Shown here: piece by piece, positions 1-64,000 of the stretch
Numbering within the stretch: position 1 is the first letter of the stretch
How the letters are laid out: the number at the start of each line of letters is the position of its first letter
Source: Alphaproteobacteria bacterium
GTDB taxonomy: Bacteria > Pseudomonadota > Alphaproteobacteria > SP197
DNA length: 64,000 nucleotides
Assembly (NCBI GenBank): GCA_965116515.1
Contig: OZ220705.1
Coordinates: 2,399,565-2,463,564 of the forward strand
Direction of reading: 5' to 3'
The notes under the pieces: generated by a model
Databases searched by the model: none
The model's input: only the letters and a program-made list of their open reading frames with translations
Told to the model about the DNA's origin: nothing
Made by a program: the position numbers and the translations under genes

Positions 1-1
1 C

Positions 2-324
2 AAGCAGCCCTACATCGAGATGGCGCTGCTCAAGGGAGCCCCCAAGTCGCGCATCATCATCCGTCACGCGATTCCCAATGCTCTGGGCCGATCGTCAATG
101 TGGTGGCGCTCAATCTTGCCTACCTGGTGAGCGGTGTGGTGATCGTCGAAGTCATCTTCACCTATCCCGGGCTGGGCCGCCTCATGGTGGATTCCGTCAT
201 CTTCCGCGACCTGCCGCTCATCCAGGTGGCGGCGCTCGTTTTCTGCGGCTTCTATGTCGCCCTCAACATCACGGCCGACGTCACCGCCATCATGGCCAAC
301 CCGCGACTGAGGTTCGCCAAGTGA
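2..324 (+). CDS. ABC transporter permease, DppB/OppB-like C-terminal part. The 5' end lies outside the window. There is an apparent -1 frameshift near nt 86-90: frame 2 reads '...RHAIPNALG', frame 1 continues 'PIVNVVALNLAYLVSGVVIVEVIFTYPGLGRL...'.
   Basis: Conserved permease C-terminal motif EVIFxxPGLGRL; one C appears missing in the 'ctgggccgatc' run, so the two halves sit in different frames. The stop at 322-324 overlaps the start of the next permease. Confidence 0.6.
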   Translation, partial: AALHRDGAAQGSPQVAHHHPSRDSQCSGPIVNVVALNLAYLVSGVVIVEVIFTYPGLGRLMVDSVIFRDLPLIQVAALVFCGFYVALNITADVTAIMANPRLRFAK

Positions 325-1187
325 CCCGTGTCGCGGGACGCACCCGTTCGAAGCGCGCCCGGCCGCGGCCCGACGGATGGGCCTGGGCGGGCATCGTCAT
401 TGTCGCCACCGGCCTCCTTCTGGCGGTCGCCGGGCCGTGGCTGGCGCCCCACAACGTCGGCGCCATCATCTCGGACTCCAACTTCGAGGCGCCCGGCATC
501 ACCACTCTCCTTGGGACCGATACGCTGGGCCGTGACATACTGTCACGCCTCCTCCATGGCGCCCGCCTGACAGTGGGTGTGGCGCTCGCCGCTACCGTGC
601 TCGGCTTCCTCATCGGCATGGCCGCCGGGTTCTCGGCGGCTGAGATCAAGGGACGCTACGACGATTTCATGCTGTGGCTGGCGGACATGATGCTGTCCTT
701 TCCACCGCTGCTGCTGGCCCTGATCGTCATCGCCTCTCTCTCGTCGAGCCTGCCGGTTCTCATCTGTACGATCGCCGTCCTCCACGCCTCCCGCGTCGCC
801 CGTGTCGGCCGGGCAGTGGCCATGAACGTCGCCGCCCTGGAGTTCGTCGAAGTGGCGCGGGCGAGGGGAGAGAGCCTGGTGTCCATCCTGGTGCGCGAGA
901 TCTGGCCATCGACGATCCGTCCCCTGGCCGTCGAGTTCGGGCTGCGCCTGACGTACTCGATCCTCTTCCTGTCGAGTCTGAGTTTCCTCGGGCTCGGTAT
1001 CCAGCCGCCCGAAGCCGACTGGGGCTCCATGGTGAGGGAGAACCTGAACGCCTTGCAGACGGGTGCCTATCTTGCCGTCCTGCTTCCTGCTTTCTCCATC
1101 GCCATCCTGACTGTTGGCGTCAACCTCATCGTCGACTGGCTCGGAGCGCAGTCGGGACGGTCGATTTCCGAAGAGCTCACCGGATGA
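321..1187 (+). CDS. ABC transporter permease, DppC/OppC-like (inner membrane component).
   Basis: GTG start overlapping the upstream stop. Hydrophobic TM-rich translation with the BPD_transp_1-like pattern typical of DppC; sits between a permease and a fused ATPase. Confidence 0.8.
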   Translation: MTRVAGRTRSKRARPRPDGWAWAGIVIVATGLLLAVAGPWLAPHNVGAIISDSNFEAPGITTLLGTDTLGRDILSRLLHGARLTVGVALAATVLGFLIGMAAGFSAAEIKGRYDDFMLWLADMMLSFPPLLLALIVIASLSSSLPVLICTIAVLHASRVARVGRAVAMNVAALEFVEVARARGESLVSILVREIWPSTIRPLAVEFGLRLTYSILFLSSLSFLGLGIQPPEADWGSMVRENLNALQTGAYLAVLLPAFSIAILTVGVNLIVDWLGAQSGRSISEELTG

Positions 1188-3025
1188 CGGCCTTTCTCAG
1201 AATCGAGGATCTCGTCGTCGAGGGACGGCCGCCGTCGGGAATCTGGGTGGAGACGGTGCATCGCTGCAGCGTTGAGGTGCATCCGGGCGAGGTCGTGGCC
1301 CTGATCGGCGAATCGGGTGCCGGAAAGACGACGGTGGCGCTTGCGGCGCTGGGTTATGCGCGGCCCGGAACCCGCTTCCGGAACGGTCGGGTCTTCCTTG
1401 AGGGCCGCGATGTCCTTGCCATGTCGATTGCCGAGAAGCGCGACCTGCGTGGCCGTGATGTCGCCTACGTGGCACAGAGTGCGCAGGCCTCGCTCAACCC
1501 CTCCATTCCCGTGGGCGAACAGATCGCGGAGAGCCTTCACCTGCACCAGGTCGCCGAAGGCGCCGACGCAACGCGGCGGACGATCGAGCTGCTCGATCTC
1601 CTCGACATACCGCACCCCGAGATGATCGTCCGACGCTATCCGCACCAGACATCGGGCGGCCAGCAGCAACGGATCATGATGGCCATGGCGCTGGCCTGCC
1701 GGCCGCGGCTGCTGGTGCTCGACGAGCCGACAACGGCCCTTGACGTGACCACACAGATCGAGGTGCTCAAGGCGATCAAGTCGGTCAACCGCGACCTCGG
1801 CACCGCATCGATTTACGTCAGCCATGATCTTTCCGTTGTCGCCCAGGTGGCCGACAGGATTCTGGTCATGAACCAGGGACACGTCGTGGAAGAGGGAGAG
1901 ACCTCCCGCATTCTCGATGATGCGAGGGAGGACTACACGCGGACCCTGCTGGGTGCGGTGAAACCGCCGCCTTCACCCGAGAAGACGGTGGTCAACCCCA
2001 CCGTGACCAGCGGCAGTGAGCCGGTGATTTCCGTCAAGCATACCTCTGCCAGCTACGCCCGGCAGACCCTGTTCGGCACCATCGAACGCGAGCAATACGT
2101 GCTCCATGACATTGCGCTCGATGTCTGGCCCCGCGAAGTGCTGGCCGTGGTCGGCGAGTCGGGAAGCGGCAAGTCGACCCTCGCCAGGGTCATGGCCGGT
2201 CTGCATCCGCCTCTTCCCGGTGCCGAGATCACGCTTGACGGCGATCTGCTTGCCGGCCGGGCGCGGCGCAGAACACGCGATCAGCTGCGCCGCATCCAGA
2301 TCATATTCCAGAGCCCGGACCAGTCGCTCAACCCGGAACGGCGTGTCGACGATGCTATCGGAAGGCCTCTCGAACTCTATTTCGGCATGTCGGGATCCGA
2401 GAAGTACGACCGGATCGCCGATCTCCTCGAGTTGGTCGGACTCGACCCTGATTACGCCGGGCGCTTTCCCGCCGAACTGTCGGGTGGCGAGCGCCAGCGT
2501 GTCTCCATCGCCCGGGCCTTTGCCGCCGAACCGGACATCATCCTGTGTGACGAGGTTCTGTCCGCCCTCGATACCGTCGTGGCCGCCCGCGTGCTCGAAC
2601 TGATGAAGGACCTGCGGGAATCCCACCAGGTGGCCTACGTCTTCATCAGCCACGATCTTTCGACCGTCGCCTCGATCGCCGACCGGGTGGCGGTCATGTA
2701 TGCCGGCAGGATCGTCGATGCCGGTTACACCAGCGATGTGTTCGCGCCGCCGCATCATCCCTACACTCAGCTGCTCATCAATTCCGTGCCGGCGCTGCGC
2801 CAGGGATGGCTCGAGGAAGTCATCACGAGCCGCGAGGCGGAAGCGGGCATGCGTTCCAATGTCATGCTTCACGACCGCCCGTGTCCCTTCCGCATGCGCT
2901 GTCCCCTCGTCATTACCGGAACCTGCGACAGGGAACCGGCGCCGGCAAGGGAGATGGGACGCGGGCATGTCGTCATGTGCCAGCACGACGAGGCGACCCT
3001 CCTCGCGGCGCAGGGCGGAACCTGA
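1184..3025 (+). CDS. Fused double-domain ABC ATP-binding protein (DppD/DppF-like; two NBDs in one polypeptide).
   Basis: ATGA overlap with the upstream permease. Two Walker A sites ([16 protein letters not shown]), two LSGG(Q/E)RQR signature motifs, and a C-terminal oligopeptide-ABC extension. Confidence 0.85.
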
Positions 3026-3028
3026 GCC

Positions 3029-4462
3029 CTATCCGTCGAGCGGTGGCCTCGTTGCGGTTTCGCCGTAGAGTGGCATGGCGGATTCGATTGCATGAGCCAC
3101 CCGGAACACGGTCTCCTCGTCGAAGGGATTGCCGACGACCTGCACGCCGGTGGGAACCCCGTTGGTGTCAAACCCCGAGGGGACGGACAGTACCGGCAGG
3201 CGGCTGAACGCGTTGAATGCCGGGGTCATGATGACACTGTGGATATCATGGTCGACACCGTCGACGGTGACAGGCTGTTCCCAGTCCTTCAGGTCTGCCG
3301 GTATCGCGGTGGTGCCCACTGTCGGGCAAATAAAGACGTCGTGGCGCGCCAGGTCGGGCATGAACTTCAGCCAGGCGTCGCCGATCGCCTTCATGCAGGC
3401 GTGGAACATGCGGGGCGTATAGTGTTCGTTGTGTCGCGCGAAGGTCACCGTGTAGTCGCAGACGAGGTCGGGATGGCGATCCGCGGCATCGCTGAATTCA
3501 TCGGCATAGATCATTCCTCCCCAGGCCGGGAAGGCATCCAGCAGATCCCCGGCCCACGGGGTTGCAATCTCTTGCGTGCTGGCTCCTGCAAGGACCGTTT
3601 CGATGATCTGCCGGGTATTCTTCCTCACTGCCTGCGAGACGGCGTGGCTTGCGAGATCCTCCGACCAGGCCACCTTCAGTCCCTCCACGCCTGCCGGACA
3701 CTCGGGCAGCAACGGGGCACCGGGAACGTGTGCCGGGTCCCTTGCTCCATGGGGGCCGTTGGCGATAGCGTTCTGCACGAGCGCGGCGTCGCCGCTGGTA
3801 CGGGTCATGGGGCCGATGTGAAAGAAGGGATCCATCGCCACTTCGGGACTTCCGGGGTTGCGGCCGTAGGGTGGCTTGTAGCCGGTGATGCCGCACATCG
3901 CAGCCGGCATCCTGATACTTCCGGCACTGTCGGAACCGGTGGCAAGCGTCGTTGTTCCGGCCGCGACGGCGGCGGCAGCGCCGCCGGACGAGGCGCCGCA
4001 CGTGATCGCCGTGTTCCATGGATTGCGCGTGATCCCGTGCAGACGCGACGTGCATGTCCAGGGCCAGACGAACTCCGGGCATGTGGTGAGGGCATGGATG
4101 ATCGCTCCCTCATCGACAAGGCCGGCTACGGTGGGATTGGTGTGATCCGCCAGGTTGTCGGCAAAGATGAGGGATCCAAAGGTCCGGGGCTTGCCGAGTA
4201 CGGCCGTATCTTCCTTGACCGCCAGCGTCAGACCCTCAAGCCGTCTGGGACCGCCATCCTTCCCGGCATAGCGCGCTTCCGCTCGCCGTGCCGCCTCCAG
4301 GGCTTCATCGAAGAAGGTGAAGGCAAGGGCATTGACACGGCCCTCGACCACGCCGGCACGGGCAATCTGTGCCTCGAGAATGTCCACGGGCGAAAGTTCG
4401 CGGGCCCTGAACAGCCGCAAGGCCTCCCTGGCGTCAAGAAAGCAGAGGTCGGTGTCGGTCAT
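3029..4462 (-). CDS. Amidase (amidase-signature family). An alternative upstream start at 4513 is possible.
   Basis: AS-family signature GASSGGAAAAVAAG...GSDSAGSIRMPAAMCG; about 478 aa. Confidence 0.8.
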   Translation of the reverse strand: MTDTDLCFLDAREALRLFRARELSPVDILEAQIARAGVVEGRVNALAFTFFDEALEAARRAEARYAGKDGGPRRLEGLTLAVKEDTAVLGKPRTFGSLIFADNLADHTNPTVAGLVDEGAIIHALTTCPEFVWPWTCTSRLHGITRNPWNTAITCGASSGGAAAAVAAGTTTLATGSDSAGSIRMPAAMCGITGYKPPYGRNPGSPEVAMDPFFHIGPMTRTSGDAALVQNAIANGPHGARDPAHVPGAPLLPECPAGVEGLKVAWSEDLASHAVSQAVRKNTRQIIETVLAGASTQEIATPWAGDLLDAFPAWGGMIYADEFSDAADRHPDLVCDYTVTFARHNEHYTPRMFHACMKAIGDAWLKFMPDLARHDVFICPTVGTTAIPADLKDWEQPVTVDGVDHDIHSVIMTPAFNAFSRLPVLSVPSGFDTNGVPTGVQVVGNPFDEETVFRVAHAIESAMPLYGETATRPPLDG

Positions 4463-4524
4463 GGGCGGATGATCCGGAATGGGAATGCCAGCAAGAAACC
4501 ACAGGCCACACACGGAACAGTCCG

Positions 4525-5184
4525 GTGAACGATCCCGGGCGTCGCCTTGCCGCCGAATTCATCGGCACGGCCTTCCTGCTGGCGACCGTCATCGGATCGG
4601 GCATCATGGCAGAGACGATGTCACCGGACAACGCCGGCATCGCGCTTGCCGGGAACACGCTGGCCACGGCGGCCATGCTGGTCGTCCTGATCCTGATCTA
4701 CGGCCCCGTTTCGGGTGCCCACTTCAATCCGGCGGTGACACTGGCTTTCGCCCTCAGGCGTGACATCACGGTGGCTGAGGCGGCGGCCTATGTCGTGGTC
4801 CAGGTGGCCGGCGCCCTTGCAGGCGCCATGCTCGCCCATGTCATGTTCGACCAGCCGCTTCTCCTTGCCTCGCAGCAGGCGCGCACGGGCGTCGGCCAGT
4901 GGACAGGGGAACTGGTGGCCACGTTCTCCCTGGTGGCCACCATTCTTGGCTGTCTGAAGTGGCGTCCGGATGCCGTGCCGTGGGCCGTTGGCCTGGCGAT
5001 CGCCGGCGGTTACTGGTACACCTCCTCGACCTCTTTCGCCAATCCGGCTGTCACCATTGCCCGCAGTCTGACGGACACCTTCTCCGGTATCCTTCCGGCC
5101 CACGCACCGGCGTTCATCGCTGCGCAGTGCGCTGGCTCCATCATCGCTGTCGTGCTGTTCGGCTGGCTCCTGCGGCGGAACTGA
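4525..5184 (+). CDS. MIP family channel (aquaporin/glycerol-facilitator-like).
   Basis: Two NPA boxes (HFNPAVT and NPAVTIAR), an AEFIGT helix-1 start, 219 aa with six predicted TM segments. Confidence 0.85.
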   Translation: MNDPGRRLAAEFIGTAFLLATVIGSGIMAETMSPDNAGIALAGNTLATAAMLVVLILIYGPVSGAHFNPAVTLAFALRRDITVAEAAAYVVVQVAGALAGAMLAHVMFDQPLLLASQQARTGVGQWTGELVATFSLVATILGCLKWRPDAVPWAVGLAIAGGYWYTSSTSFANPAVTIARSLTDTFSGILPAHAPAFIAAQCAGSIIAVVLFGWLLRRN

Positions 5185-5202
5185 ACCGCAAGAGGATACG
5201 GC

Positions 5203-7587
5203 ATGCAGTTCGCCATGGGCCAACCCAATCCGAGAACCGAGGATCCTCGCCTTGTGAGGGGAGGCGGATGCTATGCCGATGATGTGAATCTCGACGGTCA
5301 GTTGTGGGGAGCGGTGCTCCGTTCACCCCACGCCCATGCCGCCATCGACGGGATCGACTGCAGTGAAGCGCGCGCCGGGTCCGGAGTGCGCCTTGTCCTG
5401 ACCGCCGCCGACCTGGAGGCCGAGGGAATTGGCTCCCTGCCGTTCGTTGGCGCCGTCACCAACCGGGACGGATCTCCCATCGCGGCAATTCCACACCCGG
5501 TTCTGGCGACCTGCAGGGTCCGGCATGTCGGCGAACCGGTAGTTTTCGTGGTGGCGGAGTCGCGGGAGGCGGCCCGTGATGCATGCGAAGCGGTCCATGT
5601 CGACTACCGTCCGCTCGATGCCGTGACCGGCACCGCCCGGGCCCTTGGAGACGATGCGCCGCAACTGTGGGAGGAAGCGCCGGGCAACGTGGTGCTTGAC
5701 TGGGAGGTCGGAGACTCCGCTGCGGTTCACAGCGCCTTCGCCACGGCCGATCGAGTGGTGGAACTCGACGTGGTCAACAACCGCGTGGTCGTCGCACCCC
5801 TGGAGCCGCGTGCGGCAGTCGGTGACTACGCGCCCGAAAGCGGCCGCTTCACCCTCCATGCCTGCTCGCAGGGCGCCCACAAACTCGCTGCCCCCTTGGT
5901 CAAGAGTGTTCTCAAGGTGCCGACAGACTGTCTTCGCGTGCTGACCGGAGATGTGGGCGGCGCCTTCGGCATGAAGAACTTTCTTTTTCACGAGTATGTC
6001 CTCGTGCTGGTTGCGGCGCGGCGCCTGCAGCGGCCGGTCAAGTGGACGGCGGACCGCAGCGAGAGTTTTGTCAGCGACCTGCAGGGCCGCGACCGTGTCA
6101 TGAAGGGGCGGATGGCCTTCGACAGTGCCTGCCGGATCGTCGCCCTGGAGGTCGATGTCATTGCCAATTTCGGCGCCTACGTTTCGCAGTTCATGCCATT
6201 CGTGGCCACCCGTGCCGCCACCGCCATCCAGTCCATGGCCTACAGGATTCCGGCCATCCACACCCGGGTGCGTGGGGTGATGACCAACACCGTGCCGATC
6301 GATGCCTACCGGGGGGCGGGCCGCCCGGAAACCGGGTTCATGGTCGAACGCCTGCTCGACCTCGCGGCGCGCCGTTTCGGACTTTCCGGGAGCGCCATCC
6401 GCCGCCTCAATCACGTACGCGAGGAAGACTTTCCCTGGGACACCGGTGTCGGTGTCATCTACGACTGCGGCGAATTCGCCCGCCATCTTGACCGGGCGCT
6501 CGACCATGCCGATGTCGCCGGTTTCCCGTCGCGCCGCGAGGAGGCAGCCCGCCGCGGCATGTTGCGCGGTCTCGGTGTCACGGGCGTCTTCGACCGCTGC
6601 GGCGGCATGGGGCCGGACATGGTCGACCTCGATATCGACAGCGAGGGACATGTCCTTGCCAGGGTGGGAACGCAGACAAACGGGCAGGGCCACGAGACGG
6701 TCTACACGCAGATCATCGCAGACAGGCTCAAGGTCGATCCCGGACGCATCCGCATTCTCCAGGGTGACAACGAACTGGTGCCCTTCGGTTCGGGTAATGG
6801 TGGATCCAACTTCATCGCCATCGCCGGCAGCGCCTGTCTCATCGCTGTCGGACATGCCATCGACAAGGGGCGGCGCATCACGGCGCACCTCCTCGAGACG
6901 GCGGTCGACGACATTGTCTTCGAGGACGGTGTGTTTCGTATTGACGGCACTGACCGGACATTGACTTTCGATGAGGTGGCGGAGGCGGCCGGGGATCCCG
7001 CCAGCCTGGCGCAAGGGGAGGAAACGGGCTGGCGGGTGAGCGGCACCTACAAGCCTCCGGATGGACCGGCCTTCCCCAACGGCACCCACATCTGCGAACT
7101 TGAGGTCGATCCCGAAACCGGGGTGACGGAACTCAAGCGTTATGTCGCGGTGGACGACGCCGGAGTCGTCATCAATCCCCTTCTGGTTGACGGACAGGTG
7201 CACGGTGGCGTGGTCCAGGGCATCGGCCAGGCCCTGGCCGAGGAGGCTCTCTATGACCCCGATTCGGGCCAGCTGCTCACAGGTTCCTTCCTCGACTACC
7301 AGCTTCCCAGGGCCGGCGATCTTGTCATGATCGAAACCGACCGCATCGAGGTGCCGACGACACGCAATCTTCTCGGCGTCAAGGGAATCGGCGAAACCGG
7401 GGCGATCGGCAGCCCTCCGGCCGTCATCAACGCGATGGTGGATGCCCTCGCTCCCCTTGGCATCGATCACATCGACATGCCTGCCACACCGCTCAAGGTG
7501 TGGCAGGCGATCAGGAATGCTCCGGCGAGAGCCGATCGCGGGTACAAGAGGGAAATTCGGGACCATAACCGGGAGAAGCGCCCATGA
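5203..7587 (+). CDS. Molybdopterin-dependent hydroxylase large subunit (xanthine dehydrogenase / aerobic CO-dehydrogenase CoxL / aldehyde oxidase family).
   Basis: 794 aa with the characteristic family architecture (N-terminal a/b-hammerhead-like region, GxxRxETG-like motifs). RBS AAGAGGA upstream of the ATG. Confidence 0.85.
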   Translation: MQFAMGQPNPRTEDPRLVRGGGCYADDVNLDGQLWGAVLRSPHAHAAIDGIDCSEARAGSGVRLVLTAADLEAEGIGSLPFVGAVTNRDGSPIAAIPHPVLATCRVRHVGEPVVFVVAESREAARDACEAVHVDYRPLDAVTGTARALGDDAPQLWEEAPGNVVLDWEVGDSAAVHSAFATADRVVELDVVNNRVVVAPLEPRAAVGDYAPESGRFTLHACSQGAHKLAAPLVKSVLKVPTDCLRVLTGDVGGAFGMKNFLFHEYVLVLVAARRLQRPVKWTADRSESFVSDLQGRDRVMKGRMAFDSACRIVALEVDVIANFGAYVSQFMPFVATRAATAIQSMAYRIPAIHTRVRGVMTNTVPIDAYRGAGRPETGFMVERLLDLAARRFGLSGSAIRRLNHVREEDFPWDTGVGVIYDCGEFARHLDRALDHADVAGFPSRREEAARRGMLRGLGVTGVFDRCGGMGPDMVDLDIDSEGHVLARVGTQTNGQGHETVYTQIIADRLKVDPGRIRILQGDNELVPFGSGNGGSNFIAIAGSACLIAVGHAIDKGRRITAHLLETAVDDIVFEDGVFRIDGTDRTLTFDEVAEAAGDPASLAQGEETGWRVSGTYKPPDGPAFPNGTHICELEVDPETGVTELKRYVAVDDAGVVINPLLVDGQVHGGVVQGIGQALAEEALYDPDSGQLLTGSFLDYQLPRAGDLVMIETDRIEVPTTRNLLGVKGIGETGAIGSPPAVINAMVDALAPLGIDHIDMPATPLKVWQAIRNAPARADRGYKREIRDHNREKRP

Positions 7588-8747
7588 TTCCTTCATCAGA
7601 GTTTGCGGGGCGCCGGGACCGGGCCCGGCAGGCCGTCCGGGAGGCGGGTCTTGCCGGTCTCCTCGTCTGTTCGCGTGGCGGCGGCACCACCGACCGCTAC
7701 GCCGACGTCAAGTACCTCACCAACTTCTACACGCGGTTTCCCTATATTCCGGACGTACCTGGCGAGTGGACGGGCAGGGCCCACGCATTCGTCATCCTGC
7801 CGGCCGATGGCGAGCCGGTCCTCGTGGCAGACGACCGGCCGGAGCGGGACTCGGACCTTGCGATCGGCAATGTCACGGTGACCGGAGATGTGACGGGATC
7901 GGTGATTGCCGCGATGTTGAAGGCCGGACTTGCCGGGGGACGCGTCGGCGTCGCCGGATCCGACACCCTGCCGTGGAGCCTCCACAACGCTCTCGCTGCG
8001 GCCCTGCCAGAGGTGACGTGGATTCCGGCGGACGACATTCTCGGTCGTCTGCGCATGGTGAAGTCTCCAGGGGAGGTCGCGATGCTGCGTCGTGCCTCGC
8101 ACATCGGCAGCCGGGCCACCGAGGCGATGCTGGAGAGGGCTGTGCCCGGTGCAACACACGGCGAGGTGGTGGCCGCGGGCATGGAGGTCCTCGTGACCGC
8201 CGGGGGCATTCTCTACAACTCGTTCATGTCGTCGGGGAAGGGGGGCAACAGTCCGGTCACCGTGGCGAGCAGTTTCCCGACCTGGGGATCCGACGACGTG
8301 CTCGAGGATGGCGACTGGTTTCATGTCGGGATTTCGGGCGCCGTTGACGGCTACTACTTCGATCATGCCCGCTCGAAACCGGTCGGCCACGCCACTGCCG
8401 AACAGATCCGCGTCTTCGAGGCGCCGCTCCTGGCCGTCAGGGAGGCGATGGCAGGCATCCGTCCCGGCGTGACGGCCGCCGACATCGCCCGCGCCGGGCG
8501 CGAAAAACTCGAGAGTCTGGGTTTCGAGCTCGAGGGCTCCTTCAAGGGATTCGGCCACGGTATCGGTCTGGGCTGGGATTCACCGTGGCTGGTGGAGAGC
8601 GATCACACGCCCATCGAGGAGAACATGGTGCTGTGTGTCGAACGCAGTGTCCGTCACATGGGCTATGTCGGTGACTTCGAGGAAACCGTCGTGGTCACGA
8701 AGGACGGCTGCGAACTCCTCACCGACGCCCGCGTACGCTGGTGGTAG
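7584..8747 (+). CDS. M24 family metallopeptidase (Xaa-Pro aminopeptidase / creatinase-like).
   Basis: ATGA overlap with the upstream gene. Creatinase_N-like N-terminus plus a pita-bread fold region (HGIGLGWDSPW, metal ligands D/H/E); 387 aa. Confidence 0.8.
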   Translation: MIPSSEFAGRRDRARQAVREAGLAGLLVCSRGGGTTDRYADVKYLTNFYTRFPYIPDVPGEWTGRAHAFVILPADGEPVLVADDRPERDSDLAIGNVTVTGDVTGSVIAAMLKAGLAGGRVGVAGSDTLPWSLHNALAAALPEVTWIPADDILGRLRMVKSPGEVAMLRRASHIGSRATEAMLERAVPGATHGEVVAAGMEVLVTAGGILYNSFMSSGKGGNSPVTVASSFPTWGSDDVLEDGDWFHVGISGAVDGYYFDHARSKPVGHATAEQIRVFEAPLLAVREAMAGIRPGVTAADIARAGREKLESLGFELEGSFKGFGHGIGLGWDSPWLVESDHTPIEENMVLCVERSVRHMGYVGDFEETVVVTKDGCELLTDARVRWW

Positions 8748-9133
8748 CCCCGTCGGGAGGTTGTGTCATCACCGGGGCCTGTGGAGCTGGTCGGTCTCGC
8801 TCGGCGTTTTCGCGCATGCCGTGCACCGGCCTCAGGGAACCCTCCATCGCCATTGCACGGTAACCCTCACGGTGCAGGATGGCGTAGCGGGCTGGTTTGA
8901 CGCTGGCTTGAGATTGTTCGAATCCCTTGCAGGGTTTCTGAGCTACGGCGCTCGTGACGTTGCCCTTCCATGGCGCGAACGTGCGCCGGCGGAGGGTTAA
9001 AGCAGTTGTTGGGTCCCGGGCGTCAGGAATCAGCGAGTCATCATGGCGCGGCTCCTCGGTTCGAGATGAGCGCCAGTCGACTGCCCTGTTCGCGAGGCCG
9101 GCTGGCGATCAGGTAGAGAAGGTGAGGGGGAAG

Positions 9134-9982
9134 ATGTCGATGGCCAAACTGACCACGTCACAGCTGTTCGACACCGGCCGCTATCCGATGGATCGTCCAG
9201 GCGGCGCGGAGTTCGATGCGCTGGTCACGCAGGCACGGGCCGGGCTTGCTGAGACGAATTGCGCGCGCTTGGAATCATTTGTCCGGCCCGACATCCTTAA
9301 GCAGATGCAGGAAGAGGCCGAACGCCTCGCAGCCGAGGCCGTGTTCCATCCTGCCAGTCTCAATCCCTATTTCTCGCAACCGCCCGAAGGTACGCCCGAA
9401 GACCATCCCCTGAACCGCTTCTCACCGCGTCGGCACGGGATGATCCGCGCCGACAGGTTCCAGCGTGAGGGTGCGATCTGGACGATCTTCCAGAATGCCG
9501 ACTTGTGCCACTTCGTGGCGACCGCATTGGGCTACGACACGCTCTATGCGTATGACGACCCGTTCGGCAGCGTGAATGTCAATGTCCAGCCCGAAGGTTG
9601 CGAATTCGCCTGGCACTTCGACAACAACGATTTCACCGTCTCCTTCGGGCTGAAGCAATCCGCTGCGGGCGGAGACTTCGAATTCGTGCCCAACCTGCGC
9701 AGCGATACCGATGAGAACTACGAGGGCGTGAAGCACGTGCTGGATGGCGACCTGTCGAACGTGCGGTCGCTCAGGCTGGTGCCGGGTGACCTGCAACTCT
9801 TTCGCGGTGGATGCACGCTGCACCGGGTCACCGCACCGAAAGGCGGCGACCGACGCAGCCTGCTTGTGAGCTATGCCACCGAACCTGGCGCCATGACGTC
9901 CGCGGATACCGCGATGCGCATCTGGGGCGAGGCACATTCCGACCATTATGCCCATGATGCGCAAAGGGTAGAGACGGGATGA
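9134..9982 (+). CDS. Hypothetical protein, possibly an Fe(II)/2-oxoglutarate-dependent oxygenase-like fold (HxD...H candidates: WHFDNN ... TLHRV).
   Basis: Start chosen at ATG 9134, preceded by RBS AGGTGAGGGGG. Translationally coupled (ATGA) to the downstream sulfatase. No strong family recognition. Confidence 0.5.
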   Translation: MSMAKLTTSQLFDTGRYPMDRPGGAEFDALVTQARAGLAETNCARLESFVRPDILKQMQEEAERLAAEAVFHPASLNPYFSQPPEGTPEDHPLNRFSPRRHGMIRADRFQREGAIWTIFQNADLCHFVATALGYDTLYAYDDPFGSVNVNVQPEGCEFAWHFDNNDFTVSFGLKQSAAGGDFEFVPNLRSDTDENYEGVKHVLDGDLSNVRSLRLVPGDLQLFRGGCTLHRVTAPKGGDRRSLLVSYATEPGAMTSADTAMRIWGEAHSDHYAHDAQRVETG

Positions 9983-11466
9983 GCCGACCCCGCAATATCC
10001 TCTGGCTGAACACGGATCAGCAGATGACCGCCAACAGGCCCGGCGCAGCGCGCGAGCTGCCCCTGCAAAGGAAACTGGCTGCGCGGGGCATGAACTTCAG
10101 GCGGGCATACACGGCGCTCCCCATTTGTTCGCCGGCGCGCGCCTCGATGCTGACGGGCCGTTATCCCCACAATCACGGTCTGACAGAAAATGACGGGCGT
10201 TTTGGCGGACGAACCGGCCTGGAGAAGTCCGATACCCTTGTGACCGACCCGCTTCTTGCTGAGGGGTACCGTTGCGCCTGGTTCGGCAAATGGCATCTGC
10301 ATCGCAAGCTCGACGCGCGTGCTTTCGGTTTCGAGGGTTACGCGCCGGCGGACTATGCCTATCCCTATGCCAGCGCGGAGTATCGTGCCTATCTCGAACG
10401 CAACGCGTTGCCTGACCCGATAGCGCGGATCGAGTTGTCAGGAGAAAGCGGTACTCCGCCAGGCACACCGGTCGCCTTGACCCGGTCCGAAGACTGGTTC
10501 GACTTCGAAGCGGGCAGCGCGATCCTCGAAGGACCAGCCGAAACGCATGAAGCCTTCTTTGTCGCCGAACTCGCCGAACGCTGGCTTCGTGATGCGGGAG
10601 ACGGTCCCTTCTTCATGCGTGTCGACACCTGGGGCCCGCACCCCCCTTATCTGGTTGGCGCTCCCTTTGCCGGCATGTTCGCCGAACTGGACAGCGCGGC
10701 CTCGCCCAACCTCGTCTCGGACCTGAAAGCGCGCCCTGCTCACCACGCGGCGTATCGCGACTACTGGCAGGAAACTCTTGGCGACAAGGCCCGTGATTTT
10801 GCACTGCTTTCGCGGCGTGCGCTGCAACTGGCCGCCCTCTGCGAGGCGGCCCTGGTGCGGCTCCTGGACGTGCTTGATGAAGGTGGAAGGACCGATGACA
10901 CGATCGTTGTCTTCACGGCCGATCACGGGGACGCGGTAGCCTCGAACGGCGGCACGATGAACAAGGGCGGGCTGATGGTGGAAGAAACGTTGCGTATCCC
11001 CATGTTGATCGCCGGACCGGGCATTGCCCCCGGACTGAACGACAGCCTGGTCTGCAACATCGATCTGGCGCCAACGTTGCTCGACCTGTGCGGGATCACC
11101 GCACACGAGATGGACGGAACCAGCCTTTGCCCGCTGCTCTGGCGCACCGGACCCTTGCCCCGCGACGGCCTGATGACCGAGCACTATGGTCTGAAGATAC
11201 CGCTCTGGCAGCGTGCGTTTCACAAAGGGCACTGGAAGCTCGTCGTGCAGGAGGACGGATTCACCGAGTTGTATGACCTCGCTTGCGACGCTGCCGAGAT
11301 GAACAATCTGGCCAACAATGTCACCCATGCAGGGACGCTTCGCGACATGCGGGATGGTTTGGCGAAGGCACTGGCGAGCTACGGTGACAACTCAGCTCCC
11401 GCGATGGCCTTTCGGGATGCGGCACAGGAAGAGCCCGTTCCCTTCCCGCGGCGTCATCCGGGGTGA
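9979..11466 (+). CDS. Sulfatase (Cys-type arylsulfatase family).
   Basis: Sulfatase signature CSPARASMLTGRYPHNHG (C-x-P-x-R) and the metal-ligand region; 495 aa. Confidence 0.85.
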   Translation: MSRPRNILWLNTDQQMTANRPGAARELPLQRKLAARGMNFRRAYTALPICSPARASMLTGRYPHNHGLTENDGRFGGRTGLEKSDTLVTDPLLAEGYRCAWFGKWHLHRKLDARAFGFEGYAPADYAYPYASAEYRAYLERNALPDPIARIELSGESGTPPGTPVALTRSEDWFDFEAGSAILEGPAETHEAFFVAELAERWLRDAGDGPFFMRVDTWGPHPPYLVGAPFAGMFAELDSAASPNLVSDLKARPAHHAAYRDYWQETLGDKARDFALLSRRALQLAALCEAALVRLLDVLDEGGRTDDTIVVFTADHGDAVASNGGTMNKGGLMVEETLRIPMLIAGPGIAPGLNDSLVCNIDLAPTLLDLCGITAHEMDGTSLCPLLWRTGPLPRDGLMTEHYGLKIPLWQRAFHKGHWKLVVQEDGFTELYDLACDAAEMNNLANNVTHAGTLRDMRDGLAKALASYGDNSAPAMAFRDAAQEEPVPFPRRHPG

Positions 11467-11724
11467 AGATTCCGGACGTCCTCGCCATTGCCCGGGGATT
11501 GACGGACAGGAAATGGAACCGGCTCTTGCGTCACGACCGTGATCCCGCAAACCCGGCGAAGGCACGGAGCCGCAATGCCGGGCGAACGCGCCTGTCGGTT
11601 CGGGAACGCCAGGGAACGACGTTGCGGCCTCCCGGCTCAAGGATTGCGGCCGATTTGCGTCGTTGACCGACGCCCGCGCGCCGGTACCGGACCAGGCGGC
11701 TGTCCGGCATTCATCCAGCGATTT

Positions 11725-13617
11725 TCAGGAACCGGTTGCGGTCTCCAGTGCCGTGCTTGCTTCAATCCAGCGTGCCTCGGCCTTCTCGAGCGCTCTTTCA
11801 ATTCTCCTTCTCTTGGTCATCAGCTCGGTCACGGTCGTTCCTTCAAGGGTTGAGGGATCAAACAGGATGCGGTCGATCTCGTTGCGAGAGCGGGCGAGAA
11901 CGTTGACCTCGTTCTCGGCCTTGTCGACCGCCTTTCTCAGCTCCCTTGTGCGGTCCCGTTCGACTGCGGCACGGCGTCGCTCATCCTTTCTCGTCGAGCG
12001 CGACACCGTCGGTCCGGAGTTACGGCCGAGCACCAGGTTGCGATAGTCGTCGAGATCGCCCGCGAAGTCCGTTGCCTTTCCGTCGGCAATGAGAACGAGT
12101 CGATCCGCCGTGAGTTCGACAAGGTGCCGGTCGTGGCTGATCATGATCACCGCGCCGCTGTACCCGCTGAGTGCCTGGACCAGAGATTCCCGGGCCTCGA
12201 TGTCGAGATGGTTGGTCGGCTCGTCGAGGATGATGAGGTGCGGGGCATCTCGAGTGATGAGGGCCAGGGCCAGGCGGGCCCGCTCGCCTCCCGAAAGCTG
12301 GTGGACCGGAAGGGCGGCCTTGTCACCCGAGAATCCGAAGCGGCCCAGCTGGGCCCGCACACGGCGCGGCGTGGCGTCCGGCATCAGGCGCGTCATGTGA
12401 ACGAGTGGTGTTTCGACGGGATCGAGTTCCTCGACCTGGTGCTGCGCAAAGTACCCGACTCGCAACCGTGAGGCTGCCGTCATCGAGCCGCTCATGACAT
12501 CGAGCCTGCCGGAAAGCAAACGGGCAAGGGTCGTCTTTCCGTTGCCGTTGCGTCCCAGGAAGGCGATGCGCTCGTCGGGGTCGATGCGGAGCTGCAGACC
12601 GGCGAGCACCGGCTGTCCGGCCGAGTACCCTACCGATGCGTCATCGAGAAGGATCATTGGCGGCCGCAAGGTGTCTGGATCCGGAAAGTCGAACTGGAGC
12701 GTGCTGTCCTCGATGGCGGCGGCCACCGGTTCCATGCGCTGCAGGGCCTTCAACCGGCTTTGCGCCTGGCGTGCCGTGTGGGCCTTGTAGCGCCAGCGGT
12801 CCACATAGGCCATGAGCTTGGCCCTTTGCCTTTCCTGCCGGGCGCGCATGGCCTCGATCTGCCCGAGTCTCTCGCTCAACTGCCTTTCCCACGCATCGTA
12901 GTTGCCCCGGTAGAGCGTCACCGCGCCGCCCTGGAGGTGCAGAATGTGGTCACAGACATTGTTGAGGAGGTCCCGCTCGTGGCTGATGACCAGCAGGGTT
13001 CCCCGGTAGGCCCTGAGAAACGACTCCAGCCACAGGGCGGCCTCGAGATCGAGGTAGTTGCTTGGTTCATCCAGCAACAGAACGTCGGGGCGGGAGAACA
13101 GCAGGGCGGCCAGGGCGATGCGCATGCGCCAGCCGCCGGAGAAACTGTCGACAGTCTGTTGCTGGGCAACCTCGTCGAATCCCAGGCCGGAGAGAATCCG
13201 GGAGGCTCTCGCCGGTGCGCTGTACGCATCGATCGCCTGAAGCCGCTCGTGGATGTCACCGATGCGCTGGCTCGTTGCGGCCGAGGCTTCCTCTTCCAGA
13301 AGGCGCGTGCGTTCTTCATCGGCGGCAAGGACCCTCTCGAGAGGCGTGTCGCTGCCGGCCCGAACGTCCTGGGCAAGATAGCCGAGACTGGCGCCGCGCC
13401 GCATGTCGAGCGTGCCGGCATCGGATTCGATCTCTCCGGCGATGACCTTCATCAGCGTCGACTTGCCCGCGCCGTTGCGGCCGATCAGGCCGACACGGCT
13501 TCCAGAGGCCAGCGTCGCTGACGCGCCATCAAGGATCGTGTGGCCACCAAGCCTCACGGTGATTCCGGACAGTGTGAGCATGGCCGGCTGATACCACGCC
13601 GGAACCCCGCGCGTCAC
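11725..13617 (-). CDS. ABC-F family ATPase (two NBDs with an inter-domain linker; Uup/EttA/YheS-like). An alternative start at 13581 is possible.
   Basis: Two Walker A sites (GRNGAGKST, GRNGNGKTT), two LSGG signature motifs, a charged C-terminal coiled-coil tail, no TMD. Confidence 0.85.
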   Translation of the reverse strand: MTRGVPAWYQPAMLTLSGITVRLGGHTILDGASATLASGSRVGLIGRNGAGKSTLMKVIAGEIESDAGTLDMRRGASLGYLAQDVRAGSDTPLERVLAADEERTRLLEEEASAATSQRIGDIHERLQAIDAYSAPARASRILSGLGFDEVAQQQTVDSFSGGWRMRIALAALLFSRPDVLLLDEPSNYLDLEAALWLESFLRAYRGTLLVISHERDLLNNVCDHILHLQGGAVTLYRGNYDAWERQLSERLGQIEAMRARQERQRAKLMAYVDRWRYKAHTARQAQSRLKALQRMEPVAAAIEDSTLQFDFPDPDTLRPPMILLDDASVGYSAGQPVLAGLQLRIDPDERIAFLGRNGNGKTTLARLLSGRLDVMSGSMTAASRLRVGYFAQHQVEELDPVETPLVHMTRLMPDATPRRVRAQLGRFGFSGDKAALPVHQLSGGERARLALALITRDAPHLIILDEPTNHLDIEARESLVQALSGYSGAVIMISHDRHLVELTADRLVLIADGKATDFAGDLDDYRNLVLGRNSGPTVSRSTRKDERRRAAVERDRTRELRKAVDKAENEVNVLARSRNEIDRILFDPSTLEGTTVTELMTKRRRIERALEKAEARWIEASTALETATGS

Positions 13618-13778
13618 TCCGGTGCAATGTCACAGAAATTCCGTCACGCTGATCCATGGGCCCCTGTTCGTCGACGAAAGATATCCGGGGGGTTCAAGAT
13701 CCGTGCGGTGGCCCTCCATCGATCACTGCCGTGCGCCAGACCATTGTGTCATGGGGCGACGGAACCGGTTCGTGCCGG

Positions 13779-14675
13779 TCAACGGGTTGGTGTTCCGAGT
13801 GGCCGGGGGATGCCCTGGGGCACGATACGATAGAGGAGCCTGCGATGGCGCGGGGTTTCCGGCGCGCCGATGGGCCGGGCGCAATGCAGTGTCACGGTAT
13901 TGTCCCACATCAGGAGATCGCCCGGGCGGTAACGGTGGGACCAGGTGAAACGCCCGGAGATGGCGTGGAGCTTGAGGCGGCGCATGAGGTCGCAGGCCGC
14001 AGCGGTCTCCATGCCATCGATGGCCACCATGGAGCCGGCGGGAGAGTAGAGCGCCTTCTCTCCGGTGAGGGTGTGCGGCCTTGCGACCGGCCGGAGGGCC
14101 GGTGGCGGCAGGAGTCCGGCCGTGTCGTCGGTCACGGGTTGCAGGGGATGCTCGAAATCCTCGCGTCCGCCGAGAATGTCGCCCGTGCCGGAATACATGT
14201 GGAGAGCCGTCAGGGGCTCGATGGCACGCTGTGTCTCCCGGTCAAGTCCGCGCCAGGCCGCGCCCATGTCGGCGATCAGGGTTTCGCCTCCCTCTGCCGG
14301 CGCCTCCAGGCACCACAGCATGGTGGTGGCGTCCGCATCGGCCTCGGCGGCGCAATCGGTGTGCCAGAACGAGGCGCCGTTGCGGTACTCCTCGCGCACG
14401 TTGACTCCACCGACATTGCCGACCGTTGACATGAAGTCATAGCCGGGAACATTGCGTTCCTGGAAACCGTCAATACGTGGCGTTCCCCAGGCAGTGGCAA
14501 ACCGGGCGAAGTCGTCCGGCGCCAGATCCTGATCACGAAAGAGCAGGACCTTGTGTTCGACGAAAGCACGTGCCAGGGCTTCGAGGGTTTCGGCATCGAG
14601 AGCGCAGGACAGATCGATACCGCGCACTTCCGCGGCGAAGGTGGCGCCCAGGCGATGAATGTCTCGAACAGACAT
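13779..14675 (-). CDS. TauD/TfdA family Fe(II)/2-oxoglutarate dioxygenase.
   Basis: WHTD...(x)n...H motif context (FWHTDCAAEADADATTM) typical of the taurine dioxygenase family; 298 aa. Confidence 0.85.
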   Translation of the reverse strand: MSVRDIHRLGATFAAEVRGIDLSCALDAETLEALARAFVEHKVLLFRDQDLAPDDFARFATAWGTPRIDGFQERNVPGYDFMSTVGNVGGVNVREEYRNGASFWHTDCAAEADADATTMLWCLEAPAEGGETLIADMGAAWRGLDRETQRAIEPLTALHMYSGTGDILGGREDFEHPLQPVTDDTAGLLPPPALRPVARPHTLTGEKALYSPAGSMVAIDGMETAAACDLMRRLKLHAISGRFTWSHRYRPGDLLMWDNTVTLHCARPIGAPETPRHRRLLYRIVPQGIPRPLGTPTR

Positions 14676-14996
14676 GTCAGCCAGTTTCCTCCGGTCGGGG
14701 CCTGATCGGACAACCCGACGGCATCATGCCGCCATTCTTCCCTCGATGACGTGGTTCAAAACCCCGACCACCTTCCTGCACGATTCGCTGGCGGTCGCCA
14801 GCACACGCAACCCTACCGATGGCATGCCGGATGGTCGAATCGACCGCTCCTGCGATCGATGCAGGCCACCCGGCAATCCGGCATCATGGGGACACCTGGA
14901 CGATGGGATCGTGCTTGCGGCCTGCATGAGGACGACTTTGATACGCCTTTGATCCCGAACGGAGTATGTATCGCAGATGGCAGGGAGAAGTCCGAC

Positions 14997-16208
14997 GTGA
15001 ACCATGTCAGTCATCTCGAGTGTTCCGCGACCGGAGAGCGGCATGAAGCCGGTGAAGTTCACGGCCTCTCGCGCGCCGGCTGGCCGTTGCTGGTGCGTTA
15101 CGACCTGGATCGCCTCGCCGATGCGGTCACCCGGGAATCCATTGCTGCTGCACCCGTCGCCGGATTCTGGCGTTGGGCACCCTTGCTTCCGGTGGCGCGG
15201 GAACGGGACAGGATCTCGCTTGGCGAGGTGACGACACCGCTCGTTCCCCTGGTGCGCTCTGTTGGCGAAACGCCGACGAACGTCATGGTGAAGGACGAAG
15301 GCCGCCTGCCTACCGGCTCTTTCAAGGCGAGGGGGCTGGCCCTGGCGGTGTCGATGGCAAGGCAGCTCGGCCTCCACCACCTTGCCATTCCGACGAATGG
15401 CAATGCGGGTGCCGCTCTTGCCGCCTATGCCGGGCGGGCCGGGATGAAGTCCACGGTTCTTTGTCCGGCGGATACTCCGGACATCAATCTGCGCGAAATC
15501 CGCCAGCACGGCGCCGATGTCTGGAAGGTCGACGGCCTCATCAACGATTGCGGCAGAATCGTCGGCGAGGGGGCCCGGACTGCCGGCTGGTTCGATGTTT
15601 CCACCTTGAAGGAGCCCTATCGCATCGAGGGCAAGAAAACGATGGGACTCGAGCTTGCCTGGCAGATGGACTGGTCCCTGCCGGATGTCATCTTCTATCC
15701 CACCGGAGGCGGCACCGGGCTCATCGGAATGTGGAAGGCCTTCGAGGAGCTACGCCAGCTCGACTGGATCACCGGTGGCCTGCCCCGCATGGTGGCGGTC
15801 CAGGCAACAGGGTGTGCTCCCATCGTGCGTGCCTTCGAGGCCGGAAGCACACATGCCGTGCCGTGGCAGGACGCCCATACCGTGGCGGCGGGCATCCGGG
15901 TGCCGGTTGCCATCGGCGACTTTCTCATTCTCGATGCGATCCGCACGTCCGGGGGCTTCGCCATGGCGGTCGATGACGAATCAATTCTCCAGGAGAGGGA
16001 CAGGGTGGCGATGCAGGACGGACTGTTGCTCGCACCTGAGGGGGCGGCAACGGTTGCCGCCTGGAGGCGGGCTCTGGAGAACGGACTGGTCGGAGACGAT
16101 GAGCGCGTCGTTCTCTTCAATTGCGCCAGTGGCCTCAAGTACCCGATGGCTCCGGTGACTCAGGAACTCGACATCACGCGGGACATCGATTTCACGCGCC
16201 TCGCATGA
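14997..16208 (+). CDS. Threonine synthase-like PLP-dependent enzyme (fold type II).
   Basis: PLP-lysine motif TGSFKARG; similarity to short ThrC (zinc-ribbon-like N-terminus LECSATG, VRYDLD). Start set at GTG 14997 after RBS AGGGAG; the longer ORF from 14751 lacks an RBS. Confidence 0.75.
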   Translation: MNHVSHLECSATGERHEAGEVHGLSRAGWPLLVRYDLDRLADAVTRESIAAAPVAGFWRWAPLLPVARERDRISLGEVTTPLVPLVRSVGETPTNVMVKDEGRLPTGSFKARGLALAVSMARQLGLHHLAIPTNGNAGAALAAYAGRAGMKSTVLCPADTPDINLREIRQHGADVWKVDGLINDCGRIVGEGARTAGWFDVSTLKEPYRIEGKKTMGLELAWQMDWSLPDVIFYPTGGGTGLIGMWKAFEELRQLDWITGGLPRMVAVQATGCAPIVRAFEAGSTHAVPWQDAHTVAAGIRVPVAIGDFLILDAIRTSGGFAMAVDDESILQERDRVAMQDGLLLAPEGAATVAAWRRALENGLVGDDERVVLFNCASGLKYPMAPVTQELDITRDIDFTRLA

Positions 16209-16219
16209 CCCCGGGCGCC

Positions 16220-16492
16220 TCAGATGTCCTCGGCCGACCCTGTCTCATCTTCCTGGGGCGGCTCTTCGGGCAGCTCGGGCTCCTCGGGAACGCGGCGGAT
16301 GATGATGTCGCCGTTCTCGAGAACTTCCGGCAGTTCATACTGGGGAACGGATTCGATGATGCCCTCAAGCAGCATCAGCAGACCCTGCAGCGCCTCTGAC
16401 ACATCGGGCACAAGGTCATCATCTGCCGCCACCGGAGTGGCGAGGCAGCACGCCGCCGCCGCCGCCATGAGGGCCCGCTTCATGCCCGGCAT
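16220..16492 (-). CDS. Small secreted hypothetical protein (signal peptide MKRALMAAAAACCLATPVAA, acidic C-terminus).
   Basis: ORF with a plausible Sec signal; 4 bp downstream of a small membrane-protein ORF. Confidence 0.35.
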   Translation of the reverse strand: MPGMKRALMAAAAACCLATPVAADDDLVPDVSEALQGLLMLLEGIIESVPQYELPEVLENGDIIIRRVPEEPELPEEPPQEDETGSAEDI

Positions 16493-16495
16493 CGA

Positions 16496-16687
16496 TCAAT
16501 GCCTGTCGGCACGCCGCGCGTGGCGTTCGGCGATGTGGCCATAGTAGCGGAGCATGATGAACCAGCTCAGGCCTACAAGACCGATGCCCATGTAACGGGT
16601 TGCCTCACTCTCGGTCATGGCGGCAGCCACCAGGCCCAGAAGGGAGAGCAGACTGAAGAGGACGGAAATGGCGATAGTCCAGTACAT
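16496..16687 (-). CDS. Small two-TM membrane protein, hypothetical.
   Basis: 63-aa hydrophobic ORF immediately upstream of 16220..16492 on the same strand. Confidence 0.35.
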   Translation of the reverse strand: MYWTIAISVLFSLLSLLGLVAAAMTESEATRYMGIGLVGLSWFIMLRYYGHIAERHARRADRH

Positions 16688-16854
16688 GGACCTTGCTCCT
16701 GTGGAGGGAGGGGATCATCGCGCAAGAATATGTATTGCCGCCCGGCTGTCGAGTGTCTTTTGGGCTCATCGGCCTGTGGCGGCTGGCGGGTGGAAGGCCG
16801 GCGAAGGACGGGATACAAGGTCCACCTTGGGGTTCAGGATGAAGGAGACGGGCA

Positions 16855-17724
16855 GTGAAGGTCGCATTCTTGGGTCTGGGAGTGATGGGTTATCCAATGG
16901 CCGGGCATCTGGCGGCCCATGGTCACGATGTGACCGTCTGCAATCGCACGCCCGCCAAGGCGCAACGCTGGGTGAACGAGCACGGCGGCAGGGGCGCACC
17001 GAACCCGGCCGAAGCAGCAGCAGGGGCGGAGATTGTCTTTGCCTGTGTCGGTGACGACGACAGTGTGCGCGAAGTGATCTGCGGTGCCGATGGCGCCGCC
17101 AGCGGCATGGACGAGGGCGCACTGTTCGTCGATCACACAACCGCTTCGGCTGATGTCGCAAGGGACATGGCGGAGGCGCTCGCCGGAAACGGCCTCGACT
17201 TTGTCGATGCGCCGGTTTCGGGCGGCCAGGCCGGGGCAGAGAACGGCCAGCTGACGATCATGGCCGGAGGCAACCAGGAACATTTTGAACGCGCCCGTCC
17301 GGTGATGGAATGCTACGGCAAGGCCGTGACACTGATGGGAGGTGTCGGTGCCGGCCAGCTCTGCAAGATGGCCAACCAGATCTGCATCGCCGGTCTCGTT
17401 CAGGGCCTGGCCGAGGGCCTCAACTTCGCCCAGCGTGCAGGACTGGATGGCGAGCAGGTGATCGACGTCATCTCCAAGGGAGCCGCCGGTTCCTGGCAGA
17501 TGGTCAATCGTGGCAGCACCATGTTGCGCGACGAGTACGAGTTCGGATTTGCCGTGGACTGGATGCGCAAGGACATGCGCATCGCGATGGCCGAAGCGAC
17601 GCGCAACGGCGCGTCACTGCCGGTAGCGGCTCTCGTGGACCAGTTCTACGCCGAGATTCAGCGCCTTGGCGGCAGCCGCTGGGACACGTCGAGCCTTATG
17701 CACCGCCTGAAACGTGTCCCTTGA
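16855..17724 (+). CDS. NAD(P)-dependent oxidoreductase, 3-hydroxyisobutyrate dehydrogenase / 2-hydroxy-3-oxopropionate reductase family.
   Basis: N-terminal Rossmann motif GLGVMGYPMAGHL and the HIBADH catalytic region. GTG start after RBS AAGGAGA. Confidence 0.85.
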   Translation: MKVAFLGLGVMGYPMAGHLAAHGHDVTVCNRTPAKAQRWVNEHGGRGAPNPAEAAAGAEIVFACVGDDDSVREVICGADGAASGMDEGALFVDHTTASADVARDMAEALAGNGLDFVDAPVSGGQAGAENGQLTIMAGGNQEHFERARPVMECYGKAVTLMGGVGAGQLCKMANQICIAGLVQGLAEGLNFAQRAGLDGEQVIDVISKGAAGSWQMVNRGSTMLRDEYEFGFAVDWMRKDMRIAMAEATRNGASLPVAALVDQFYAEIQRLGGSRWDTSSLMHRLKRVP

Positions 17725-17794
17725 GGTCGGGAAGCCTGCGTGAGGCATCGCCGAACGGACGCCCGTTCCCGAATTCGAGACGTCTTCGTGCCGG

Positions 17795-19351
17795 TCAGGT
17801 AAAGGAGTCCGGCAGGGAGAGTTTCCGGCGGGCAATCCAGTCCTCGAGTTCTTCGGCGACAGCGGCATCCATGGCCGGAGCCTCGTAGTCTGCAAGCATG
17901 TCCTTCCACAGCTGGTTGGCGCGTCTTGCGGCATCGAGCGACCCGTCTGCCTGCCACTGCTCGAAACTGTTGTTGTCGGCGATGGTCGAACGGTAGAAGG
18001 CGGTCTGGAAATTGTTCTGGGTATGATCACACCCCAGAAAATGACTGCCCGGCCCGACTTCGCGGATGGCGTCCATTGCCTGACCGTTCTCCGAAAGATC
18101 GACTCCCCGGCCCAGCACCTGCATCATGCCGATCTGGTCGGCGTCCATGACGAACTTCTCGTAACCCGAGGCCAGACCACCCTCAAGCCAGCCGGCGGCA
18201 TGCAGCACGAAGTTGACACCCCCCAGAAGTGTGGGAAGGAGGGTTTGCGCGCTTTCGTAAGCCGCCTGGGCATCCGGAACCTTCGATCCGCACAGCGAGC
18301 CGCCTGAGCGGAAGGGAACCCCCAGGCGCCTGGCGAGCTGCGCCGACGCAAACAGCACGAGTGCCGGTTCCGGAGTGCCGAATGTGGGAGCTCCCGACTG
18401 CATCGATATCGAACTGCCGAACGTGCCGAACACCACCGGTGCACCCTTGCGCACCAGTTGGGTCGTTGCCATGCCGACGAGGGCCTCTGCCAGAATCTGC
18501 GCGACCGTTCCGGCGACTGTCACGGGGCTCATGGCACCAGACAGGATGAAGGGTGACACGACACAGGCCTGCCCCGCCCCGGCATAGACCTTGAGGGCGC
18601 CCAGCATCATGCCATCGAAGGTCATCGGAGAGTTGGCATTGATGAGATTGATGATGCAGCAGTGGTTGTCGACCGTTTCCGCGCCCAGAGCGATACGTGC
18701 CAGTTCGACAGAGTCCGCTGCGCGCTCAGGTGCGGTGACCGATCCCATGAAAGGCTTGTCGGAATACGTGAGGTGGGCATGCACCATGTCGAGGTGGCGC
18801 TTGCTGACGGGGATGTCGACCGGTTCGCAGACCGTTCCCCCCGAGTGGTGCATCGCCGGCGTCATGTAGGCGAGCTTCACGAAGTTGCGGAAGTCCTCGA
18901 TGGTCGCATAGCGGCGTCCTTCATCGAGGTTGTGGATGAAAGGCGGACCATAGACCGGGGCGAACACGGTCGCGCCATCGCCGATCTTGACGCTTCGTTG
19001 CGGATTGCGCGCGCGCTGCACAAATGAAGAGGGCGCGGTGGCAAGCAGGCTGCGGGCGAGGCCTCTGGGAAAGTGGAGCGTTTCGCCGTCATCGGCGAGA
19101 TCGGCGCCGGCATCGCGCCACATGGCGATGGTTTCGGGGTCGTCCTTGATGGCGACCCCCACCTCTTCCATGATCACGTCGGCATTGTGTTCGATGATCT
19201 CCAGGCCCTCTGCCGAGAGCACGTCAAAGACCGGGACATTGCGCTGGATGTAAGGGAGCGGTGTTGTGTCGAAACGCCGGCTGCGCAGTGCCCGACGGGC
19301 ACCGCTGCCGCCTCGTTCGCGACGCCCGCCGCGTCGCCGGTTCCCGCTCAT
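17795..19351 (-). CDS. Trimethylamine methyltransferase MttB family protein (non-pyrrolysine; glycine-betaine/quaternary-amine:corrinoid methyltransferase-like).
   Basis: MttB-family TIM-barrel pattern along the full length. Start set at ATG 19351 after RBS AAGAGG; the longer ORF from 19408 is less likely. Confidence 0.85.
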   Translation of the reverse strand: MSGNRRRGGRRERGGSGARRALRSRRFDTTPLPYIQRNVPVFDVLSAEGLEIIEHNADVIMEEVGVAIKDDPETIAMWRDAGADLADDGETLHFPRGLARSLLATAPSSFVQRARNPQRSVKIGDGATVFAPVYGPPFIHNLDEGRRYATIEDFRNFVKLAYMTPAMHHSGGTVCEPVDIPVSKRHLDMVHAHLTYSDKPFMGSVTAPERAADSVELARIALGAETVDNHCCIINLINANSPMTFDGMMLGALKVYAGAGQACVVSPFILSGAMSPVTVAGTVAQILAEALVGMATTQLVRKGAPVVFGTFGSSISMQSGAPTFGTPEPALVLFASAQLARRLGVPFRSGGSLCGSKVPDAQAAYESAQTLLPTLLGGVNFVLHAAGWLEGGLASGYEKFVMDADQIGMMQVLGRGVDLSENGQAMDAIREVGPGSHFLGCDHTQNNFQTAFYRSTIADNNSFEQWQADGSLDAARRANQLWKDMLADYEAPAMDAAVAEELEDWIARRKLSLPDSFT

Positions 19352-19500
19352 GAATGCCTCTTTCGAGCGTGTGGCTTGCGCCCCGCGAGGGGCATGCATC
19401 TGTCGCACAGGCGTCCGGGCCGATCAAGAGCGGGGAATGTTCTTGCGACTGCGAGGGCTCAGTGCGTAATAGGGTTGTCGCGACCCGGAGTGATCGGAAG

Positions 19501-19950
19501 ATGAAGCAGCGCGCCCGTCCAGTCGGCATCAACCACATCGCCCTTGAAGTCGGCGACATTGCCGAGGCAATGGCCTTCTACAAGGGCTTCCTTGACTTCG
19601 AGATTGCCTGGCAGTCATCCGATGCCGCCTTCGTCTACTTTGGCGACCAGTTCATCAATTTCATGACGCCTCGGCGCCAGGGGCCCGACGAGGGAAGGCA
19701 TTTCGGCATCGCAGTTGATGACAAGCAGGCTGCCATCGCCAGGCTCGAGGACATGGGTGTGGAACTGTTGCCAGGTCGTTTCACCGATTTTCTCGACCCC
19801 TGGGGCAACCGTGTGGAACTCACCACCTACACGAACATCCAGTTCACCAAGGCCGATCACGTGCTGAAGGGCATGGGTCTCGGCCATCTCGAGAAGACAG
19901 AAAGCGCCATGACTGAACTCGCCGCCAAGGGCATGGCGCCTGAAGGCTGA
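19501..19950 (+). CDS. VOC/glyoxalase family protein.
   Basis: Glyoxalase-like ba-bbb modules (INHIALEV...); start at ATG 19501. Confidence 0.7.
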   Translation: MKQRARPVGINHIALEVGDIAEAMAFYKGFLDFEIAWQSSDAAFVYFGDQFINFMTPRRQGPDEGRHFGIAVDDKQAAIARLEDMGVELLPGRFTDFLDPWGNRVELTTYTNIQFTKADHVLKGMGLGHLEKTESAMTELAAKGMAPEG

Positions 19951-19977
19951 CCAGCCGCTTCGAAGGGAAAGAGGACG

Positions 19978-22413
19978 ATGAAATCCCATGCACGTGTGGT
20001 CGTGATCGGCGGCGGTGTCGTCGGCGCCGCCACGCTCTATCACCTCGCAAGGAAAGGCTGGAGCGACGTCGTGCTCGTCGAGCGCCGTGAACTGACCTCC
20101 GGTTCGACCTGGCATGCCGCGGGCCTGCTACCGCTCTTCAACATGAGCTACTCGGTGGGTCAGGTGCACAAGTACTCGGTCCGCTTCTACCAGGAGCTGC
20201 AGGAAGAGACCGGGATGGATGTCGGTTTTCGCAAGGTTTCCAACATCCGCCTCGCCATGAACCGGGACCGCATGGACGAGTACCACCAGTATGCCGGTGT
20301 TGCCGAGACCATCGGTGTCGAGGTGAAGTTCCTGTCGCCCGCAGAGGTCGGGGAGATCTGGCCACTGTGCAACACCGAAGGTCTTGTCGGCGCCATCCAG
20401 CATCCGGAGGACGGTTACATCCAGCCGGCCGACCTTACCCAGGCGCTGGCGACCGGAGCACGCAACCGTGGCGCCGATATCCATCGCAACTGTGCCGTGA
20501 CGGCCCTGGAACGGAACCGGTCAGGCGAATGGTGTGTCACCACGGACCAGGGGTCCATCACCTGCGAACACGTGGTCAGTGCCTCGGGCAGTTTCGCCCG
20601 CCAGGTCGGCGCCATGGCCGGTCTCGAGGTGCCGGTCATTCCGGTTGAGCACCAGTACATCGTCACCGAGCCCCATGCGACTCTCCAGCAACGCCAGGCC
20701 GGCGGCCTGCCTGAACTGGGCGTGCTGCGGGAATCGGATGGTTCCTGGTATATGCGCGAGGAGAGGGCGGGGTTCATTCTCGGACCTTACGAGGTCGGGG
20801 CTCCGGCGTGCTATGTCGACGGTCCGGCCGACGACATGGAGTACGAGCTCTTCCAGGAGGACCTTGACCGCCTGGCGCCGCACATCGAATCGGCGATCAA
20901 CCGGGTGCCGGCCTTCGGCGAGGTCGGTGTCAAGCAGGTCTACAACGGGGCCATCTGCTACACGCCCGACGGCTCACCGATCATCGGGCCGGCATGGGGC
21001 GTCGAGAACTTCTGGCTCAACGAGGGCCACAGCTTCGGTATCACTGCCGCTGGGGGAGCAGGCTGGCAACTCGCCGAGTGGATCGTCGACGGCGAGCCCA
21101 CCATCGACATGCTGGGCGTCGACCCACGCCGCTTTGGCGATTACGCCACGCAGTCCTACCTGGTGGCGAAGAACGAGGAAGCCTACGCCAATGTATTCAC
21201 TATCCACTATCCGGACGAGGAAAGGTCGGCAGCGCGCCCGCTGCGACAGGCGCCCTGTTATGACCGTCTGAAGGAGATGGGCGCCGTGTTCGGCCAGAAG
21301 TTCGGCTGGGAACGGGCCAACTGGTTTGCTCCGTCCGGCATGGCGCAGGAGGACCATTGGTCGTTCCGTCGCTCGCGCTGGTTCGAACCGGTCGGCAACG
21401 AGGTGGAGAATGTCCACAACAATGTCGGCATCCTTGACATGACGGCGTTCGCCAAGTGCCGGATCGACGGCCCGGGGGCAGAAGAGTTCCTTGAGGGCAT
21501 GATTGCCAACCGGTTGCCGCGGAGCATTGGCAGGGTGGGTCTCGTCCACGCGCTCACTGAGCGCGGCGGTGTCCACTCCGAGTTCACGGTGTTCCGGGAG
21601 TCACAGGAGAGCTTCTACGTCGTTTCCGCCGGCGCCCTGCAGCGCCTTGATCACGACTGGCTCACCAGGCACATGCCGTCCGACGGCTCCGTCACCATCA
21701 CCAACATCACAAACCAGATGGGCGTCCTGGTGATTGCCGGCCCGCGTGCGCGGGACCTGCTCTCGGGCCTGACCCGCGACGATCTCTCGAATGAGAGCTT
21801 TCGCTGGCTCTCCGGGCGCTGGATCGATGTCGGACTGGCGCCGGCCCTCGCCCTGCGCATGAACTTCGTCGGTGAACTGGGATGGGAACTGCATCACCCG
21901 ATCGAATACCAGAACCACATCTTCGATGCCCTCATGACCGCGGGCTCCGACCTCGGCCTGAGGCCCTTCGGCATCCGGGCCATGGAGGCGATGCGGATCG
22001 AGAAGTCGTACCGCATGGTGGGTCAGGAACTTTCCATCGAATATGCGGCCCTTGAAAGCGGCCTTGATCGTTTCGTGCGTCTCGACAAGAACGATTTCAA
22101 GGGACGCGCAAGCCTGGTGGCATGGCAGGACCGCGGATTTGCCAACCGTTTCGTCACCATGGTGGTGCACGATGTCGACGATGCCGACGCCCTCGGCAAC
22201 AATCCGATTCGCCGCGATGGCGAACTGGTTGGCCGGGCCACATCGGGCGGTTACGGATTCCGGCTGGGCCAGTCTCTGGCACTGGCCATGGTGCGTCCCG
22301 ACGCTGGTGAGCCGGGAACCGAACTGACCATCGACATCCTCGGCCGCACCTTCCAGGCCACCGTCTGCCAGGAATCTCCCTTCGATCCGGGCAACGAGCG
22401 TCTGCGGGCCTGA
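19978..22413 (+). CDS. Dimethylglycine/sarcosine dehydrogenase-like flavoprotein (FAD-dependent oxidoreductase fused to a GcvT aminomethyltransferase-like folate domain).
   Basis: N-terminal GGGVVG dinucleotide motif (DAO domain) plus C-terminal GcvT domains; 811 aa, typical DMGDH size. RBS AAGAGGA. Confidence 0.9.
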   Translation: MKSHARVVVIGGGVVGAATLYHLARKGWSDVVLVERRELTSGSTWHAAGLLPLFNMSYSVGQVHKYSVRFYQELQEETGMDVGFRKVSNIRLAMNRDRMDEYHQYAGVAETIGVEVKFLSPAEVGEIWPLCNTEGLVGAIQHPEDGYIQPADLTQALATGARNRGADIHRNCAVTALERNRSGEWCVTTDQGSITCEHVVSASGSFARQVGAMAGLEVPVIPVEHQYIVTEPHATLQQRQAGGLPELGVLRESDGSWYMREERAGFILGPYEVGAPACYVDGPADDMEYELFQEDLDRLAPHIESAINRVPAFGEVGVKQVYNGAICYTPDGSPIIGPAWGVENFWLNEGHSFGITAAGGAGWQLAEWIVDGEPTIDMLGVDPRRFGDYATQSYLVAKNEEAYANVFTIHYPDEERSAARPLRQAPCYDRLKEMGAVFGQKFGWERANWFAPSGMAQEDHWSFRRSRWFEPVGNEVENVHNNVGILDMTAFAKCRIDGPGAEEFLEGMIANRLPRSIGRVGLVHALTERGGVHSEFTVFRESQESFYVVSAGALQRLDHDWLTRHMPSDGSVTITNITNQMGVLVIAGPRARDLLSGLTRDDLSNESFRWLSGRWIDVGLAPALALRMNFVGELGWELHHPIEYQNHIFDALMTAGSDLGLRPFGIRAMEAMRIEKSYRMVGQELSIEYAALESGLDRFVRLDKNDFKGRASLVAWQDRGFANRFVTMVVHDVDDADALGNNPIRRDGELVGRATSGGYGFRLGQSLALAMVRPDAGEPGTELTIDILGRTFQATVCQESPFDPGNERLRA

Positions 22414-22431
22414 GACGCCCCGCCGCCGCAT

Positions 22432-23262
22432 TCAGAGGGCCGCCACGACCTCGCTTCGCTGTTCACCCAGACCGTCTATGGCCAGGCGCAGGTGGTCGCC
22501 GGGCTGCAGGTAGACCGGTGGCCGGCGTCCTTGGCCGACGCCGGCGGGCGTTCCGGTCAACATGACATCGCCGGGTTCGAGGGACATGAAGCGGCTCACG
22601 AAGTGCACCAGGTGGGCCACGGGAAAGAGCATGTCGGCGGTTGTGCCGTCCTGCATCCGCTTGCCGTTCACGTCGAGTGTCAGGCGCAGGTCCTGCGGGT
22701 CGGCGATCTCGTCGGCGGTGACCAGCCAGGGCCCAAGAGGACACCAGGTGTCGCCGGACTTGCCGAGAACCCACTGGCCACTCCCCTTGGCCTGGAACTT
22801 GCGTTCCGAAACATCGTTCGCAATGCAGTATCCGGCGATGTGATCGAGCGCTGCGGCTTCGGAGACCTCATGACAATGTCTGCCGATGACGACGGCCAGT
22901 TCCACCTCCCAGTCACAGTGGTGGCTGTTGCGCAACATGCGGATCGGATCGTCGGGACCGTTCAGTGACGTCGTCGGCTTGAAGAAGACAATGGGTTCCA
23001 CGGGCCTCTCAAGTCCGGCCTCGGCGGCATGGTCCGCATAGTTGAGGCCGATGCAGACAATCTTGCCGATGCCGCTCACGGGCACACCGAACCGCACATT
23101 CTCATCCACGACGGGCAGGGAACTGCTGTCGATGTCATGCAGCCCGGCCAGTGCCGCGGCATCGAGAGAATCGAGGCGACCGGAGAGGTCCCTGAGCCTG
23201 CTCTCCCTGTCGATCAGTCCAGGCCGTTCCCGGCCCGGATCACCGAAACGCACAAGTTTCAT
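22432..23262 (-). CDS. Fumarylacetoacetate hydrolase (FAH) family protein.
   Basis: FAH-fold motifs (GLNYADH, metal-binding E/E/D pattern). Start set at MKLVRFG (ATG 23262). Confidence 0.8.
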   Translation of the reverse strand: MKLVRFGDPGRERPGLIDRESRLRDLSGRLDSLDAAALAGLHDIDSSSLPVVDENVRFGVPVSGIGKIVCIGLNYADHAAEAGLERPVEPIVFFKPTTSLNGPDDPIRMLRNSHHCDWEVELAVVIGRHCHEVSEAAALDHIAGYCIANDVSERKFQAKGSGQWVLGKSGDTWCPLGPWLVTADEIADPQDLRLTLDVNGKRMQDGTTADMLFPVAHLVHFVSRFMSLEPGDVMLTGTPAGVGQGRRPPVYLQPGDHLRLAIDGLGEQRSEVVAAL

Positions 23263-23545
23263 GGATCGTGTCCCGTTTGGAAGTACGGGGTCAGGATAGG
23301 ATCGAATGACGCTTCGACCAACGTGATTGTTGTCGGGCAGACCCATTCGGATGAGGAGTTTGACGTCAATGAAGTTCCGACGTCGGACGGAACATTCCGG
23401 TGGCGGCGTTCCGACGCCGCGGTGCACCCTTGCCGTAGAGCTTGAGCAACACCTGGATATCCCGCGCCGAAGGCATGCATTCTGTCGTCATGTCGCCTTG
23501 CGTTGGCGGAATCCGTCCCTGCGATGACAGGCTCCGGGTTGATGT

Positions 23546-24544
23546 TCAGGCCCGATCGCCGACGCCTTCCCGTACCCGACGCGCTTTTCCAAGTCCGATC
23601 ACATGAGGGGCCGCAATCGTCTCGTTGTCCGGGAGCGGCTCCTGGCCCGTTGCCTTGGCCTGTTGGTCAACACTCTTGAGCTTGCGCAGCGTGTCGCTGC
23701 CGGCAACGGCTCGCACATCCCCGCCATAGTAGTCGAACCAGGGCATGCCGTGCGCGGCGTATTCCTGTGCCGTCGGAGGTTGTGTTGGCGGCCGCTCTCC
23801 GGTTACCGCCATCCATTGGACGGAGTTGAGCAGCGAGACGAAACAGCGGCTGGCGTGCCGCTGGTCCCAGGCATCGAGCCCGTAGGGATCGTCGTAGATC
23901 TCCTGTTCCATCCGACCGCCTGGTGCAAGGCCCATGCCCATGGACATCTGCACCATGGGTTCCGCCGAAAACAGCACGTCCTCTCGCAACGCGCCCCAGT
24001 TCGATCGGACCGCCTCGTAGCGCTCGGCCTTCATGGGGTAGGCCAACAGCTGAACCCCGCCGTGGACCGCGGCCCCGGTGAGCTGCTCTTCGACCGTGTA
24101 GCCTTCGCCGAGCGGCATGGCAACGAACTGACGGATGACACCTTCCTCCACGCAATAGCCATCGAGCCAGGGCTGCTCGGGCAGCACCGCGTAGTCCTGC
24201 GGGTCGCGGTTCAGCCGTTCGACCCAGGAATCGCCCGTGATCGCGCAGATCTTGCCGGTCGCCACCTTCACGGCGAAGGGATAGTCCGAGTGGAAGTTGA
24301 CCCACATCGCCTCGGCCTGGTGCATCGGCGCGATCACGCCGCCTCGCTCACGCCATGCTTCCGGCAGCCGTGCGGCGTAGTCATCCAGATGCCGGAGCGG
24401 AAACGAGCCCAGGCCCGGCGGCAGCGGATAGTCGTGGCCGTCGTCCGGAATGCGCAGGGTGCGCTGGAACTCGATGGCGCAGCACGCCTCCGCGTGGACC
24501 TCCGGAAAGCTGAATTCCAGGCGGTTGTCTTCAAGCACGATCAT
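23546..24544 (-). CDS. Hypothetical protein (332 aa), no recognisable family. Likely co-transcribed with the upstream XRE regulator.
   Basis: RBS GAGGAG 8 nt before the ATG. This RBS lies inside the last codons of the XRE gene, with a 12-bp gap between the two genes. Confidence 0.6.
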   Translation of the reverse strand: MIVLEDNRLEFSFPEVHAEACCAIEFQRTLRIPDDGHDYPLPPGLGSFPLRHLDDYAARLPEAWRERGGVIAPMHQAEAMWVNFHSDYPFAVKVATGKICAITGDSWVERLNRDPQDYAVLPEQPWLDGYCVEEGVIRQFVAMPLGEGYTVEEQLTGAAVHGGVQLLAYPMKAERYEAVRSNWGALREDVLFSAEPMVQMSMGMGLAPGGRMEQEIYDDPYGLDAWDQRHASRCFVSLLNSVQWMAVTGERPPTQPPTAQEYAAHGMPWFDYYGGDVRAVAGSDTLRKLKSVDQQAKATGQEPLPDNETIAAPHVIGLGKARRVREGVGDRA

Positions 24545-24556
24545 GGGGGTTTCTCC

Positions 24557-24910
24557 TCACCATTTGCCGTCTCGCACCTCGCGCACCACCCGTAGCACCG
24601 CCTCGTCGGGCGCTTCCTTCAACTGACGGATCAGGTCGGCGAACAGGCGTGGACGTTTGCGGATGATGGTCTGCAGGTCGCCGGACACCTTGCCGGCCAG
24701 CGCCAGCATGATGTCCGGATCCTCGCCGAGCTCCTTCGCAAGCCTGACCGCCGTCGCCTCCGACGGCGGTGCCACCTCACCACGCTCGATCTTGCTCAGG
24801 TACGCCGGCTCGATGCCGACCCGCCCGGCCACCTGGCGCACCGAATAACGCCGGTCGTCCTCACGCAGGCGTTCGCGGATGTCGCGGATGGTTTGTCCGA
24901 ATTGCGTCAT
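24557..24910 (-). CDS. XRE-family helix-turn-helix transcriptional regulator (118 aa).
   Basis: HTH_3 pattern (SVRQVAGRVGIEPAYLSKIERGE). Start chosen at ATG 24910, which has no RBS and sits immediately after a consensus promoter (leaderless). Confidence 0.75.
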   Translation of the reverse strand: MTQFGQTIRDIRERLREDDRRYSVRQVAGRVGIEPAYLSKIERGEVAPPSEATAVRLAKELGEDPDIMLALAGKVSGDLQTIIRKRPRLFADLIRQLKEAPDEAVLRVVREVRDGKW

Positions 24911-24916
24911 GTGTCG

Positions 24917-24945
24917 TATATAGTACACGTTATGAGAACTGTCAA
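24917..24945 (-). promoter_or_regulatory. Sigma70-like promoter for the XRE gene: TTGACA, a 17-nt spacer, TATATA, then 6 nt to the ATG (leaderless transcript).
   Basis: Read directly on the minus strand: aacTTGACAgttctcataacgtgtacTATATAcgacacATG. This is the only AT-rich patch in the region. Confidence 0.45.
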
Positions 24946-25427
24946 GTTCCCGGACCAGGCGGATGCAATCGGGAGAGGCCCTGCGGATCCACCCGCCTGT
25001 GCTTGCTGCCTTCCCGGCGGTTCCCGGTTTCGTCACGTCCGAAATCCCGGAGGGGCACACGCGGCCGAAGTGAACTGCGCCCGGGTCGAGGGATCGTTCC
25101 CGTGACTATCAACATCACGCAAGACGACCGCTGCGCCCTTCAGGCGCTCGCCGTCGGTGATGGCAGGTCACGGCCGAGCATCTTCGACCGCGGTTCCTAT
25201 TCCACGTCCGAGACCAGAAGATAGCCGCGGTTTTCGACGGTATCGAATGTCCGCATGGCCGCGATCAGGTCGTCGGACCTGACCCACACCCAGGGCGCAC
25301 CTGCGGTGCTGAACCAAAAGTGTAACACATTGAAACAAAACACGTTCTCTCTCAAGCACTTTCGCCGGGGAAATGGATTCACCTCGTTTCCACTTCCCCC
25401 GGTGCAACAGTAACCGAGGAGAATGCC

Positions 25428-26564
25428 ATGGCGAAGAGCCGTCTTACGCAACGGCGGGTCGATGATCTGACACCGAGAAAGAAGCCCCTGGACGTGCGCG
25501 ATTCCGCCATCCGGGGATTTGGCATCCGTGTCCTGCCGTCAGGCCGCAAGTCTTTTTTCCTCCACAGTCAGGTCGACGGCAAGAGGGTCTGGCAATTGAT
25601 AGGCGATGCTCGCGCCATGACCCTGGAGTACGCCCGGGAACAGGCAACATCCCTACTGGCTTCACGGTGCCGGAGTGATGAAGTATCGCCTGCCGCTACC
25701 GCATCCATACTGTTCGAGGATGTCGCGGATGAGGTCTTCCGCCGTTACAAGCGGCGCTGGAAACCACGGACACTGGAAGTCAACCTCGGCTATTACAGGA
25801 ACCAGATCCTGCCGTGGTTCAAGGGTTACGCCATAGGGGACATCACGCAACACGACATTCGGCGATGGTTTGCTTCGCTCCATGCGACCCCCGTAGCTGC
25901 GGACCGATCGGCGCCGGTTCTCTCCGTGATCCTTCGACAGGCCGAGGTCTACGGATATCGCTCCGAGGGCTCCAATCCTTGCACCGGCATCAAGCGCTAT
26001 CGCCGGCGCAATCGAGAGAAGTTCCTCAACGACGACGAGATTCGGCGGTTGAGCCGCGTTCTCGACAAGAAGGTTGCGAAGCATCCTGTGTTGACCGCGA
26101 TCGTGCGATTGCTTCTCCTGACGGGATGCAGGAAATCGGAAATCCTCAACCTCCGGTGGTCGGACTACCGAGAGGGCAGGCTTTACCTGTGCGACGGCAA
26201 GACGGGGCCGCGCACGGTATGGCTGTCATCGCCCGCGCGCCGGATTCTTGATGGGCTGCCCCGAAGAGGTCACTGGATGTTCCCGTCTCCTCGTGGGGAA
26301 TCCCATCTTTCGAAGGCAACGCTCTACCAATTCTGGCGCGACGTGCGTGCCGAGGCGGGCATGGTCGATGTCCGTTGCCACGATCTGAGGCACACCTACG
26401 CCTCGGTGGCATTGGCCCATGGCGAGACAATTCTCACCATCGGCAGGCTCCTTGGCCACAATGATCCGGCGACTACGCTGAAGTACACGCATCTTGCCGA
26501 CGCTTCGGTCCACGAGGCAGCGGAGGCTCTTGTTCCAATCCTTGGCGGGGAGGGGTGGCCATGA
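25428..26564 (+). CDS. Tyrosine-type site-specific integrase (P4-like, with an N-terminal arm-binding DUF4102-like domain).
   Basis: Catalytic box R...HDLRHTYAS...LGH...Y near the C-terminus; RBS GAGGAG. Confidence 0.9.
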   Translation: MAKSRLTQRRVDDLTPRKKPLDVRDSAIRGFGIRVLPSGRKSFFLHSQVDGKRVWQLIGDARAMTLEYAREQATSLLASRCRSDEVSPAATASILFEDVADEVFRRYKRRWKPRTLEVNLGYYRNQILPWFKGYAIGDITQHDIRRWFASLHATPVAADRSAPVLSVILRQAEVYGYRSEGSNPCTGIKRYRRRNREKFLNDDEIRRLSRVLDKKVAKHPVLTAIVRLLLLTGCRKSEILNLRWSDYREGRLYLCDGKTGPRTVWLSSPARRILDGLPRRGHWMFPSPRGESHLSKATLYQFWRDVRAEAGMVDVRCHDLRHTYASVALAHGETILTIGRLLGHNDPATTLKYTHLADASVHEAAEALVPILGGEGWP

Positions 26565-27709
26565 CGCGGAAGATGCGTTTGAGCGATCGCACTGTTGCCC
26601 GGCTCGGTGCGGCGTCGATCGAATACACGGTGTGGGACATGCGGATCACGGGTCTCGGTGTCAGGGTCCGGCCTTCCGGCCACCGGTCGTTCGTTGTGCT
26701 GGACGACCGTAAAGGCCCCTCGAAACGCCGGGCTCTCGGTCCCGTGACACACATGACCGTCGACGAAGCGCGGTCCCGGTGTCTCGCCATTCAGTCCAGC
26801 GACATGGACCTTCTCGACGACAAGCCCCCGGTTCCCGTGCCGCTCTTCCGCGACTTTGTCGCCAACGCCTGGCGATCCGAATGTTTCGATCGTCTCAAGC
26901 CATCCACTCAGCGTCGGACCCGCAGTGCACTCAGAAATCATCTGTTGCCGGCCTTCGGTGACATGCCGCTCGACCGGATCGGACGAAGGGAGGTGATGGC
27001 GTGGTTCGATACCTACAGTGGAGTGGCGCCAGGCGGCGCCAACCGGGTTCTCGATGCGCTGCGCCAGATTCTCAGTTACGCGGTGGCTTACGGTCACATC
27101 AAGACCAATCCGGCAAGCGGATTGCGTCGGAACCCGAAACGCAAGTTCAACCGGTTCCTGTCCCGGGACGAGGCCCGCCGCCTGCATGCCGAACTGGACC
27201 AATTGGTTGCCGAACGGCCAGCGCGGACGGCACAGGCCGACATCATCCGCCTGCTCTACTGCACGGGATGCCGCTGCAGCGAGATCCGGACACTCAGGTG
27301 GTGCGAGGTCGGCACGGCCACCCTTGATCTTGAGGACAGCAAGACGGGCCCGCGGAAGGTCTACCTGAACAGCGAGGCCCGGCGGATCATCGAACGCCAG
27401 CCCCGGACTGGCAGCGACTACGTCTTTCCGTCCTCATCCGATCCGACCCTGCCCGTATCGGAATCCATGCAACTCTGGTTCACCCTCCGCAAGCGGGCCG
27501 GCATCGATGATGTTCGTCTCCATGATTTGCGTCACAACTATGCCTCGCAAGCTGTTCTGAACGGTGTTCCGCTTCCGACCGTGGCGCGGCTGCTTGGTCA
27601 CCAGCAGGTTTCGATGACCCTACGCTATGCGCATGTTGCCGACCGGGAAGTCGAGGCTGCAGCCGAACGGATCGGAGGTGCAATCTCGGCAATCTGCCTG
27701 GGAGTCTGA
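26561..27709 (+). CDS. Second tyrosine-type integrase, a paralogue of the upstream one in tandem; overlaps its stop.
   Basis: HDLRHNYAS...LGHQ...Y motif. Same architecture as the first integrase but only about 35-40% identical. Confidence 0.9.
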   Translation: MTRKMRLSDRTVARLGAASIEYTVWDMRITGLGVRVRPSGHRSFVVLDDRKGPSKRRALGPVTHMTVDEARSRCLAIQSSDMDLLDDKPPVPVPLFRDFVANAWRSECFDRLKPSTQRRTRSALRNHLLPAFGDMPLDRIGRREVMAWFDTYSGVAPGGANRVLDALRQILSYAVAYGHIKTNPASGLRRNPKRKFNRFLSRDEARRLHAELDQLVAERPARTAQADIIRLLYCTGCRCSEIRTLRWCEVGTATLDLEDSKTGPRKVYLNSEARRIIERQPRTGSDYVFPSSSDPTLPVSESMQLWFTLRKRAGIDDVRLHDLRHNYASQAVLNGVPLPTVARLLGHQQVSMTLRYAHVADREVEAAAERIGGAISAICLGV

Positions 27710-27786
27710 CGGATTTGAGCAATGCGGTTCCCCTTGTATCATGGTGCCTCAAGATGCCATGTCCAAACGATCGGGGAGTGTGATTC

Positions 27787-28836
27787 ATGAGCGTACTGGC
27801 ACATGTCGTTCTTGAACAGGGCGAGCCCGCTGCAACGCAGGCCCTGGCCTACATACTCAACTCGCATCCGGAGATCGCACGGGCGTTCGTCGGACTGTTG
27901 CGAGATGCCAATATCGAGTTCGAGCCCGGGCGCGTCGAGGCCGAACAGGGCATTGAAGACGGCTGTCCGGACCTGACGATCCACGACAGCGGGGGTCGTG
28001 TGCGGATCTTCGTGGAAAACAAGTTCTGGGCCGGTCTGACCGACGCGCAACCGGTATCCTATCTCAGGGACCTGCCGGAGGATCCTCCCTCCGCTCTCAT
28101 CTTTGTCGTTCCCGAACAGAGAGTGTCCACGGTCTGGAACGAACTCGGCCGGCGATGCGGACAAGCGGAACTCGAATGGGAGGACACGTTCAGCTACGGC
28201 TCCGTGAAGAGTGCCCGGGTCGGCCGCAAGACCCTGTTGATCGCCAGCTGGAGGGTCATCCTGGAGAGACTGCGGGACACCGCCCGCTCGGCGGGACACG
28301 ACACCATCGAAAACGACATCCTGCAGTTGCAGGGGCTGACGGGCCGGATAGATTCAGAGGCGTTCCTGCCGCTCCGCGAGGAAGAGGGCACCGATCAGGA
28401 GACGGCGCGCCGCCTGGTCAACTACGTTGAATTGATCGAGGACATCATCAGCAAACTCGTAGACGCCGAAATCGCCGACATCGAGGGATTGCGAGAGGGC
28501 CAAACCTATCATTTCACCGGCCGTTACTTTCGCATCCACGCATACGACAAATTCGAATCAAGGCTCGGGATTGACCTCCTTGCGTGGCGTGACGAGGGCA
28601 TCTCCCCTTTGTGGTGGAGGTTCAGCCCAAAGACCGGAGTTGTCGGCGACCACTTCAAGGCAATCCCCGAACTCTTCAATGACGTGAGGCGTCGCCACGA
28701 CGGGCTGCATGTTCCCATCCGCCTCAAGACCGGCGTCGAAAAGGACAAGGTCATCGACGACGCCGTCGCGCAGATGAAACGAGTTGCGGACAAAGTGCTG
28801 AAGACAGTTCCACGCCAGAAGCCCGCGCTCCGCTGA
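27787..28836 (+). CDS. Hypothetical protein with an N-terminal PD-(D/E)xK nuclease-like motif (349 aa).
   Basis: Motif CPDLTIHDSGGRVRIFVENKFWAGLTDAQ (D...E-x-K spacing typical of the restriction-endonuclease fold). RBS GGGGAG; first gene after the integrases. Confidence 0.6.
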   Translation: MSVLAHVVLEQGEPAATQALAYILNSHPEIARAFVGLLRDANIEFEPGRVEAEQGIEDGCPDLTIHDSGGRVRIFVENKFWAGLTDAQPVSYLRDLPEDPPSALIFVVPEQRVSTVWNELGRRCGQAELEWEDTFSYGSVKSARVGRKTLLIASWRVILERLRDTARSAGHDTIENDILQLQGLTGRIDSEAFLPLREEEGTDQETARRLVNYVELIEDIISKLVDAEIADIEGLREGQTYHFTGRYFRIHAYDKFESRLGIDLLAWRDEGISPLWWRFSPKTGVVGDHFKAIPELFNDVRRRHDGLHVPIRLKTGVEKDKVIDDAVAQMKRVADKVLKTVPRQKPALR

Positions 28837-28890
28837 AAGGGCAAGACCGCCCGGTCCGCTTGCCGGGACCAGGCCGGACGAGCACGGGCA

Positions 28891-29817
28891 TCATCGGACA
28901 TTTCGTCCGGGCTCGCTGCCGACGACTGTGAGCCAGGCAGGATCGCCGTCTTCCCGAGTGGTCCAGAAATCATCGCTCACGCGCTCGTCGTATGAGCCGG
29001 GCGTCTCCATGCCGAGATGCCGGTAGAAGTCCGTGTCCCCGGGCTTTCCTCTGTAGTACATGAGAATGGCCAAGCCGCCAGGCTTGAGAAGCCATCGGAC
29101 CTTCCTGGACACAAGTTCGGGCGCGCCGATGTAGGAAGGCACGCCGCAGAGAGCGACGACCAGATCGAACCTCTGACGCGGCTTCGGCCAGTAGTCCTCG
29201 AACGCCGTGCGGATCAGACGGCCGCGAAACTCGGGGTGCTTGTCGCCGAAGACACCGAGCATTCCCCGGCTGGGATCGATACCGGCATAGTGCTCCGGAT
29301 CGACATGCCCGAACCTGAAATCGACGAGAGTTCCGGTGCCGCAGCCGATGTCGAGAATGTCGGCATCGGGCTCGATCTCAAGTGATTCGTAGACCCGCTT
29401 GCTCCGCTCGATATCAGATTTCTTCCTGTGCACTCCGAGATCGTAAGCGTCGGCAACGGCCGCATAGGGATCGAATGAAGGCTCATGAATGGCCCTGTTG
29501 ATGAGGATGTGGTCGACGCTCGCCCCCATCGTCCAGTACTTGTAGCCGTTCGCGGAGAAACGACGATACCAGTAACCCCTGAAGAACTCCTCGATGCGCT
29601 CCACGGCCCTCATCTTCCTGAGAGCCTCGACGAACTGACCCTCTGCACGCCATGTGCTCTTGAGCGTGTAGGAATGCGGTGCGCCGGGCATCGTCTTGGC
29701 GAACTGGTACGGGTAATTCTCCAGAAGCTCGGTCAGTTCCGCACAGGTATCGAAGACCGTTTCGCTCCATTCCGGAGCGGTCTCGACAGGACGAAATCTC
29801 TCGTTGTGGAGCGTCAT
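28891..29817 (-). CDS. Class I SAM-dependent methyltransferase with a ~140-aa N-terminal domain of unknown function. This is not a DNA MTase (no (D/N/S)PP(Y/F) motif).
   Basis: Motif I ILDIGCGTG, post-I acidic residue, LLKPGG; ATG 29817 after RBS AGGGGA. Convergent with the PD-(D/E)xK gene. Confidence 0.75.
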   Translation of the reverse strand: MTLHNERFRPVETAPEWSETVFDTCAELTELLENYPYQFAKTMPGAPHSYTLKSTWRAEGQFVEALRKMRAVERIEEFFRGYWYRRFSANGYKYWTMGASVDHILINRAIHEPSFDPYAAVADAYDLGVHRKKSDIERSKRVYESLEIEPDADILDIGCGTGTLVDFRFGHVDPEHYAGIDPSRGMLGVFGDKHPEFRGRLIRTAFEDYWPKPRQRFDLVVALCGVPSYIGAPELVSRKVRWLLKPGGLAILMYYRGKPGDTDFYRHLGMETPGSYDERVSDDFWTTREDGDPAWLTVVGSEPGRNVR

Positions 29818-30105
29818 GTCCTTGTCCCCTGTCAATGTCGGTCAACTCTGATTCACGCGATCGGCGATTTGTGAGTATCGCAACACCATTGACACGCAAC
29901 GATAGCCTGGCCGCATGGCGCCCTTCGAGAAGGGAATGCCGGCAAGGACAGCATGCGCGGCCACGGCATTGCGCAAGGTGTGGTTATCAGCGGTGGCGGA
30001 CTTCCTCGTCAGAGTGGGTCTGCAGATAGTGGTTGAGGTGCGCACTGCGTGTCCCCCGGGCTTCCTTGATCTCCTCGCTCTGTTCCTTGAGCACTCGAAG
30101 AAGGG

Positions 30106-31511
30106 TCATGTCGCGGCGCAGACGGGCTGGGCGAAGAGTATGTCTCGCGGATGTTCGCCGTGTGGAAAGGCCGCGTACCTCGCGAGGCCGGTCTCGTCTG
30201 TCGTTGGTTCGTCAAGGCGGGCGAGCACGTCTCGGCGGGCAAGGCGATAGGCGTCGGCTTCGTCGCGATCAACTCGATACGTGGCGGCGCGAACCGCAGG
30301 GCGTTGCAGGTGGCGACCACAGGACGTCCGATCTTTGATGCCTGGTCGGATGAGCCATGGGTGATCGACGGCGCGGCGGTGCGGGTGTCTCTGGTCTGCT
30401 TCCCCGGGACTGGCGATGCAGACAGGCCGGAGTTGCGCATGGACGGAGAACCCGTCGACGAAATCCATCCCGACCTCACGGCCACGCGCGGCGGGGTTGG
30501 GATCGACCGGAGCGAGCCCCAACGCATCCCTGCGAACATCGGAGCCGTCTTCATGGGCGATACCAAGAGCGGGCCGTTTGACGTTCCCGGAGAACTCGCT
30601 CGGGAGTGGCTTCGCCTTCCGTCGAATCCGAATGGCCGCCCGAATTCCGATGTTCTGAAACCCTGGGTCAACGGCATCGACCTTACCCGCCGTCCGGCGG
30701 GCAAGTAGATTGTGGATTTCGGATGGGAAATGTCGGAGACGGAAGCGACGCTCTACGAAGCACCTTTCGCGCACGTCAGGGAACACGTCTGGTCGATGCG
30801 ACAGCGGAACCGGGCACCGGCAGTCAGCAAGATCTGGTGGCGGCATGAGCGCCCAAGGCCGGAGATGTGGCGGGCGCTGAACGGACTGCCTCGCTACATC
30901 GTGGCCCCTCGCGTTGCCAAGCATCGCTTGTTCGTATGGTGCGATGCTCGCGTTTGCCCCGACAGCACGACCATCGCTATCGCCCGCGACGACGATGTGA
31001 CCCTCGGCATTCTGCACAGCCGGTTTCATGAGGCATGGTCGCTGCGGTTCGGGACGTGGCTCGGCAAGGGCAACGACCCGCGCTACACGCCCACCCCACC
31101 TTCGAGACTTTCCCTTTCCCGGGCGGTCTGTCGCCGGACATTCCCGCCACCGACAACGCGGCCGACCCGCGCGCCGTCGCCATTGCGGATGCGGCCAGGA
31201 GATTGGTCGAGTTGCGCGACCGCTGGCTCAACCCGCCCGAATGGGTGGAGTGGGTGGACGAGACGGTTCCCGGCTATCCGAAACGCCCTGTCGCCCGTGA
31301 TGAAGCAGCGGCGAAGGAACTCAAGGCCCGCACGCTGACCAAACTCTACAATACCCGGCCGCGGTGGCTCGATGATGCCCAACAAGCGCTCGACGCTGCC
31401 GTGGCGGCGGCCTACGAGTGGGATGTGGGAGTTTCCGAGGACGACGCGCTCGAGGCGCTGCTGATACGGAACCGGACGGAACCGGGATCCGCTGGACGGA
31501 CCGGACAATGA
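30106..31511 (+). pseudogene. 3' remnant of a type IIG restriction-modification / MmeI-PglX-like methyltransferase gene (helicase-like and TRD/C-terminal region only). It has an internal stop at 30706-30708 and a frameshift near 31085.
   Basis: Family-typical segments NSIRGGANRR, FDAWSDEPWVIDGAAVRVSL, TFETFPFP and the C-terminal KLYNTRPRWLDDAQQALDAAVAAAYEWD are spread over three frames. The N-terminal nuclease and MTase catalytic domains are absent. Confidence 0.7.
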
Positions 31512-31797
31512 CGGCGGGAGCCGCCGATTGGATCCACCGGCCATCGGAGACCTGGATGATGTTCCTGCGCTCCACCCGTCATCGCCACTCGGAGCCGCCA
31601 TCAGGGAGAAGTGGGGTGGCGGGCAACGGGGCCGCGTGGTCGATCTGATTGATACTGGCGACTGCGACAATCCGGACGATCCGCTCGCTTGCCTCGAGAT
31701 TGCCGGAGAGGATGGCGCGTTGCATGCGTGGTTCCTTGCCAGCGGCATTCGCGCGGGGACACTCTGCGATCCGGAGCTTTCCCCGTCGGTCGATGCC

Positions 31798-31929
31798 ATG
31801 GTTTCGGAGCACCGTCCGAATACACCAGACCATCCGGGCCGGCTGTACGACAGGCATGTTTTCATCTTCATTCCGGAGGAGGAAACGTGGTACCCGTGGA
31901 GGCGTTACCGCGGGCCTCCTGCCGATTGA
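31798..31929 (+). CDS. Small conserved ORF (43 aa) inside the cassette, MVSEHRP...EEETWYPWRRYRG; its counterpart in copy 2 is 61197..61328.
   Basis: Conserved at the amino-acid level between the two copies, with conservative substitutions; no known family. Confidence 0.25.
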   Translation: MVSEHRPNTPDHPGRLYDRHVFIFIPEEETWYPWRRYRGPPAD

Positions 31930-32009
31930 AGGGTGGACGTTGGCGGAGTGCCGCTTCATCGGCGCCTTTCCTTGAAACTGTGCCGGCCTGTGGCAGACAG
32001 GGAGCGACC

Positions 32010-32888
32010 ATGAGAGTTGAGAAATCGTGGCCCGAAGGCACGTTCGTGTGGGAGGGCGAGGAACAGGAACACTATTGCGGCTCGCATTGGGATCCGTTCT
32101 ACGACAGCCCGGGCGATGTTCTCGAAGCCCTGTCCGTCATTATTCCGGACTCGGTGCCTCTGCAGACGTTCGGGGATGCCCGCTCCGGGCCCCATGACAT
32201 TCCCGCAGGCTGGACCACGGGCGGCCATCTCTGCTGGCCGAACTCCAATCGGGGTCTTGTAGCAACGCTGCGTGAGACAGGGAACGATCTCGAACTGACC
32301 AACATATGCCCGTTCGCCGGCGTCGGAATAGAGGCCGGCATCGAGATCGAGAAGGTTCATGTCTGGCCCAGTGGAGCGGAAGCGCAGATCAAAGGCGTCT
32401 GGGGCGGAGCAGCAGTCTCTTTCTTCGATCTCGCCTTTCTCGACAACCGCGCCTGGTACGAGGCCGGAGAACGCCGTCAATTTGACCTCGCGGGAATCGC
32501 CTACGAGGCCGGAGCGCCAAAGGTCGATACGCTGGCCATGGCTCCCGACTCGCCACTGGCGAACTGGCAGCGAGACCATGCCGGGATCGCGGGAGTGGAA
32601 ACCGCGAACATCGGTTTGGAAGGCTCCGGCAATTTTCTTCCCATTGCGGACTGGGACCGTGACGACTACCGGTTTCGCGGCCCGGTCCGCAGCGTGGCCG
32701 CTTTCGACGGCTGGCTTGGACAATCTGGATGGAAGGTAAGGGTCGCGATCATGCAATTTGAAGACGAGTGCGCCGAACTGGACGTTTTCGTGACCGATCG
32801 CGCTTGGCGCGGCAGTGAACCGCCCCTTGTCGGTCAGGATATCGAAGGCAGTCTTTGGTTGCAGGGTCGATTGTGGACTGCCACTTAG
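32010..32888 (+). CDS. Hypothetical protein (292 aa), cassette ORF; its paralogue at 61408..62289 carries a premature stop.
   Basis: RBS AGGGAG 6 nt before the ATG; good codon-composition ORF; no recognisable domain. Confidence 0.6.
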   Translation: MRVEKSWPEGTFVWEGEEQEHYCGSHWDPFYDSPGDVLEALSVIIPDSVPLQTFGDARSGPHDIPAGWTTGGHLCWPNSNRGLVATLRETGNDLELTNICPFAGVGIEAGIEIEKVHVWPSGAEAQIKGVWGGAAVSFFDLAFLDNRAWYEAGERRQFDLAGIAYEAGAPKVDTLAMAPDSPLANWQRDHAGIAGVETANIGLEGSGNFLPIADWDRDDYRFRGPVRSVAAFDGWLGQSGWKVRVAIMQFEDECAELDVFVTDRAWRGSEPPLVGQDIEGSLWLQGRLWTAT

Positions 32889-33123
32889 GTGGCGCTTGTC
32901 GATGGAGAATACGACTTGCAGTTCGCCAACCCCCTTGAAACTGAGATTGGCCTCCCCTGACACTGTGTTGCTCTGGAGCGTCATCCTCTGTCGACTCCCG
33001 CCGCCTTCCAGTGGTTGACCGCTTGCAGATCGGTCAGCGGGGTGAGGACGCCCTCGCCGGGTGGCGTGCTGGAGGATGCGCCGGCCATCGACGACTTCCT
33101 CCGGATACGACCCGACAGCGGGA

Positions 33124-33426
33124 TCAGCTGGAGATTGCAGGCCGGTTGCGCTCGTAGACCTCTTCCTCGGTTCTGACGGCACGGCTGTCCTGGAGCACCT
33201 GTCCGAGCAGGCGGACCATGGTCTTGTGATGCCCAGTGCGGGCCATCGCGCCGAGCCTGATCTTGAAGAGGATCCGCTGCTCCTCTTCGGCGAGAACGAC
33301 GCGTGGCGGGTCCTTCGCGCCGGCCGGCGTATTGCGGCTGAGTGCCCGGTCGACCAGATGACGCGACATCGACACGCCCTCGCGCATGGAGTCCGTCATT
33401 GGAAAGATCGAGCGAAATGGCCGCAT
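33124..33426 (-). CDS. Hypothetical small ORF (100 aa). An IS630 element is inserted 30 bp upstream of its start.
   Basis: ORF only; weak support. Confidence 0.2.
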   Translation of the reverse strand: MRPFRSIFPMTDSMREGVSMSRHLVDRALSRNTPAGAKDPPRVVLAEEEQRILFKIRLGAMARTGHHKTMVRLLGQVLQDSRAVRTEEEVYERNRPAISS

Positions 33427-33455
33427 TCTGCTTCCACGATCCTGACCGTCGCTAA

Positions 33456-34684
33456 TACCAAACCAACTAAGTGATGACTCTTGCGAATGATTCGCATTTG
33501 TATCGTATATGTTGGGTGTGATCGGTGGGGTTATCCTCTATTCTGTGGTTGTCGAGAACACAGAAGGAGGAGCCCATGTCGGCGAAGATCGCTGTGACGC
33601 GCACCGACCACACCCCTGAGAGCCTACGCAAGCTGGCGTTGTCGCACAAGTATCGAGACTGCCGGAGCCGTCTGCGGGCGCTGGCGTTGATGATTGAGGA
33701 CACCTTGTCTCGCGCCGAGACATCGCGTCGTGTCGGCGTTGATGTTCAAACCCTGCGCGACTGGGTTGTGCGCTACAATGAAGCGGGTGTTGACGGCTTG
33801 CGTGATGCTCAACGCCCGGGCCGCCCGCCGAAGTTGGACGCACGTCACAAGGCGCAACTCGTGGCCTGGATGGATGCCGGCCCGGACCTTGACGCCGGCG
33901 AGCCGTGCTGCTGGACGGTTGGCGACATCCGGCGTTGGATCAAGTGCCGCTTTGACATGGACTTCACCCTGGAGGGTGTGCGCCGGATGATCCACCGTCT
34001 CGACTTCCGGCATATGTCTCCACGGCCGATCCACCCTCGGGCAAAGCCTGAGGATCAGGAGAACTTCCGGCAGAACTTCCAACAGTTGGCGATGGCGGCC
34101 CTTCCTGAGGGCGTGTCTGGCAAGGATGTTCTGGTGTACTTCCAGGACGAGGCGCGCATTGGTCAGAAAGGGATGCTCTCACGGGTGTGGGCACGAAAGG
34201 GCACACGCCCGCGCATACCGCGGGACTACCGGTATGGCTACGTCTATCTGTTCTCGGCAGCCTGTCCCGAGACCGGCAACGCGGTCGGACATGTCTGCGA
34301 CAAGGCCAACACCGACGAAATGAACCGTCATCTGCGGGACGTCAGCAGCACGCTTCCCGAGAGCAAACATGCCCTGATGGTCCTCGACGGGGCAGGCTGG
34401 CACCGATCGAAGGACCTGGACATTCCGGCAAACGTCTCACTGCTCCGATTGCCGCCGTACAGTCCGGAACTGAACCCCACCGAAACGCTCTTCTCCGTCC
34501 TGAAACACCGACGCTTTGCGAACCGGGTGTTCGAAAGCGCCGAACATGTCAGGAAAACCGTGACCGAAGTATGGGACACCTTCAGCCACAACTCCGAGGA
34601 AATCATCCAGATCACCAGACGGCAATGGGCCAAAATATGAAATACAGACACAATCGCATCGGTGATTACTTTGTTGGTCTGGTA
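33456..34684 (+). mobile_element. IS630-family insertion sequence (~1.23 kb) with imperfect ~25-bp terminal inverted repeats and a TA target-site duplication.
   Basis: Left end TA|CCAAACCAACTAAGTGATGAC..., right end ...GTTGGTCTGG|TA (reverse complement CCAGACCAACAAAGTAATCAC). TA flanks at 33456-57 and 34683-84. GC content is lower than the surroundings. Confidence 0.75.
33576..34640 (+). CDS. IS630-family transposase (winged-helix HTH plus DDE_3).
   Basis: Strong RBS AAGGAGG. DDE_3 pattern (LVYFQDEARIGQKG ... VLDGAGWHRS ... LPPYSPELNPTE). Confidence 0.85.
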   Translation: MSAKIAVTRTDHTPESLRKLALSHKYRDCRSRLRALALMIEDTLSRAETSRRVGVDVQTLRDWVVRYNEAGVDGLRDAQRPGRPPKLDARHKAQLVAWMDAGPDLDAGEPCCWTVGDIRRWIKCRFDMDFTLEGVRRMIHRLDFRHMSPRPIHPRAKPEDQENFRQNFQQLAMAALPEGVSGKDVLVYFQDEARIGQKGMLSRVWARKGTRPRIPRDYRYGYVYLFSAACPETGNAVGHVCDKANTDEMNRHLRDVSSTLPESKHALMVLDGAGWHRSKDLDIPANVSLLRLPPYSPELNPTETLFSVLKHRRFANRVFESAEHVRKTVTEVWDTFSHNSEEIIQITRRQWAKI

Positions 34685-34804
34685 TAATACTGGCTGCGGT
34701 GATGGCTGATGGACTGGTCCCGACCACCAGCAATTCCCGCAACTCCATGGAGACAGTGGACGGCGGCCGGCCATCCCGCGGCGGGGATTCGAGGAGCCTG
34801 TTTC

Positions 34805-35653
34805 ATGATTCGAATTGTTTGCTGGAACATCGACAAGCGTGCCGAGCCCTGGCGTGAACTGGTCGAGATGGCGCGCGGGGACGAGGCCGATGTCGCACTG
34901 GTGCAGGAAGCATGCAGGCCGCCCGACGATGTTGCACCCCTTGTCTTCTACGAGAACGATGTCTTCTGGGGCCGGGGCTTGTTCGATCGCTGGCCCCTTG
35001 TGGTGAGACTGTCGGAGCGGGTCGACGTGGAATGGTTCAGGCATGTGGCTCCCGTGAGCGAGCTGGGCGAGAACGAAATCGGTGTCAGCGGCATCGGAAC
35101 GATCGCCGTCGCCCGTGTCGCACCGCGCGGCCGACCGGGTGAACCGTTTATCGCCGTCTCGATGTATGCGCGGTGGATGAATGTCTGTGAGCCAGGCGGA
35201 AAGTCATGGTGCAATTCGGATGCCTCGGCGCACCGTATCCTTTCGGACCTGTCGGCATATGCGGGTTACGACGACTGGATCGGTCACCGCATTCTGGCGG
35301 CGGGTGATCTGAACATGTTCCATGGCGCAACGGGCAAGAGACTCTCGCTCCCCGAACGCGAGCGCACGGTCTGGAACCGCTTCGCGGCGCTCGGGCTCGA
35401 GTTTCTGGGACCGCAGCTCCCGAACGGCCGTGCATCGCCAATGCCCCAGCCCGACGTGCCGATCGACACCGGAAATGTCCCGACGTACTACACCCCGCAG
35501 CAGAAATGCGCGGAGAACGCCAACCGGCAACTTGACTACGCCTTTGCCTCGCGCGGCTTCCACGAACGGGTGAACGTCCGAGCGATGAACGGTATCGAGG
35601 AGTGGGGGTCGAGTGATCATTGCCGGCTCCTGATCGAGGTGGACCCGGGGTAA
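34805..35653 (+). CDS. Endonuclease/exonuclease/phosphatase (EEP) family protein; no signal peptide.
   Basis: EEP motifs (IVCWNI N-terminus, C-terminal SDHCRL). Start at ATG 34805 after RBS GAGGAG. Confidence 0.75.
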   Translation: MIRIVCWNIDKRAEPWRELVEMARGDEADVALVQEACRPPDDVAPLVFYENDVFWGRGLFDRWPLVVRLSERVDVEWFRHVAPVSELGENEIGVSGIGTIAVARVAPRGRPGEPFIAVSMYARWMNVCEPGGKSWCNSDASAHRILSDLSAYAGYDDWIGHRILAAGDLNMFHGATGKRLSLPERERTVWNRFAALGLEFLGPQLPNGRASPMPQPDVPIDTGNVPTYYTPQQKCAENANRQLDYAFASRGFHERVNVRAMNGIEEWGSSDHCRLLIEVDPG

Positions 35654-35732
35654 GGGACGCGTACGGACAGGGATTGTGATGGTGACGTGGGCCGGACTCA
35701 CCACCTGGTGCGGGCGGTGCACGATGGGTCCG

Positions 35733-36025
35733 TCAGCATCGACTGCGGCACCAATAGAGCGAGTGCCGTTTGACGTTCTTCATGCTTGCCAGTGCCTGGG
35801 GGTGTAGACGAACTCGAAGCCGTTCCACAACGCCTTGGCCTCGTCCGGCGGGTAAGCTTCGTAGAGGGCGCCGGATTGATGGGTGATGAGATTGTCCATC
35901 ACCAGAGTGATGGTGGTGGCGTCCTGAGAGCGCTCGGCGATGTTGGCCAGGAACTGCGCCCAGTCGATCTTGGTCCTGCGCTTGCCGGCCAGAGGCTCTG
36001 TGGCCATGAACACGTTGCAGATGCC
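35733..36025 (-). pseudogene. C-terminal remnant (~95 aa) of a Tc1/IS630-superfamily DDE_3 transposase, different from the intact IS630 copy.
   Basis: YEFRRCG...LVMDNLITHQSGALYEAYPPDEAKALWNGFEFVYTPRHW matches the DDE_3 C-terminus (LDNxSxHK ... FHFTPxHxSWLN). The N-terminal part is absent and the 3' end is frameshifted. Confidence 0.55.
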
Positions 36026-36269
36026 GCACCGTCGAAACTCGTAGTCCTTGCACCGGTCGACGGGAGGATGGCGCCTTGCCGCTCCGTCCTGGACGGCAGC
36101 GCAAACCGAGCGATCATCTCCTTCCCCGATGACCCGCAGGTATCGCCATGCAGCCGCAACGCAATCGGCGATTCGGATTGCTGCTGCCCCGCAAGGAAGC
36201 TGTGTCACCCGGAATTCGGTCAGCCGCGTCCCAGCCGGACGCCGGTTCGACCGCACACCCCGGCGCGGT

Positions 36270-38813
36270 TCAGAATGCGCGGCGCCAGCGCATCAGCAGT
36301 ATTGCCTCGTGCTCGCCCCGGACGTGTCCCGCGTCGCGCGAGGCGACCGCCGCCAGGTGCGCCTGGCCGGCCACCGCAAGGGGGCGGGACCAGATTAACT
36401 CGAGGTCGATCTGGCGGCCCGAGGGTTCCAGGTCCAGGGACGCCCGTTCGACCCATACGCTGCCGTCGGGGAGCCGGCCCGATACCCAGCTCAGCCGCGC
36501 CTCTCCCCCCTCGACGCGCAACGGCTGGGAGAGGCGCAACGCCAGCTTACCCCCGGCACGGTCCACCCCTTTGCCGACCAGGCCGAGCGCGAACGCACCG
36601 GTCCACAGCGCTGACACGTCCTCCACCATGCCGTGTCCCGAACTCCCCGCGCGACTCAGGCCCGCATGGGCGCTGGCGAGCAGGCTCCAGCGCCCGTTGA
36701 GGCGCCGATGCGCCGAGAACCCCGCCATGACGGTATCCCCGCCCAGCGCGCCGAACGCCCCGCGCGACCGGCTGCCGACCGGCCCCTGAGGCTCCGCAAG
36801 CCATCCCGCCTGCACCGCGAGACCGGGTAGCAGGGAATCGGAGAAACGGTACTCGGCAAGCACGCCCGCAGCTGCGTCGCCCTCGCCAGCCCGCCGCTCG
36901 CCGTACTGCGCCGTTCCCCGGAAGGCGGCGATACGGATTGCGGCCTCGCCGAGCGCGCCCGCATAGCCGATGCTGGCGCCGTCGCGGGCGAAGCCGGAAA
37001 AGGGATTGGCGAACGCCGCGTCGTCGGTGAACGTGCCGGAATCGACCGGGCCGCCCTCCGCCGCGCCGGAGCCGGCATGCAGGCCGAACCGCCAGCCCGG
37101 ATGGGCGCGGTAGCTGAACAGCAAGCGTCCGTTGCCGATCTTCCGTGTCAACCAAAGCGAACCGATCGCGCCGGGAGCCGGGCCGGCGGCATCCGGAACG
37201 CCCTCGCCGGTCGGGGAACCAGGCGTCGTTGCAGCGCCGGTCCCGGACGGGAAGGCATCGAGGCGCAGCCGGATCTCGCCATCTTCCGCGCGCCAGACCG
37301 CGCCGCGCGGATCGCGCCCCAGGGCCCTCAGACGGTCCCCGAGGCGCGGCCGGGCGAGCCCATCGCGCCGAAGATGGTCGCCTAGCGGACGGAAGAACGG
37401 CGCATCGAGCGCGTCGAAGCTCGCGACCTCGCGCGATGCCAGCCCCCGTGTCAGGGAGTCGCCGAAGGCTGCGCCCATGTGGAAGACGCTGGCGGCGCCC
37501 GGCGCCGAAGCACCGGACAGCGAGCCTGCGGTCAGCATCCGCGTCTCGCCCACCGGCCGGGTCGCGGCGTCGAGGTCCAGGAACCCCTGGCCGTAGGTGT
37601 CGGAGTCGGCGTATGCCCCCGACCGGTCGGCGGTGGCGAGCAGGCGCGCGACGATCTCGTCGTTGCCGAGCTGGCCGCGGAAGTGCTGAGCGAGCAGCCC
37701 GATCCCGCCGGTGACGAAAGGCGCGGCCGCGGACGTGCCGGCCTCCTCGAAGGCGAGGTAGCATTCCGGTGTGCCGGCCGGACAGTAGTAGCCGGGCACC
37801 GGACCGGCGACATCCACGCCCAGCGCGGCCAGGCAGAAGGCCTTCGCGATGCCGCAACGACTGGAGAACGGTGCGATCCGGCCTTCCCGGTCCGTCGCCA
37901 CCACCGCCAGCGAATGGCCGCGCAGCTCCGGAATCCGCACCGGCAGCCCGGCCGCAATCTCGACCGAGCTTGCGGGGTCGGCGGAGCCGTTGGGATCGCC
38001 TTCTCCGCCGGCATTGCCGGCCGCCCAGACATAGATCGTGCGTGCGCCGGCCGGGGTGTCGGCTTGCGCGATGGCCTCGATCACGTTGGAAAAGCGCCCG
38101 CGCAGTTCCCCGGCATCGAAGTCCTCGATGTTCCCGGGCAGGCCGAAGCTGGCATTGATGGCCGTTGCTCGGCCGTTCAGTCGTTGGAAGGCCGAGGCGA
38201 TCTGTCTCTCGAGGCCAGCCTCGAGGTTGCGGATCAAGTTCGGAAGGTCGCGGACCTGATCGGGCGTGGGGTTCTCGCCGAGGATGTCCTCAAGGTGTTC
38301 GCCGACGTCGCGGAAGCCCACCGAGATCACGTCGGCGTCGAACGCGACGCCATGGATCGCCGATGCGCTTCCGGCGTTCACATCGGCGGTCGCACCCCGG
38401 CTGGCCGCCATGATGCCGGCGACGAAGGTGCCGTGCCCTTCCAGGCTCTGGCAGGTGCCGTGGGCGTCCAGGTTGTCGCAGGCATCGAAGTCGGGGTCGT
38501 AGCCCTCGACGTTGGCACTCTCCAGCTTGCCCGCGAACTTCGCATGGCCCGGATCGACCCCGCTATCGACGATACCGAGCGTGACCCCTTCGCCGGTCGC
38601 GCCCCGCGCATAGGCATGGTGCGCCTTGATCCGGGCCAGGCCGTACTGGTTGCGGAACTCCGGGTGCTCCGCGTACGCGCGCCGACGCTCCGCCTCGGAT
38701 TCCGGAATCCCGGGTTCCGCCAGGACCGGGTGCATGGAAGACCTGTCCCCTGTTCCTGCGCAGGCCGTGACGATCAGTGCCAGCCCGGCCGCCAGCATCC
38801 ACATCCGACCCAT
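36270..38813 (-). CDS. Subtilisin-like (S8) serine protease autotransporter with a lipoprotein signal (NalP/SphB1-like architecture).
   Basis: Lipobox LIVTAC. S8 catalytic triad context (GIVDSGVD ... HGTFVAGIMAA ... GTSAAAPFVTGG). C-terminal beta-barrel translocator ending ...MRWRRAF. Confidence 0.85.
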   Translation of the reverse strand: MGRMWMLAAGLALIVTACAGTGDRSSMHPVLAEPGIPESEAERRRAYAEHPEFRNQYGLARIKAHHAYARGATGEGVTLGIVDSGVDPGHAKFAGKLESANVEGYDPDFDACDNLDAHGTCQSLEGHGTFVAGIMAASRGATADVNAGSASAIHGVAFDADVISVGFRDVGEHLEDILGENPTPDQVRDLPNLIRNLEAGLERQIASAFQRLNGRATAINASFGLPGNIEDFDAGELRGRFSNVIEAIAQADTPAGARTIYVWAAGNAGGEGDPNGSADPASSVEIAAGLPVRIPELRGHSLAVVATDREGRIAPFSSRCGIAKAFCLAALGVDVAGPVPGYYCPAGTPECYLAFEEAGTSAAAPFVTGGIGLLAQHFRGQLGNDEIVARLLATADRSGAYADSDTYGQGFLDLDAATRPVGETRMLTAGSLSGASAPGAASVFHMGAAFGDSLTRGLASREVASFDALDAPFFRPLGDHLRRDGLARPRLGDRLRALGRDPRGAVWRAEDGEIRLRLDAFPSGTGAATTPGSPTGEGVPDAAGPAPGAIGSLWLTRKIGNGRLLFSYRAHPGWRFGLHAGSGAAEGGPVDSGTFTDDAAFANPFSGFARDGASIGYAGALGEAAIRIAAFRGTAQYGERRAGEGDAAAGVLAEYRFSDSLLPGLAVQAGWLAEPQGPVGSRSRGAFGALGGDTVMAGFSAHRRLNGRWSLLASAHAGLSRAGSSGHGMVEDVSALWTGAFALGLVGKGVDRAGGKLALRLSQPLRVEGGEARLSWVSGRLPDGSVWVERASLDLEPSGRQIDLELIWSRPLAVAGQAHLAAVASRDAGHVRGEHEAILLMRWRRAF

Positions 38814-39000
38814 CTGTCCTCCGAGCGAGTCCCGGCGATTCGCACCGCCGCGATGGTAATCCCATCAACATGCGCCCGGCAATCCCGGTGCGGTTGATCC
38901 GCGCTCGCGGTGGTGATGGTGTCGGCACCGCGAGCGCTGGCATCGGAGACGCGGTGCGCGGCATCGCAACGGTAGGGGCCGTTCCGTCGGAGGCACGACG

Positions 39001-39219
39001 ATGTGGCTGACCAACTACGCGCTTCGGGTGCTGATGTACATCACCGTCAACGGCGAGGGGCTCGCCACGATCCGGGAGACTGCGGAGCGCTACGGCATCT
39101 TGAACAGCCACCTGACCCGGGTGGACCGGGACCTCGGCCGCGCCGGGTTCGGCGAGACGGTTCGCGGTCGGGGCGGCGGGCTGAGGCTGGCGAGGTCGGC
39201 ACCGACACTATTGATCTAA
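39001..39219 (+). pseudogene. N-terminal fragment (72 aa) of an Rrf2-family transcriptional regulator, truncated at a junction with an integrase fragment.
   Basis: MWLTNYALRVLMYITVNGEGLATIRETAERYGILNSHLTRVDRDL matches the Rrf2 wHTH; the ORF stops exactly where integrase-derived sequence begins. Confidence 0.6.
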
Positions 39220-39473
39220 CTGACGGCAAGACAGGACCACGGAAAGTCTACCTTAACAGCGAAGCCCGAGGGATCATCGAACGCCAACCCCGAACGGGCA
39301 GCGATCATGTCTTCCCCTCGCCCTTCGATCCAACGTCGCCGATATCGGCGGGATCCATGCAACTCTGGTTCACCCTCCGCAAACGGGCCTGCATTGAGGA
39401 CGTGCGTCTCCATGATTTGAGGCATTATTCCCGGATTCGGCTTATTCCGGGTATCCTGGGCATGAACTCTTGA
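39210..39473 (+). pseudogene. 3' fragment of a tyrosine integrase gene, homologous to nt 27330-27560 of integrase 2.
   Basis: Encodes ...DGKTGPRKVYLNSEARGIIERQPRTGSDHVFPS...MQLWFTLRKRACIEDVRLHDLRH then diverges. About 80% nucleotide identity to the integrase-2 segment. Confidence 0.7.
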
Positions 39474-39553
39474 ATCGGCGTGACTTCAACATGTTGTGCT
39501 GGTTGATGAGGGTTGAAGTTCCGGGATAATCCGGTGGTCTTCTCCTGCTGGCA

Positions 39554-39850
39554 ATGTCGCCAGCGAAAAGGAGAAGAGCGATGTCAATAGAGTATTACTT
39601 CCCCAGCCGAACCAGCCAGCGGTGGTTGGGTGTCGGTCCACTGGCCGAGGATCTCGACCAGTTCGCCGCGTCCCTTGCGGCACAGCGATATGCCCGCCAA
39701 TCGGCGGCAAGCAAGCTGCGGCTCGTGCGCAATCTCAGTCGGTGGCTCGAGCACCAGGGCCTGGGGATCGAAGCACTTGACGAACCGCGCAGCCGCCTGC
39801 GTTCCGGGCGCGCTTATCGGCGCACGCCATGCTTCACCAACGCGCGGTGA
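39554..39850 (+). pseudogene. Possible N-terminal (SAM-like domain) fragment of another tyrosine recombinase, truncated by the end of the giant autotransporter gene.
   Basis: Weak similarity to phage-integrase N-terminal core-binding domains; the ORF runs into the opposite-strand giant CDS. Confidence 0.3.
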
Positions 39851-42800
39851 TCTCGAACCCGACCGTGTGCTCCGGCGCAGTCCAGTCGTTCTTGCTGCGC
39901 GTCGCGCGTACGCTGAACGACAGATCCGGCGCGTCCGCTTCCGGCGTCAGCCGCCAGCCGAGGCTGTAGTCGCGCTGGTCGGCGGCAAGACCGAGCCCGG
40001 CATGCGGACTGCCGGTCCAGCGCTCGCCGAGGGCCGGCAACCCCCAGGCCGCCTCCAGCGTCCAGCGGGACGCGGCCTCGCTGCCCGCGCGATCCTCCAG
40101 CATCGCCGGCTGGAACAGCGCGTCGAGGCCGCCGGTGGCCTGCCCGCCGAACTCCTGGCGCAGGCTCAGCGACGGACCCCGCCCGCTCGCCGGGTCCGGA
40201 TCGAAGGCAAGCGAGGCCGCATAGCCCCGGTCCTTCAGGTCGTCGTTGCCGTGCGCGATCAGCGTGCGGCCCGAGACGTCGAGCGACAGGCCCAGCGCCG
40301 GGTCGCTCCACGCGATCCCGCCGCCGATCTCGACCCCGAAGCCGGTCTCGGCGTCGCCGCCGTCATGGCGCGCGCCGATCTCCAGCTTCGGCACAAGGCT
40401 GCCGCCGCCTTCAAGGGCCATGCGGTAGCTGCCCTCCAGGCCGAGCCTGAGCCGGGTCGCGTCGGAGTCCGACGTCGCGAGGTCGCGGGTCTTCTCAGAC
40501 GAGGTCCGCGTCCACAGCGCGTCCGAGGTCACCGCCAAGGCGGGACCGCTGCCCTCCGCCGGGAGCGCCAGCAGGTCGCCCCTGAGGCCCGCCGCCGCCA
40601 TGCTCCAGCTGGTGTCGGACTTGTAGCTGCCGCCGAGCGCGGTCTTCAGCGTCACCTCGCCCGTGCCATAGCCCGCCGCGCCCCAGAGCTTCAGACGCTC
40701 CGAAGCCTGCAACGCCGCATAGGGGATCGCCGCCGTCAGCGACGCCTCCACACTGCCGTCGCCCGCGCGCAGGGCGCCGCTGCAAAGACCGCTGTCCACG
40801 CCGTCGGGACAGCTCTGGCCGTCGGGACGGGGGCTGACATCGCTGTCGCGGTAATCGCCCTCGCCCGCGCTCTGCACGAGCGCCAGGCCGACCAGCCACT
40901 TGCCCCGGACATAGTCCGCGCCCAGCATGCCGGTGGTGACCGTGCCGTCGAGCGAGAACGTCCCCTCGCGGCCGTCGAAGCTGCTCTGCGCCGCCCGGCC
41001 CCAGAACGCCATGCTGCCGCCCGAGCCGTCCGCCGCGCCGGTCAGCGAGAAACTCGAGCCCAGCAGCGCCTCGCGGCCCGTCATGCCGCGCGATTGCGGC
41101 TGCATTCCGTCGAAGCCGCTGCCGAACCCGGCCGCGTCATGACCGAAGCCGCCCGGGCCGGACTGGCCGCCGAACGCCTGCACGACATCGGCCAGCGCCC
41201 GCGCGCCGGTCCCGCCCGGAACAGCGGCGCCGTCCGGCGCATGAGCCGGAGCCGCACTGCCGTTGGCGGCCGGATCGGACGAGAGCGCCTGCCCGGCGAT
41301 CGAGCCCTGCATGCCGGGTGTGCGGTCCGCCGCCATGCGGCCCGCGATCCCGTCCAGCGCCTGCTCCGCAACCGTGCGGGCGAACCGCGCCAGCCACGCC
41401 GCCGGCATCGGGTCGTCGTTCACAATCGTCCCCACCCCCACCGCGTCCGCAATCGGCGCCCCGCTCGCGCTCCACAGCACGAACTCGAACGTCTCCGCCT
41501 CCTCGTCATGGGAGTCGTCGTAGATGTACACCCACACCCGCTTCTCGGTCTCGCCCGCGCGAAAGCCGAGATTCCAGCTGTTGGCAAGGTAGTCCACGTT
41601 CGCTTGCGCCGACACAGGCGTCGACTCGCGGGTTCGGTAGTGCACCGTCACCGGGCGCTCCGACGGGGCGCTGAGCCGGATGGTGAACCACATCAGCCCT
41701 TCGCCTTCCTTCACCGTCGCGTCGGCCACCGAGAGCACCGGACCCGCCGCCGCGTCGTCGTCCGACACCGACACCGTCGCCGCGCCCCGCGAGGACGAGA
41801 CCGTGTAGCCGTCGCCGTCCTTCAGCGTCACCGTGACCGAGCCGTCCGGCTCGTCCACCGCATCGTCCACCGTGGGAACGGAGAAGACCGCCCGGGTCGC
41901 GTCCTTCGCGATCGTCACGCTCCGCGAACCCTCGTCGTCCGCCGCCACATGGTCGCTGCCCGCGGCCTCCGTGACCGAAAGGGTCACCGTCAGATCCGCA
42001 TCCGGCGCGCGGTCCGCGGTCAGCGTGAACGGCGCCGCGCCGCCCTCCGTCACCGACGCCGCATCCGCCGTAATCGACACCGCGGGCGGCGGCAGGTCGT
42101 CGTCTTCGATGGACACGCTGCCAGACGCGGAGGAGCCCACCGTGTAGCCGGCGCCGGCCGCCACCGAGACCGTGACCGAGCCGTCCGGCTCGTCCACCGC
42201 ATCGTCCGCCGTGGGAACGGAGAAGACCGTCCGGGTCTCGCCTTTCGCAATCACGACCGTCGCCGTGCCCTCGTCGTCCGCCGCCACATGGTCGCTGCCC
42301 GCGGCCTCCGTGACCGAAAGGGTCACCGTCAGATCCGCATCCGGCGCGCGGTCCGCGGTCAGCGTGAACGGCGCCGCGCCGCCCTCCGTCACCGACGCCG
42401 CATCCGCCGTAATCGACACCGCGGGCGGCGGCAGGTCGTCGTCTTCGATGGACACGCTGCCAGACGCGGAGGAGCCCACCGTGTAGCCGGCGCCGGCCGC
42501 CACCGAGACCGTGACCGAGCCGTCCGGCTCGTCCACCGCATCGTCCGCCGTGGGAACGGAGAAGACCGTCCGGGTCTCGCCTTTCGCAATCACGACCGTC
42601 GCCGTGCCCTCGTCGTCCGCCGCCACATGGTCGCTGCCCGCGGCCTCCGTGACCGTGAGCGTCACCGTCAGGTCCGCATCATGTGCGCGGTCCGCGGTCA
42701 CCGTGAACGACGCCGCGCCGCCCTCCGTCACCGACGCCGCAGTCGCCGTAATCGACACCGCAGGCGGCGGCAGGTCGTCGTCCGCTATGGACACGCTGCC

Positions 42801-45800
42801 CGATGCAGGGTCGCCCACCGTGTAGCCGTCGCCGGCCGCCACCGTCACGCTCACCGAGCCGTCGGGCTCGTCCGTCTCGTCCCCGGTCGTCGTCAGTGTC
42901 AGCGTGGCGCTGCCCGTCGTCGGAATCTTCACCGATCGGCTGCCCGCGGTCACGCCGAACTCGCCGGCAGTCGCCACGGTCACCGTCACCGCAAGGTCCG
43001 CCGCGGGCGCCGGGTTCGCCGTCACCGTGAACACCGCATCCCCGCCTTCCGTGACGTCCGCACCCGCCGAGACGCTCACCGCCGGCAGGGTCACGGGCGC
43101 CGCTTCCAGCGCCTCCAGCGCAGCGGCCACCGGAACCCACCGTTGCCAGCCTCGGTCCGCATGGGTCTGCGCCTCCGCCGCCGTCATCGCCGTGTAGCCG
43201 TAGCCGTTGTCGTCGCCGAACGCGGCCAGAACCCGCTTCCAGCGGTCCACATGCTCCTGGCCGTGATGCGTCTCCGCCGCATAGCCTCGAACCTGCGCCA
43301 CCAGCGCGGGGTCCACGCCCGGGGTCACGGGATCGGTCACGACCGAATCCGGCACGTTCTGCGTCTTGACCCCGTCGTCGTCCAGCAGCGCCACCGTCAC
43401 CTCGAACGGCTTGCCGACCGTATAGCCGTCGCCTGCCTCGATGCGCCCCACGACCGTGCCGTCGGCCAGGGCGTCGTCGTCCGATATCGTCGTAAGAGTC
43501 CATGTCGCCGAGGTGATCTCCGCCCGGATCGTCACCGTCCCGAGATGCCCGCCGCCGGTGCGGTCGTCCCCCGAGCCCATCTCCTCGTCCGCCGCCACGT
43601 TCACCACGAGATCGCCCGCCGGCGCCGGGTCCGCCGTCACCGTGAAGGTTACGTCGCCGCCCTCCGTCACCGAGGCCCGGTCCGCCGAGATCGTCACCGC
43701 CGGGGGCGTCGCCTCGACCTGCCGGCTCGGCGGGGCGCCAAAGTCCACCACATGCACGAGAGTCCGGCTTTTGTCGCTGTCGAGCGTCGCATGGCTCGGG
43801 CTCGACAGGGTTACGTAAAAGAACTCGGGGTCTTCCGCCACGTTGTCGATGGTGAGCGGAATATCGATCGTCTTCTCCGTCTCCGACGGCCCGAAGGTGA
43901 GGGTGCCCGAGGTATCGGTGTAGTCGCCGGGAGCCGCGGCCGTGGCGCCAACGGTCGCGTATCGAACCGTGACGTTCCTGTTGGTGGCGCCGGTCTTCGT
44001 GACCGTGACGGTGACCGTACCGTGGTGGCGCTCGTGCACGGCGTGGGAGCCGCTCGCGAACCCGATGACGGGAGGGGGGTCGTCGTCGTTCACTGTTATG
44101 AAAGAGGCGTCAAGTTCGGGAAAGAAAAATATTCCAGGATCCAAAGTCGCCCCACTCGGGTTCGTCAGGGCCACATAGAACATCTCGTTCGGCTCATCCG
44201 CGTCGTCGTTGACGATCGGCACCGTGACGGTCTTCTCCGTCTCCCCCGATGCGAAGCTCAGGGTGCCCGAGATATGGGTGAAGTCGGCGGGTGCGGTGGC
44301 TCTGCCGGGGCTTCCGGGTGGGTCAACGAATTCAATGGTCTCATAGTCCACCGTGGCGGCGCCGGCGCCGTTCTTCGTGATCGTGACGGTGACCGCGCCT
44401 TCGTCTTCCCGTACGCTATGAAACCGAGACTTGAACTTGATGAGGGGCGCCGGAGGATGGTTCCTTATTGTCACGAAAGCTCGATTCTCGCCGAGTTGCT
44501 GGTAATACCCGTCACGCAGGGCTACGCCGAATACCTCGTCGGTCTCGACCACGCCGTCGTCGACGATCGGAACGGTGAAGGACTTCACCGTCTCCCCTGC
44601 CGCGAAAGTCAGGGTGCCCTCAACGATGGGGCGGTCGTGGGGCGGTTCGGCGAAGGGCTCGCCCCTGGCAATGGTCAGATACTCAACCTCGCCGGCGCCG
44701 GGGCCGATCTTCCGGACCGAGATGACGGCCGGGCCCTGGTCTTCCCGTACGTAATAGTGCGCGGACGTGAACTCGAAGAAGGGCTGCTTGATTCTCACCG
44801 TCGCAACGCGCTTCGGACCGAGGGCCGCCCCGCTCGGGTTCGACAGGGTAATGGTGAAGTTCTCGTCGCTCTCCGCCGCGCGCCCCTCCGGCGTGACGTT
44901 GTTGACGATCGCAACGGTGACGGTCTTCTCCGTCTCCCCCGATGCGAAGCTCAGGGTGCCCGAGGCGGCGGCGTAGTCGGCAGGCGCGGTGGCCGAGCCG
45001 TTAGAGGTCGCATAGTCCACCGTGGCGGCGCCGCCGCCGAATTTCACGACCCTGACGACGGCCGCGAGTCCTTCGCCCGTGTCTATGGCGTCCCGCTTGA
45101 ACTCGATGAGGGGCGTGTTCCCGTCGTTGTCGTTCACCGCCACGAAAAGCGTGCCCGTGACGGAACCGTAGTCCGCGCCCGATGCGGTGTGCGTCAGCGT
45201 CACGCGGTCCCAGGTGCCGTCGGTATCCTCGCCCGCGCGGAGAGTTACCGTCCGAGGCCTGTGCCAGTTCGACGTGGTGAAGGTCAGCGTGTTCTGGTCG
45301 CCGGCCATGCCGCCGTTGGTGTCCACCGTCACGTCCGTGCCGGAAGCGCCGCCCACCGTCACCGTTACGGCGCCGCCTGCGGGCCTGCTGTTCAGCCTGA
45401 CCGTGTAGGAGGCGCTGCCGCCCTCCGCCACTGTGAGCCTTTCAGCGGGCGACAGGATCAGGCCCGTAGGCCGTGTGGGATGGACCCACACAGAACTTCC
45501 CCACGGCCTTGCGGACCCAGGGCAGACACCCCCTCCATCGGTTGCATTCGACAGGAACACGCGGAAGTGTCCCGGCGCCCCGGAGACCGGCACGGTGAAG
45601 CTCTTCGACGTCTCCCCCTCCGCGAACCGCAGGGTGCCCGCGGTATGGGTGTAGTCGCCGGGCGCGGCGAGCGTGCCGTTCCCGGTCTCATAGTCCACCG
45701 AGGCGGCGCGGGTGGCGGTCCTGGTGACCGTGACGGTGGCCTCGCCTGCTTCGTTGGTCCAGATACCGAAGGAATCCGACGCGAAGTCGAAGACGACGGC

Positions 45801-46064
45801 GGCTGCGATGTTGACGGGCGGGGCGACCGACGGGACCGGGGTGGGGCTTCCGCAAAGGGAAACGGACTGGGCCGCCGCCCCAGGGGCCGTGCCCGCCAGC
45901 AGCGGCAGGCACAGCAGAGCGGCAAGCAACCCCCGGCGCAACCGACGCACACCCTCACGGCCATGGAGGCGCGCGGAAGCGGGACTGCCGGAGGAAGAAC
46001 ACTCAGGCGGGGAGGATGGACGGCAGCAACGGCGCAGCCGTGCGGGAACGCTCATGGCCGTCAC
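39834..46064 (-). CDS. Giant (2076 aa) Calx-beta-repeat autotransporter / adhesin-like surface protein with an extended signal peptide and a C-terminal beta-barrel.
   Basis: Multiple Calx-beta-like units (VDYATSNGSATAPADY...GTLSFASGETEKTVTV). C-terminal translocator ending ...GFEITARW. The opposite-strand 2167-aa ORF is an Arg-rich antisense artefact. Confidence 0.85.
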   Translation of the reverse strand: MTAMSVPARLRRCCRPSSPPECSSSGSPASARLHGREGVRRLRRGLLAALLCLPLLAGTAPGAAAQSVSLCGSPTPVPSVAPPVNIAAAVVFDFASDSFGIWTNEAGEATVTVTRTATRAASVDYETGNGTLAAPGDYTHTAGTLRFAEGETSKSFTVPVSGAPGHFRVFLSNATDGGGVCPGSARPWGSSVWVHPTRPTGLILSPAERLTVAEGGSASYTVRLNSRPAGGAVTVTVGGASGTDVTVDTNGGMAGDQNTLTFTTSNWHRPRTVTLRAGEDTDGTWDRVTLTHTASGADYGSVTGTLFVAVNDNDGNTPLIEFKRDAIDTGEGLAAVVRVVKFGGGAATVDYATSNGSATAPADYAAASGTLSFASGETEKTVTVAIVNNVTPEGRAAESDENFTITLSNPSGAALGPKRVATVRIKQPFFEFTSAHYYVREDQGPAVISVRKIGPGAGEVEYLTIARGEPFAEPPHDRPIVEGTLTFAAGETVKSFTVPIVDDGVVETDEVFGVALRDGYYQQLGENRAFVTIRNHPPAPLIKFKSRFHSVREDEGAVTVTITKNGAGAATVDYETIEFVDPPGSPGRATAPADFTHISGTLSFASGETEKTVTVPIVNDDADEPNEMFYVALTNPSGATLDPGIFFFPELDASFITVNDDDPPPVIGFASGSHAVHERHHGTVTVTVTKTGATNRNVTVRYATVGATAAAPGDYTDTSGTLTFGPSETEKTIDIPLTIDNVAEDPEFFYVTLSSPSHATLDSDKSRTLVHVVDFGAPPSRQVEATPPAVTISADRASVTEGGDVTFTVTADPAPAGDLVVNVAADEEMGSGDDRTGGGHLGTVTIRAEITSATWTLTTISDDDALADGTVVGRIEAGDGYTVGKPFEVTVALLDDDGVKTQNVPDSVVTDPVTPGVDPALVAQVRGYAAETHHGQEHVDRWKRVLAAFGDDNGYGYTAMTAAEAQTHADRGWQRWVPVAAALEALEAAPVTLPAVSVSAGADVTEGGDAVFTVTANPAPAADLAVTVTVATAGEFGVTAGSRSVKIPTTGSATLTLTTTGDETDEPDGSVSVTVAAGDGYTVGDPASGSVSIADDDLPPPAVSITATAASVTEGGAASFTVTADRAHDADLTVTLTVTEAAGSDHVAADDEGTATVVIAKGETRTVFSVPTADDAVDEPDGSVTVSVAAGAGYTVGSSASGSVSIEDDDLPPPAVSITADAASVTEGGAAPFTLTADRAPDADLTVTLSVTEAAGSDHVAADDEGTATVVIAKGETRTVFSVPTADDAVDEPDGSVTVSVAAGAGYTVGSSASGSVSIEDDDLPPPAVSITADAASVTEGGAAPFTLTADRAPDADLTVTLSVTEAAGSDHVAADDEGSRSVTIAKDATRAVFSVPTVDDAVDEPDGSVTVTLKDGDGYTVSSSRGAATVSVSDDDAAAGPVLSVADATVKEGEGLMWFTIRLSAPSERPVTVHYRTRESTPVSAQANVDYLANSWNLGFRAGETEKRVWVYIYDDSHDEEAETFEFVLWSASGAPIADAVGVGTIVNDDPMPAAWLARFARTVAEQALDGIAGRMAADRTPGMQGSIAGQALSSDPAANGSAAPAHAPDGAAVPGGTGARALADVVQAFGGQSGPGGFGHDAAGFGSGFDGMQPQSRGMTGREALLGSSFSLTGAADGSGGSMAFWGRAAQSSFDGREGTFSLDGTVTTGMLGADYVRGKWLVGLALVQSAGEGDYRDSDVSPRPDGQSCPDGVDSGLCSGALRAGDGSVEASLTAAIPYAALQASERLKLWGAAGYGTGEVTLKTALGGSYKSDTSWSMAAAGLRGDLLALPAEGSGPALAVTSDALWTRTSSEKTRDLATSDSDATRLRLGLEGSYRMALEGGGSLVPKLEIGARHDGGDAETGFGVEIGGGIAWSDPALGLSLDVSGRTLIAHGNDDLKDRGYAASLAFDPDPASGRGPSLSLRQEFGGQATGGLDALFQPAMLEDRAGSEAASRWTLEAAWGLPALGERWTGSPHAGLGLAADQRDYSLGWRLTPEADAPDLSFSVRATRSKNDWTAPEHTVGFEITARW
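41830..42850 (-). repeat. Three near-identical 339-bp (113-aa) in-frame tandem repeats inside the giant autotransporter gene, flanked by more diverged copies.
   Basis: Exact 339-bp periodicity visible in the sequence (for example, identical >300-nt blocks starting near 41960 and 42299). Protein repeats PPPAVSITA(T/D)AASVTEGGAA...SVSIEDDDL. Confidence 0.85.
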
Positions 46065-46080
46065 GCGGACGCAGCAAGGG

Positions 46081-46125
46081 CGACCCGGCGACCCGGCGAC
46101 CCGGCGACCCGGCGACCCGGCGACC
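46081..46125 (-). repeat. Simple sequence repeat, an 8-bp unit (CGACCCGG / GTCGCCGG) x5.6, located 17-62 bp upstream of the giant autotransporter start codon.
   Basis: cgacccggcgacccggcgacccggcgacccggcgacccggcgacc read directly. Confidence 0.9.
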
Positions 46126-46126
46126 T

Positions 46127-46158
46127 ATTATAGCGTCCGCACCGTCCCCGATTGTCAA
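46127..46158 (-). promoter_or_regulatory. Putative sigma70 promoter of the giant autotransporter gene: perfect TTGACA and TATAAT hexamers with a 20-nt spacer, immediately upstream of the 8-bp SSR.
   Basis: Minus strand reads gcTTGACAatcggggacggtgcggacgcTATAATag. The spacer is longer than the optimal 17 bp. Confidence 0.4.
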
Positions 46159-47177
46159 GCCCCCGGACGAACGCACCTCATCGCGCCCGACGGTCACGCC
46201 CAGCGCTCGCGCCGGCGACTCTCCCGCCGTGCGCACCATCGCCCTTGCCGTATCCATCATGGTCATCGTATCGCCTTCGACCCCGTCGCCCGGACCGCCG
46301 ATGCATGCAACGCGCACGCCCGCCGAGCGGCGGCGCTTGTTCCTACGCTACGCCGGGCCCGGCGGAAAATGCAAACAACATCGCCCGTCGCCGTCCGCGT
46401 TGAGGCAGGGTGAGACGCGCTCCACCCTCTCGACCGGGCGCTGGCGGTCGGCGCGATGATCGAGGCGCAGCGCGGACACGTCGATGATCGCGTTGTCGAG
46501 GGTCCCGTCAACGCGCGCGCCGGCCGAGCGATCGGATGCCGTGTCGAATCCCGTTCATGTCGCGGTGCACCGGCATCGACCTGGAGCGGAGCCCTCTGCC
46601 GACCCCCGAGCGGGGCCCGCCGCGCGGCACCAGGTTGCACCAGCCGCCGTCGGCGAGCGCTTTCGCCTTCTTGTTCCAGCGCCGGATCTGCGAGCGCATC
46701 CAGTCGCCGGTGCGCCACTCCCTGACGACCTGCCGGAAGTCCTCCCTGGCGCCCCACACGTCCACCGCGATCTGGCGCGGCTTCCTGCCCCGCCGCAACC
46801 CGTCCATCAGGATCGCCAGGTTGCGGTCCTCCTCGCGCTGCCGCCGGGACGAGGGGACGAACGGCCCGTCACCTGCCAGAATTTGGGCAGCCGGCGCATG
46901 GTGTGCGGCATGCGCAGCCCGAACGGGTGGCGCAGCTCGATGCCCACGCCCTCGGGAAACGGCCCGGCATCGCGCAGCAGGATCTGCACCGCCCGCCCGC
47001 GGTGCTCGATCTTGAGCACGAGGCCGCCGTCGAGCAGCCGCCGCCCCTCGATCGAACCTCCGCCCGCCGCGACCACCGTGGCGAGCGGCGCGACGCCCGG
47101 AGCGATCATCGCCTCGGTCATGCCCTCCTGTATCTAGAAGGGCGAGGCGGGGCCGCCCTCGCCCCGCCGGTCCGCCC

Positions 47178-47400
47178 ATGCGGTAGCTGCCCTCCAGGCC
47201 GAGCCTGAGTCGGGTCACGCCGGAGTCCGACGCCGTGAGGTCGCGCGTCTTCTCCGAGGAGGTCCGCGTCCACAGCGCGTCCGAGGTCACCGCAAGGGCG
47301 GGACCGCCTTCTGCGGGCGGCGCCAGCAGGTCGCTCCGGAGCCCCGCCGCCGCAATGCTCCACGGGTCGCTCGTCGGAGCCCCTGTGACCGCAACCTGCC
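47178..47400 (-). repeat. Dispersed duplicate (~85% identity) of a 220-bp segment of the giant autotransporter beta-domain region (compare 40418-40640).
   Basis: Nucleotide colinearity; encodes ...AAAGLRSDLLAPPAEGGPALAVTSDALWTRTSSEKTRDLTASDSGVTRLRLGLEGSYRM, matching the giant protein. Confidence 0.6.
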
Positions 47401-47514
47401 GCAAACCGCCATCTTCACCAAACCCGCCTTCCACGGCCTCGCCGCAGTCAGCCCGATGGACCCCATCGGGTCACCCGAATGCCCTCATCCACAATGACCG
47501 GACAATCCGGGAAA

Positions 47515-47730
47515 TCAAGGCCCCAGGCGCGCAAGATAATCCGAGGAATCAGTGGTCAAACAGTCCGCGAGACAACACGGATAGTCGTTGCGTCCCTTGC
47601 CGCGTCGCTTCTCCAGAGCCGCGATGAGAGCGTCGTCGGGCAGGGCATCGAGAACCCGTCGCAGGCGCTCGATGTCGTCAAGGCTCTCGACATGGGACCA
47701 GGAAAGGAGTAAGGGAGTGGCTGTCGTCAT
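47515..47730 (-). pseudogene. Possible N-terminal fragment of an IS5/IS1182-family transposase (DUF772-like).
   Basis: ...LSWSHVESLDDIERLRRVLDALPDDALIAALEKRRGKGRNDYP resembles the InsH N-terminal domain; truncated after about 70 aa. Confidence 0.35.
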
Positions 47731-48104
47731 GGTGCTGGTCGTCCCTCCTTGCCGAGGTGGTTTGAACACACCAGACATAGCCCATGGCGACCCCTTTTGT
47801 CCACATGATCAGAGAGTTGTTCCACATCCGTGCGATGCGTGGCGGTACCGGGAGAGGGTCGGCGAGGTGTGCACCAGACTTGGGGTGGAATCCCGGCTGA
47901 CGACGCAACGCCAAAAGGGTGAATCGCCTCTTCTCAGGAACTTGCAAACAGCTCGCTGGGGTAAGACATGTCCCGGGTCTCAACTTCCTCGCCCACTCTC
48001 AACAGGTTACAAACAGCGCAGAAGTCTCGTCTTCGCGACACTGTCCGGCCCCGGCACCGCATGGCGGTCCCCGCCGGTGCCCCCCGCGTGGCGAGCGCGC
48101 ACGC

Positions 48105-49052
48105 TCAACTCACTGGCGGTTCGACCGGGACGCGCCGAACGACCCGACGATCGCCCCCGACCTGAACACGCCGCCGGCCTCCTCGTGATAACCGCCGTAG
48201 AATGTCCCCACGACGTGCTCGCCGTCCCAGTGCGTGCCCTTCGAGAACGCGCCGTCCTTCACCGCGATGCCGGTCCACGCCATCCTGTGGCCCGCGGTGG
48301 CACCGGTCCTCAGGTCGACGAAATTGTCGAGCGTGACATCGACCGAGGAGTCGCCGAAGTCGTAGATGATCCCGGCATCCCCCTGCAGCATGTCGGGAGC
48401 GGGGAACAGCCGGTTCAGGTCCGTGCCCACCGCGACGCCGGTCCACGACGCCGATCCGGATACCGGATTCGTGCCCGAAGCCAGGCCGACCGACCAGGGC
48501 GCGGCCTGGACCGAGTCGGGCGCGCCCTTGTCGGGATGGAAGCCGATCTGCACGAGAAAGGTGTTGTAATGCATCCAGGCGCCGTAGCCGGTGAGCTCCT
48601 GGGGGCGTCGGGATGGGATGTCGCATCGTAAAGGTCTGGCCGAGCCGGACGCCCCCGCGTTCCATGACCGGCAGGTATTCCGCATCGAAGAAACCCTCCA
48701 GGTCTCCTTCCCCGCTCTTGCCGTACCTGCAGGCGCCTCCCGCGCACGCCGCCCCCCAGGCGTAGCCGGGGAACTCTCCGGAGGAGCGGTAGACGCCGCC
48801 GAGTATCCAGGTGTCGGCACTCGTGACGATCTTCTCGTCGAGCGCCGAAAGCTCGTCCGAAGTCATGCCGTACGCCGTGCTTCCGGCAACGTTCCCCGAT
48901 GCGGCGCCGGCGTCCAGCAGCCAGTCCGGCGGGCCGGATGCAGTGCCCGCGCCGGATCCGGCGACCGTCTCCGCCATGTCCTCCCGGTGCCCGCCGCACC
49001 CGGAAAGAGCCAGGACGACGAGAAACGCGAACAACCCGATCATCGTGTGCAT
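48105..49052 (-). pseudogene. Surface lipoprotein with a TbpB-like C-terminal handle/beta-barrel domain (Slam-substrate type), interrupted by a frameshift at a G5/C5 homopolymer (48601-48605).
   Basis: Lipobox LALSGC at the N-terminus (frame A, 49052 to ~48606). The C-terminal barrel ...HRMAWTGIAVKDGAFSKGTHWDGEHVVGTFYGGYHEEAGGVFRSGAIVGSFGASRSNRQ is in frame B (to 48110). Removing one C restores ...RHPIPTPQELTGYGAWMHYNTF.... Confidence 0.65.
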
Positions 49053-49521
49053 ACTCAGTTACCCCGCGTATCCGGACGGACTCGAACAATGCTCCGCCCC
49101 AGTCCGGGGGCAACCCGCCGCCGCGTCGCATCCCCAATCCGCGGGCGCCGCCCGGAGAGACGGCCGGCGGGCAGGAAAGCGCCACGAACGCTGCCTGAGC
49201 AAGCCTGCCCTCCCCGGTCTGGGTCGCGCCATTGCACCTCGCAGCCTCGGCGATGTCACTGTGGCGGATTGGGTCTCGGGCGGAAACTGCGCGCGCGGAC
49301 AATGCTCTGCAGGCCGGGCTGTTGGCATCAAGACGGTGAAGGACCTGCGCGAGTTAGTGGAAACCGAGGGGCCGATGAAGCCCGACTGAGCGCCGTCCCG
49401 TTATCCATCGCGGATCGTCCCGATGGCGATGAACATCCGCTTCAGGCAATCCTGGAAGCTCCGGAAACCGAGGAGGCGGTAGAACGCCATGCGACGAGCG
49501 AAGGCCTCGTCTTCGCCATCG

Positions 49522-49848
49522 TCAATCAAATCCAGTACGACGCTTGAGCCCCACCTCGCCCGCGACATTCAGGACCCGGCCATGAGCATCAACGGCAAGG
49601 TCCGACACAAGGCCTTTGTCTTGCCAGCTTCGGTCCACTGCAATCATGGAGAGATACAGCGCTGGGATGATGCCCGTGTCAGGCGCGCGCCGGGAGCGGT
49701 CCGCGCCGAACCCGCTCGTGGCAACCACATGAGCGTTCAGTGTACAGTAGCCGAGAAACTTGAGCGAGCCGTCCGCGACCGTCACGAACACTCGCGTGAA
49801 ACCGTCTTTCGGCTGCTTCCTCGCGCCAGGGTGGCGACGAGCTCAGCG
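49522..49848 (-). pseudogene. Truncated GNAT-family acetyltransferase toxin (TacT/AtaT/KacT-like, type II TA); the N-terminal ~60 aa are disrupted by a stop.
   Basis: GYCTLNAHVV...RAPDTGIIPALYLSMIAVDRSWQDKGLVSDLAVDA matches the TacT core (GYYTLSA ... RLPRPKIPALLIGRLAVD..YQGQGLG). In-frame upstream residues ARRH... are preceded by a stop; no intact antitoxin was seen. Confidence 0.5.
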
Positions 49849-49998
49849 ATCAAGATCCACCAGCACTGGCGGCAGACCGGCAGCGTGACGGCGGCGCCGA
49901 CGGGCGGCGACCGGCGTTCGGGTTGAGGCCAGGGCATCGCGGAAGGAATCCACCCAAGGGTCCCATCTTGGCAAAAACCATGACGAAGGCTGCAAACA

Positions 49999-50859
49999 TT
50001 ACAGCTTGTACATGCGCTTGAACATGCGCGACGACCAGCTGAAGGGAAGCAGCCGTCGCAGCAGATTCATCAACCTGGCATCCATCGCCAAGTCTTGCTT
50101 CAGGCCAGGTTTCCTCCTTTCTACAAGATCAAACAGGCCCTTTGCGATTTTCTCCGGGGTCGCCAATGCACTGGAGGTATTCGCCGATGCACTGATTGAG
50201 TCCAGTTTGTCGATGTACGTCCTGTAGAACTCCTTGCCTTCCTCCGGCATGCTTGCATAGGCTTGAGAAGCATCGGTTGTCCTTGCAAGAAGGCGTGTCT
50301 TGGTAACGCCAGGCGAGGCTGAAACCACATGTATGTCCAGCAGTCCAAGGTCGTAGTACATGGCTTCCGTCAAGCCAACGAGTGCAAATTTCGAGGCATT
50401 ATAGGCGCCATTGAAGGGCTGACCCAATATGCCGGCCCATGATGTCACGTTGACTACCCGCGATTTGACGCTGTTCTGCTCATTGAATTTTTTCAACAGC
50501 GGAACACATGCTTGAGTCAGACGAACAATGCCCCAGACGTTGACATCCATCACGTGACGCATTTTGTCTTCATCGGCATACTCAAAGGGGGCGGTGTAGG
50601 TAAGTCCCGCATTGTTGATGATGGCATAGAGGCCGCATTCCTCCAGCTCGGCGGAAACTGCCGCAATCGCCTGTTCAATCTCGTCGGCAACGGTGACATC
50701 GATCCTGATTGGCGTTACATTGGAAATCTGCGCCAGGGCCTTTCCATCATCCTCGCTCCTGTAGCCAGCGAAAACCCGATAACCCCTTTGAGAAAACAAT
50801 TCTGCTGCGCAGGCGCCTATCCCGGAAGACGCTCCGGTTATCAGCACGGATTTTTCCAT
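49999..50859 (-). CDS. Short-chain dehydrogenase/reductase (SDR) family oxidoreductase; noticeably lower GC than its neighbours.
   Basis: TGASSGIG cofactor motif, NNAG, YxxxK (YNASK). Start at ATG 50859. Confidence 0.8.
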   Translation of the reverse strand: MEKSVLITGASSGIGACAAELFSQRGYRVFAGYRSEDDGKALAQISNVTPIRIDVTVADEIEQAIAAVSAELEECGLYAIINNAGLTYTAPFEYADEDKMRHVMDVNVWGIVRLTQACVPLLKKFNEQNSVKSRVVNVTSWAGILGQPFNGAYNASKFALVGLTEAMYYDLGLLDIHVVSASPGVTKTRLLARTTDASQAYASMPEEGKEFYRTYIDKLDSISASANTSSALATPEKIAKGLFDLVERRKPGLKQDLAMDARLMNLLRRLLPFSWSSRMFKRMYKL

Positions 50860-51589
50860 GGTTGCTTTGCCTTTTCGTTTGACTGCCGCGGCGTGCGCGA
50901 GACGGACGTGTGTATCGTTGAGATCTCGACCGAAACTGCTTCGCAAGCGTTGGGACACCAGTGCCGTGAAACTGTATCGCAACGAAAAGTCCTTGTAACC
51001 CTCTGGTCACCGGGCGCTCCATTTGCCGCATGGTTGGGCTCGAAGGCCGGTGTCTTGCCAACGATTTCGCGGGCGAGATCACCGACGCGGTTCGTGCAGC
51101 AACGTGCCTCAGGCAGGCAGAGACGAGCCTTCTCGCGACGATGCAGTGTCGGTGCGCTGGCCTCGGACACAGGTGATGTTGGCGTCGGCGCTTGCCGGGA
51201 TGCCGAGTTTGAGGAAGAGACGAACTTCGCCGGAAGACACCGTTTGGGCGACGGCAGCGGAGTGCTTGCCGGAAAACGGGTTGAGGAACGTGTGGTTCTG
51301 CCAGCGTGACGTTTCTGCCTTGACGCCGGAGGCAGTGCAGTATCGGACGACGGTCGATCTGCTGTCTTGAAACAGGTACGAGGAGCGTTGGCCGCTGGCC
51401 GATCCTGGACCCGGTCAGGGGGCGACATCGCGGGAATTGACACGATACGATCATCCTGGTTCTGGCCATTGGCCAATTGCAGCGATTGGCGGGCAGCAGC
51501 CGTGTACGGTGATGCACGGTCTGCAATCCGGGGCGTTTTCCCATCGGCACGACTGCAACGGGTGCAGCCGGGATTTCAAATCTGATGCG

Positions 51590-52080
51590 AAGGCGGCAGG
51601 CAGTTCAACCGGGAAGCGCCGAACGACCCAACATCGCCCCGACCTGAACACGCCACTGGCCTCCTTGTGGCAGCCGCCCGGAACGTTCCCGCGACATGCT
51701 CGCCGTCCCGGTACGTCCCCTTCGAGAACGCCCCGTCCTTCACCGCGATGCCGGTCCATGCCATTCTGTGGTCCGCAGCGGCGGCGATCCCAGTACCCGA
51801 GTCGTGCAGGAAGTCCGGCCGATCGAACAGGGCACGGCCCGGACCAGGTCGGGCGTACCCTCTTCGGGATGCAAGCTGGTCTGCGAGGGCAAGATGTCGC
51901 AACGCATCCAGGATCGCGGGCTGTGAGTTCCCGGGGCGTCGGGATTGGACGTCGCATCGTGGAAACACTGGCCGAGCCGGATGTCCCCCGCGTTCCATGA
52001 CCGGCTGGAACTGCGGATCGAAAAGAAGCCGTTCAGCTCTCCTTCCCCGATGGCGCCGATGTTTAACCGCAACCGACACA
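51590..52080 (-). pseudogene. Degraded, internally deleted second copy of the TbpB-like lipoprotein C-terminal region (a paralogue of 48105-48600).
   Basis: Nucleotide colinearity with 48105-48700. Encodes ...HRMAWTGIAVKDGAFSKGTYRDGEHVAGTF...GSFGASR with gaps and frameshifts. Confidence 0.5.
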
Positions 52081-52081
52081 A

Positions 52082-54259
52082 TCACCAGAGCATCCCTATC
52101 CTGATCCTGGCGACAAACGCATAGGCATCGTTCTGGCTGTAGGCTGTATCGTACTGCGCCCCGAGGCTGCAGCGAACAACCTCTCCCCAGTGCCATCGTG
52201 TGCCGAGCCGAACCGTCCGATACCCGGCCCGCGCCCATTCGATCCCGGCGTATGGCTGCGCGGTGCCTCGATTGCCTCCGATACGCATGTCATATCCGAT
52301 CTCGATCGCCACCTTCGCCGTATCACTCTCCTCGAATTCGAAGGCGCGGTGCGGATCCAACGGTTCACCGCTTTCGGCCGCACCCCACATCGGCGCCAGC
52401 GTCAGAGAGAGACTACGTTGCCGAGCATCGGGTCGCAGGACAACTTGTCCTCCGATGCTCCATCCCTCTTCGTTGCTGCCCGCCACGTAACGTGTCGCCT
52501 CCACCTCCGCCATGAGCAGGCCGTCCGCCCTTGCGTAGTGAAGGCCGGCGCCAAGCTCCACCGCCGGTCCCTCAGCCTCGCCCCCCACATCCCTGTGAAG
52601 CCCGATCTCGGCACGCGGCGTCAGCAAGGCGGCATCGCGAAGCTCGAAACGCCGGGAACCTTCGAAGCCCACACGAAGCCGCCCCACCGTCGAGTCGATC
52701 GGCTCCAGATCAGCAAGTTCGCCGGTCTCGATCGCCGTGAGCGCCGTGCTCGCGCGGCTTGACCATTGGATTCGGTGCGCTTCTCCCATCTCGATACGCA
52801 AACCCACAGCGCCCAGCACCGTCTCGATCTCGGTGCGGATTCTGTCGCCTACCGTCGGCTCGAGGCTCAGCTTCCCCGTTCCCTTGCCGACCACCCCCCA
52901 AAGCCGCAAACCCTCGCGCGGCACAATCCCGAAGTACGGCGAAACGGTCGACAGCTGCGCCTTGATCGGCCCGGTCGGTGCGGTGCTCCCGTGAGCCCTG
53001 CTGTGCGAAAGTGCGATCCCCACCGTGGCGGCATCGCTATTGCGGTGGACGCCCAACGTCGCGGTTTGCACACGCCCGTGCAGATCATGCCCGCTCGCGG
53101 ACATGGAGCCCGTCACACCGCCGCCCCATATGCTCCAGCCATGTGCCTTGCGAGCCCGACGCGGCGACAGCCGGAACGAGGCTCGTGAGACCACCTTCGA
53201 GACGTCAGGCATGTCGCCTTCCTCAAACGAGACCGCCCCGCCCAGGGTCGCGTACGACGCGGGTCCTTCCGACAACCGGCGTTCGATGCTTCCCACAATC
53301 TGGTCGGTACTCGTGCGCGCAAGTGCCGACGTCCACGCCTTGAGCGCGCTGCGGGTCGTTGCCGAGCCTCGAGACCCGTCCGAGACTGCGATCGAGATGG
53401 GACAGTGATCCGGATGCGGTCCCTCGCGCGTTCCCTCGCGGAACGATCCTGGCGTTGCGACAGGTCCGTCAGGACCACCCAGCACGATATGGTCGATGAA
53501 GTCCGGGTAGCGAGAGTCGCAGCGTGATTGCCTGTTCGCGGCCGCGAGTTCCAACGCATCGCCCTCCGGCGAGAGCGCGCTCCAGGCCCAGTCGCCGGGG
53601 ACCGCAATGCGCCGGTTGAAGTCGCCCGCGATTGCGAACCGGTCTCCCGAGCGCCGCCGCTCGTCGATCCATGCCCTGAGCACTCTCACCTGGCCTCGAA
53701 GGACGGTGCAGGCGTCGCGTCCCTGCGCGTCCTGGTGTGCGCCCCAGCACCCGGACTTCAGGTGCACGGAGAGGACGTGGAGCTTGCGCTCGCCCCGGCC
53801 GACAACAATGTGCACGCCCCAGCGCAAGTTTGCATTCCCACCCGCGAGCGCAGAGATATCGCTCGCGCGCCGGTAACCAACGCTTCGCCGCACCGCGATG
53901 CCCGTTGCCTGATGCTGAAGCCTTCCCTCCGGCCGATGCCAGCACGCCGGTCCTTGCCCCATGTCCGGACGAGAGGACATCACGATGCTCCACTTCGCCG
54001 GGTCGAACACCCGCCGCGCCGCGGCCTCGTTCTCCACCTCCTGGAACGCCACGACGTTCGCATCCAGCGCCTCGATCCGGCGCCCAATGGCATCGTAGTC
54101 TTCTTGCGAGCGCTCGATGCACCCCTTGCCCTTCGCATCGTTCAGGTGCTCTAAATTCCACGCCGCAATGCGAAGATCGCTCGCCTGCCCGCTTCCGTAC
54201 GGTGCACTCAGCGCCACGAGGGCGCCGAGCGCACCTGCTATCCAGTCGGCGAACTTCAT
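52082..54259 (-). CDS. Autotransporter with an N-terminal endonuclease/exonuclease/phosphatase (EEP) passenger domain and a C-terminal beta-barrel.
   Basis: Signal peptide. EEP motifs (LRIAAWNLEHL ... VVAFQEV ... GDFN ... SDHCP). C-terminal translocator ending ...ARIRIGMLW (725 aa). Confidence 0.8.
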   Translation of the reverse strand: MKFADWIAGALGALVALSAPYGSGQASDLRIAAWNLEHLNDAKGKGCIERSQEDYDAIGRRIEALDANVVAFQEVENEAAARRVFDPAKWSIVMSSRPDMGQGPACWHRPEGRLQHQATGIAVRRSVGYRRASDISALAGGNANLRWGVHIVVGRGERKLHVLSVHLKSGCWGAHQDAQGRDACTVLRGQVRVLRAWIDERRRSGDRFAIAGDFNRRIAVPGDWAWSALSPEGDALELAAANRQSRCDSRYPDFIDHIVLGGPDGPVATPGSFREGTREGPHPDHCPISIAVSDGSRGSATTRSALKAWTSALARTSTDQIVGSIERRLSEGPASYATLGGAVSFEEGDMPDVSKVVSRASFRLSPRRARKAHGWSIWGGGVTGSMSASGHDLHGRVQTATLGVHRNSDAATVGIALSHSRAHGSTAPTGPIKAQLSTVSPYFGIVPREGLRLWGVVGKGTGKLSLEPTVGDRIRTEIETVLGAVGLRIEMGEAHRIQWSSRASTALTAIETGELADLEPIDSTVGRLRVGFEGSRRFELRDAALLTPRAEIGLHRDVGGEAEGPAVELGAGLHYARADGLLMAEVEATRYVAGSNEEGWSIGGQVVLRPDARQRSLSLTLAPMWGAAESGEPLDPHRAFEFEESDTAKVAIEIGYDMRIGGNRGTAQPYAGIEWARAGYRTVRLGTRWHWGEVVRCSLGAQYDTAYSQNDAYAFVARIRIGMLW

Positions 54260-55292
54260 CTCGAACCGTATCCGTTCGGATCCCGGGGGATGAGGAGACG
54301 GTTATCCACCTGTTGGCATGCGCACACCTGTCCGACCGCGCCCGTGTGTGATTCTACCGATTGAGGGTGCGTTGCCAATCTCTCCGGAAGGGCGGAGCCA
54401 GATGTCCTCTTTCGGCTGGGCTCGTTCGTATGCCTGTCATAGCCCCGGCCCCGGGTGGTGCCTGCATGGGTCCAGCCCGATGCCCGGTAGACGGCCCCGG
54501 TGTAGCGTGGGTTTCGACGAAGGTTTTGATCAGCACCGGGGTGATGTTGTAGTGCTCGGTTGAGTCGATGGGCAGGCATCGGCGCACGATGACAAGGATG
54601 TGCGAGTCGAGGTTGGGGATCACAATCCAGGGGCAACATCAGAAAACTCGGATTGTCGACCACGAGCGGGAGGAACTTCTCGCTCCTGTCAGGTGTCTAC
54701 CCGCTCGCCCTCGCGGTACATCTTCTCGATCCGCAAGCGCTCTCGGTCGGTGTGCTGCTTCAGCCAGTTGATCTCGTCCTGGCGGCCGACTTCGATCCGC
54801 TCCTGTGCCCGTAAGACCTGCACAACGTGAGGCGAAGATCGGCGTCCTGGGACTCGATCCTGCGCTCCACGCCTTCGTGACCCGCGACGCGGTTCTCGAC
54901 ACGGCCGTCTCGATCTTGAACCGACAGGTGTTGAATTGCCTTGTCAGCGAGTTCGCAAGCGTTCGGGCGTCCCTCTCCGACCGGCGCTGTTCCTCGCGGC
55001 GCAACCGCGCCACATTCGCGCGGCCTCGTTCCTCCTTGACGATGGACGCACGCTTCCGCTTCTTCGAGCAGAGACGCCCAGTCGAGCGGCTCGTGCGCAG
55101 GCGTCACGATGGGAAGCGACCACAGGCTTCTGTTGTCCTCCGCCGGCGCCAGGTCGGTGACGAAATCCGCGTCGAGAACCGGCATGCGCCAGACGGCAGC
55201 GCATGCACGAATCAGTTACCAATGGAGGCACCGTCAAAACGCACCTGACGGCGTGTCTTGAAAGTGCCTCGGCAGACTTCGGAATCCGGGCA

Positions 55293-64000: not shown

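Follow-up and report, generated by a model that had tools for sequence, protein, structure and literature searches.

Two convergent genes in an alphaproteobacterial genome, one for a putative nuclease (gene A) and the other for a putative methyltransferase (gene B), probably form an uncharacterised anti-phage module. The pair was analysed in a window of 64,000 nucleotides (the whole stretch of contig OZ220705.1 considered here), and comparison with other genomes shows that A and B are co-inherited and horizontally mobile as a pair. Our tentative preference is to regard A and B as a mobile, defence-type nuclease and modification module whose two parts are coupled through the N-terminal domain of B, which we term Ndom.

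The two genes converge on each other in the window and do not form an operon (Table 1). Gene A starts 8 nt after a GGGGAG Shine–Dalgarno sequence and has a promoter-like site upstream (two such sites were found, 0.4 expected). The spacer carries a GGCAAG...CTTGCC inverted repeat, spotted by eye, that is possibly a bidirectional terminator; the terminator scan did not report a canonical one there. The B product was already present in a public protein collection (P0387). Flanking inverted or direct repeats were not above chance, and the idea that A is an IS- or transposon-like element was rejected.

The surroundings agree with the first-pass annotation in two respects: two tandem P4-type integrases (378 and 384 amino acids; 37% mutual identity) lie upstream of A, and the next locus is a degraded type IIG restriction–modification gene (PADLOC REase_MTase_IIG, E = 1.9e-28 and 1.1e-42, plus MmeI_C). 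The meaning that it attached to the integrase-adjacent position was not supported: among 85 loci, just three (the window, L001 and L026) have integrases beside A, and the position seems incidental. We took a P4-like hotspot to be defined by a P4-type integrase with the core genes psu, delta, sid and alpha and by a fixed integrase-side position; a general Pfam scan of the other open reading frames (ORFs) at 23.5–33 kb gave no P4-gene match (two ORFs were matchless), and the window has no tRNA genes.

Table 1. Features of the A–B locus and its flanks, in window coordinates
Feature	Position	Strand	Description
Tandem tyrosine integrases	25428-26564 and 26555-27709	+	Arm-DNA-bind_3 (P4-type arm-binding) N-terminus
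Promoter-like site 5' of A	27715-27742	+	TTGAGC-16-TATCAT; weak evidence only
Gene A	27787-28836	+	349-aa ORF, nuclease-type protein
A residues 1-190	27787-28356	+	PD-(D/E)xK core (predicted); conserved residues, AF2 topology
A catalytic codons (predicted)	E13 27823-27825; D62 27970-27972; E77 28015-28017; K79 28021-28023	+	
A residues 200-349	28384-28833	+	Conserved C-terminal alpha/beta domain; invariant W267, P274, W276, P310, L313
A/B inter-stop spacer	28837-28890	none	54 nt
Gene B	28891-29817	-	308-aa ORF counted from its ATG
B residues ~140-260	29038-29400	-	Rossmann-fold SAM methyltransferase (predicted); Pfam, conserved motifs
Ndom, B residues ~15-115	29473-29775	-	Unannotated alpha/beta domain, ~100 residues
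Integrase C-terminus remnant	29857-30006	-	45% identical to residues 312-364 of the second integrase; directly upstream of B
MmeI-like type IIG RM remnants	30151-31511	+	Frameshifted, N-terminally truncated

Fold order and conserved catalytic residues place the predicted product of gene A in the PD-(D/E)xK superfamily. The motif proposed in the first-pass annotation (P61-D62 ... E77-N78-K79) is real: E13, P61, D62 and E77 are invariant among 39 homologues (40–86% identity), and N78 and K79 reach at least 90% conservation in the same set. In the AF2 model (pLDDT 81), a helix (residues 12–26), strands 47–52, 63–67 and 72–78, a helix (90–95) and a strand (103–108) succeed one another in what is, as modelled, the canonical alpha-beta-beta-beta-alpha-beta order. 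Foldseek gave weak matches to YaeQ (E = 0.008) and EcoT38I. The functionally unassigned Pfam family PDDEXK_4 (PF14281) scores weakly on the window copy (E = 0.0057; 17.1 bits against a gathering threshold of 22.3) and is found over the catalytic core in 30 of the 39 family members (best E = 3.3e-5), and the C-terminal 150 residues of A lie outside its coverage. These residues possibly constitute a DNA-binding or recognition domain; they have no Pfam match, and DUF4268 was not detectable in them. PADLOC returned no match for A, nor did a search of PDB sequences with the A profile.

Homologues of A fall into 713 clusters, almost exclusively from metagenome-assembled genomes (MAGs) of sponge and coral symbionts in many phyla, and horizontal transfer seems to have carried the family into at least eight phyla. 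Tandem duplications are present, about one-sixth of copies are degraded, and some contexts carry restriction–modification, GmrSD, Abi or transposase genes. This patchy, multi-phylum and MAG-confined distribution, together with the degraded copies and varied contexts, shows that the pair is not a housekeeping operon. Values of dN/dS (0.24–0.50 for A and 0.28–0.35 for B) indicate purifying selection, and thus neither gene is a chance ORF. Direct searches found no A in viral contigs, phages or plasmids; the plasmid-borne fusion described below surfaced only through its Ndom part.

Gene B, as previously suggested, encodes a predicted class I SAM-dependent methyltransferase preceded by ~140 residues that lack a Pfam match. 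Residues ~145–256 match Methyltransf_12, 25, 23, 11 and 31 above the Pfam gathering scores, and motif I (LDIGCGTG), D181, F217-D218, G225 and S228 are conserved. The AF2 model is confident (pLDDT 88, pTM 0.89) and matches many class I methyltransferases with a Foldseek probability of 1.0; the best PDB matches, at E values of ~1e-8, are lipid, small-molecule and RNA methyltransferases, and these structure matches are dominated by the Rossmann domain rather than by Ndom. Homologues of B form 122 clusters. We also considered MADS, because PADLOC matched B to mad2 (E = 2.6e-8). The aligned part (profile positions 280–403 of 492) is the generic SAM-binding region only, phage Ndom-methyltransferases give an equally weak match, and MADS is a multi-gene mad1–8 locus, whereas the other mad genes are absent from the window, where the neighbours are integrases and type IIG remnants; we therefore rejected this assignment.

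B was initially described as not being a DNA methyltransferase; this is too firm, although the family signatures are indeed lacking. No Pfam, NCBIfam or PADLOC match to a DNA-methylase family (N6_N4_Mtase, N6_Mtase, DNA_methylase or MT-A70) was found, and the loop after strand 4 reads G-[VA]-[PA]-S-[YH], with neither the (D/N/S)PP(Y/F/W) form of DNA-methylase motif IV nor PCQ. However, the nearest homologues of B outside symbionts are phage genes that lie amid ParB and DNA-methylase genes, and one architecture fuses ParB to Ndom and a methyltransferase. It is this genomic context that suggests DNA as a possible substrate.

Ndom had no match in Pfam, PHROGs, PADLOC or PDB sequences. Its invariant residues (T42, P47, H48, Y50, W95, M97 and N107; alignments A2 and A3) lie in the motifs TMPxxPHxY, GYKYWTM and INR, and it superposes on a 93-amino-acid viral protein with a TM score of 0.78 (rank 44). 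A phmmer search returned 698 representative clusters. Fusions include ParB_N-Ndom-MTase, HTH_3-Ndom and DUF433-Ndom. Another is a protein on a plasmid of Desulfotalea psychrophila LSv54 (WP_011190363.1), in which a homologue of the whole of A (hhalign Prob 97.9%, E = 4e-13, 322 columns) is followed by a C-terminal Ndom. In 14 of 79 species loci, B is replaced by a separate Ndom ORF that has the orientation of A and either overlaps it or lies directly next to it. Stand-alone Ndom genes also occur on sponge-symbiont contigs 4–58 nt upstream of other PD-(D/E)xK proteins, namely PDC-S11/DUF4268 nucleases (E = 5e-88 in L243 and 9e-79 in L250) and NucS_C, and an ORF for ASCH, a PUA-like reader, precedes some of these Ndom–nuclease operons. 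Conservation is higher in Ndom than in the nucleases. Given the fusion to A and the Ndom genes beside several PD-(D/E)xK families, the link between B and A is Ndom, not methylation as such.

Convergent A–B loci were found in the window and in L001, L005, L007, L010, L013, L018, L020, L021, L022 and L054, which represent at least five differing flanking contexts and two proteobacterial classes. The distance between the 3' ends in the other loci ranges from -13 to +85 nt, and the pairwise identities of A and of B are correlated (Spearman 0.87). Given the rarity of both families, adjacency by chance can be neglected. Of the three outcomes that the first-pass annotation named as refuting it (no co-occurrence elsewhere, PD-ExK residues not conserved, a known housekeeping operon), none was observed. 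The first-pass proposal of an uncharacterised module therefore stands in that the genes recur as a unit, but the unit is facultative: B adjoins A in 8 of the 79 species loci, B is found also without A, and apart from the loci with a stand-alone Ndom the remainder hold solitary or tandem A (~70% of the 79), with no recurrent methylase neighbour. No substitute cognate methylase was seen beside solitary A among 142 nearest-neighbour ORFs, for which ORF calling was crude owing to high-GC DNA. L002 and L008 have an intact A but no B at the prfB site, whereas L005, L010 and L013 have both genes there. Numerous other clusters of A and of B lie on same-sized contigs, and the share of B genes beside A was estimated from such contigs and a few look-ups; a metagenome scan with the B alignment was dominated by the generic LDIGCGTG pattern and gave no useful B loci.

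Viruses carry Ndom in a different setting, either alone or fused to a B-type methyltransferase. Within 3 kb of viral Ndom genes, ParB is encoded in 76 of 80 loci and PAPS reductase in 73, DNA methylases with a DPPW motif are frequent, and the order ParB – Ndom – DNA methylases – PAPS reductase is kept in 73 of the 80. Phage homologues of B, with 37–42% identity over the whole length, sit between ParB_N and PAPS_reduct/DUF3440 genes beside the terminase; in Microbacterium phage Leaf, glycosyltransferases adjoin the Ndom-methyltransferase. We take these ParB/PAPS-reductase (DUF3440) cassettes to be IbrA/IbrB-like, with a presumed role in DNA modification. B is homologous over its full length to their Ndom-methyltransferase, and Ndom is a near-constant member. 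Unlike the cassettes, the window and related symbiont loci have no nearby ParB or PAPS-reductase gene, and the symbiont partner is a PD-(D/E)xK nuclease that was never found in viral contigs. Literature searches found nothing specific on either the A–B pair or the phage cassette.

On the reading that we tentatively favour, A would be a PD-(D/E)xK endonuclease and B a SAM methyltransferase joined to it through Ndom. The target of Ndom would most likely be a feature of the DNA, be it a site or a modified base; within B, Ndom would steer methylation onto that feature, and in trans or in cis it would guide or permit cutting by A-type nucleases. For the window pair, the simplest outcome would be R–M-like, in which B marks DNA and A cuts DNA with a non-self mark state. 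We infer the DNA substrate, the recognition role of Ndom, the defence function and the protective, rather than sensitising, effect of methylation. The defence-type reading is strengthened by the association of Ndom with PDC-S11 nucleases, which are PADLOC candidates. It also draws on the absence of A from viral contigs, phages and plasmids in direct searches, on its patchy distribution with degraded and duplicated copies, on the defence-related genes in some contexts and on the antiphage activity of the DUF4268 nucleases MdgA and MdgB described below. Against a DNA-modifying B stands the resemblance of its methylase domain to small-molecule and RNA methyltransferases.

The resemblance to known restriction–modification systems is partial. 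As in type II and, in their logic, type I and III systems, a PD-(D/E)xK nuclease is convergent with a SAM methyltransferase, the two are mobile as a unit and sequence conservation is higher in the methylase; as with HsdS of type I systems, a recognition module, here proposed to be Ndom, is possibly shared. Unlike in type II systems, B falls outside all DNA-methylase families and A is often without any methylase, and Ndom would be a novel recognition domain that occurs also as a separate small gene. The solitary state of A in ~70% of loci and its persistence without B at prfB count against an R–M-like reading, the latter being unlike a classical restriction endonuclease that needs a protecting methylase, and on these grounds we rejected a classical type II system.

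The same observations lend weight to a serious alternative that we nevertheless consider somewhat unlikely, in which A would be a modification-dependent (type IV-like) nuclease that needs no partner and is harmless to self DNA. Ndom would then be an accessory reader of the hypermodification made by the ParB/PAPS-reductase cassettes, and B a phage-captured reader whose methylase acts on the modified base or independently and does not protect self. Such a nuclease would fit intact solitary A as the norm, the survival of A without B at the orthologous prfB site, a nuclease–Ndom fusion typical of nuclease-plus-reader type IV enzymes, the ASCH ORF, and viruses that are rich in Ndom and lack A. It would also fit the likeness of A to PDC-S11/DUF4268 nucleases, which share its Ndom partner and in sponge symbionts have the small Ndom gene directly upstream. 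These are single proteins of ~300–350 residues with an N-terminal PD-(D/E)xK core and a C-terminal accessory domain, they are mostly stand-alone genes, and their catalytic glutamate, like that of A, lies near residues 77–82; DUF4268 is moreover associated with GmrSD type IV enzymes. Two DUF4268-bearing proteins, MdgA and MdgB, have been shown experimentally to be antiphage modification-dependent nucleases (bioRxiv 10.1101/2025.02.28.640651).

Several points speak against this alternative. A lies outside DUF4268/PDC-S11 by sequence: neither A nor any of its 39 homologues gave an HMM match, hhalign aligned the catalytic core alone (Prob 1–5%; 0.1% for the C-terminal halves), and the motif is ENQ in PDC-S11/DUF4268 and ENK in A, so we rejected A as a member of that family. 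MdgA and MdgB are described as single genes without a methylase partner, unlike the A–B pair. A type IV-like reading also leaves unexplained why a constrained, apparently active methylase is co-inherited with A in a convergent, R–M-like orientation.

A broader proposal, which we regard as unlikely in its entirety, is that Ndom is a hitherto unnoticed reader or recognition domain for a phage DNA hypermodification generated by the IbrAB-like cassettes. In phages, it would serve to direct the modification enzymes, the fused methylase among them, and sponge symbionts would have captured it repeatedly to arm unrelated PD-(D/E)xK nucleases (the A family, PDC-S11/MdgA-like and NucS_C-like proteins) against phages with such DNA. 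In that case, A–B would amount to a ‘read, methylate and cut’ system without a described counterpart.

The first-pass annotation left defence and toxin–immunity side by side; the partnership of Ndom with PDC-S11 suits the former, and the latter is weakened by solitary A and by the A–Ndom fusion. A toxin–antitoxin or immunity pair, in which the nuclease would be bound and inhibited by Ndom, either as a separate protein or as part of B, and Ndom proteins of phages would be antitoxin mimics or inhibitors of host nucleases, seems to us improbable. The small Ndom gene 4–8 nt upstream of the nuclease is a typical type II toxin–antitoxin layout, Ndom, like many antitoxins, occurs in fusions with XRE-type HTH and DUF433 domains, and the surroundings are IS-rich. 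However, the nuclease is mostly solitary, nuclease and Ndom form one polypeptide on the Desulfotalea plasmid and the window genes are convergent, and we rejected a type II system for these reasons. The higher conservation of Ndom than of its nucleases and its fixed place in phage modification cassettes, fused to methylases, also argue against such a pair. Furthermore, the invariant polar and aromatic residues of Ndom are kept across partners from three nuclease families, which is easier to reconcile with a shared ligand than with inhibition of a specific protein.

Equally improbable is a lack of any direct interaction, with A an orphan nuclease and B a metabolite or RNA methyltransferase hitch-hiking in mobile islands of sponge symbionts: each gene is found without the other, the methylase domain is nearest to non-DNA methyltransferases and the Leaf protein could serve glycan rather than DNA modification, but the convergent geometry and correlated divergence across contexts, the rarity of both families and the independent Ndom–nuclease operons and fusion all speak against it.

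The A family is itself a marker for sponge and coral microbiomes. Tractable starting material exists in WP_011190363.1 from the Desulfotalea plasmid and in the Microbacterium phages Leaf and Dewdrop (gp158–gp159). If the proposed role of Ndom is true, one domain of ~100 residues would join phage DNA-modification cassettes and host nucleases, on opposite sides of the arms race. It would then offer a handle on what the widespread phage ParB/PAPS-reductase cassettes do to DNA, and on the way in which targets are selected by PD-(D/E)xK defence nucleases that act as single genes, such as PDC-S11/MdgA.

The nuclease gene (gene A) and the methyltransferase gene (gene B) are convergent, with stop codons 54 nt apart, and both open reading frames (ORFs) were found where the first-pass annotation had placed them. 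The PD-(D/E)xK motif that it proposed for A was also borne out: across 39 aligned homologues, no variation is seen at E13, P61, D62 and E77, nor at the C-terminal residues W267, P274, W276, P310 and L313, and conservation is 90% or higher at N78 and K79. The AF2 model (pLDDT 81) has the canonical order of helix, three strands, helix and strand, in which D62 begins strand 2 and E77-x-K79 ends strand 3; this core leads through a helical linker into a second alpha/beta domain. We establish here that A carries a constrained, intact PD-(D/E)xK active site. PDDEXK_4 (PF14281) is sub-threshold for the window's A, yet matches 30 of the 39 family members. Foldseek against the PDB gave only weak matches, to the PD-(D/E)xK-like YaeQ and the restriction enzyme EcoT38I, and the A profile had no match among PDB sequences. 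A search of 5.8 billion proteins identified 713 clusters of A homologues, the best 120 of which are 41–100% identical and nearly all unnamed proteins from metagenome assemblies. About one-sixth of A copies are truncated or frameshifted, about ten loci have tandem A–A genes, and long forms (538–548 amino acids) join A to a second, partial A, the first copy lacking the lysine. The tandem and fused copies suggest heterodimer-like nucleases with one inactive subunit. In three fusions (P0112, P0113 and P0120), the first copy has EAA or ETA in place of the ENK that the second retains; tandem pairs are found in L045, L046, L051, L055, L056, L058, L059, L063 and L083 (loci in other genomes).

Residues ~145–256 of B form a class I SAM methyltransferase domain (five Pfam families above threshold), and we establish that this SAM-binding domain is intact. 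Methyltransferases of lipids, small molecules and RNA are its nearest matches in NCBIfam and the PDB; neither NCBIfam nor PDB structure comparison returned a DNA-methylase family, and we rejected B as a member of those families. A product identical to B is already recorded in a public protein collection (P0387). Residues ~15–115 are predicted to fold as a separate alpha/beta domain, here named Ndom, with T42, P47, H48, Y50, W95, M97 and N107 invariant in alignments. Ndom superposes on a 93-amino-acid viral protein (TM 0.78); Pfam, PHROGs, PADLOC and PDB sequences yielded no match to it, and A and Ndom are both absent from PADLOC 2.0.

Coordinates of the features discussed
Feature	Sequence	Position	Strand	Remarks
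332-amino-acid ORF and adjoining XRE-type HTH gene	window	23546-25060	-	ORF without Pfam match
Weak promoter-like site	window	27715-27742		upstream of A; sequence scan
Gene A	window	27787-28836	+	ORF, 349 amino acids; GGGGAG ribosome-binding site 8 nt before ATG
Gene B	window	28891-29817	-	ORF, 308 amino acids from ATG
Integrase C-terminal remnant	window	29857-30006	-	45% identical to the second integrase (int2)
IS630-family (DDE_3) transposase and Exo_endo_phos protein	window	33525-35653	+	from Pfam labels of syntenic L001 genes
Integrase fragment	window	39192-39455	+	74% identical to int2
Defence island around solitary B	L004	10001-20259		
Phage Leaf cassette	Microbacterium phage Leaf (L173)	92934-95332		Ndom-methyltransferase gp158, then PAPS_reduct/DUF3440 protein
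WP_011190363.1 gene	L263 (NC_006139.1)	3942-5300 (4608-5966)		adjoins parA/trfA

Many A and B homologue clusters come from contigs of identical size. Among 79 species-representative loci collected with the A profile, on which our neighbour counts are based, full-length B is convergent to A in eight, and 3'–3' distances span −13 to +85 nt across paired loci; in a further locus with the same two integrases as the window (L026), B is reduced to a remnant. Counting these eight loci together with the window, L001 and L005, the pair has at least five unrelated sets of flanking genes, in Alpha- and Gammaproteobacteria. The pairwise identity of A between loci closely tracks that of B (Spearman 0.87); B is the better conserved, and both genes are under purifying selection (dN/dS of 0.24–0.50 for A and 0.28–0.35 for B). 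We establish that A and B are inherited together as one mobile unit. Pairing recurs without being constant, as each gene also occurs without the other. Solitary A lies between housekeeping genes in L002 and L003, and the prfB–PBP1A site holds A with B in L005, L010 and L013 and A without B in another species (L002/L008). The nearest neighbours of A vary across 77 loci (housekeeping genes, five DDE transposases, HepT, McrBC and IstB), with no recurrent methylase among them. Solitary B lies near type ISP restriction–modification and GmrSD genes, or near FitAB/Fic/DruA genes. Around one solitary B (L004), a defence island encodes a type ISP restriction enzyme of 1,603 amino acids, a GmrSD_N protein, a TPMT-like methyltransferase and an AAA_15/DUF3696 ATPase; a solitary A lies ~1.15 Mb away in that 2.45-Mb genome.

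The surroundings of the window pair match their first description: upstream of A, two genes in tandem encode tyrosine integrases in which Pfam recognises Arm-DNA-bind_3, a SAM-like domain and a catalytic domain, and downstream of the pair are frameshifted, N-terminally truncated fragments of an MmeI-like type IIG gene (Pfam and PADLOC). Integrase proximity did not hold up as a feature of the pair, however, as, besides the window, just L001 and L026 have integrases next to it. The two int2-like fragments, the degraded type IIG gene and the IS630-type transposase together mark the region as a mosaic of decayed mobile elements. The 64-kb window has no tRNA gene. As to a P4-like satellite hotspot, the integrases have a P4-type arm-binding domain, and Pfam labelled none of the other ORFs scanned between 23.5 and 33 kb as a P4 gene (two of them had no match). 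An integrase fragment resembling those of the window is also present in L004, 1 kb from the solitary B. The 332-amino-acid ORF and HTH gene, also kept in L001, lie between the FAA hydrolase gene, which is the last housekeeping gene, and the first integrase, and may be left-end cargo or a regulator of an integrative element. GC content is 0.70–0.74 at 36–38 kb and 40–43 kb, 0.53 at 50–51 kb and 0.62–0.65 elsewhere; these sharp shifts (36000–49000 and 50000–51000) suggest further foreign segments.

Direct searches found no A in viral contigs, cultured phages or plasmids. Ndom is abundant in viral contigs. Among 1.8 billion representatives, phmmer returned 698 Ndom matches, chiefly Ndom–methylase proteins (~260–300 amino acids) and stand-alone proteins (90–140 amino acids); other fusions are ParB_N–Ndom–methyltransferase, HTH_3–Ndom, DUF433–Ndom–Ndom and Ndom–Ndom. 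Two whole-length B homologues on marine phage contigs (P0227 and P0228) share the gene order ParB_N, Ndom–methyltransferase, an unannotated or DNA-methylase-like ORF, PAPS_reduct/DUF3440, ParB_N, terminase and portal. Scanning IMG/VR yielded 132 viral stretches, of which 80 loci were retained (L093–L172). Ndom is stand-alone in 64 of these and methylase-fused in 16; within 3 kb lie a ParB-type gene (76 of 80) and a PAPS-reductase gene (73 of 80), and ParB directly precedes Ndom in at least 57. The space between ParB/Ndom and the PAPS reductase is taken up by small unannotated ORFs and DNA methylases with a DPPW motif. The highly conserved cassette, upstream of the terminase, reads ParB_N, Ndom with or without a class I methylase, small ORFs and DPPW methylases, PAPS_reduct/DUF3440 and ParB_N. 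The only cultured phages with Ndom are Microbacterium phages Leaf and Dewdrop, within the gp158 ‘methyltransferase’, flanked by an acetyltransferase and a PAPS_reduct/DUF3440 ‘adenylyltransferase’ and preceded by two glycosyltransferases. These data establish that phage Ndom is tied to ParB, DNA-methylase and PAPS-reductase genes.

In bacterial genomes, an HMM of this domain of B detected a stand-alone Ndom ORF (100–150 amino acids) that adjoins A, often overlaps it and is read in the same direction, in 14 more species loci (Acidobacteriota, Gammaproteobacteria and Verrucomicrobiota). In total, A has a neighbour with Ndom at 23 of the 79 loci (29%). The two parts are naturally fused in WP_011190363.1, a ‘hypothetical protein’ of 452 amino acids encoded by the large conjugative plasmid of Desulfotalea psychrophila LSv54: an A-family nuclease, homologous to A over its full length (hhalign probability 97.9%, E = 4.4e-13, 322 columns) and with the motif PD...EGK, precedes a C-terminal Ndom. 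The strain is cultured, and the protein is a tractable entry point for experiments. The sponge-type stand-alone Ndom family comprises 1,290 clusters, the best 120 at least 76% identical across phyla. Three of four members examined lie 4–58 nt upstream of another PD-(D/E)xK protein (~300–340 amino acids); the fourth has no adjoining nuclease. Partners are a D...IENQ...HLGQ family with C-terminal DUF4268 (14 places) or a NucS_C protein with D...EIK (6 places), and PD-(D/E)xK partners match the PADLOC phage-defence candidate PDC-S11 (E = 5e-88, 9e-79 and 1e-25). Whereas PADLOC lists PDC-S11 as a single-gene candidate, the sponge loci have Ndom upstream, seemingly an undescribed accessory gene. 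A small ASCH-domain ORF precedes some of these operons. Operons of Ndom (~110–120 amino acids) with either nuclease are widespread on sponge metagenome contigs (L242–L255 and L257–L262), often among transposases. We rejected A as a PDC-S11/DUF4268 member by sequence, as the alignment is confined to the catalytic cores and is not significant. Fusion and operon structure establish Ndom as the coupling element, tied to at least three PD-(D/E)xK nuclease families.

The nuclease–Ndom fusion, and polar and aromatic residues that are invariant whatever the partner, favour a recognition or ligand-binding module over a specific protein inhibitor, and this in turn favours a defence-type role for the window pair. 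We tentatively propose that A and B form a restriction–modification-like module, in which Ndom would be the recognition domain common to the nuclease and methylase arms; it would work like known nuclease–methylase or reader–nuclease defence systems. A mostly occurs by itself and persists where B is lost; this is the strongest objection to the proposal and fits a somewhat doubtful alternative, a self-safe, type IV-like nuclease for which Ndom reads phage-type modification and the methylase is secondary. [quoted passage not shown] The first-pass annotation had suggested an uncharacterised defence or toxin-immunity module that is not classical restriction–modification; its defence half is favoured, whereas a toxin–antitoxin pair is improbable, less likely than either preceding reading, as the fusion and partner-independent residues fit recognition better than inhibition. 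Mere co-location, or a function unrelated to DNA, is likewise improbable beside those two readings. The pair fell outside classical type II restriction–modification, as the annotation had suggested, and outside MADS and type II toxin–antitoxin systems.

Loci with A are almost all from metagenome-assembled genomes (MAGs), with hosts that include Candidatus Poriferihabitaceae, Arenicellales, Vicinamibacterales, Bryobacterales, Rhodothermales, Longimicrobiales, Binatia, Paracoccaceae, Acidimicrobiia and Verrucomicrobiota. Several MAG series belong to sponge genome projects, and others, by their bin labels (APA, RHO, CAR and Plut), come from metagenomes of sponges and corals. The window itself, on a contig of 4.7 Mb, is probably from the genome of such a symbiont. 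High cross-phylum identity, with synonymous divergence of ~0.5–1.2 between the copies, is consistent with horizontal spread. The surprise is that several nuclease families of the hosts share an unnamed domain with the modification cassettes of phages, and that this domain has expanded in sponge symbionts.

Follow-up and report, generated by a model that had tools for sequence, protein, structure and literature searches.

The window analysed here, a stretch of 64,000 nucleotides from the alphaproteobacterial contig OZ220705.1, contains two fragments of MmeI-family type IIG restriction-modification (RM) genes, each lying ahead of one copy of a 1.25-kb repeat. The first-pass annotation proposed that the repeat is a selfish cassette that targets RM genes, which raises the question of whether it is a mobile unit at all. 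Comparison with intact relatives of the locus indicates that the window very probably contains the wrecks of two related four-gene defence operons, designated here operon A (30121-32888) and operon B (60814-62455), and that the repeat represents their shared downstream end rather than a selfish element. The features of both regions are listed in Table 1.

Table 1. Features of the two operon remnants and their surroundings (positions in the window)
Feature	Position	Strand	Description and basis
Tyrosine integrase pair upstream of operon A	25428..27709	+	Pfam Phage_integrase
PD-(D/E)XK-like 349-aa gene (+) and class-I SAM methyltransferase, 314 aa (-)	27787..29835	both	Pfam
MmeI-family type IIG RM pseudogene, operon A	30121..31511	+	C-terminal ~463 codons; tblastn, Pfam MmeI_C
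Intact 133-aa gene	31528..31929	+	TTG start 17 nt after MmeI stop; end-to-end homology to genes behind intact MmeI genes
Repeat copy 1	31664..32910	+	Codons 46-133 of 133-aa gene, spacer, 292-aa gene and 22 nt beyond; blastn
Intact 292-aa gene (copy 1)	32010..32888	+	GGGAG 6 nt upstream of ATG; homologues, AF2, dN/dS
IS630-family transposase	33525..34640	+	Pfam DDE_3 (E 1e-25) and HTH domains
Conserved leader and MmeI N-terminal stub, operon B	60814..61056	+	About codons 1-56; ORF start 60877
Operon B deletion junction	61056..61064	+	MmeI codon ~56 and 133-aa gene codon ~45/46 abut out of frame
133-aa gene remnant, operon B	61064..61328	+	Codons 46-133; tblastn with L004 133-aa protein, E 8e-20
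293-codon paralogue of 292-aa gene (copy 2)	61408..62289	+	79% aa identity to copy 1
HNH endonuclease remnant, fourth operon gene	62369..62455	+	Residues 18-46 only; tblastn with L004 HNH, 79% identity, E 1e-11

Fragments of MmeI-family genes

A C-terminal MmeI fragment carrying a stop and a frameshift had been read from the sequence of operon A, and tblastn searches with the enzymes of relatives L004 and L011 bear this out. Together, the segments 30121-31095 (E 2e-112) and 31065-31526 (E 1e-45) span residues 516-978 of L004, whose enzyme is intact; they contain the last part of the methyltransferase domain along with the target-recognition and C-terminal domains. The fragment is 59-75% identical to the full-length enzymes of L004, L011 and L088 (tblastn E 2e-112 to 8e-157), with 75% identity to that of L011, and is matched by Pfam MmeI_C with E 4.7e-5, under the gathering score. 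The reading frame is interrupted by an in-frame TAG (30706-30708) and by a frameshift within 31065-31095. Nothing is left of codons 1-515 in this operon, the MmeI_N nuclease domain included. The NPPF catalytic motif is also missing, the break at 30121 falling just downstream of it; relative L089, which keeps the sequence to the left of the break, retains GNPPFLGG directly upstream of the point aligning to 30121. The place of the lost codons is filled by the 349-aa and 314-aa genes, while L011 has an intact MmeI gene there.

The N-terminal fragment previously noted near 60877-61068 was also recovered. Homology extends over 60934-61056, equivalent to residues 15-55 of the L004 enzyme (76% identity; tblastn E 1e-13, range to 1e-18), and blastp of the stub against three intact MmeI N-termini gave E values of 6e-20 to 8e-26; a Pfam scan of the stub returned no MmeI_N match. 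No further MmeI fragment that could represent the missing codons 56-515 was found anywhere in the window at E<=1. There is no uninterrupted MmeI frame of ~900-1000 codons in the window, as operon A contains the TAG and the frameshift and operon B a deletion of ~2.9 kb; unlike the full-length enzymes of relatives, both copies are pseudogenes.

A four-gene operon in intact relatives

In intact relatives the MmeI gene is followed by a 133-aa gene, a 292-aa gene and a gene for an HNH endonuclease. Locus L004 has an MmeI gene for a 979-aa enzyme, whose stop codon is overlapped by the start of the 133-aa gene, and then the 292-aa and HNH genes; L090 has the same gene order. L011 comprises the MmeI, 133-aa and 292-aa genes and an HNH remnant, and L088 an MmeI gene with a 130-aa gene; intact HNH genes are present in L003, L004 and L090. 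The full-length enzymes belong to the MmeI family according to PADLOC (REase_MTase_IIG, 1e-302) and the Pfam domains MmeI_N, MmeI_hel, MmeI_Mtase, MmeI_TRD and MmeI_C. MmeI-type enzymes are usually regarded as single-gene systems, whereas these relatives have three conserved downstream genes; the enzyme gene is thus one of four in a conserved operon, alongside two unannotated genes and one for an HNH nuclease. A literature search returned no named family for the 292-aa protein and no description of such a four-gene operon.

Alignment to L004 places residues 1-134 of its 133-aa protein at 31528-31929 and its 292-aa protein at 32010-32888 of operon A. The first part of this region, 31528-31670, had been taken for a degenerate MmeI N-terminus. 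Against four MmeI N-termini this segment gave a best E value of 2.7, from a seven-residue match at non-homologous positions, and this lack of significant similarity undoes the earlier reading: the segment forms the 5' end of a 133-aa gene that is intact. The ORF 31528-31929 matches the 133-aa gene behind the L004 MmeI gene over its entire length (56% identity, E 2e-44), and shares 53-63% identity with the 130-133-aa genes behind the intact MmeI genes of L004, L011, L088 and L090. Genes of this type were found only directly behind MmeI-family genes and form only two database clusters. Their product has no match in Pfam, PADLOC or NCBIfam, and an AF2 model of the 133-aa protein, built on two sequences, was unusable (pLDDT 45).

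The first-pass description of a ~1.2-kb unit with a small ORF and a 292-aa ORF therefore holds as regards the repeat, but the small conserved ORF is not a separate gene; given the end-to-end alignment of 31528-31929, it is the 3' two-thirds of the 133-aa gene. Because L004, L090 and L011 show the same gene order, copy 1 of the repeat stands where these genes natively lie, downstream of the MmeI stop.

Internal deletion in operon B

In operon B the N-terminal stub is fused directly to copy 2 of the repeat, as had been noted, and only this copy has a stub. The upstream leader is conserved also with L011. Positions 4625-4746 of L004 correspond to 60934-61055 of the window and positions 7655-9045 to 61065-62456, so that the distance across the junction is ~2.9 kb in L004; at most a few bases are shared at the junction. 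The fusion is explained by one internal deletion. The left edge of the repeat is the breakpoint of this deletion rather than a terminus of a mobile unit, and the "duplicated cassette" is the portion of the operon still common to both wrecks.

The remaining genes of operon B have also decayed. Residues 46-134 of the L004 133-aa protein match 61064-61328, where the remnant is inactivated by a TGA (61127-61129) and a 1-nt indel. The L004 292-aa protein aligns to 61408-62289. The premature TAA reported in the 292-aa gene is present at 61993-61995, and the orthologue P0003 in the sister-strain contig L002 is intact with CAA at this codon.

The window seems to be metagenome-derived, and repeats this similar (86% identity) can cause misassembly, which would make the junctions chimeras of metagenome assembly. 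However, the 30120/30121 junction also occurs in the independent sister-strain contig L001, which is colinear with the window over 6.6 kb at 95% identity, and the 61056-61064 junction in contig L002, with 3.8 kb of colinear sequence at 98% identity. The presence of both junctions in independent contigs of sister strains argues against misassembly, which is therefore highly unlikely.

Origin of the repeat

The two copies, 31664-32910 and 61062-62311, are direct repeats on the same strand, 29.4 kb apart, with 86.0% identity over 1254 columns including 11 gaps (blastn E 0.0). A mobile 1.2-kb unit inserting after about codon 60 of type IIG genes and replacing their body would account for the direct joining of copy 2 to an MmeI stub, and also for locus L091, in which a second, unrelated MmeI N-terminus is directly followed by a gene of the 292-aa family (P0186). 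Copy 1, however, has no MmeI N-terminus ahead of it and takes the position found behind intact MmeI genes, and L091 retains the extreme C-terminus of MmeI between the stub and the family gene, which makes it an internal deletion rather than an insertion. No transposase or recombinase belongs to the unit, searches of the 133-aa and 292-aa products against Pfam, PADLOC and NCBIfam revealing no recombinase domain, and neither terminal inverted or direct repeats nor a target-site duplication were found at its edges; the repeats within the unit region are of chance level (12-13 nt), with none at the borders and none common to both copies. The copies are 14% diverged at the DNA level and are not sister sequences. 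Near-identical copies at unrelated sites, as expected of a mobile unit, were not seen; both copies stand in the operon context of intact relatives. Whether the family gene recurrently follows truncated MmeI N-termini had been posed as a check: none of the other loci in the set of 82 has a stub-cassette fusion, and in 90 loci the only one besides that of the window is the sister-strain copy in L002. A selfish cassette is thus very improbable, and the proposal that it has twice replaced the body of a type IIG gene fails on both counts, copy 1 being native and copy 2 the product of a deletion.

The arrangement of the copies as direct repeats 29.4 kb from each other would also be compatible with a recent segmental duplication, in which one copy was pasted from the other beside an unrelated MmeI stub. 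Against this, DNA identity is only 86% and the 292-aa genes of the two copies differ with dS 0.29 (dN/dS 0.37, 79% aa identity). The copy 1 protein is closer to proteins of other samples (82-83% identity) than to that of copy 2 (79%), and in a neighbour-joining tree copy 1 falls with P0001/P0002 whereas P0003 is the partner of copy 2, so that each copy has a closer relative elsewhere than the other copy. DNA of L089 is about equally identical to copy 1 (86%) and copy 2 (85%), which indicates that the copies are old. In addition, copy 2 is accompanied by a separate HNH remnant and by an MmeI leader conserved with L011, showing that each copy comes with its own operon context. A recent duplication is accordingly improbable.

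The decay of two separate operons remains the preferred explanation. Operons A and B would be paralogous through an old duplication, or may have been acquired separately. In operon A two unrelated genes would have taken the place of enzyme codons 1-515; the stop and the frameshift would then have been gained and the HNH gene lost beside the IS630 element, with the 133-aa and 292-aa genes left intact. In operon B a single deletion of ~2.9 kb would have removed the stretch between MmeI codon ~56 and codon ~45 of the 133-aa gene, and the HNH gene was truncated and the 292-aa gene hit by a recent CAA->TAA change. The deletions may have arisen by illegitimate recombination, and loss of the enzyme, with retention of the downstream gene, was probably tolerated or favoured.

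The surroundings are those of a rearrangement-prone island. The integrase pair upstream of operon A has an equivalent ahead of the intact operon of L011 (58% and 49% aa identity), and the IS630 transposase stands downstream of operon A where relatives have the HNH gene. In the sister strain L001 the locus contains an IS91 element and a Tn7/Mu-like transposon, and L089 and L091 carry other, independent deletions of the MmeI body. tRNA genes were searched for as island borders and none were found. What appeared to be a selfish cassette hunting restriction genes is ordinary decay of two defence operons in such an island.

Comparison with known defence systems

An MmeI-like protein working with partner genes, as in the operon described here, is also known from PglX of BREX and DrmMI of DISARM. 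The L004 enzyme matches DrmMI (1e-70) and, weakly, PglX models; unlike the proteins of BREX and DISARM, it scores far better against the type IIG model, and no genes for PglZ, BrxA/B/C/L or DrmA/B/C were found in the window, L004, L090 or L011. Stand-alone HNH nucleases are reported to be auxiliary effectors in BREX-type loci (PMC12839542).

The 292-aa protein family

The 292-aa protein has 119 homologues, and its family comprises at least 1,125 clusters at E<=0.001. No model in Pfam, NCBIfam or PADLOC represents it, the cas profiles of PADLOC and NCBIfam included. The AF2 model of the window protein is all-beta, with pLDDT 91.6 and pTM 0.89, and comparison of the gene with that of L004 gives dN/dS 0.19. 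An invariant cluster of acidic residues (WDRDDY at residues 215-220, D277 and E279) is a candidate catalytic or metal-binding site.

Gene context was counted in 82 non-redundant loci. A type IIG gene lies within 5 kb of the family gene in 19 of them, in 13 cases upstream on the same strand, and in another context (15/82) the family gene is located inside type I-G CRISPR-Cas loci (cas3g-cas8g-cas7g-cas5/6g-cas4/1-cas2), where long forms of the family stand between cas5/6g (or cas8g) and cas4/1; CRISPR arrays lie downstream in L023 (44 repeats) and L038 (21 repeats). Unlike these loci, the window contains no cas genes. Other neighbours are WYL, HIRAN, RtcB, SIR2+SLFN and HsdR+GmrSD. The family thus recurs beside known defence genes on the same strand across unrelated taxa.

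The long forms begin with a Tudor-like domain of ~50 residues (Pfam PcrA_UvrD_tudor, 6e-6; CarD_TRCF_RID, 6e-6), resembling the RNA-polymerase-binding Tudor domains of PcrA/UvrD, Mfd and CarD. This likeness is confined to the long forms, and the 292-aa protein of the window is a short form that lacks the Tudor domain. The only match of the family profile to PDB sequences was a weak one, to the Tudor domain of UvrD chain 7egt_B (E 0.32). The 133-aa protein was considered as a detached Tudor domain completing the short form, and an hhalign comparison gave this no support (probability 0.6%).

As a tentative proposal, the family could be an accessory part of several DNA-targeting immune systems, with a nucleic-acid- or DNA-end-binding beta-barrel that in the long form is tethered to RNA polymerase via the PcrA/UvrD-like Tudor domain. 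The systems sharing it may include MmeI-type and ISP-type type IIG enzymes, type I-G CRISPR-Cas and WYL/RtcB/HIRAN modules. The enzyme gene has decayed independently in L089 and in L091-93 while the downstream gene stays intact; since the gene is kept when the adjacent restriction enzyme decays, the 292-aa protein may also act alone. A component common to restriction and CRISPR loci would be a candidate for cross-talk or for a shared regulatory or sensing step.

ORFs of the P0186 type contain an MmeI N-terminus and the family domain in one frame and could in principle encode a true fusion protein, but the part between the two is the MmeI C-terminus read out of frame, which speaks against this.

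The intact operon and its remains

In L004, a relative with an intact MmeI-family type IIG restriction-modification enzyme gene, four genes on one strand encode, in order, the 979-aa enzyme, a 133-aa protein whose gene start overlaps the enzyme stop, a 292-aa protein and a 232-aa HNH nuclease. The enzyme matches the PADLOC model REase_MTase_IIG (1e-302) and the Pfam domains MmeI_N, MmeI_hel and MmeI_Mtase, with weaker, sub-threshold matches to MmeI_TRD and MmeI_C. Four genes identical in kind are found in L090, another relative; L011 carries the enzyme, 133-aa and 292-aa genes and an HNH remnant, and L088 the enzyme and a 130-aa gene. The MmeI-type enzyme would methylate and cut as a single chain, HNH may be a second nuclease, and the 133-aa protein is probably a partner specific to this clade of enzymes, because it is found only there. 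No description of the four-gene operon or of the 292-aa family was found in the literature.

The proteins of L004 were placed on the window, where they match two regions, operon A (30121-32888) and operon B (60814-62455).

Features of operons A and B, with matches to L004 proteins
Feature	Position	Strand	Match or remark
Upstream of A: PD-(D/E)XK-like gene	27787-28836		sits with the methyltransferase gene where enzyme codons 1-515 would be
Upstream of A: class-I SAM methyltransferase gene	28891-29835	minus	sits with the PD-(D/E)XK-like gene where enzyme codons 1-515 would be
A: enzyme 516-834	30121-31095		E 2e-112
A: enzyme 825-978	31065-31526		E 1e-45
A: 133-aa protein, full length	31528-31929		56%, E 2e-44
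A: 292-aa protein	32010-32888		73%
Downstream of A: IS630 transposase	33525-34640		stands where relatives carry HNH
B: enzyme 15-55	60934-61056		76%, E 1e-13
B: 133-aa protein 46-134	61064-61328		E 8e-20
B: 292-aa protein	61408-62289		71%
B: HNH 18-46	62369-62455		79%

In operon A the C-terminal half of the enzyme is readable in frame 1 from ~30121 and then in frame 3 at ~31065-31511; as the first-pass annotation had noted, it is disrupted by a stop (in-frame TAG, 30706-30708) and a frameshift (within 31065-31095). In L089, enzyme sequence including GNPPFLGG is kept immediately left of the point aligning to 30121. The 285 nt from the methyltransferase gene to the break in the enzyme gene (29836-30120) have no match elsewhere in the sequences compared, except in the sister-strain contig L001 (93%).

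Upstream of copy 2, the ORF from 60877 contains the MmeI N-terminal motif FIAKWRSSELKERSASQENLIDMCRLPGEPTPPG, which bears out the N-terminal fragment proposed there. A single deletion here links enzyme codon ~56 to the 133-aa gene at codon ~45/46, in a different frame; the equivalent points are ~2.9 kb apart in L004, and the left repeat edge (31664/61062) is the deletion's breakpoint. The remnant of the 133-aa gene is dead (TGA at 61127-61129 and an indel).

The independent 4.1-Mb contig L001 is colinear with window 24526-31101 (95% identity) and spans the 30120/30121 junction, while L002, also from a sister strain, is colinear with 60185-64000 (98%) and spans the operon B junction; misassembly is therefore unlikely.

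A tyrosine integrase pair in L011, whose members share 58% and 49% identity with those at window 25428-27709, lies ~1.9 kb before the intact enzyme gene. Such pairs stand beside the MmeI operon in the window (25428-27709), L011 (2535-4756), L090 (9897-12323) and L088 (12756-16393), and this recurrence in several genomes suggests that the operon moves with an island bearing two integrases.

Origin of the repeat

Self-comparison of the window revealed a single long direct repeat, 31664-32910 against 61062-62311 (86.0% identity, 1254 columns, 11 gaps), so the repeated ~1.2-kb unit is real, as is the premature stop of the copy-2 292-codon ORF (TAA, 61993-61995), where sister-strain L002 has CAA and an intact 293-aa ORF. 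The copies are old; at 86% DNA identity, dS is 0.29 and dN/dS 0.37, and their proteins are 79% identical. In a neighbour-joining tree copy 1 clusters with the homologues P0001/P0002 from other samples (82-83% identical) and copy 2 with the sister-strain orthologue P0003 (96%). Each copy has its own operon context, namely the enzyme C-terminus in A, and a leader, N-terminal stub and HNH remnant in B.

The first-pass annotation read the repeat as a cassette that had twice replaced the enzyme gene body, suggested either a recombination hotspot or a selfish cassette, and took 31528-31670 for a degenerate MmeI-like N-terminus. This segment makes up the opening third of the 133-aa gene, and its best match to four MmeI N-termini (E 2.7) covers seven residues at non-homologous positions; in the same comparison the copy-2 stub gave 6e-20 to 8e-26. 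No MmeI N-terminus is thus joined to copy 1, which sits in its native place, downstream of the stop codon that ends its own enzyme gene. Pfam, PADLOC and NCBIfam scans revealed no recombinase encoded by the repeat, neither terminal inverted repeats nor target duplications occur at its borders, and among ~90 loci no further stub-cassette fusion was found save L002, which is the same locus in the sister strain. Thus, the observations largely stand, but the selfish-cassette interpretation does not. Instead, the window very probably holds two related operons that decayed through deletion, replacement, point mutation and the action of insertion sequences, and whose tail survives in both as the repeat. 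By itself this is ordinary pseudogene decay; moderate interest comes from the unannotated operon partners, above all a large family common to restriction and CRISPR loci.

Two more independent enzyme-gene decays were found beyond the window's two events. A deletion in the same operon of L089 (1-2631) begins at ~codon 637 of the enzyme and ends within the 133-aa gene, which has a second, internal deletion; the 293-aa gene is intact. In L091-93 a distantly related MmeI-like gene lacks codons ~150-948; its last ~28 codons persist in another frame, immediately ahead of a family gene with an uninterrupted family domain, and the deletion merges the MmeI stub and this gene into one reading frame from ~family residue 26. 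The protein P0186 (annotated 470 aa, L091 573-1985; also L092 and L093), which looks like an MmeI_N domain joined to a family domain, is really this deleted gene, with the reading frame running on into the family gene. The pattern is internal enzyme deletion sparing the downstream gene, not cassette insertion, and the sparing may reflect selection.

The 292-aa protein family

A protein search found 119 homologues of the 292-aa ORF (32010-32888), none with a Pfam domain, and a profile run against 1.84 billion representative proteins gave 1,125 clusters at E<=0.001 (691 at E<=1e-10). The protein itself matches no Pfam, NCBIfam or PADLOC model. Conserved family motifs include HYxGSHWDPF, VWxSGxEAQI, WDRDDYxFRG and GQDIEGxLWLQG. 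The confident AlphaFold model (pLDDT 91.6, pTM 0.89) is almost all beta, with two barrel-like halves; Foldseek returned no significant match, the weak top ones being OB-like (ModE di-Mop domain, tandem-OB SSB, Rpb8 and LEF-3; E >= 0.008, TM <= 0.31). The majority of the family are 355-370 aa long, with a Tudor-like domain at the N-terminus (PcrA_UvrD_tudor 6e-6, CarD_TRCF_RID 6e-6), which the short form in the window lacks. In PcrA/UvrD, Mfd and CarD, such domains are known to bind the beta subunit of RNA polymerase. Tentatively, the 292-aa protein could be a promiscuous accessory that binds nucleic acid or DNA ends, and its long forms could also bind RNA polymerase.

Among 82 non-redundant loci, 19 have a type IIG gene <=5 kb away, upstream on the same strand in 13; it directly adjoins the family gene in six (L003, L039, L056, L060, L063 and L067), and in three loci and the window the 133-aa gene alone parts the two. 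Of the 82, 15 are type I-G CRISPR-Cas operons, with the family gene between cas5/6g (or cas8g) and cas4/1. Long forms with the N-terminal Tudor domain, matched by no cas profile, occur in these operons (L023 9752-10870, L033, L038, L051, L053, L075 and others), and downstream CRISPR arrays were confirmed in L023 (44 repeats) and L038 (21). A genome seldom carries a type IIG gene or a type I-G locus, so both counts probably lie far above chance. WYL regulators, small HIRAN proteins, RtcB, SIR2+SLFN and HsdR+GmrSD also recur as neighbours.

A small module of WYL regulator, family gene and HIRAN-domain protein recurs, at times with RtcB directly upstream (L027, L050, L062, L022, L037 and L071). 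Its examined flanks contain no restriction or cas genes, and its HIRAN protein matches the PADLOC candidate PDC-M03B (4e-17).

Other repeats and mobile elements

The operon A region is still in flux. L001 has, in place of window 31101-31986, a Tn7/Mu-like transposon with rve, AAA_22 and AAA_25 genes (L001 6583-10345), and inside its 292-aa gene, at window 32618, lies an integrase-bearing IS91-type element (L001 10979-13479). One transposon end is 90% identical, inverted, to window 47361-47577; a related element end is therefore present in the window.

In a Calx-beta/LapA-like adhesin gene (2,076 aa, 39834-46064, minus strand), tandem repeats of 339 nt with identities of up to 93% lie at 41791-45750. 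The 600-aa ORF at 55293-57095 (minus strand), which has no Pfam match, includes six tandem copies of the 18-nt unit TCATCCACCATGGGATCG (56824-56967). More dispersed repeats (77-92% identity) pair 40418-40607 with 47176-47362, 48115-48714 with 51599-52049, and 27303-27534 with 39190-39424, the last being an integrase C-terminal segment.

Follow-up and report, generated by a model that had tools for sequence, protein, structure and literature searches.

What does a perfect octanucleotide repeat do at the 5' end of a gene coding for a giant Calx-beta protein? The question is raised by a locus on the minus strand of a 64,000-nucleotide stretch of alphaproteobacterial DNA (hereafter the window; all features below are on its minus strand). 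A first-pass annotation read there TTGACA, a 20-nt spacer, TATAAT and an 8-bp repeat, and proposed a consensus promoter followed by a slipped-strand hotspot in the untranslated leader of an autotransporter gene. The order of these elements is as described and the repeat is perfect, with 5.75 copies.

The giant gene and its octanucleotide repeat

The giant ORF, 2073 codons long from the start termed here ATG-1 (39834-46055), codes for a conserved N-terminal extension, a signal-peptide-like segment recognized by inspection only (VRRLRRGLLAALLCLPLLAGTAPGAAAQ, 45867-45950), a Calx-beta passenger and a predicted C-terminal β-barrel. Position 46064, to which the start ATG had been assigned, is a GTG and the first start codon of the 2076-aa mechanical ORF; ATG-1 lies at 46055. 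The Calx-beta content of the protein is well founded, Pfam matching PF03160 above its gathering threshold in 6 stretches (E = 1.5e-91, 302.9 bits). TRF also detects an intragenic tandem repeat of 339 bp (113 aa) at 41800-42873, with 3.2 copies and 93% matches. Two protein alleles are 112 aa apart (P0001, 1926 aa; P0123, 2038 aa), a difference close to the size of one 113-aa unit.

The term 'autotransporter' finds no confirmation. The last 330 residues, ending ...ITARW (39837-40826), are modelled as an all-β domain of ~16 strands (pLDDT 68.8), predicted to be an outer-membrane β-barrel, and Foldseek gives BamA/TamA barrels as best hits in the PDB (E about 1e-5, TM about 0.4). The C-terminal 524 aa have no Pfam match even at E <= 10, and the full-length scan does not include PF03797, the Pfam-recognised 12-strand translocator of classical (type Va) autotransporters. 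A profile from 48 homologs found no solved relative; when the C-terminal domain was aligned and searched with, 325 related stretches were recovered from genome contigs.

Gene callers placed the start differently in two related assemblies: P0001 begins with Met-RRLRRG at the GTG homologous to 45950 and P0002 three codons further inward. GTG 45950 as the true start, the preceding segment being 5' UTR, was rejected because the extension from ATG-1 is stop-free, always in frame and varies at synonymous third positions (CGT/CGG/CGC, CCA/CCC/CCG, TCC/TCA/TCT). In most paralogs this downstream ATG shares the main ORF's frame, despite a linker of variable length.

The repeat tract, (GTCGCCGG)x5.75, spans 46124 to 46079 with zero mismatches (TRF: 46079-46125, period 8, 5.9 copies, 100% matches). 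Runs of at least 4 tandem units were found in 0 of 100 shuffles, a chance expectation of zero. The tract begins 2 nt past TATAAT and ends 23 nt ahead of ATG-1.

Promoter-like hexamers and a leader ORF

TTGACA (46158-46153) and TATAAT (46132-46127) match the sigma-70 consensus at 12 of 12 positions. A single instance of TTGACA-N15-21-TATAAT is present in the window's 64 kb, compared with none in any of 100 dinucleotide-preserving shuffles, and both hexamers are nearly invariant in the 29 unique cassettes of related genes that have the 20-nt spacer. They are also codons of a leader ORF described below. TTGACA encodes Leu-Thr, with Leu always written TTG and Thr either ACA or ACT; each of these codons is rare in a genome of ~65% GC, so the constraint acts on nucleotides. 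TATAAT is part of the codons Ala-Ile-Ile, and in the window allele its TAA supplies the in-frame stop by which the frame of the giant ORF is closed.

Such selection at the DNA level, indicated by rare codons at both hexamers, and a repeat that starts so close to the -10 hexamer, speak for a working promoter with transcription starting in the first repeat unit. The repeat would then be an untranslated leader tuning mRNA level or processing and its frame would be irrelevant. There is precedent in hmw1A, whose expression is set by a transcribed SSR hairpin (PMC12721329), and in the 8-bp SSR upstream of hmwA in Haemophilus influenzae biogroup aegyptius (PMC3309571). We regard this explanation as unlikely. 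Across the family the hexamers are 14, 20, 23 or 32 nt apart, always 2 mod 3 and never 16-18, whereas sigma-70 spacing is 17 ± 1 nt, and a promoter scan at 16-18 nt spacing did not report the pair. Insertions and deletions in the spacer and upstream of it are always multiples of 3, and two cassettes (L047 and L070) retain the repeat without TATAAT. The consensus promoter of the first-pass annotation is not supported by the spacing of its hexamers across the family or by their place as leader-ORF codons. A MerR-type long-spacer promoter was discarded as well, the spacer being neither conserved nor palindromic. The dual-coded hexamers may provide a second layer of control, as an internal promoter or a sigma-dependent pause; if they were an active internal promoter, transcripts would begin inside the repeat and skip the leader ORF.

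A candidate promoter, P1, is found further upstream (TTGCAT at 46374-46369, an 18-nt spacer, TAGCGT at 46350-46345). It coincides with the conserved columns TTG...TA..GT, 17-18 nt apart, in an alignment of the 150 nt upstream of the leader-ORF ATG from 24 unique cassettes. Judged by the E. coli consensus its hexamers are weak, and the promoter scan leaves them unlisted.

The leader taken for untranslated lies inside an ORF of 87 codons (ATG at 46266, TGA at 46005-46003) that spans both hexamers and the repeat, the latter encoding GRRVAGSP repeats. Its Shine-Dalgarno sequence, GAAGG (46274-46278), lies 7 nt ahead of the ATG, which is itself 108 nt upstream of TTGACA; at its other end the leader ORF runs, in a different frame, across codons 1 to 17 of the giant ORF. 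A perfect GGAGG is present in 22 of 45 unique cassettes and a 4/5 match in a further 21, each before an in-frame start, and in the main subfamily GGAGG lies exactly 7 nt ahead of the leader ATG. This SD-N7-ATG and TTGACA share one frame in 22 of 22 unique cassettes, across stop-free distances of 8 different lengths (81-114 nt). The leader frame stays open upstream of TTGACA for a median of 84 codons, compared with 15 and 47 in the other two frames. Databases hold 18 small proteins of 66-84 aa composed of the leader, repeat-encoded residues and an out-of-frame tail, and public gene calls include two fused giants, P0064 and P0098. From these sequence features we infer that the leader ORF is translated. 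An ATG at the TATA-ATG junction was considered as its start; it is present in only ~40% of cassettes and is redundant because the SD-ATG is found upstream in the same frame.

The leader peptide is barely constrained, with 3199, 3511 and 3623 pairwise differences at codon positions 1, 2 and 3, and this counts against a switch operating through the leader ORF. Pfam assigns no family to the leader peptide or to the N-terminal extension and detects no ESPR.

Copy number had also been expected to act on leader structure. In predicted foldings the repeat RNA pairs with itself in a long imperfect hairpin that lengthens with copy number, as an hmw1A-like mechanism would have it. However, the minimum-free-energy hairpin is not more stable than that of shuffled sequence (z = +1.9 and +3.3). 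In partition-function folding the share of repeat bases that pair with the leader drops to 0.05-0.2 at >=7 copies, and between 0.75 and 30.75 copies the unpaired probability around ATG-1 stays flat at 0.24-0.27. The start codon is therefore predicted to be equally accessible whatever the repeat number, which removes the simplest leader-structure mechanism, and the model based on leader length and structure was rejected. A coding-strand G-quadruplex is conceivable for GGGTCGCC units; it is not a general mechanism because GGATCGCC and the 7-nt and 5-nt units of other family members have no G3 runs. An Rfam covariance-model search of 45700-46500 gave no match at E <= 1, rejecting a known RNA element.

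Repeat number and reading frame in the cassette family

The proposal of a slipped-strand hotspot, and of a candidate switch acting on the expression of a large surface protein, gains from the comparison of related genomes. In three assemblies (L081, the window and L001, respectively) the locus carries 2.75, 5.75 and 17.75 copies, with flanks identical at 496-500 of 500 bases per side (99-100%, ±500 bp). The constancy of repeat number among relatives that the first-pass annotation named as refuting its proposal is therefore not observed. The three alleles come from independent long-contig assemblies and are clean in each; all are in the same phase, with no change of state among them. Near-identical cassettes elsewhere vary too (39.75/14.75/21.75, 30/10/25 and 7.4/17.4 copies). 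Members of the P0001 cluster provide two further alleles or orthologs, and an insertion sequence disrupts one of the alleles at this locus. Searches for more alleles by an exact-pattern scan of JGI metagenomes and by exact look-up of the downstream S8 peptidase returned nothing.

The cassette is found on ~55 paralogous or orthologous genes in Alphaproteobacteria MAGs, with 3-63 perfect copies of units of 8, 7 or 5 nt, no length being a multiple of 3. Diverged units (GGTCGCCG, GGATCGCC, GTCGCCG, GCCGA) occupy one conserved position between conserved flanks. The bacteria are uncultured, with genomes of 4-6 Mb, and the relatives come from sponge metagenome bins.

GC-rich genomes can carry many variable microsatellites, and the tract could in principle be a neutral hypermutable element, or an assembly artefact, that leaves expression unaffected. 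We give this hardly any credence: the repeat recurs at the same position in many genomes while its units diverge, its alleles are clean in independent assemblies, and of the 64 perfect SSRs with units of 4-12 nt and >=5 copies that 1.5 Mb of related loci contain, 63 sit in this cassette. To this is added a bias in reading frame.

The first-pass annotation held that copy-number changes would leave the frame unchanged. Since the repeat lies inside the leader ORF and its unit length is no multiple of 3, any gain or loss of a unit moves the leader frame relative to the giant gene. Three outcomes are seen among 53 unique loci: the leader ORF continues in frame into the giant ORF (6 loci), terminates at the downstream ATG or shortly before it (15), or terminates at a conserved TGA ~50 nt past it (32, the window included). 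The distribution departs from uniform (chi-square 19.7, p = 5e-5), a value that is optimistic because the loci are related by descent. This bias counts against an untranslated leader.

The stops at the downstream ATG are represented in the window by two TGAs in the giant ORF's +1 frame (46063-46061 and 46054-46052), the second overlapping the start as ATGA; in 9 loci whose repeat phase matches, the leader ORF closes at these TGAs or 5-8 nt before the ATG. The later stop belongs to the conserved motif CCTCCCCGCCTGA (46003-46015), which reads Ser-Pro-Pro-Glu in the giant ORF and whose TGA ends the leader ORF of the window. All 32 phase-0 loci terminate there, mostly 50 nt after ATG-1 (range 41-59), and the CCG and CCT codons of the motif show almost no synonymous variation. 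In-silico edits of the window by ±1 unit reproduce all three states: one unit more (6.75) gives a fused ORF of 2146 aa and one unit less (4.75) ends the leader ORF at 46063-46061.

Nine paralogs have no downstream ATG. They have no ATG, GTG or TTG from the repeat to the arginine-rich start of the signal-peptide-like segment, and 6 of them no start codon before its hydrophobic core, so that the N-terminal extension is carried only when fused to the leader. A transcript starting inside the repeat would leave these paralogs untranslatable, another point against the hexamers as the working promoter. Their intact ORFs, the fused forms at 6 loci and in P0064 and P0098, and the insertion sequence in one allele agree with a further explanation, in which the leader ATG is the sole true start, the repeat codes for a variable N-terminal linker and out-of-frame loci are decaying pseudogenes. 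We hold this to be very improbable, as 47 of the 53 loci are unfused and yet their ORFs of 1,600-3,000 codons stay open. Most cassettes also keep the downstream ATG with its ATGA/TGA context, and the long, perfect repeats indicate ongoing turnover, not decay.

A putative three-state switch and its significance

We favour the hypothesis of a translational phase-variation switch, of licA/opa type, with the octanucleotide as its hypermutable element, in a conserved 5' cassette of giant Calx-beta outer-membrane proteins, and consider it probable. The cassette would consist of a normally spaced promoter, a Shine-Dalgarno sequence and ATG, a leader ORF of ~45 codons, the repeat, and the giant gene with its own ATG. 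Slipped-strand mispairing adds or removes repeat units, as the three alleles of this locus show. In a first state the leader ORF is in frame and fused to the giant ORF. In a second it closes at a TGA overlapping the downstream ATG or 5-8 nt before it, a position that suits termination-reinitiation. In a third, to which the window allele with 5.75 copies belongs, it overruns the ATG in the wrong frame and closes at the conserved TGA ~50 nt on. The giant protein would be made in the first two states, and little or none of it in the third. Most family members would then be OFF in the consensus genomes, and cells would stochastically turn individual adhesins on. The fused state puts a signal peptide behind 100-300 extra residues, which is unusual and counts against the switch reading.

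The locus has three attributes of an SSR contingency locus: a perfect short-unit tandem repeat, copy-number polymorphism among close relatives at one locus, and a placement such that a unit change would be predicted to alter expression. In H. influenzae licA (lic1), slippage of (CAAT)n aligns initiation codons with the ORF and yields more than two expression states (PMC2212159). Here as there, a perfect SSR whose unit length is no multiple of 3 lies at the 5' end of an ORF just downstream of start codon(s), and frame alignment would decide on the full-length product. The differences are a GC-rich 8-nt unit with up to 63 copies, a second start downstream of the repeat with TGA stops at that start, a giant secreted protein as target instead of a cytoplasmic kinase, and a cassette replicated on dozens of paralogs. 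The opa genes of Neisseria, a multigene family of outer-membrane adhesins, carry (CTCTT)n inside the signal-peptide coding region, with most copies out of frame at any one time. Every copy of the family described here likewise has its own coding-region SSR near the N-terminus, but this SSR belongs to a distinct leader that precedes a conserved N-terminal extension and an alternative ATG; the encoded proteins are about 10-fold larger and are found in uncultured Alphaproteobacteria.

The 7-bp (ATCTTTC)n of hmw1A/hmw2A is untranslated and forms a 5'-UTR hairpin with a downstream G-rich arm, involving RNase III, expression falling gradually with length (PMC12721329); the repeat upstream of hmwA in biogroup aegyptius is (GCATCATC)n (PMC3309571). 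Common to these loci and ours is a transcribed hepta- or octanucleotide SSR, of strain-variable copy number, upstream of a very large secreted adhesin gene. The repeat studied here differs in lying within an ORF with its own ribosome-binding site and in pairing with itself, not with the leader, and the evidence favours frame over length. Among host-associated Alphaproteobacteria, the Bartonella adhesin gene badE is switched by SSR frameshifts (PMC11466379). Its SSRs are mononucleotide tracts in the adhesin body of a pathogen, with neither a leader ORF nor a family-wide cassette.

The switch, if it works as deduced, offers a natural design of fusion, coupling and overrun to study how the position of leader-ORF termination relates to a downstream start. 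It also bears on annotation, as gene callers at present overlook the leader ORF or report it as an orphan mini-protein, and differ in the codon from which they start the giant genes.

Phase variation driven by SSRs is seen as typical of host-adapted pathogens with small genomes. The same logic appears here in uncultured Alphaproteobacteria whose genomes measure 4-6 Mb, in a cassette that recurs throughout the family on dozens of giant adhesin-like genes, with very long perfect arrays of up to 63 units. More tentatively, these apparently sponge-associated bacteria might practise combinatorial surface variation, with dozens of giant Calx-beta proteins per genome, each under a three-state switch; zero or one sampled copy per genome is fused. 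Sponge aggregation factors consist of Calx-beta domains (PMC5400394), and surface variation could for this reason target host recognition. If the combinatorial reading is true, this would be contingency-locus bet-hedging in a symbiont, not a pathogen, directed at host recognition or at phage. A functional switch would give a handle on symbiont surface variation in a phagocytosing host whose own self-recognition involves Calx-beta domains.

A hypervariable repeat at the window locus and across a gene family

On the minus strand, TTGACA (46158-46153), a 20-nt spacer, TATAAT (46132-46127) and an 8-nt tandem repeat are all present as described in the first-pass annotation. The repeat, GTCGCCGG x 5.75 (46124-46079), begins after the AG that follows the TATAAT hexamer; TRF places it at 46079-46125 with period 8, 5.9 copies and 100% matches. 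The hexamer pair occurs a single time in the window, and neither the pair nor four tandem repeat units were found in any of 100 shuffles. A promoter scan requiring a 16-18 nt spacer did not return the pair. The start codon, previously placed at 46064, is a GTG at that position; the ATG opening the giant Calx-beta ORF, hereafter ATG-1, lies at 46055, 23 nt past the repeat.

The protein nearest in sequence, P0001 (91% identity), is encoded on a syntenic contig, L001, where the repeat has 17.75 copies, and a third assembly (L081), reached via a member of the P0001 cluster, carries the same promoter-like sequence with 2.75 copies. In both comparisons 496-500 of 500 bases flanking the repeat on each side are identical and ungapped. 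Relatives thus carry 2.75, 5.75 and 17.75 copies at one locus; since copy number varies among these assemblies, the identical repeat number that would speak against a switch is not what was found. The giant gene of L081 (repeat at 7851-7872) is broken after 701 codons by the DDE transposase of an insertion sequence (9983-11083). On contig L082, covered 2x, a less closely related syntenic ortholog has two degenerate units only (GGTTGCCG GATCGCC, ~4100-4270) and TATGAT in place of TATAAT, and could be a "locked" version.

Searching GTDB species genomes with an alignment of the barrel domain brought up 325 related stretches. Of these, 80 were fetched and 77 loci retained; they belong to MAGs labelled Alphaproteobacteria, Rhodospirillales, Thalassobaculaceae or Defluviicoccus, with up to 10 copies per genome among the loci fetched. 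Certain isolate names (RHO and CAR bins) match a published sponge MAG set (PMC10235432), and the window organism may, by inference, be a sponge symbiont. About 55 usable loci share one layout: TTGACA, a spacer, TA(T/C)AAT and, 0-2 nt on, a perfect repeat of 3 to 63 copies. Its unit is GGTCGCCG, GGATCGCC, the 7-mer GTCGCCG or the 5-mer GCCGA, and some arrays are compound. Cassettes with the same flanks differ in copies elsewhere too (39.75/14.75/21.75, 30/10/25, 7.4/17.4 and 17.9/11.9). Of 64 perfect SSRs with units of 4-12 nt and five or more copies in the 1.5 Mb of DNA fetched, 63 lie in this cassette, the other being (GTCATCG)x8 at L019 1039-1094. Compound arrays at L009 5689-5992, (GGTCGCCG)29 then (GATCGCCG)9, and at L023 5531-5706, (ATCGCCGG)14 then (GTCGCCGG)8, show that a unit variant emerges and then spreads inside one tract. 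At L072 (2473-2700) the hexamers and ~21-23 units are followed by unrelated AT-rich sequence and not by the family leader, suggestive of a switch that was rearranged or orphaned.

An open reading frame through hexamers and repeat

Across the family the hexamer spacer measures 14, 20, 23 or 32 nt; every length is 2 mod 3, and none falls at 16-18 nt. The frame reading TTG-ACA as Leu-Thr has a median of 84 open codons upstream of TTGACA, against 15 and 47 in the other two. A start region is shared in that frame, ...CAGGTTCGGAGGCGACGCG-ATG-ACC-ATG..., in which a perfect GGAGG stands precisely 7 nt ahead of the ATG. All 22 unique cassettes bearing this motif have the ATG in frame with TTGACA, at eight distances (81-114 nt), and zero stops from there to the repeat. 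The distances and spacer classes together amount to roughly nine or more independent indels, each a multiple of three. The leader peptide is under very little constraint, with 3199, 3511 and 3623 pairwise differences at codon positions 1, 2 and 3; the leader ORF conserves an open frame and not a protein. In the window this ORF runs on the minus strand from the ATG at 46266 to the TGA at 46005-46003 (87 codons), preceded by the Shine-Dalgarno GAAGG (46278-46274) and by a candidate promoter, P1 (46374-46345), the window's version of a promoter-like pair TTG...(17-18 nt)...TA..GT that 24 aligned cassettes have upstream of the leader ORF. Public gene calls include 18 small proteins (66-84 aa), each consisting of the leader, residues encoded by the repeat and a tail in another frame, as well as two giant proteins (P0064, P0098) whose N-terminus is the leader, continued across the repeat. 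The repeat is hypervariable and lies within an ORF whose ribosome-binding site is strong.

A 308-aa ORF upstream (46508-47434, minus) has a weak match to RovC_DNA-bd (E = 1.7e-5, below the Pfam cut-off). In L001 and L081 the corresponding region is annotated as two short genes, of 104 and 83 aa, meaning that one version of the region is frameshifted.

No part of the cassette is as strongly conserved as TTGACA and TATAAT. The codons of these two hexamers are rare, Leu being always TTG, Thr ACA or ACT, and Ile ATA; since rare codons are kept, the hexamers are selected as DNA or RNA and not for their amino acids. They could form an internal promoter bypassing the leader ORF, cause a sigma-dependent pause, or serve some other function. 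The variable spacing speaks against a single sigma-70 promoter, and two loci (L047, L070) have the repeat with TATAAT missing. Mainly because the hexamers are so conserved, the earlier model of a promoter followed by an untranslated leader keeps a non-trivial probability.

The giant protein and its surroundings

Downstream of the repeat, a conserved CTGCGTC segment precedes ATG-1, which is followed by a conserved extension, M-S-x-x-A-W-L-R-R-x-x-R-P-S-S-P-P-E, a variable Ser/Pro/Arg linker and a hydrophobic RRLRRGLLAALLCLPLLAG...AAAQ segment. This extension is a coding sequence: it is in frame with the giant ORF in every case, over linkers of very unequal length, and shows synonymous third-position changes (CGT/CGG/CGC, CCA/CCC/CCG, TCC/TCA/TCT). 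This region gave no Pfam or Rfam match. ATG-1 is deleted in nine paralogs with intact ORFs and diverse passengers; these have no ATG, GTG or TTG from the repeat to the arginine-rich start of the signal-like segment, and six of the nine have none before its hydrophobic core either.

The window ORF contains six Calx-beta stretches (Pfam, E = 1.5e-91) and a LapA-like match. Its product comprises a signal-like segment, a repetitive passenger and a C-terminal barrel ending in ...ARW, an autotransporter-like architecture. The name autotransporter given at first pass is supported as a likeness and not as membership of the classical family. A Pfam scan of the last 524 residues gave no match, even with an E-value limit of 10. 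The last 330 residues are modelled as an all-beta barrel of ~16 strands (pLDDT 68.8), to which the nearest solved structures are BamA/TamA barrels (TM ~0.4); a 48-sequence profile of the domain found no solved relative by sequence. A 339-bp (113-aa) tandem repeat lies inside the gene (41800-42873, minus; 3.2 copies, 93% matches). Allelic giant proteins of 1926 and 2038 aa are 112 aa apart, approximately one such unit; if this gap falls in the repeat, the passenger may also vary by unit number.

Directly downstream, an 847-aa subtilase (Peptidase_S8; 36270-38813, minus) keeps its synteny in L001, and no exact copy of it is on record. G+C is 67-73% across the giant gene and its neighbours (36000-50000) versus 60-65% in the remaining window, and related copies adjoin integrases, transposases or a TrwC relaxase (L002, L080, L081), which together suggest that the family travels with mobile elements. 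Elsewhere in the window, an 18-bp tandem repeat, TCCACCATGGGATCGTCA (56845-56951; 5.9 copies, 92% matches), overlaps a 600-aa minus-strand ORF (55293-57095) and would encode an in-frame hexapeptide repeat should this ORF prove genuine.

Frame states and the proposed switch

The frame of the giant ORF was scored against the TAA within the -10-like hexamer at 53 unique loci. An untranslated repeat should give equal thirds; the counts are 32 : 15 : 6 (chi-square 19.7, p = 5e-5). In the first state (32/32 loci) the leader ORF overruns ATG-1 and stops at the TGA of a conserved CC(G)CCTGA, mostly 50 nt (41-59) beyond. In nine of the 15 loci of the second, it stops at an ATGA overlapping ATG-1 or 5-8 nt upstream, the remainder using other nearby stops, including CGCTAG in paralogs lacking ATG-1. 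In the third (6 loci) it is fused to the giant ORF and runs for more than 3.6 kb. Among sampled paralogs, zero or one copy per genome has an SD-led leader fused in this way; L047 is an additional copy, in frame with another ATG upstream. Edited in silico, the window has a short leader ORF that stops at +50 when it carries 5.75, 2.75 or 8.75 copies. With 6.75 or 3.75 the leader is fused into an ORF of 2146 or 2138 aa, and with 4.75 or 7.75 it stops 8 nt short of ATG-1. The first-pass annotation had unit changes leaving the frame untouched; every single unit added or removed shifts the leader ORF relative to the giant ORF. Changes in unit number thus choose among three defined translational outcomes, whose distribution is non-random.

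The overrun state, found in all three natural alleles of the window locus, would be OFF or lowest, ATG-1 being crossed out of frame and having no Shine-Dalgarno of its own. Stopping at the ATG would permit reinitiation there, and fusion would yield the protein directly, probably as the sole productive state for paralogs lacking ATG-1.

The opa family of Neisseria ranks among the nearest designs to the window cassette. So does licA of H. influenzae (PMC2212159). The hmw 5'-UTR mechanism differs (PMC12721329), though the hmw system includes an 8-bp SSR variant (PMC3309571). No description of such a switch turned up in the literature searched.

The first-pass annotation thus pointed to a real feature, which probably works by a leader ORF that sets the frame and not by an untranslated leader. 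The surplus of loci in overrun suggests that most copies are kept OFF. We conclude that the repeat is probably a translational frame-setting contingency switch common to a large Calx-beta barrel family of giant proteins in uncultured Alphaproteobacteria.
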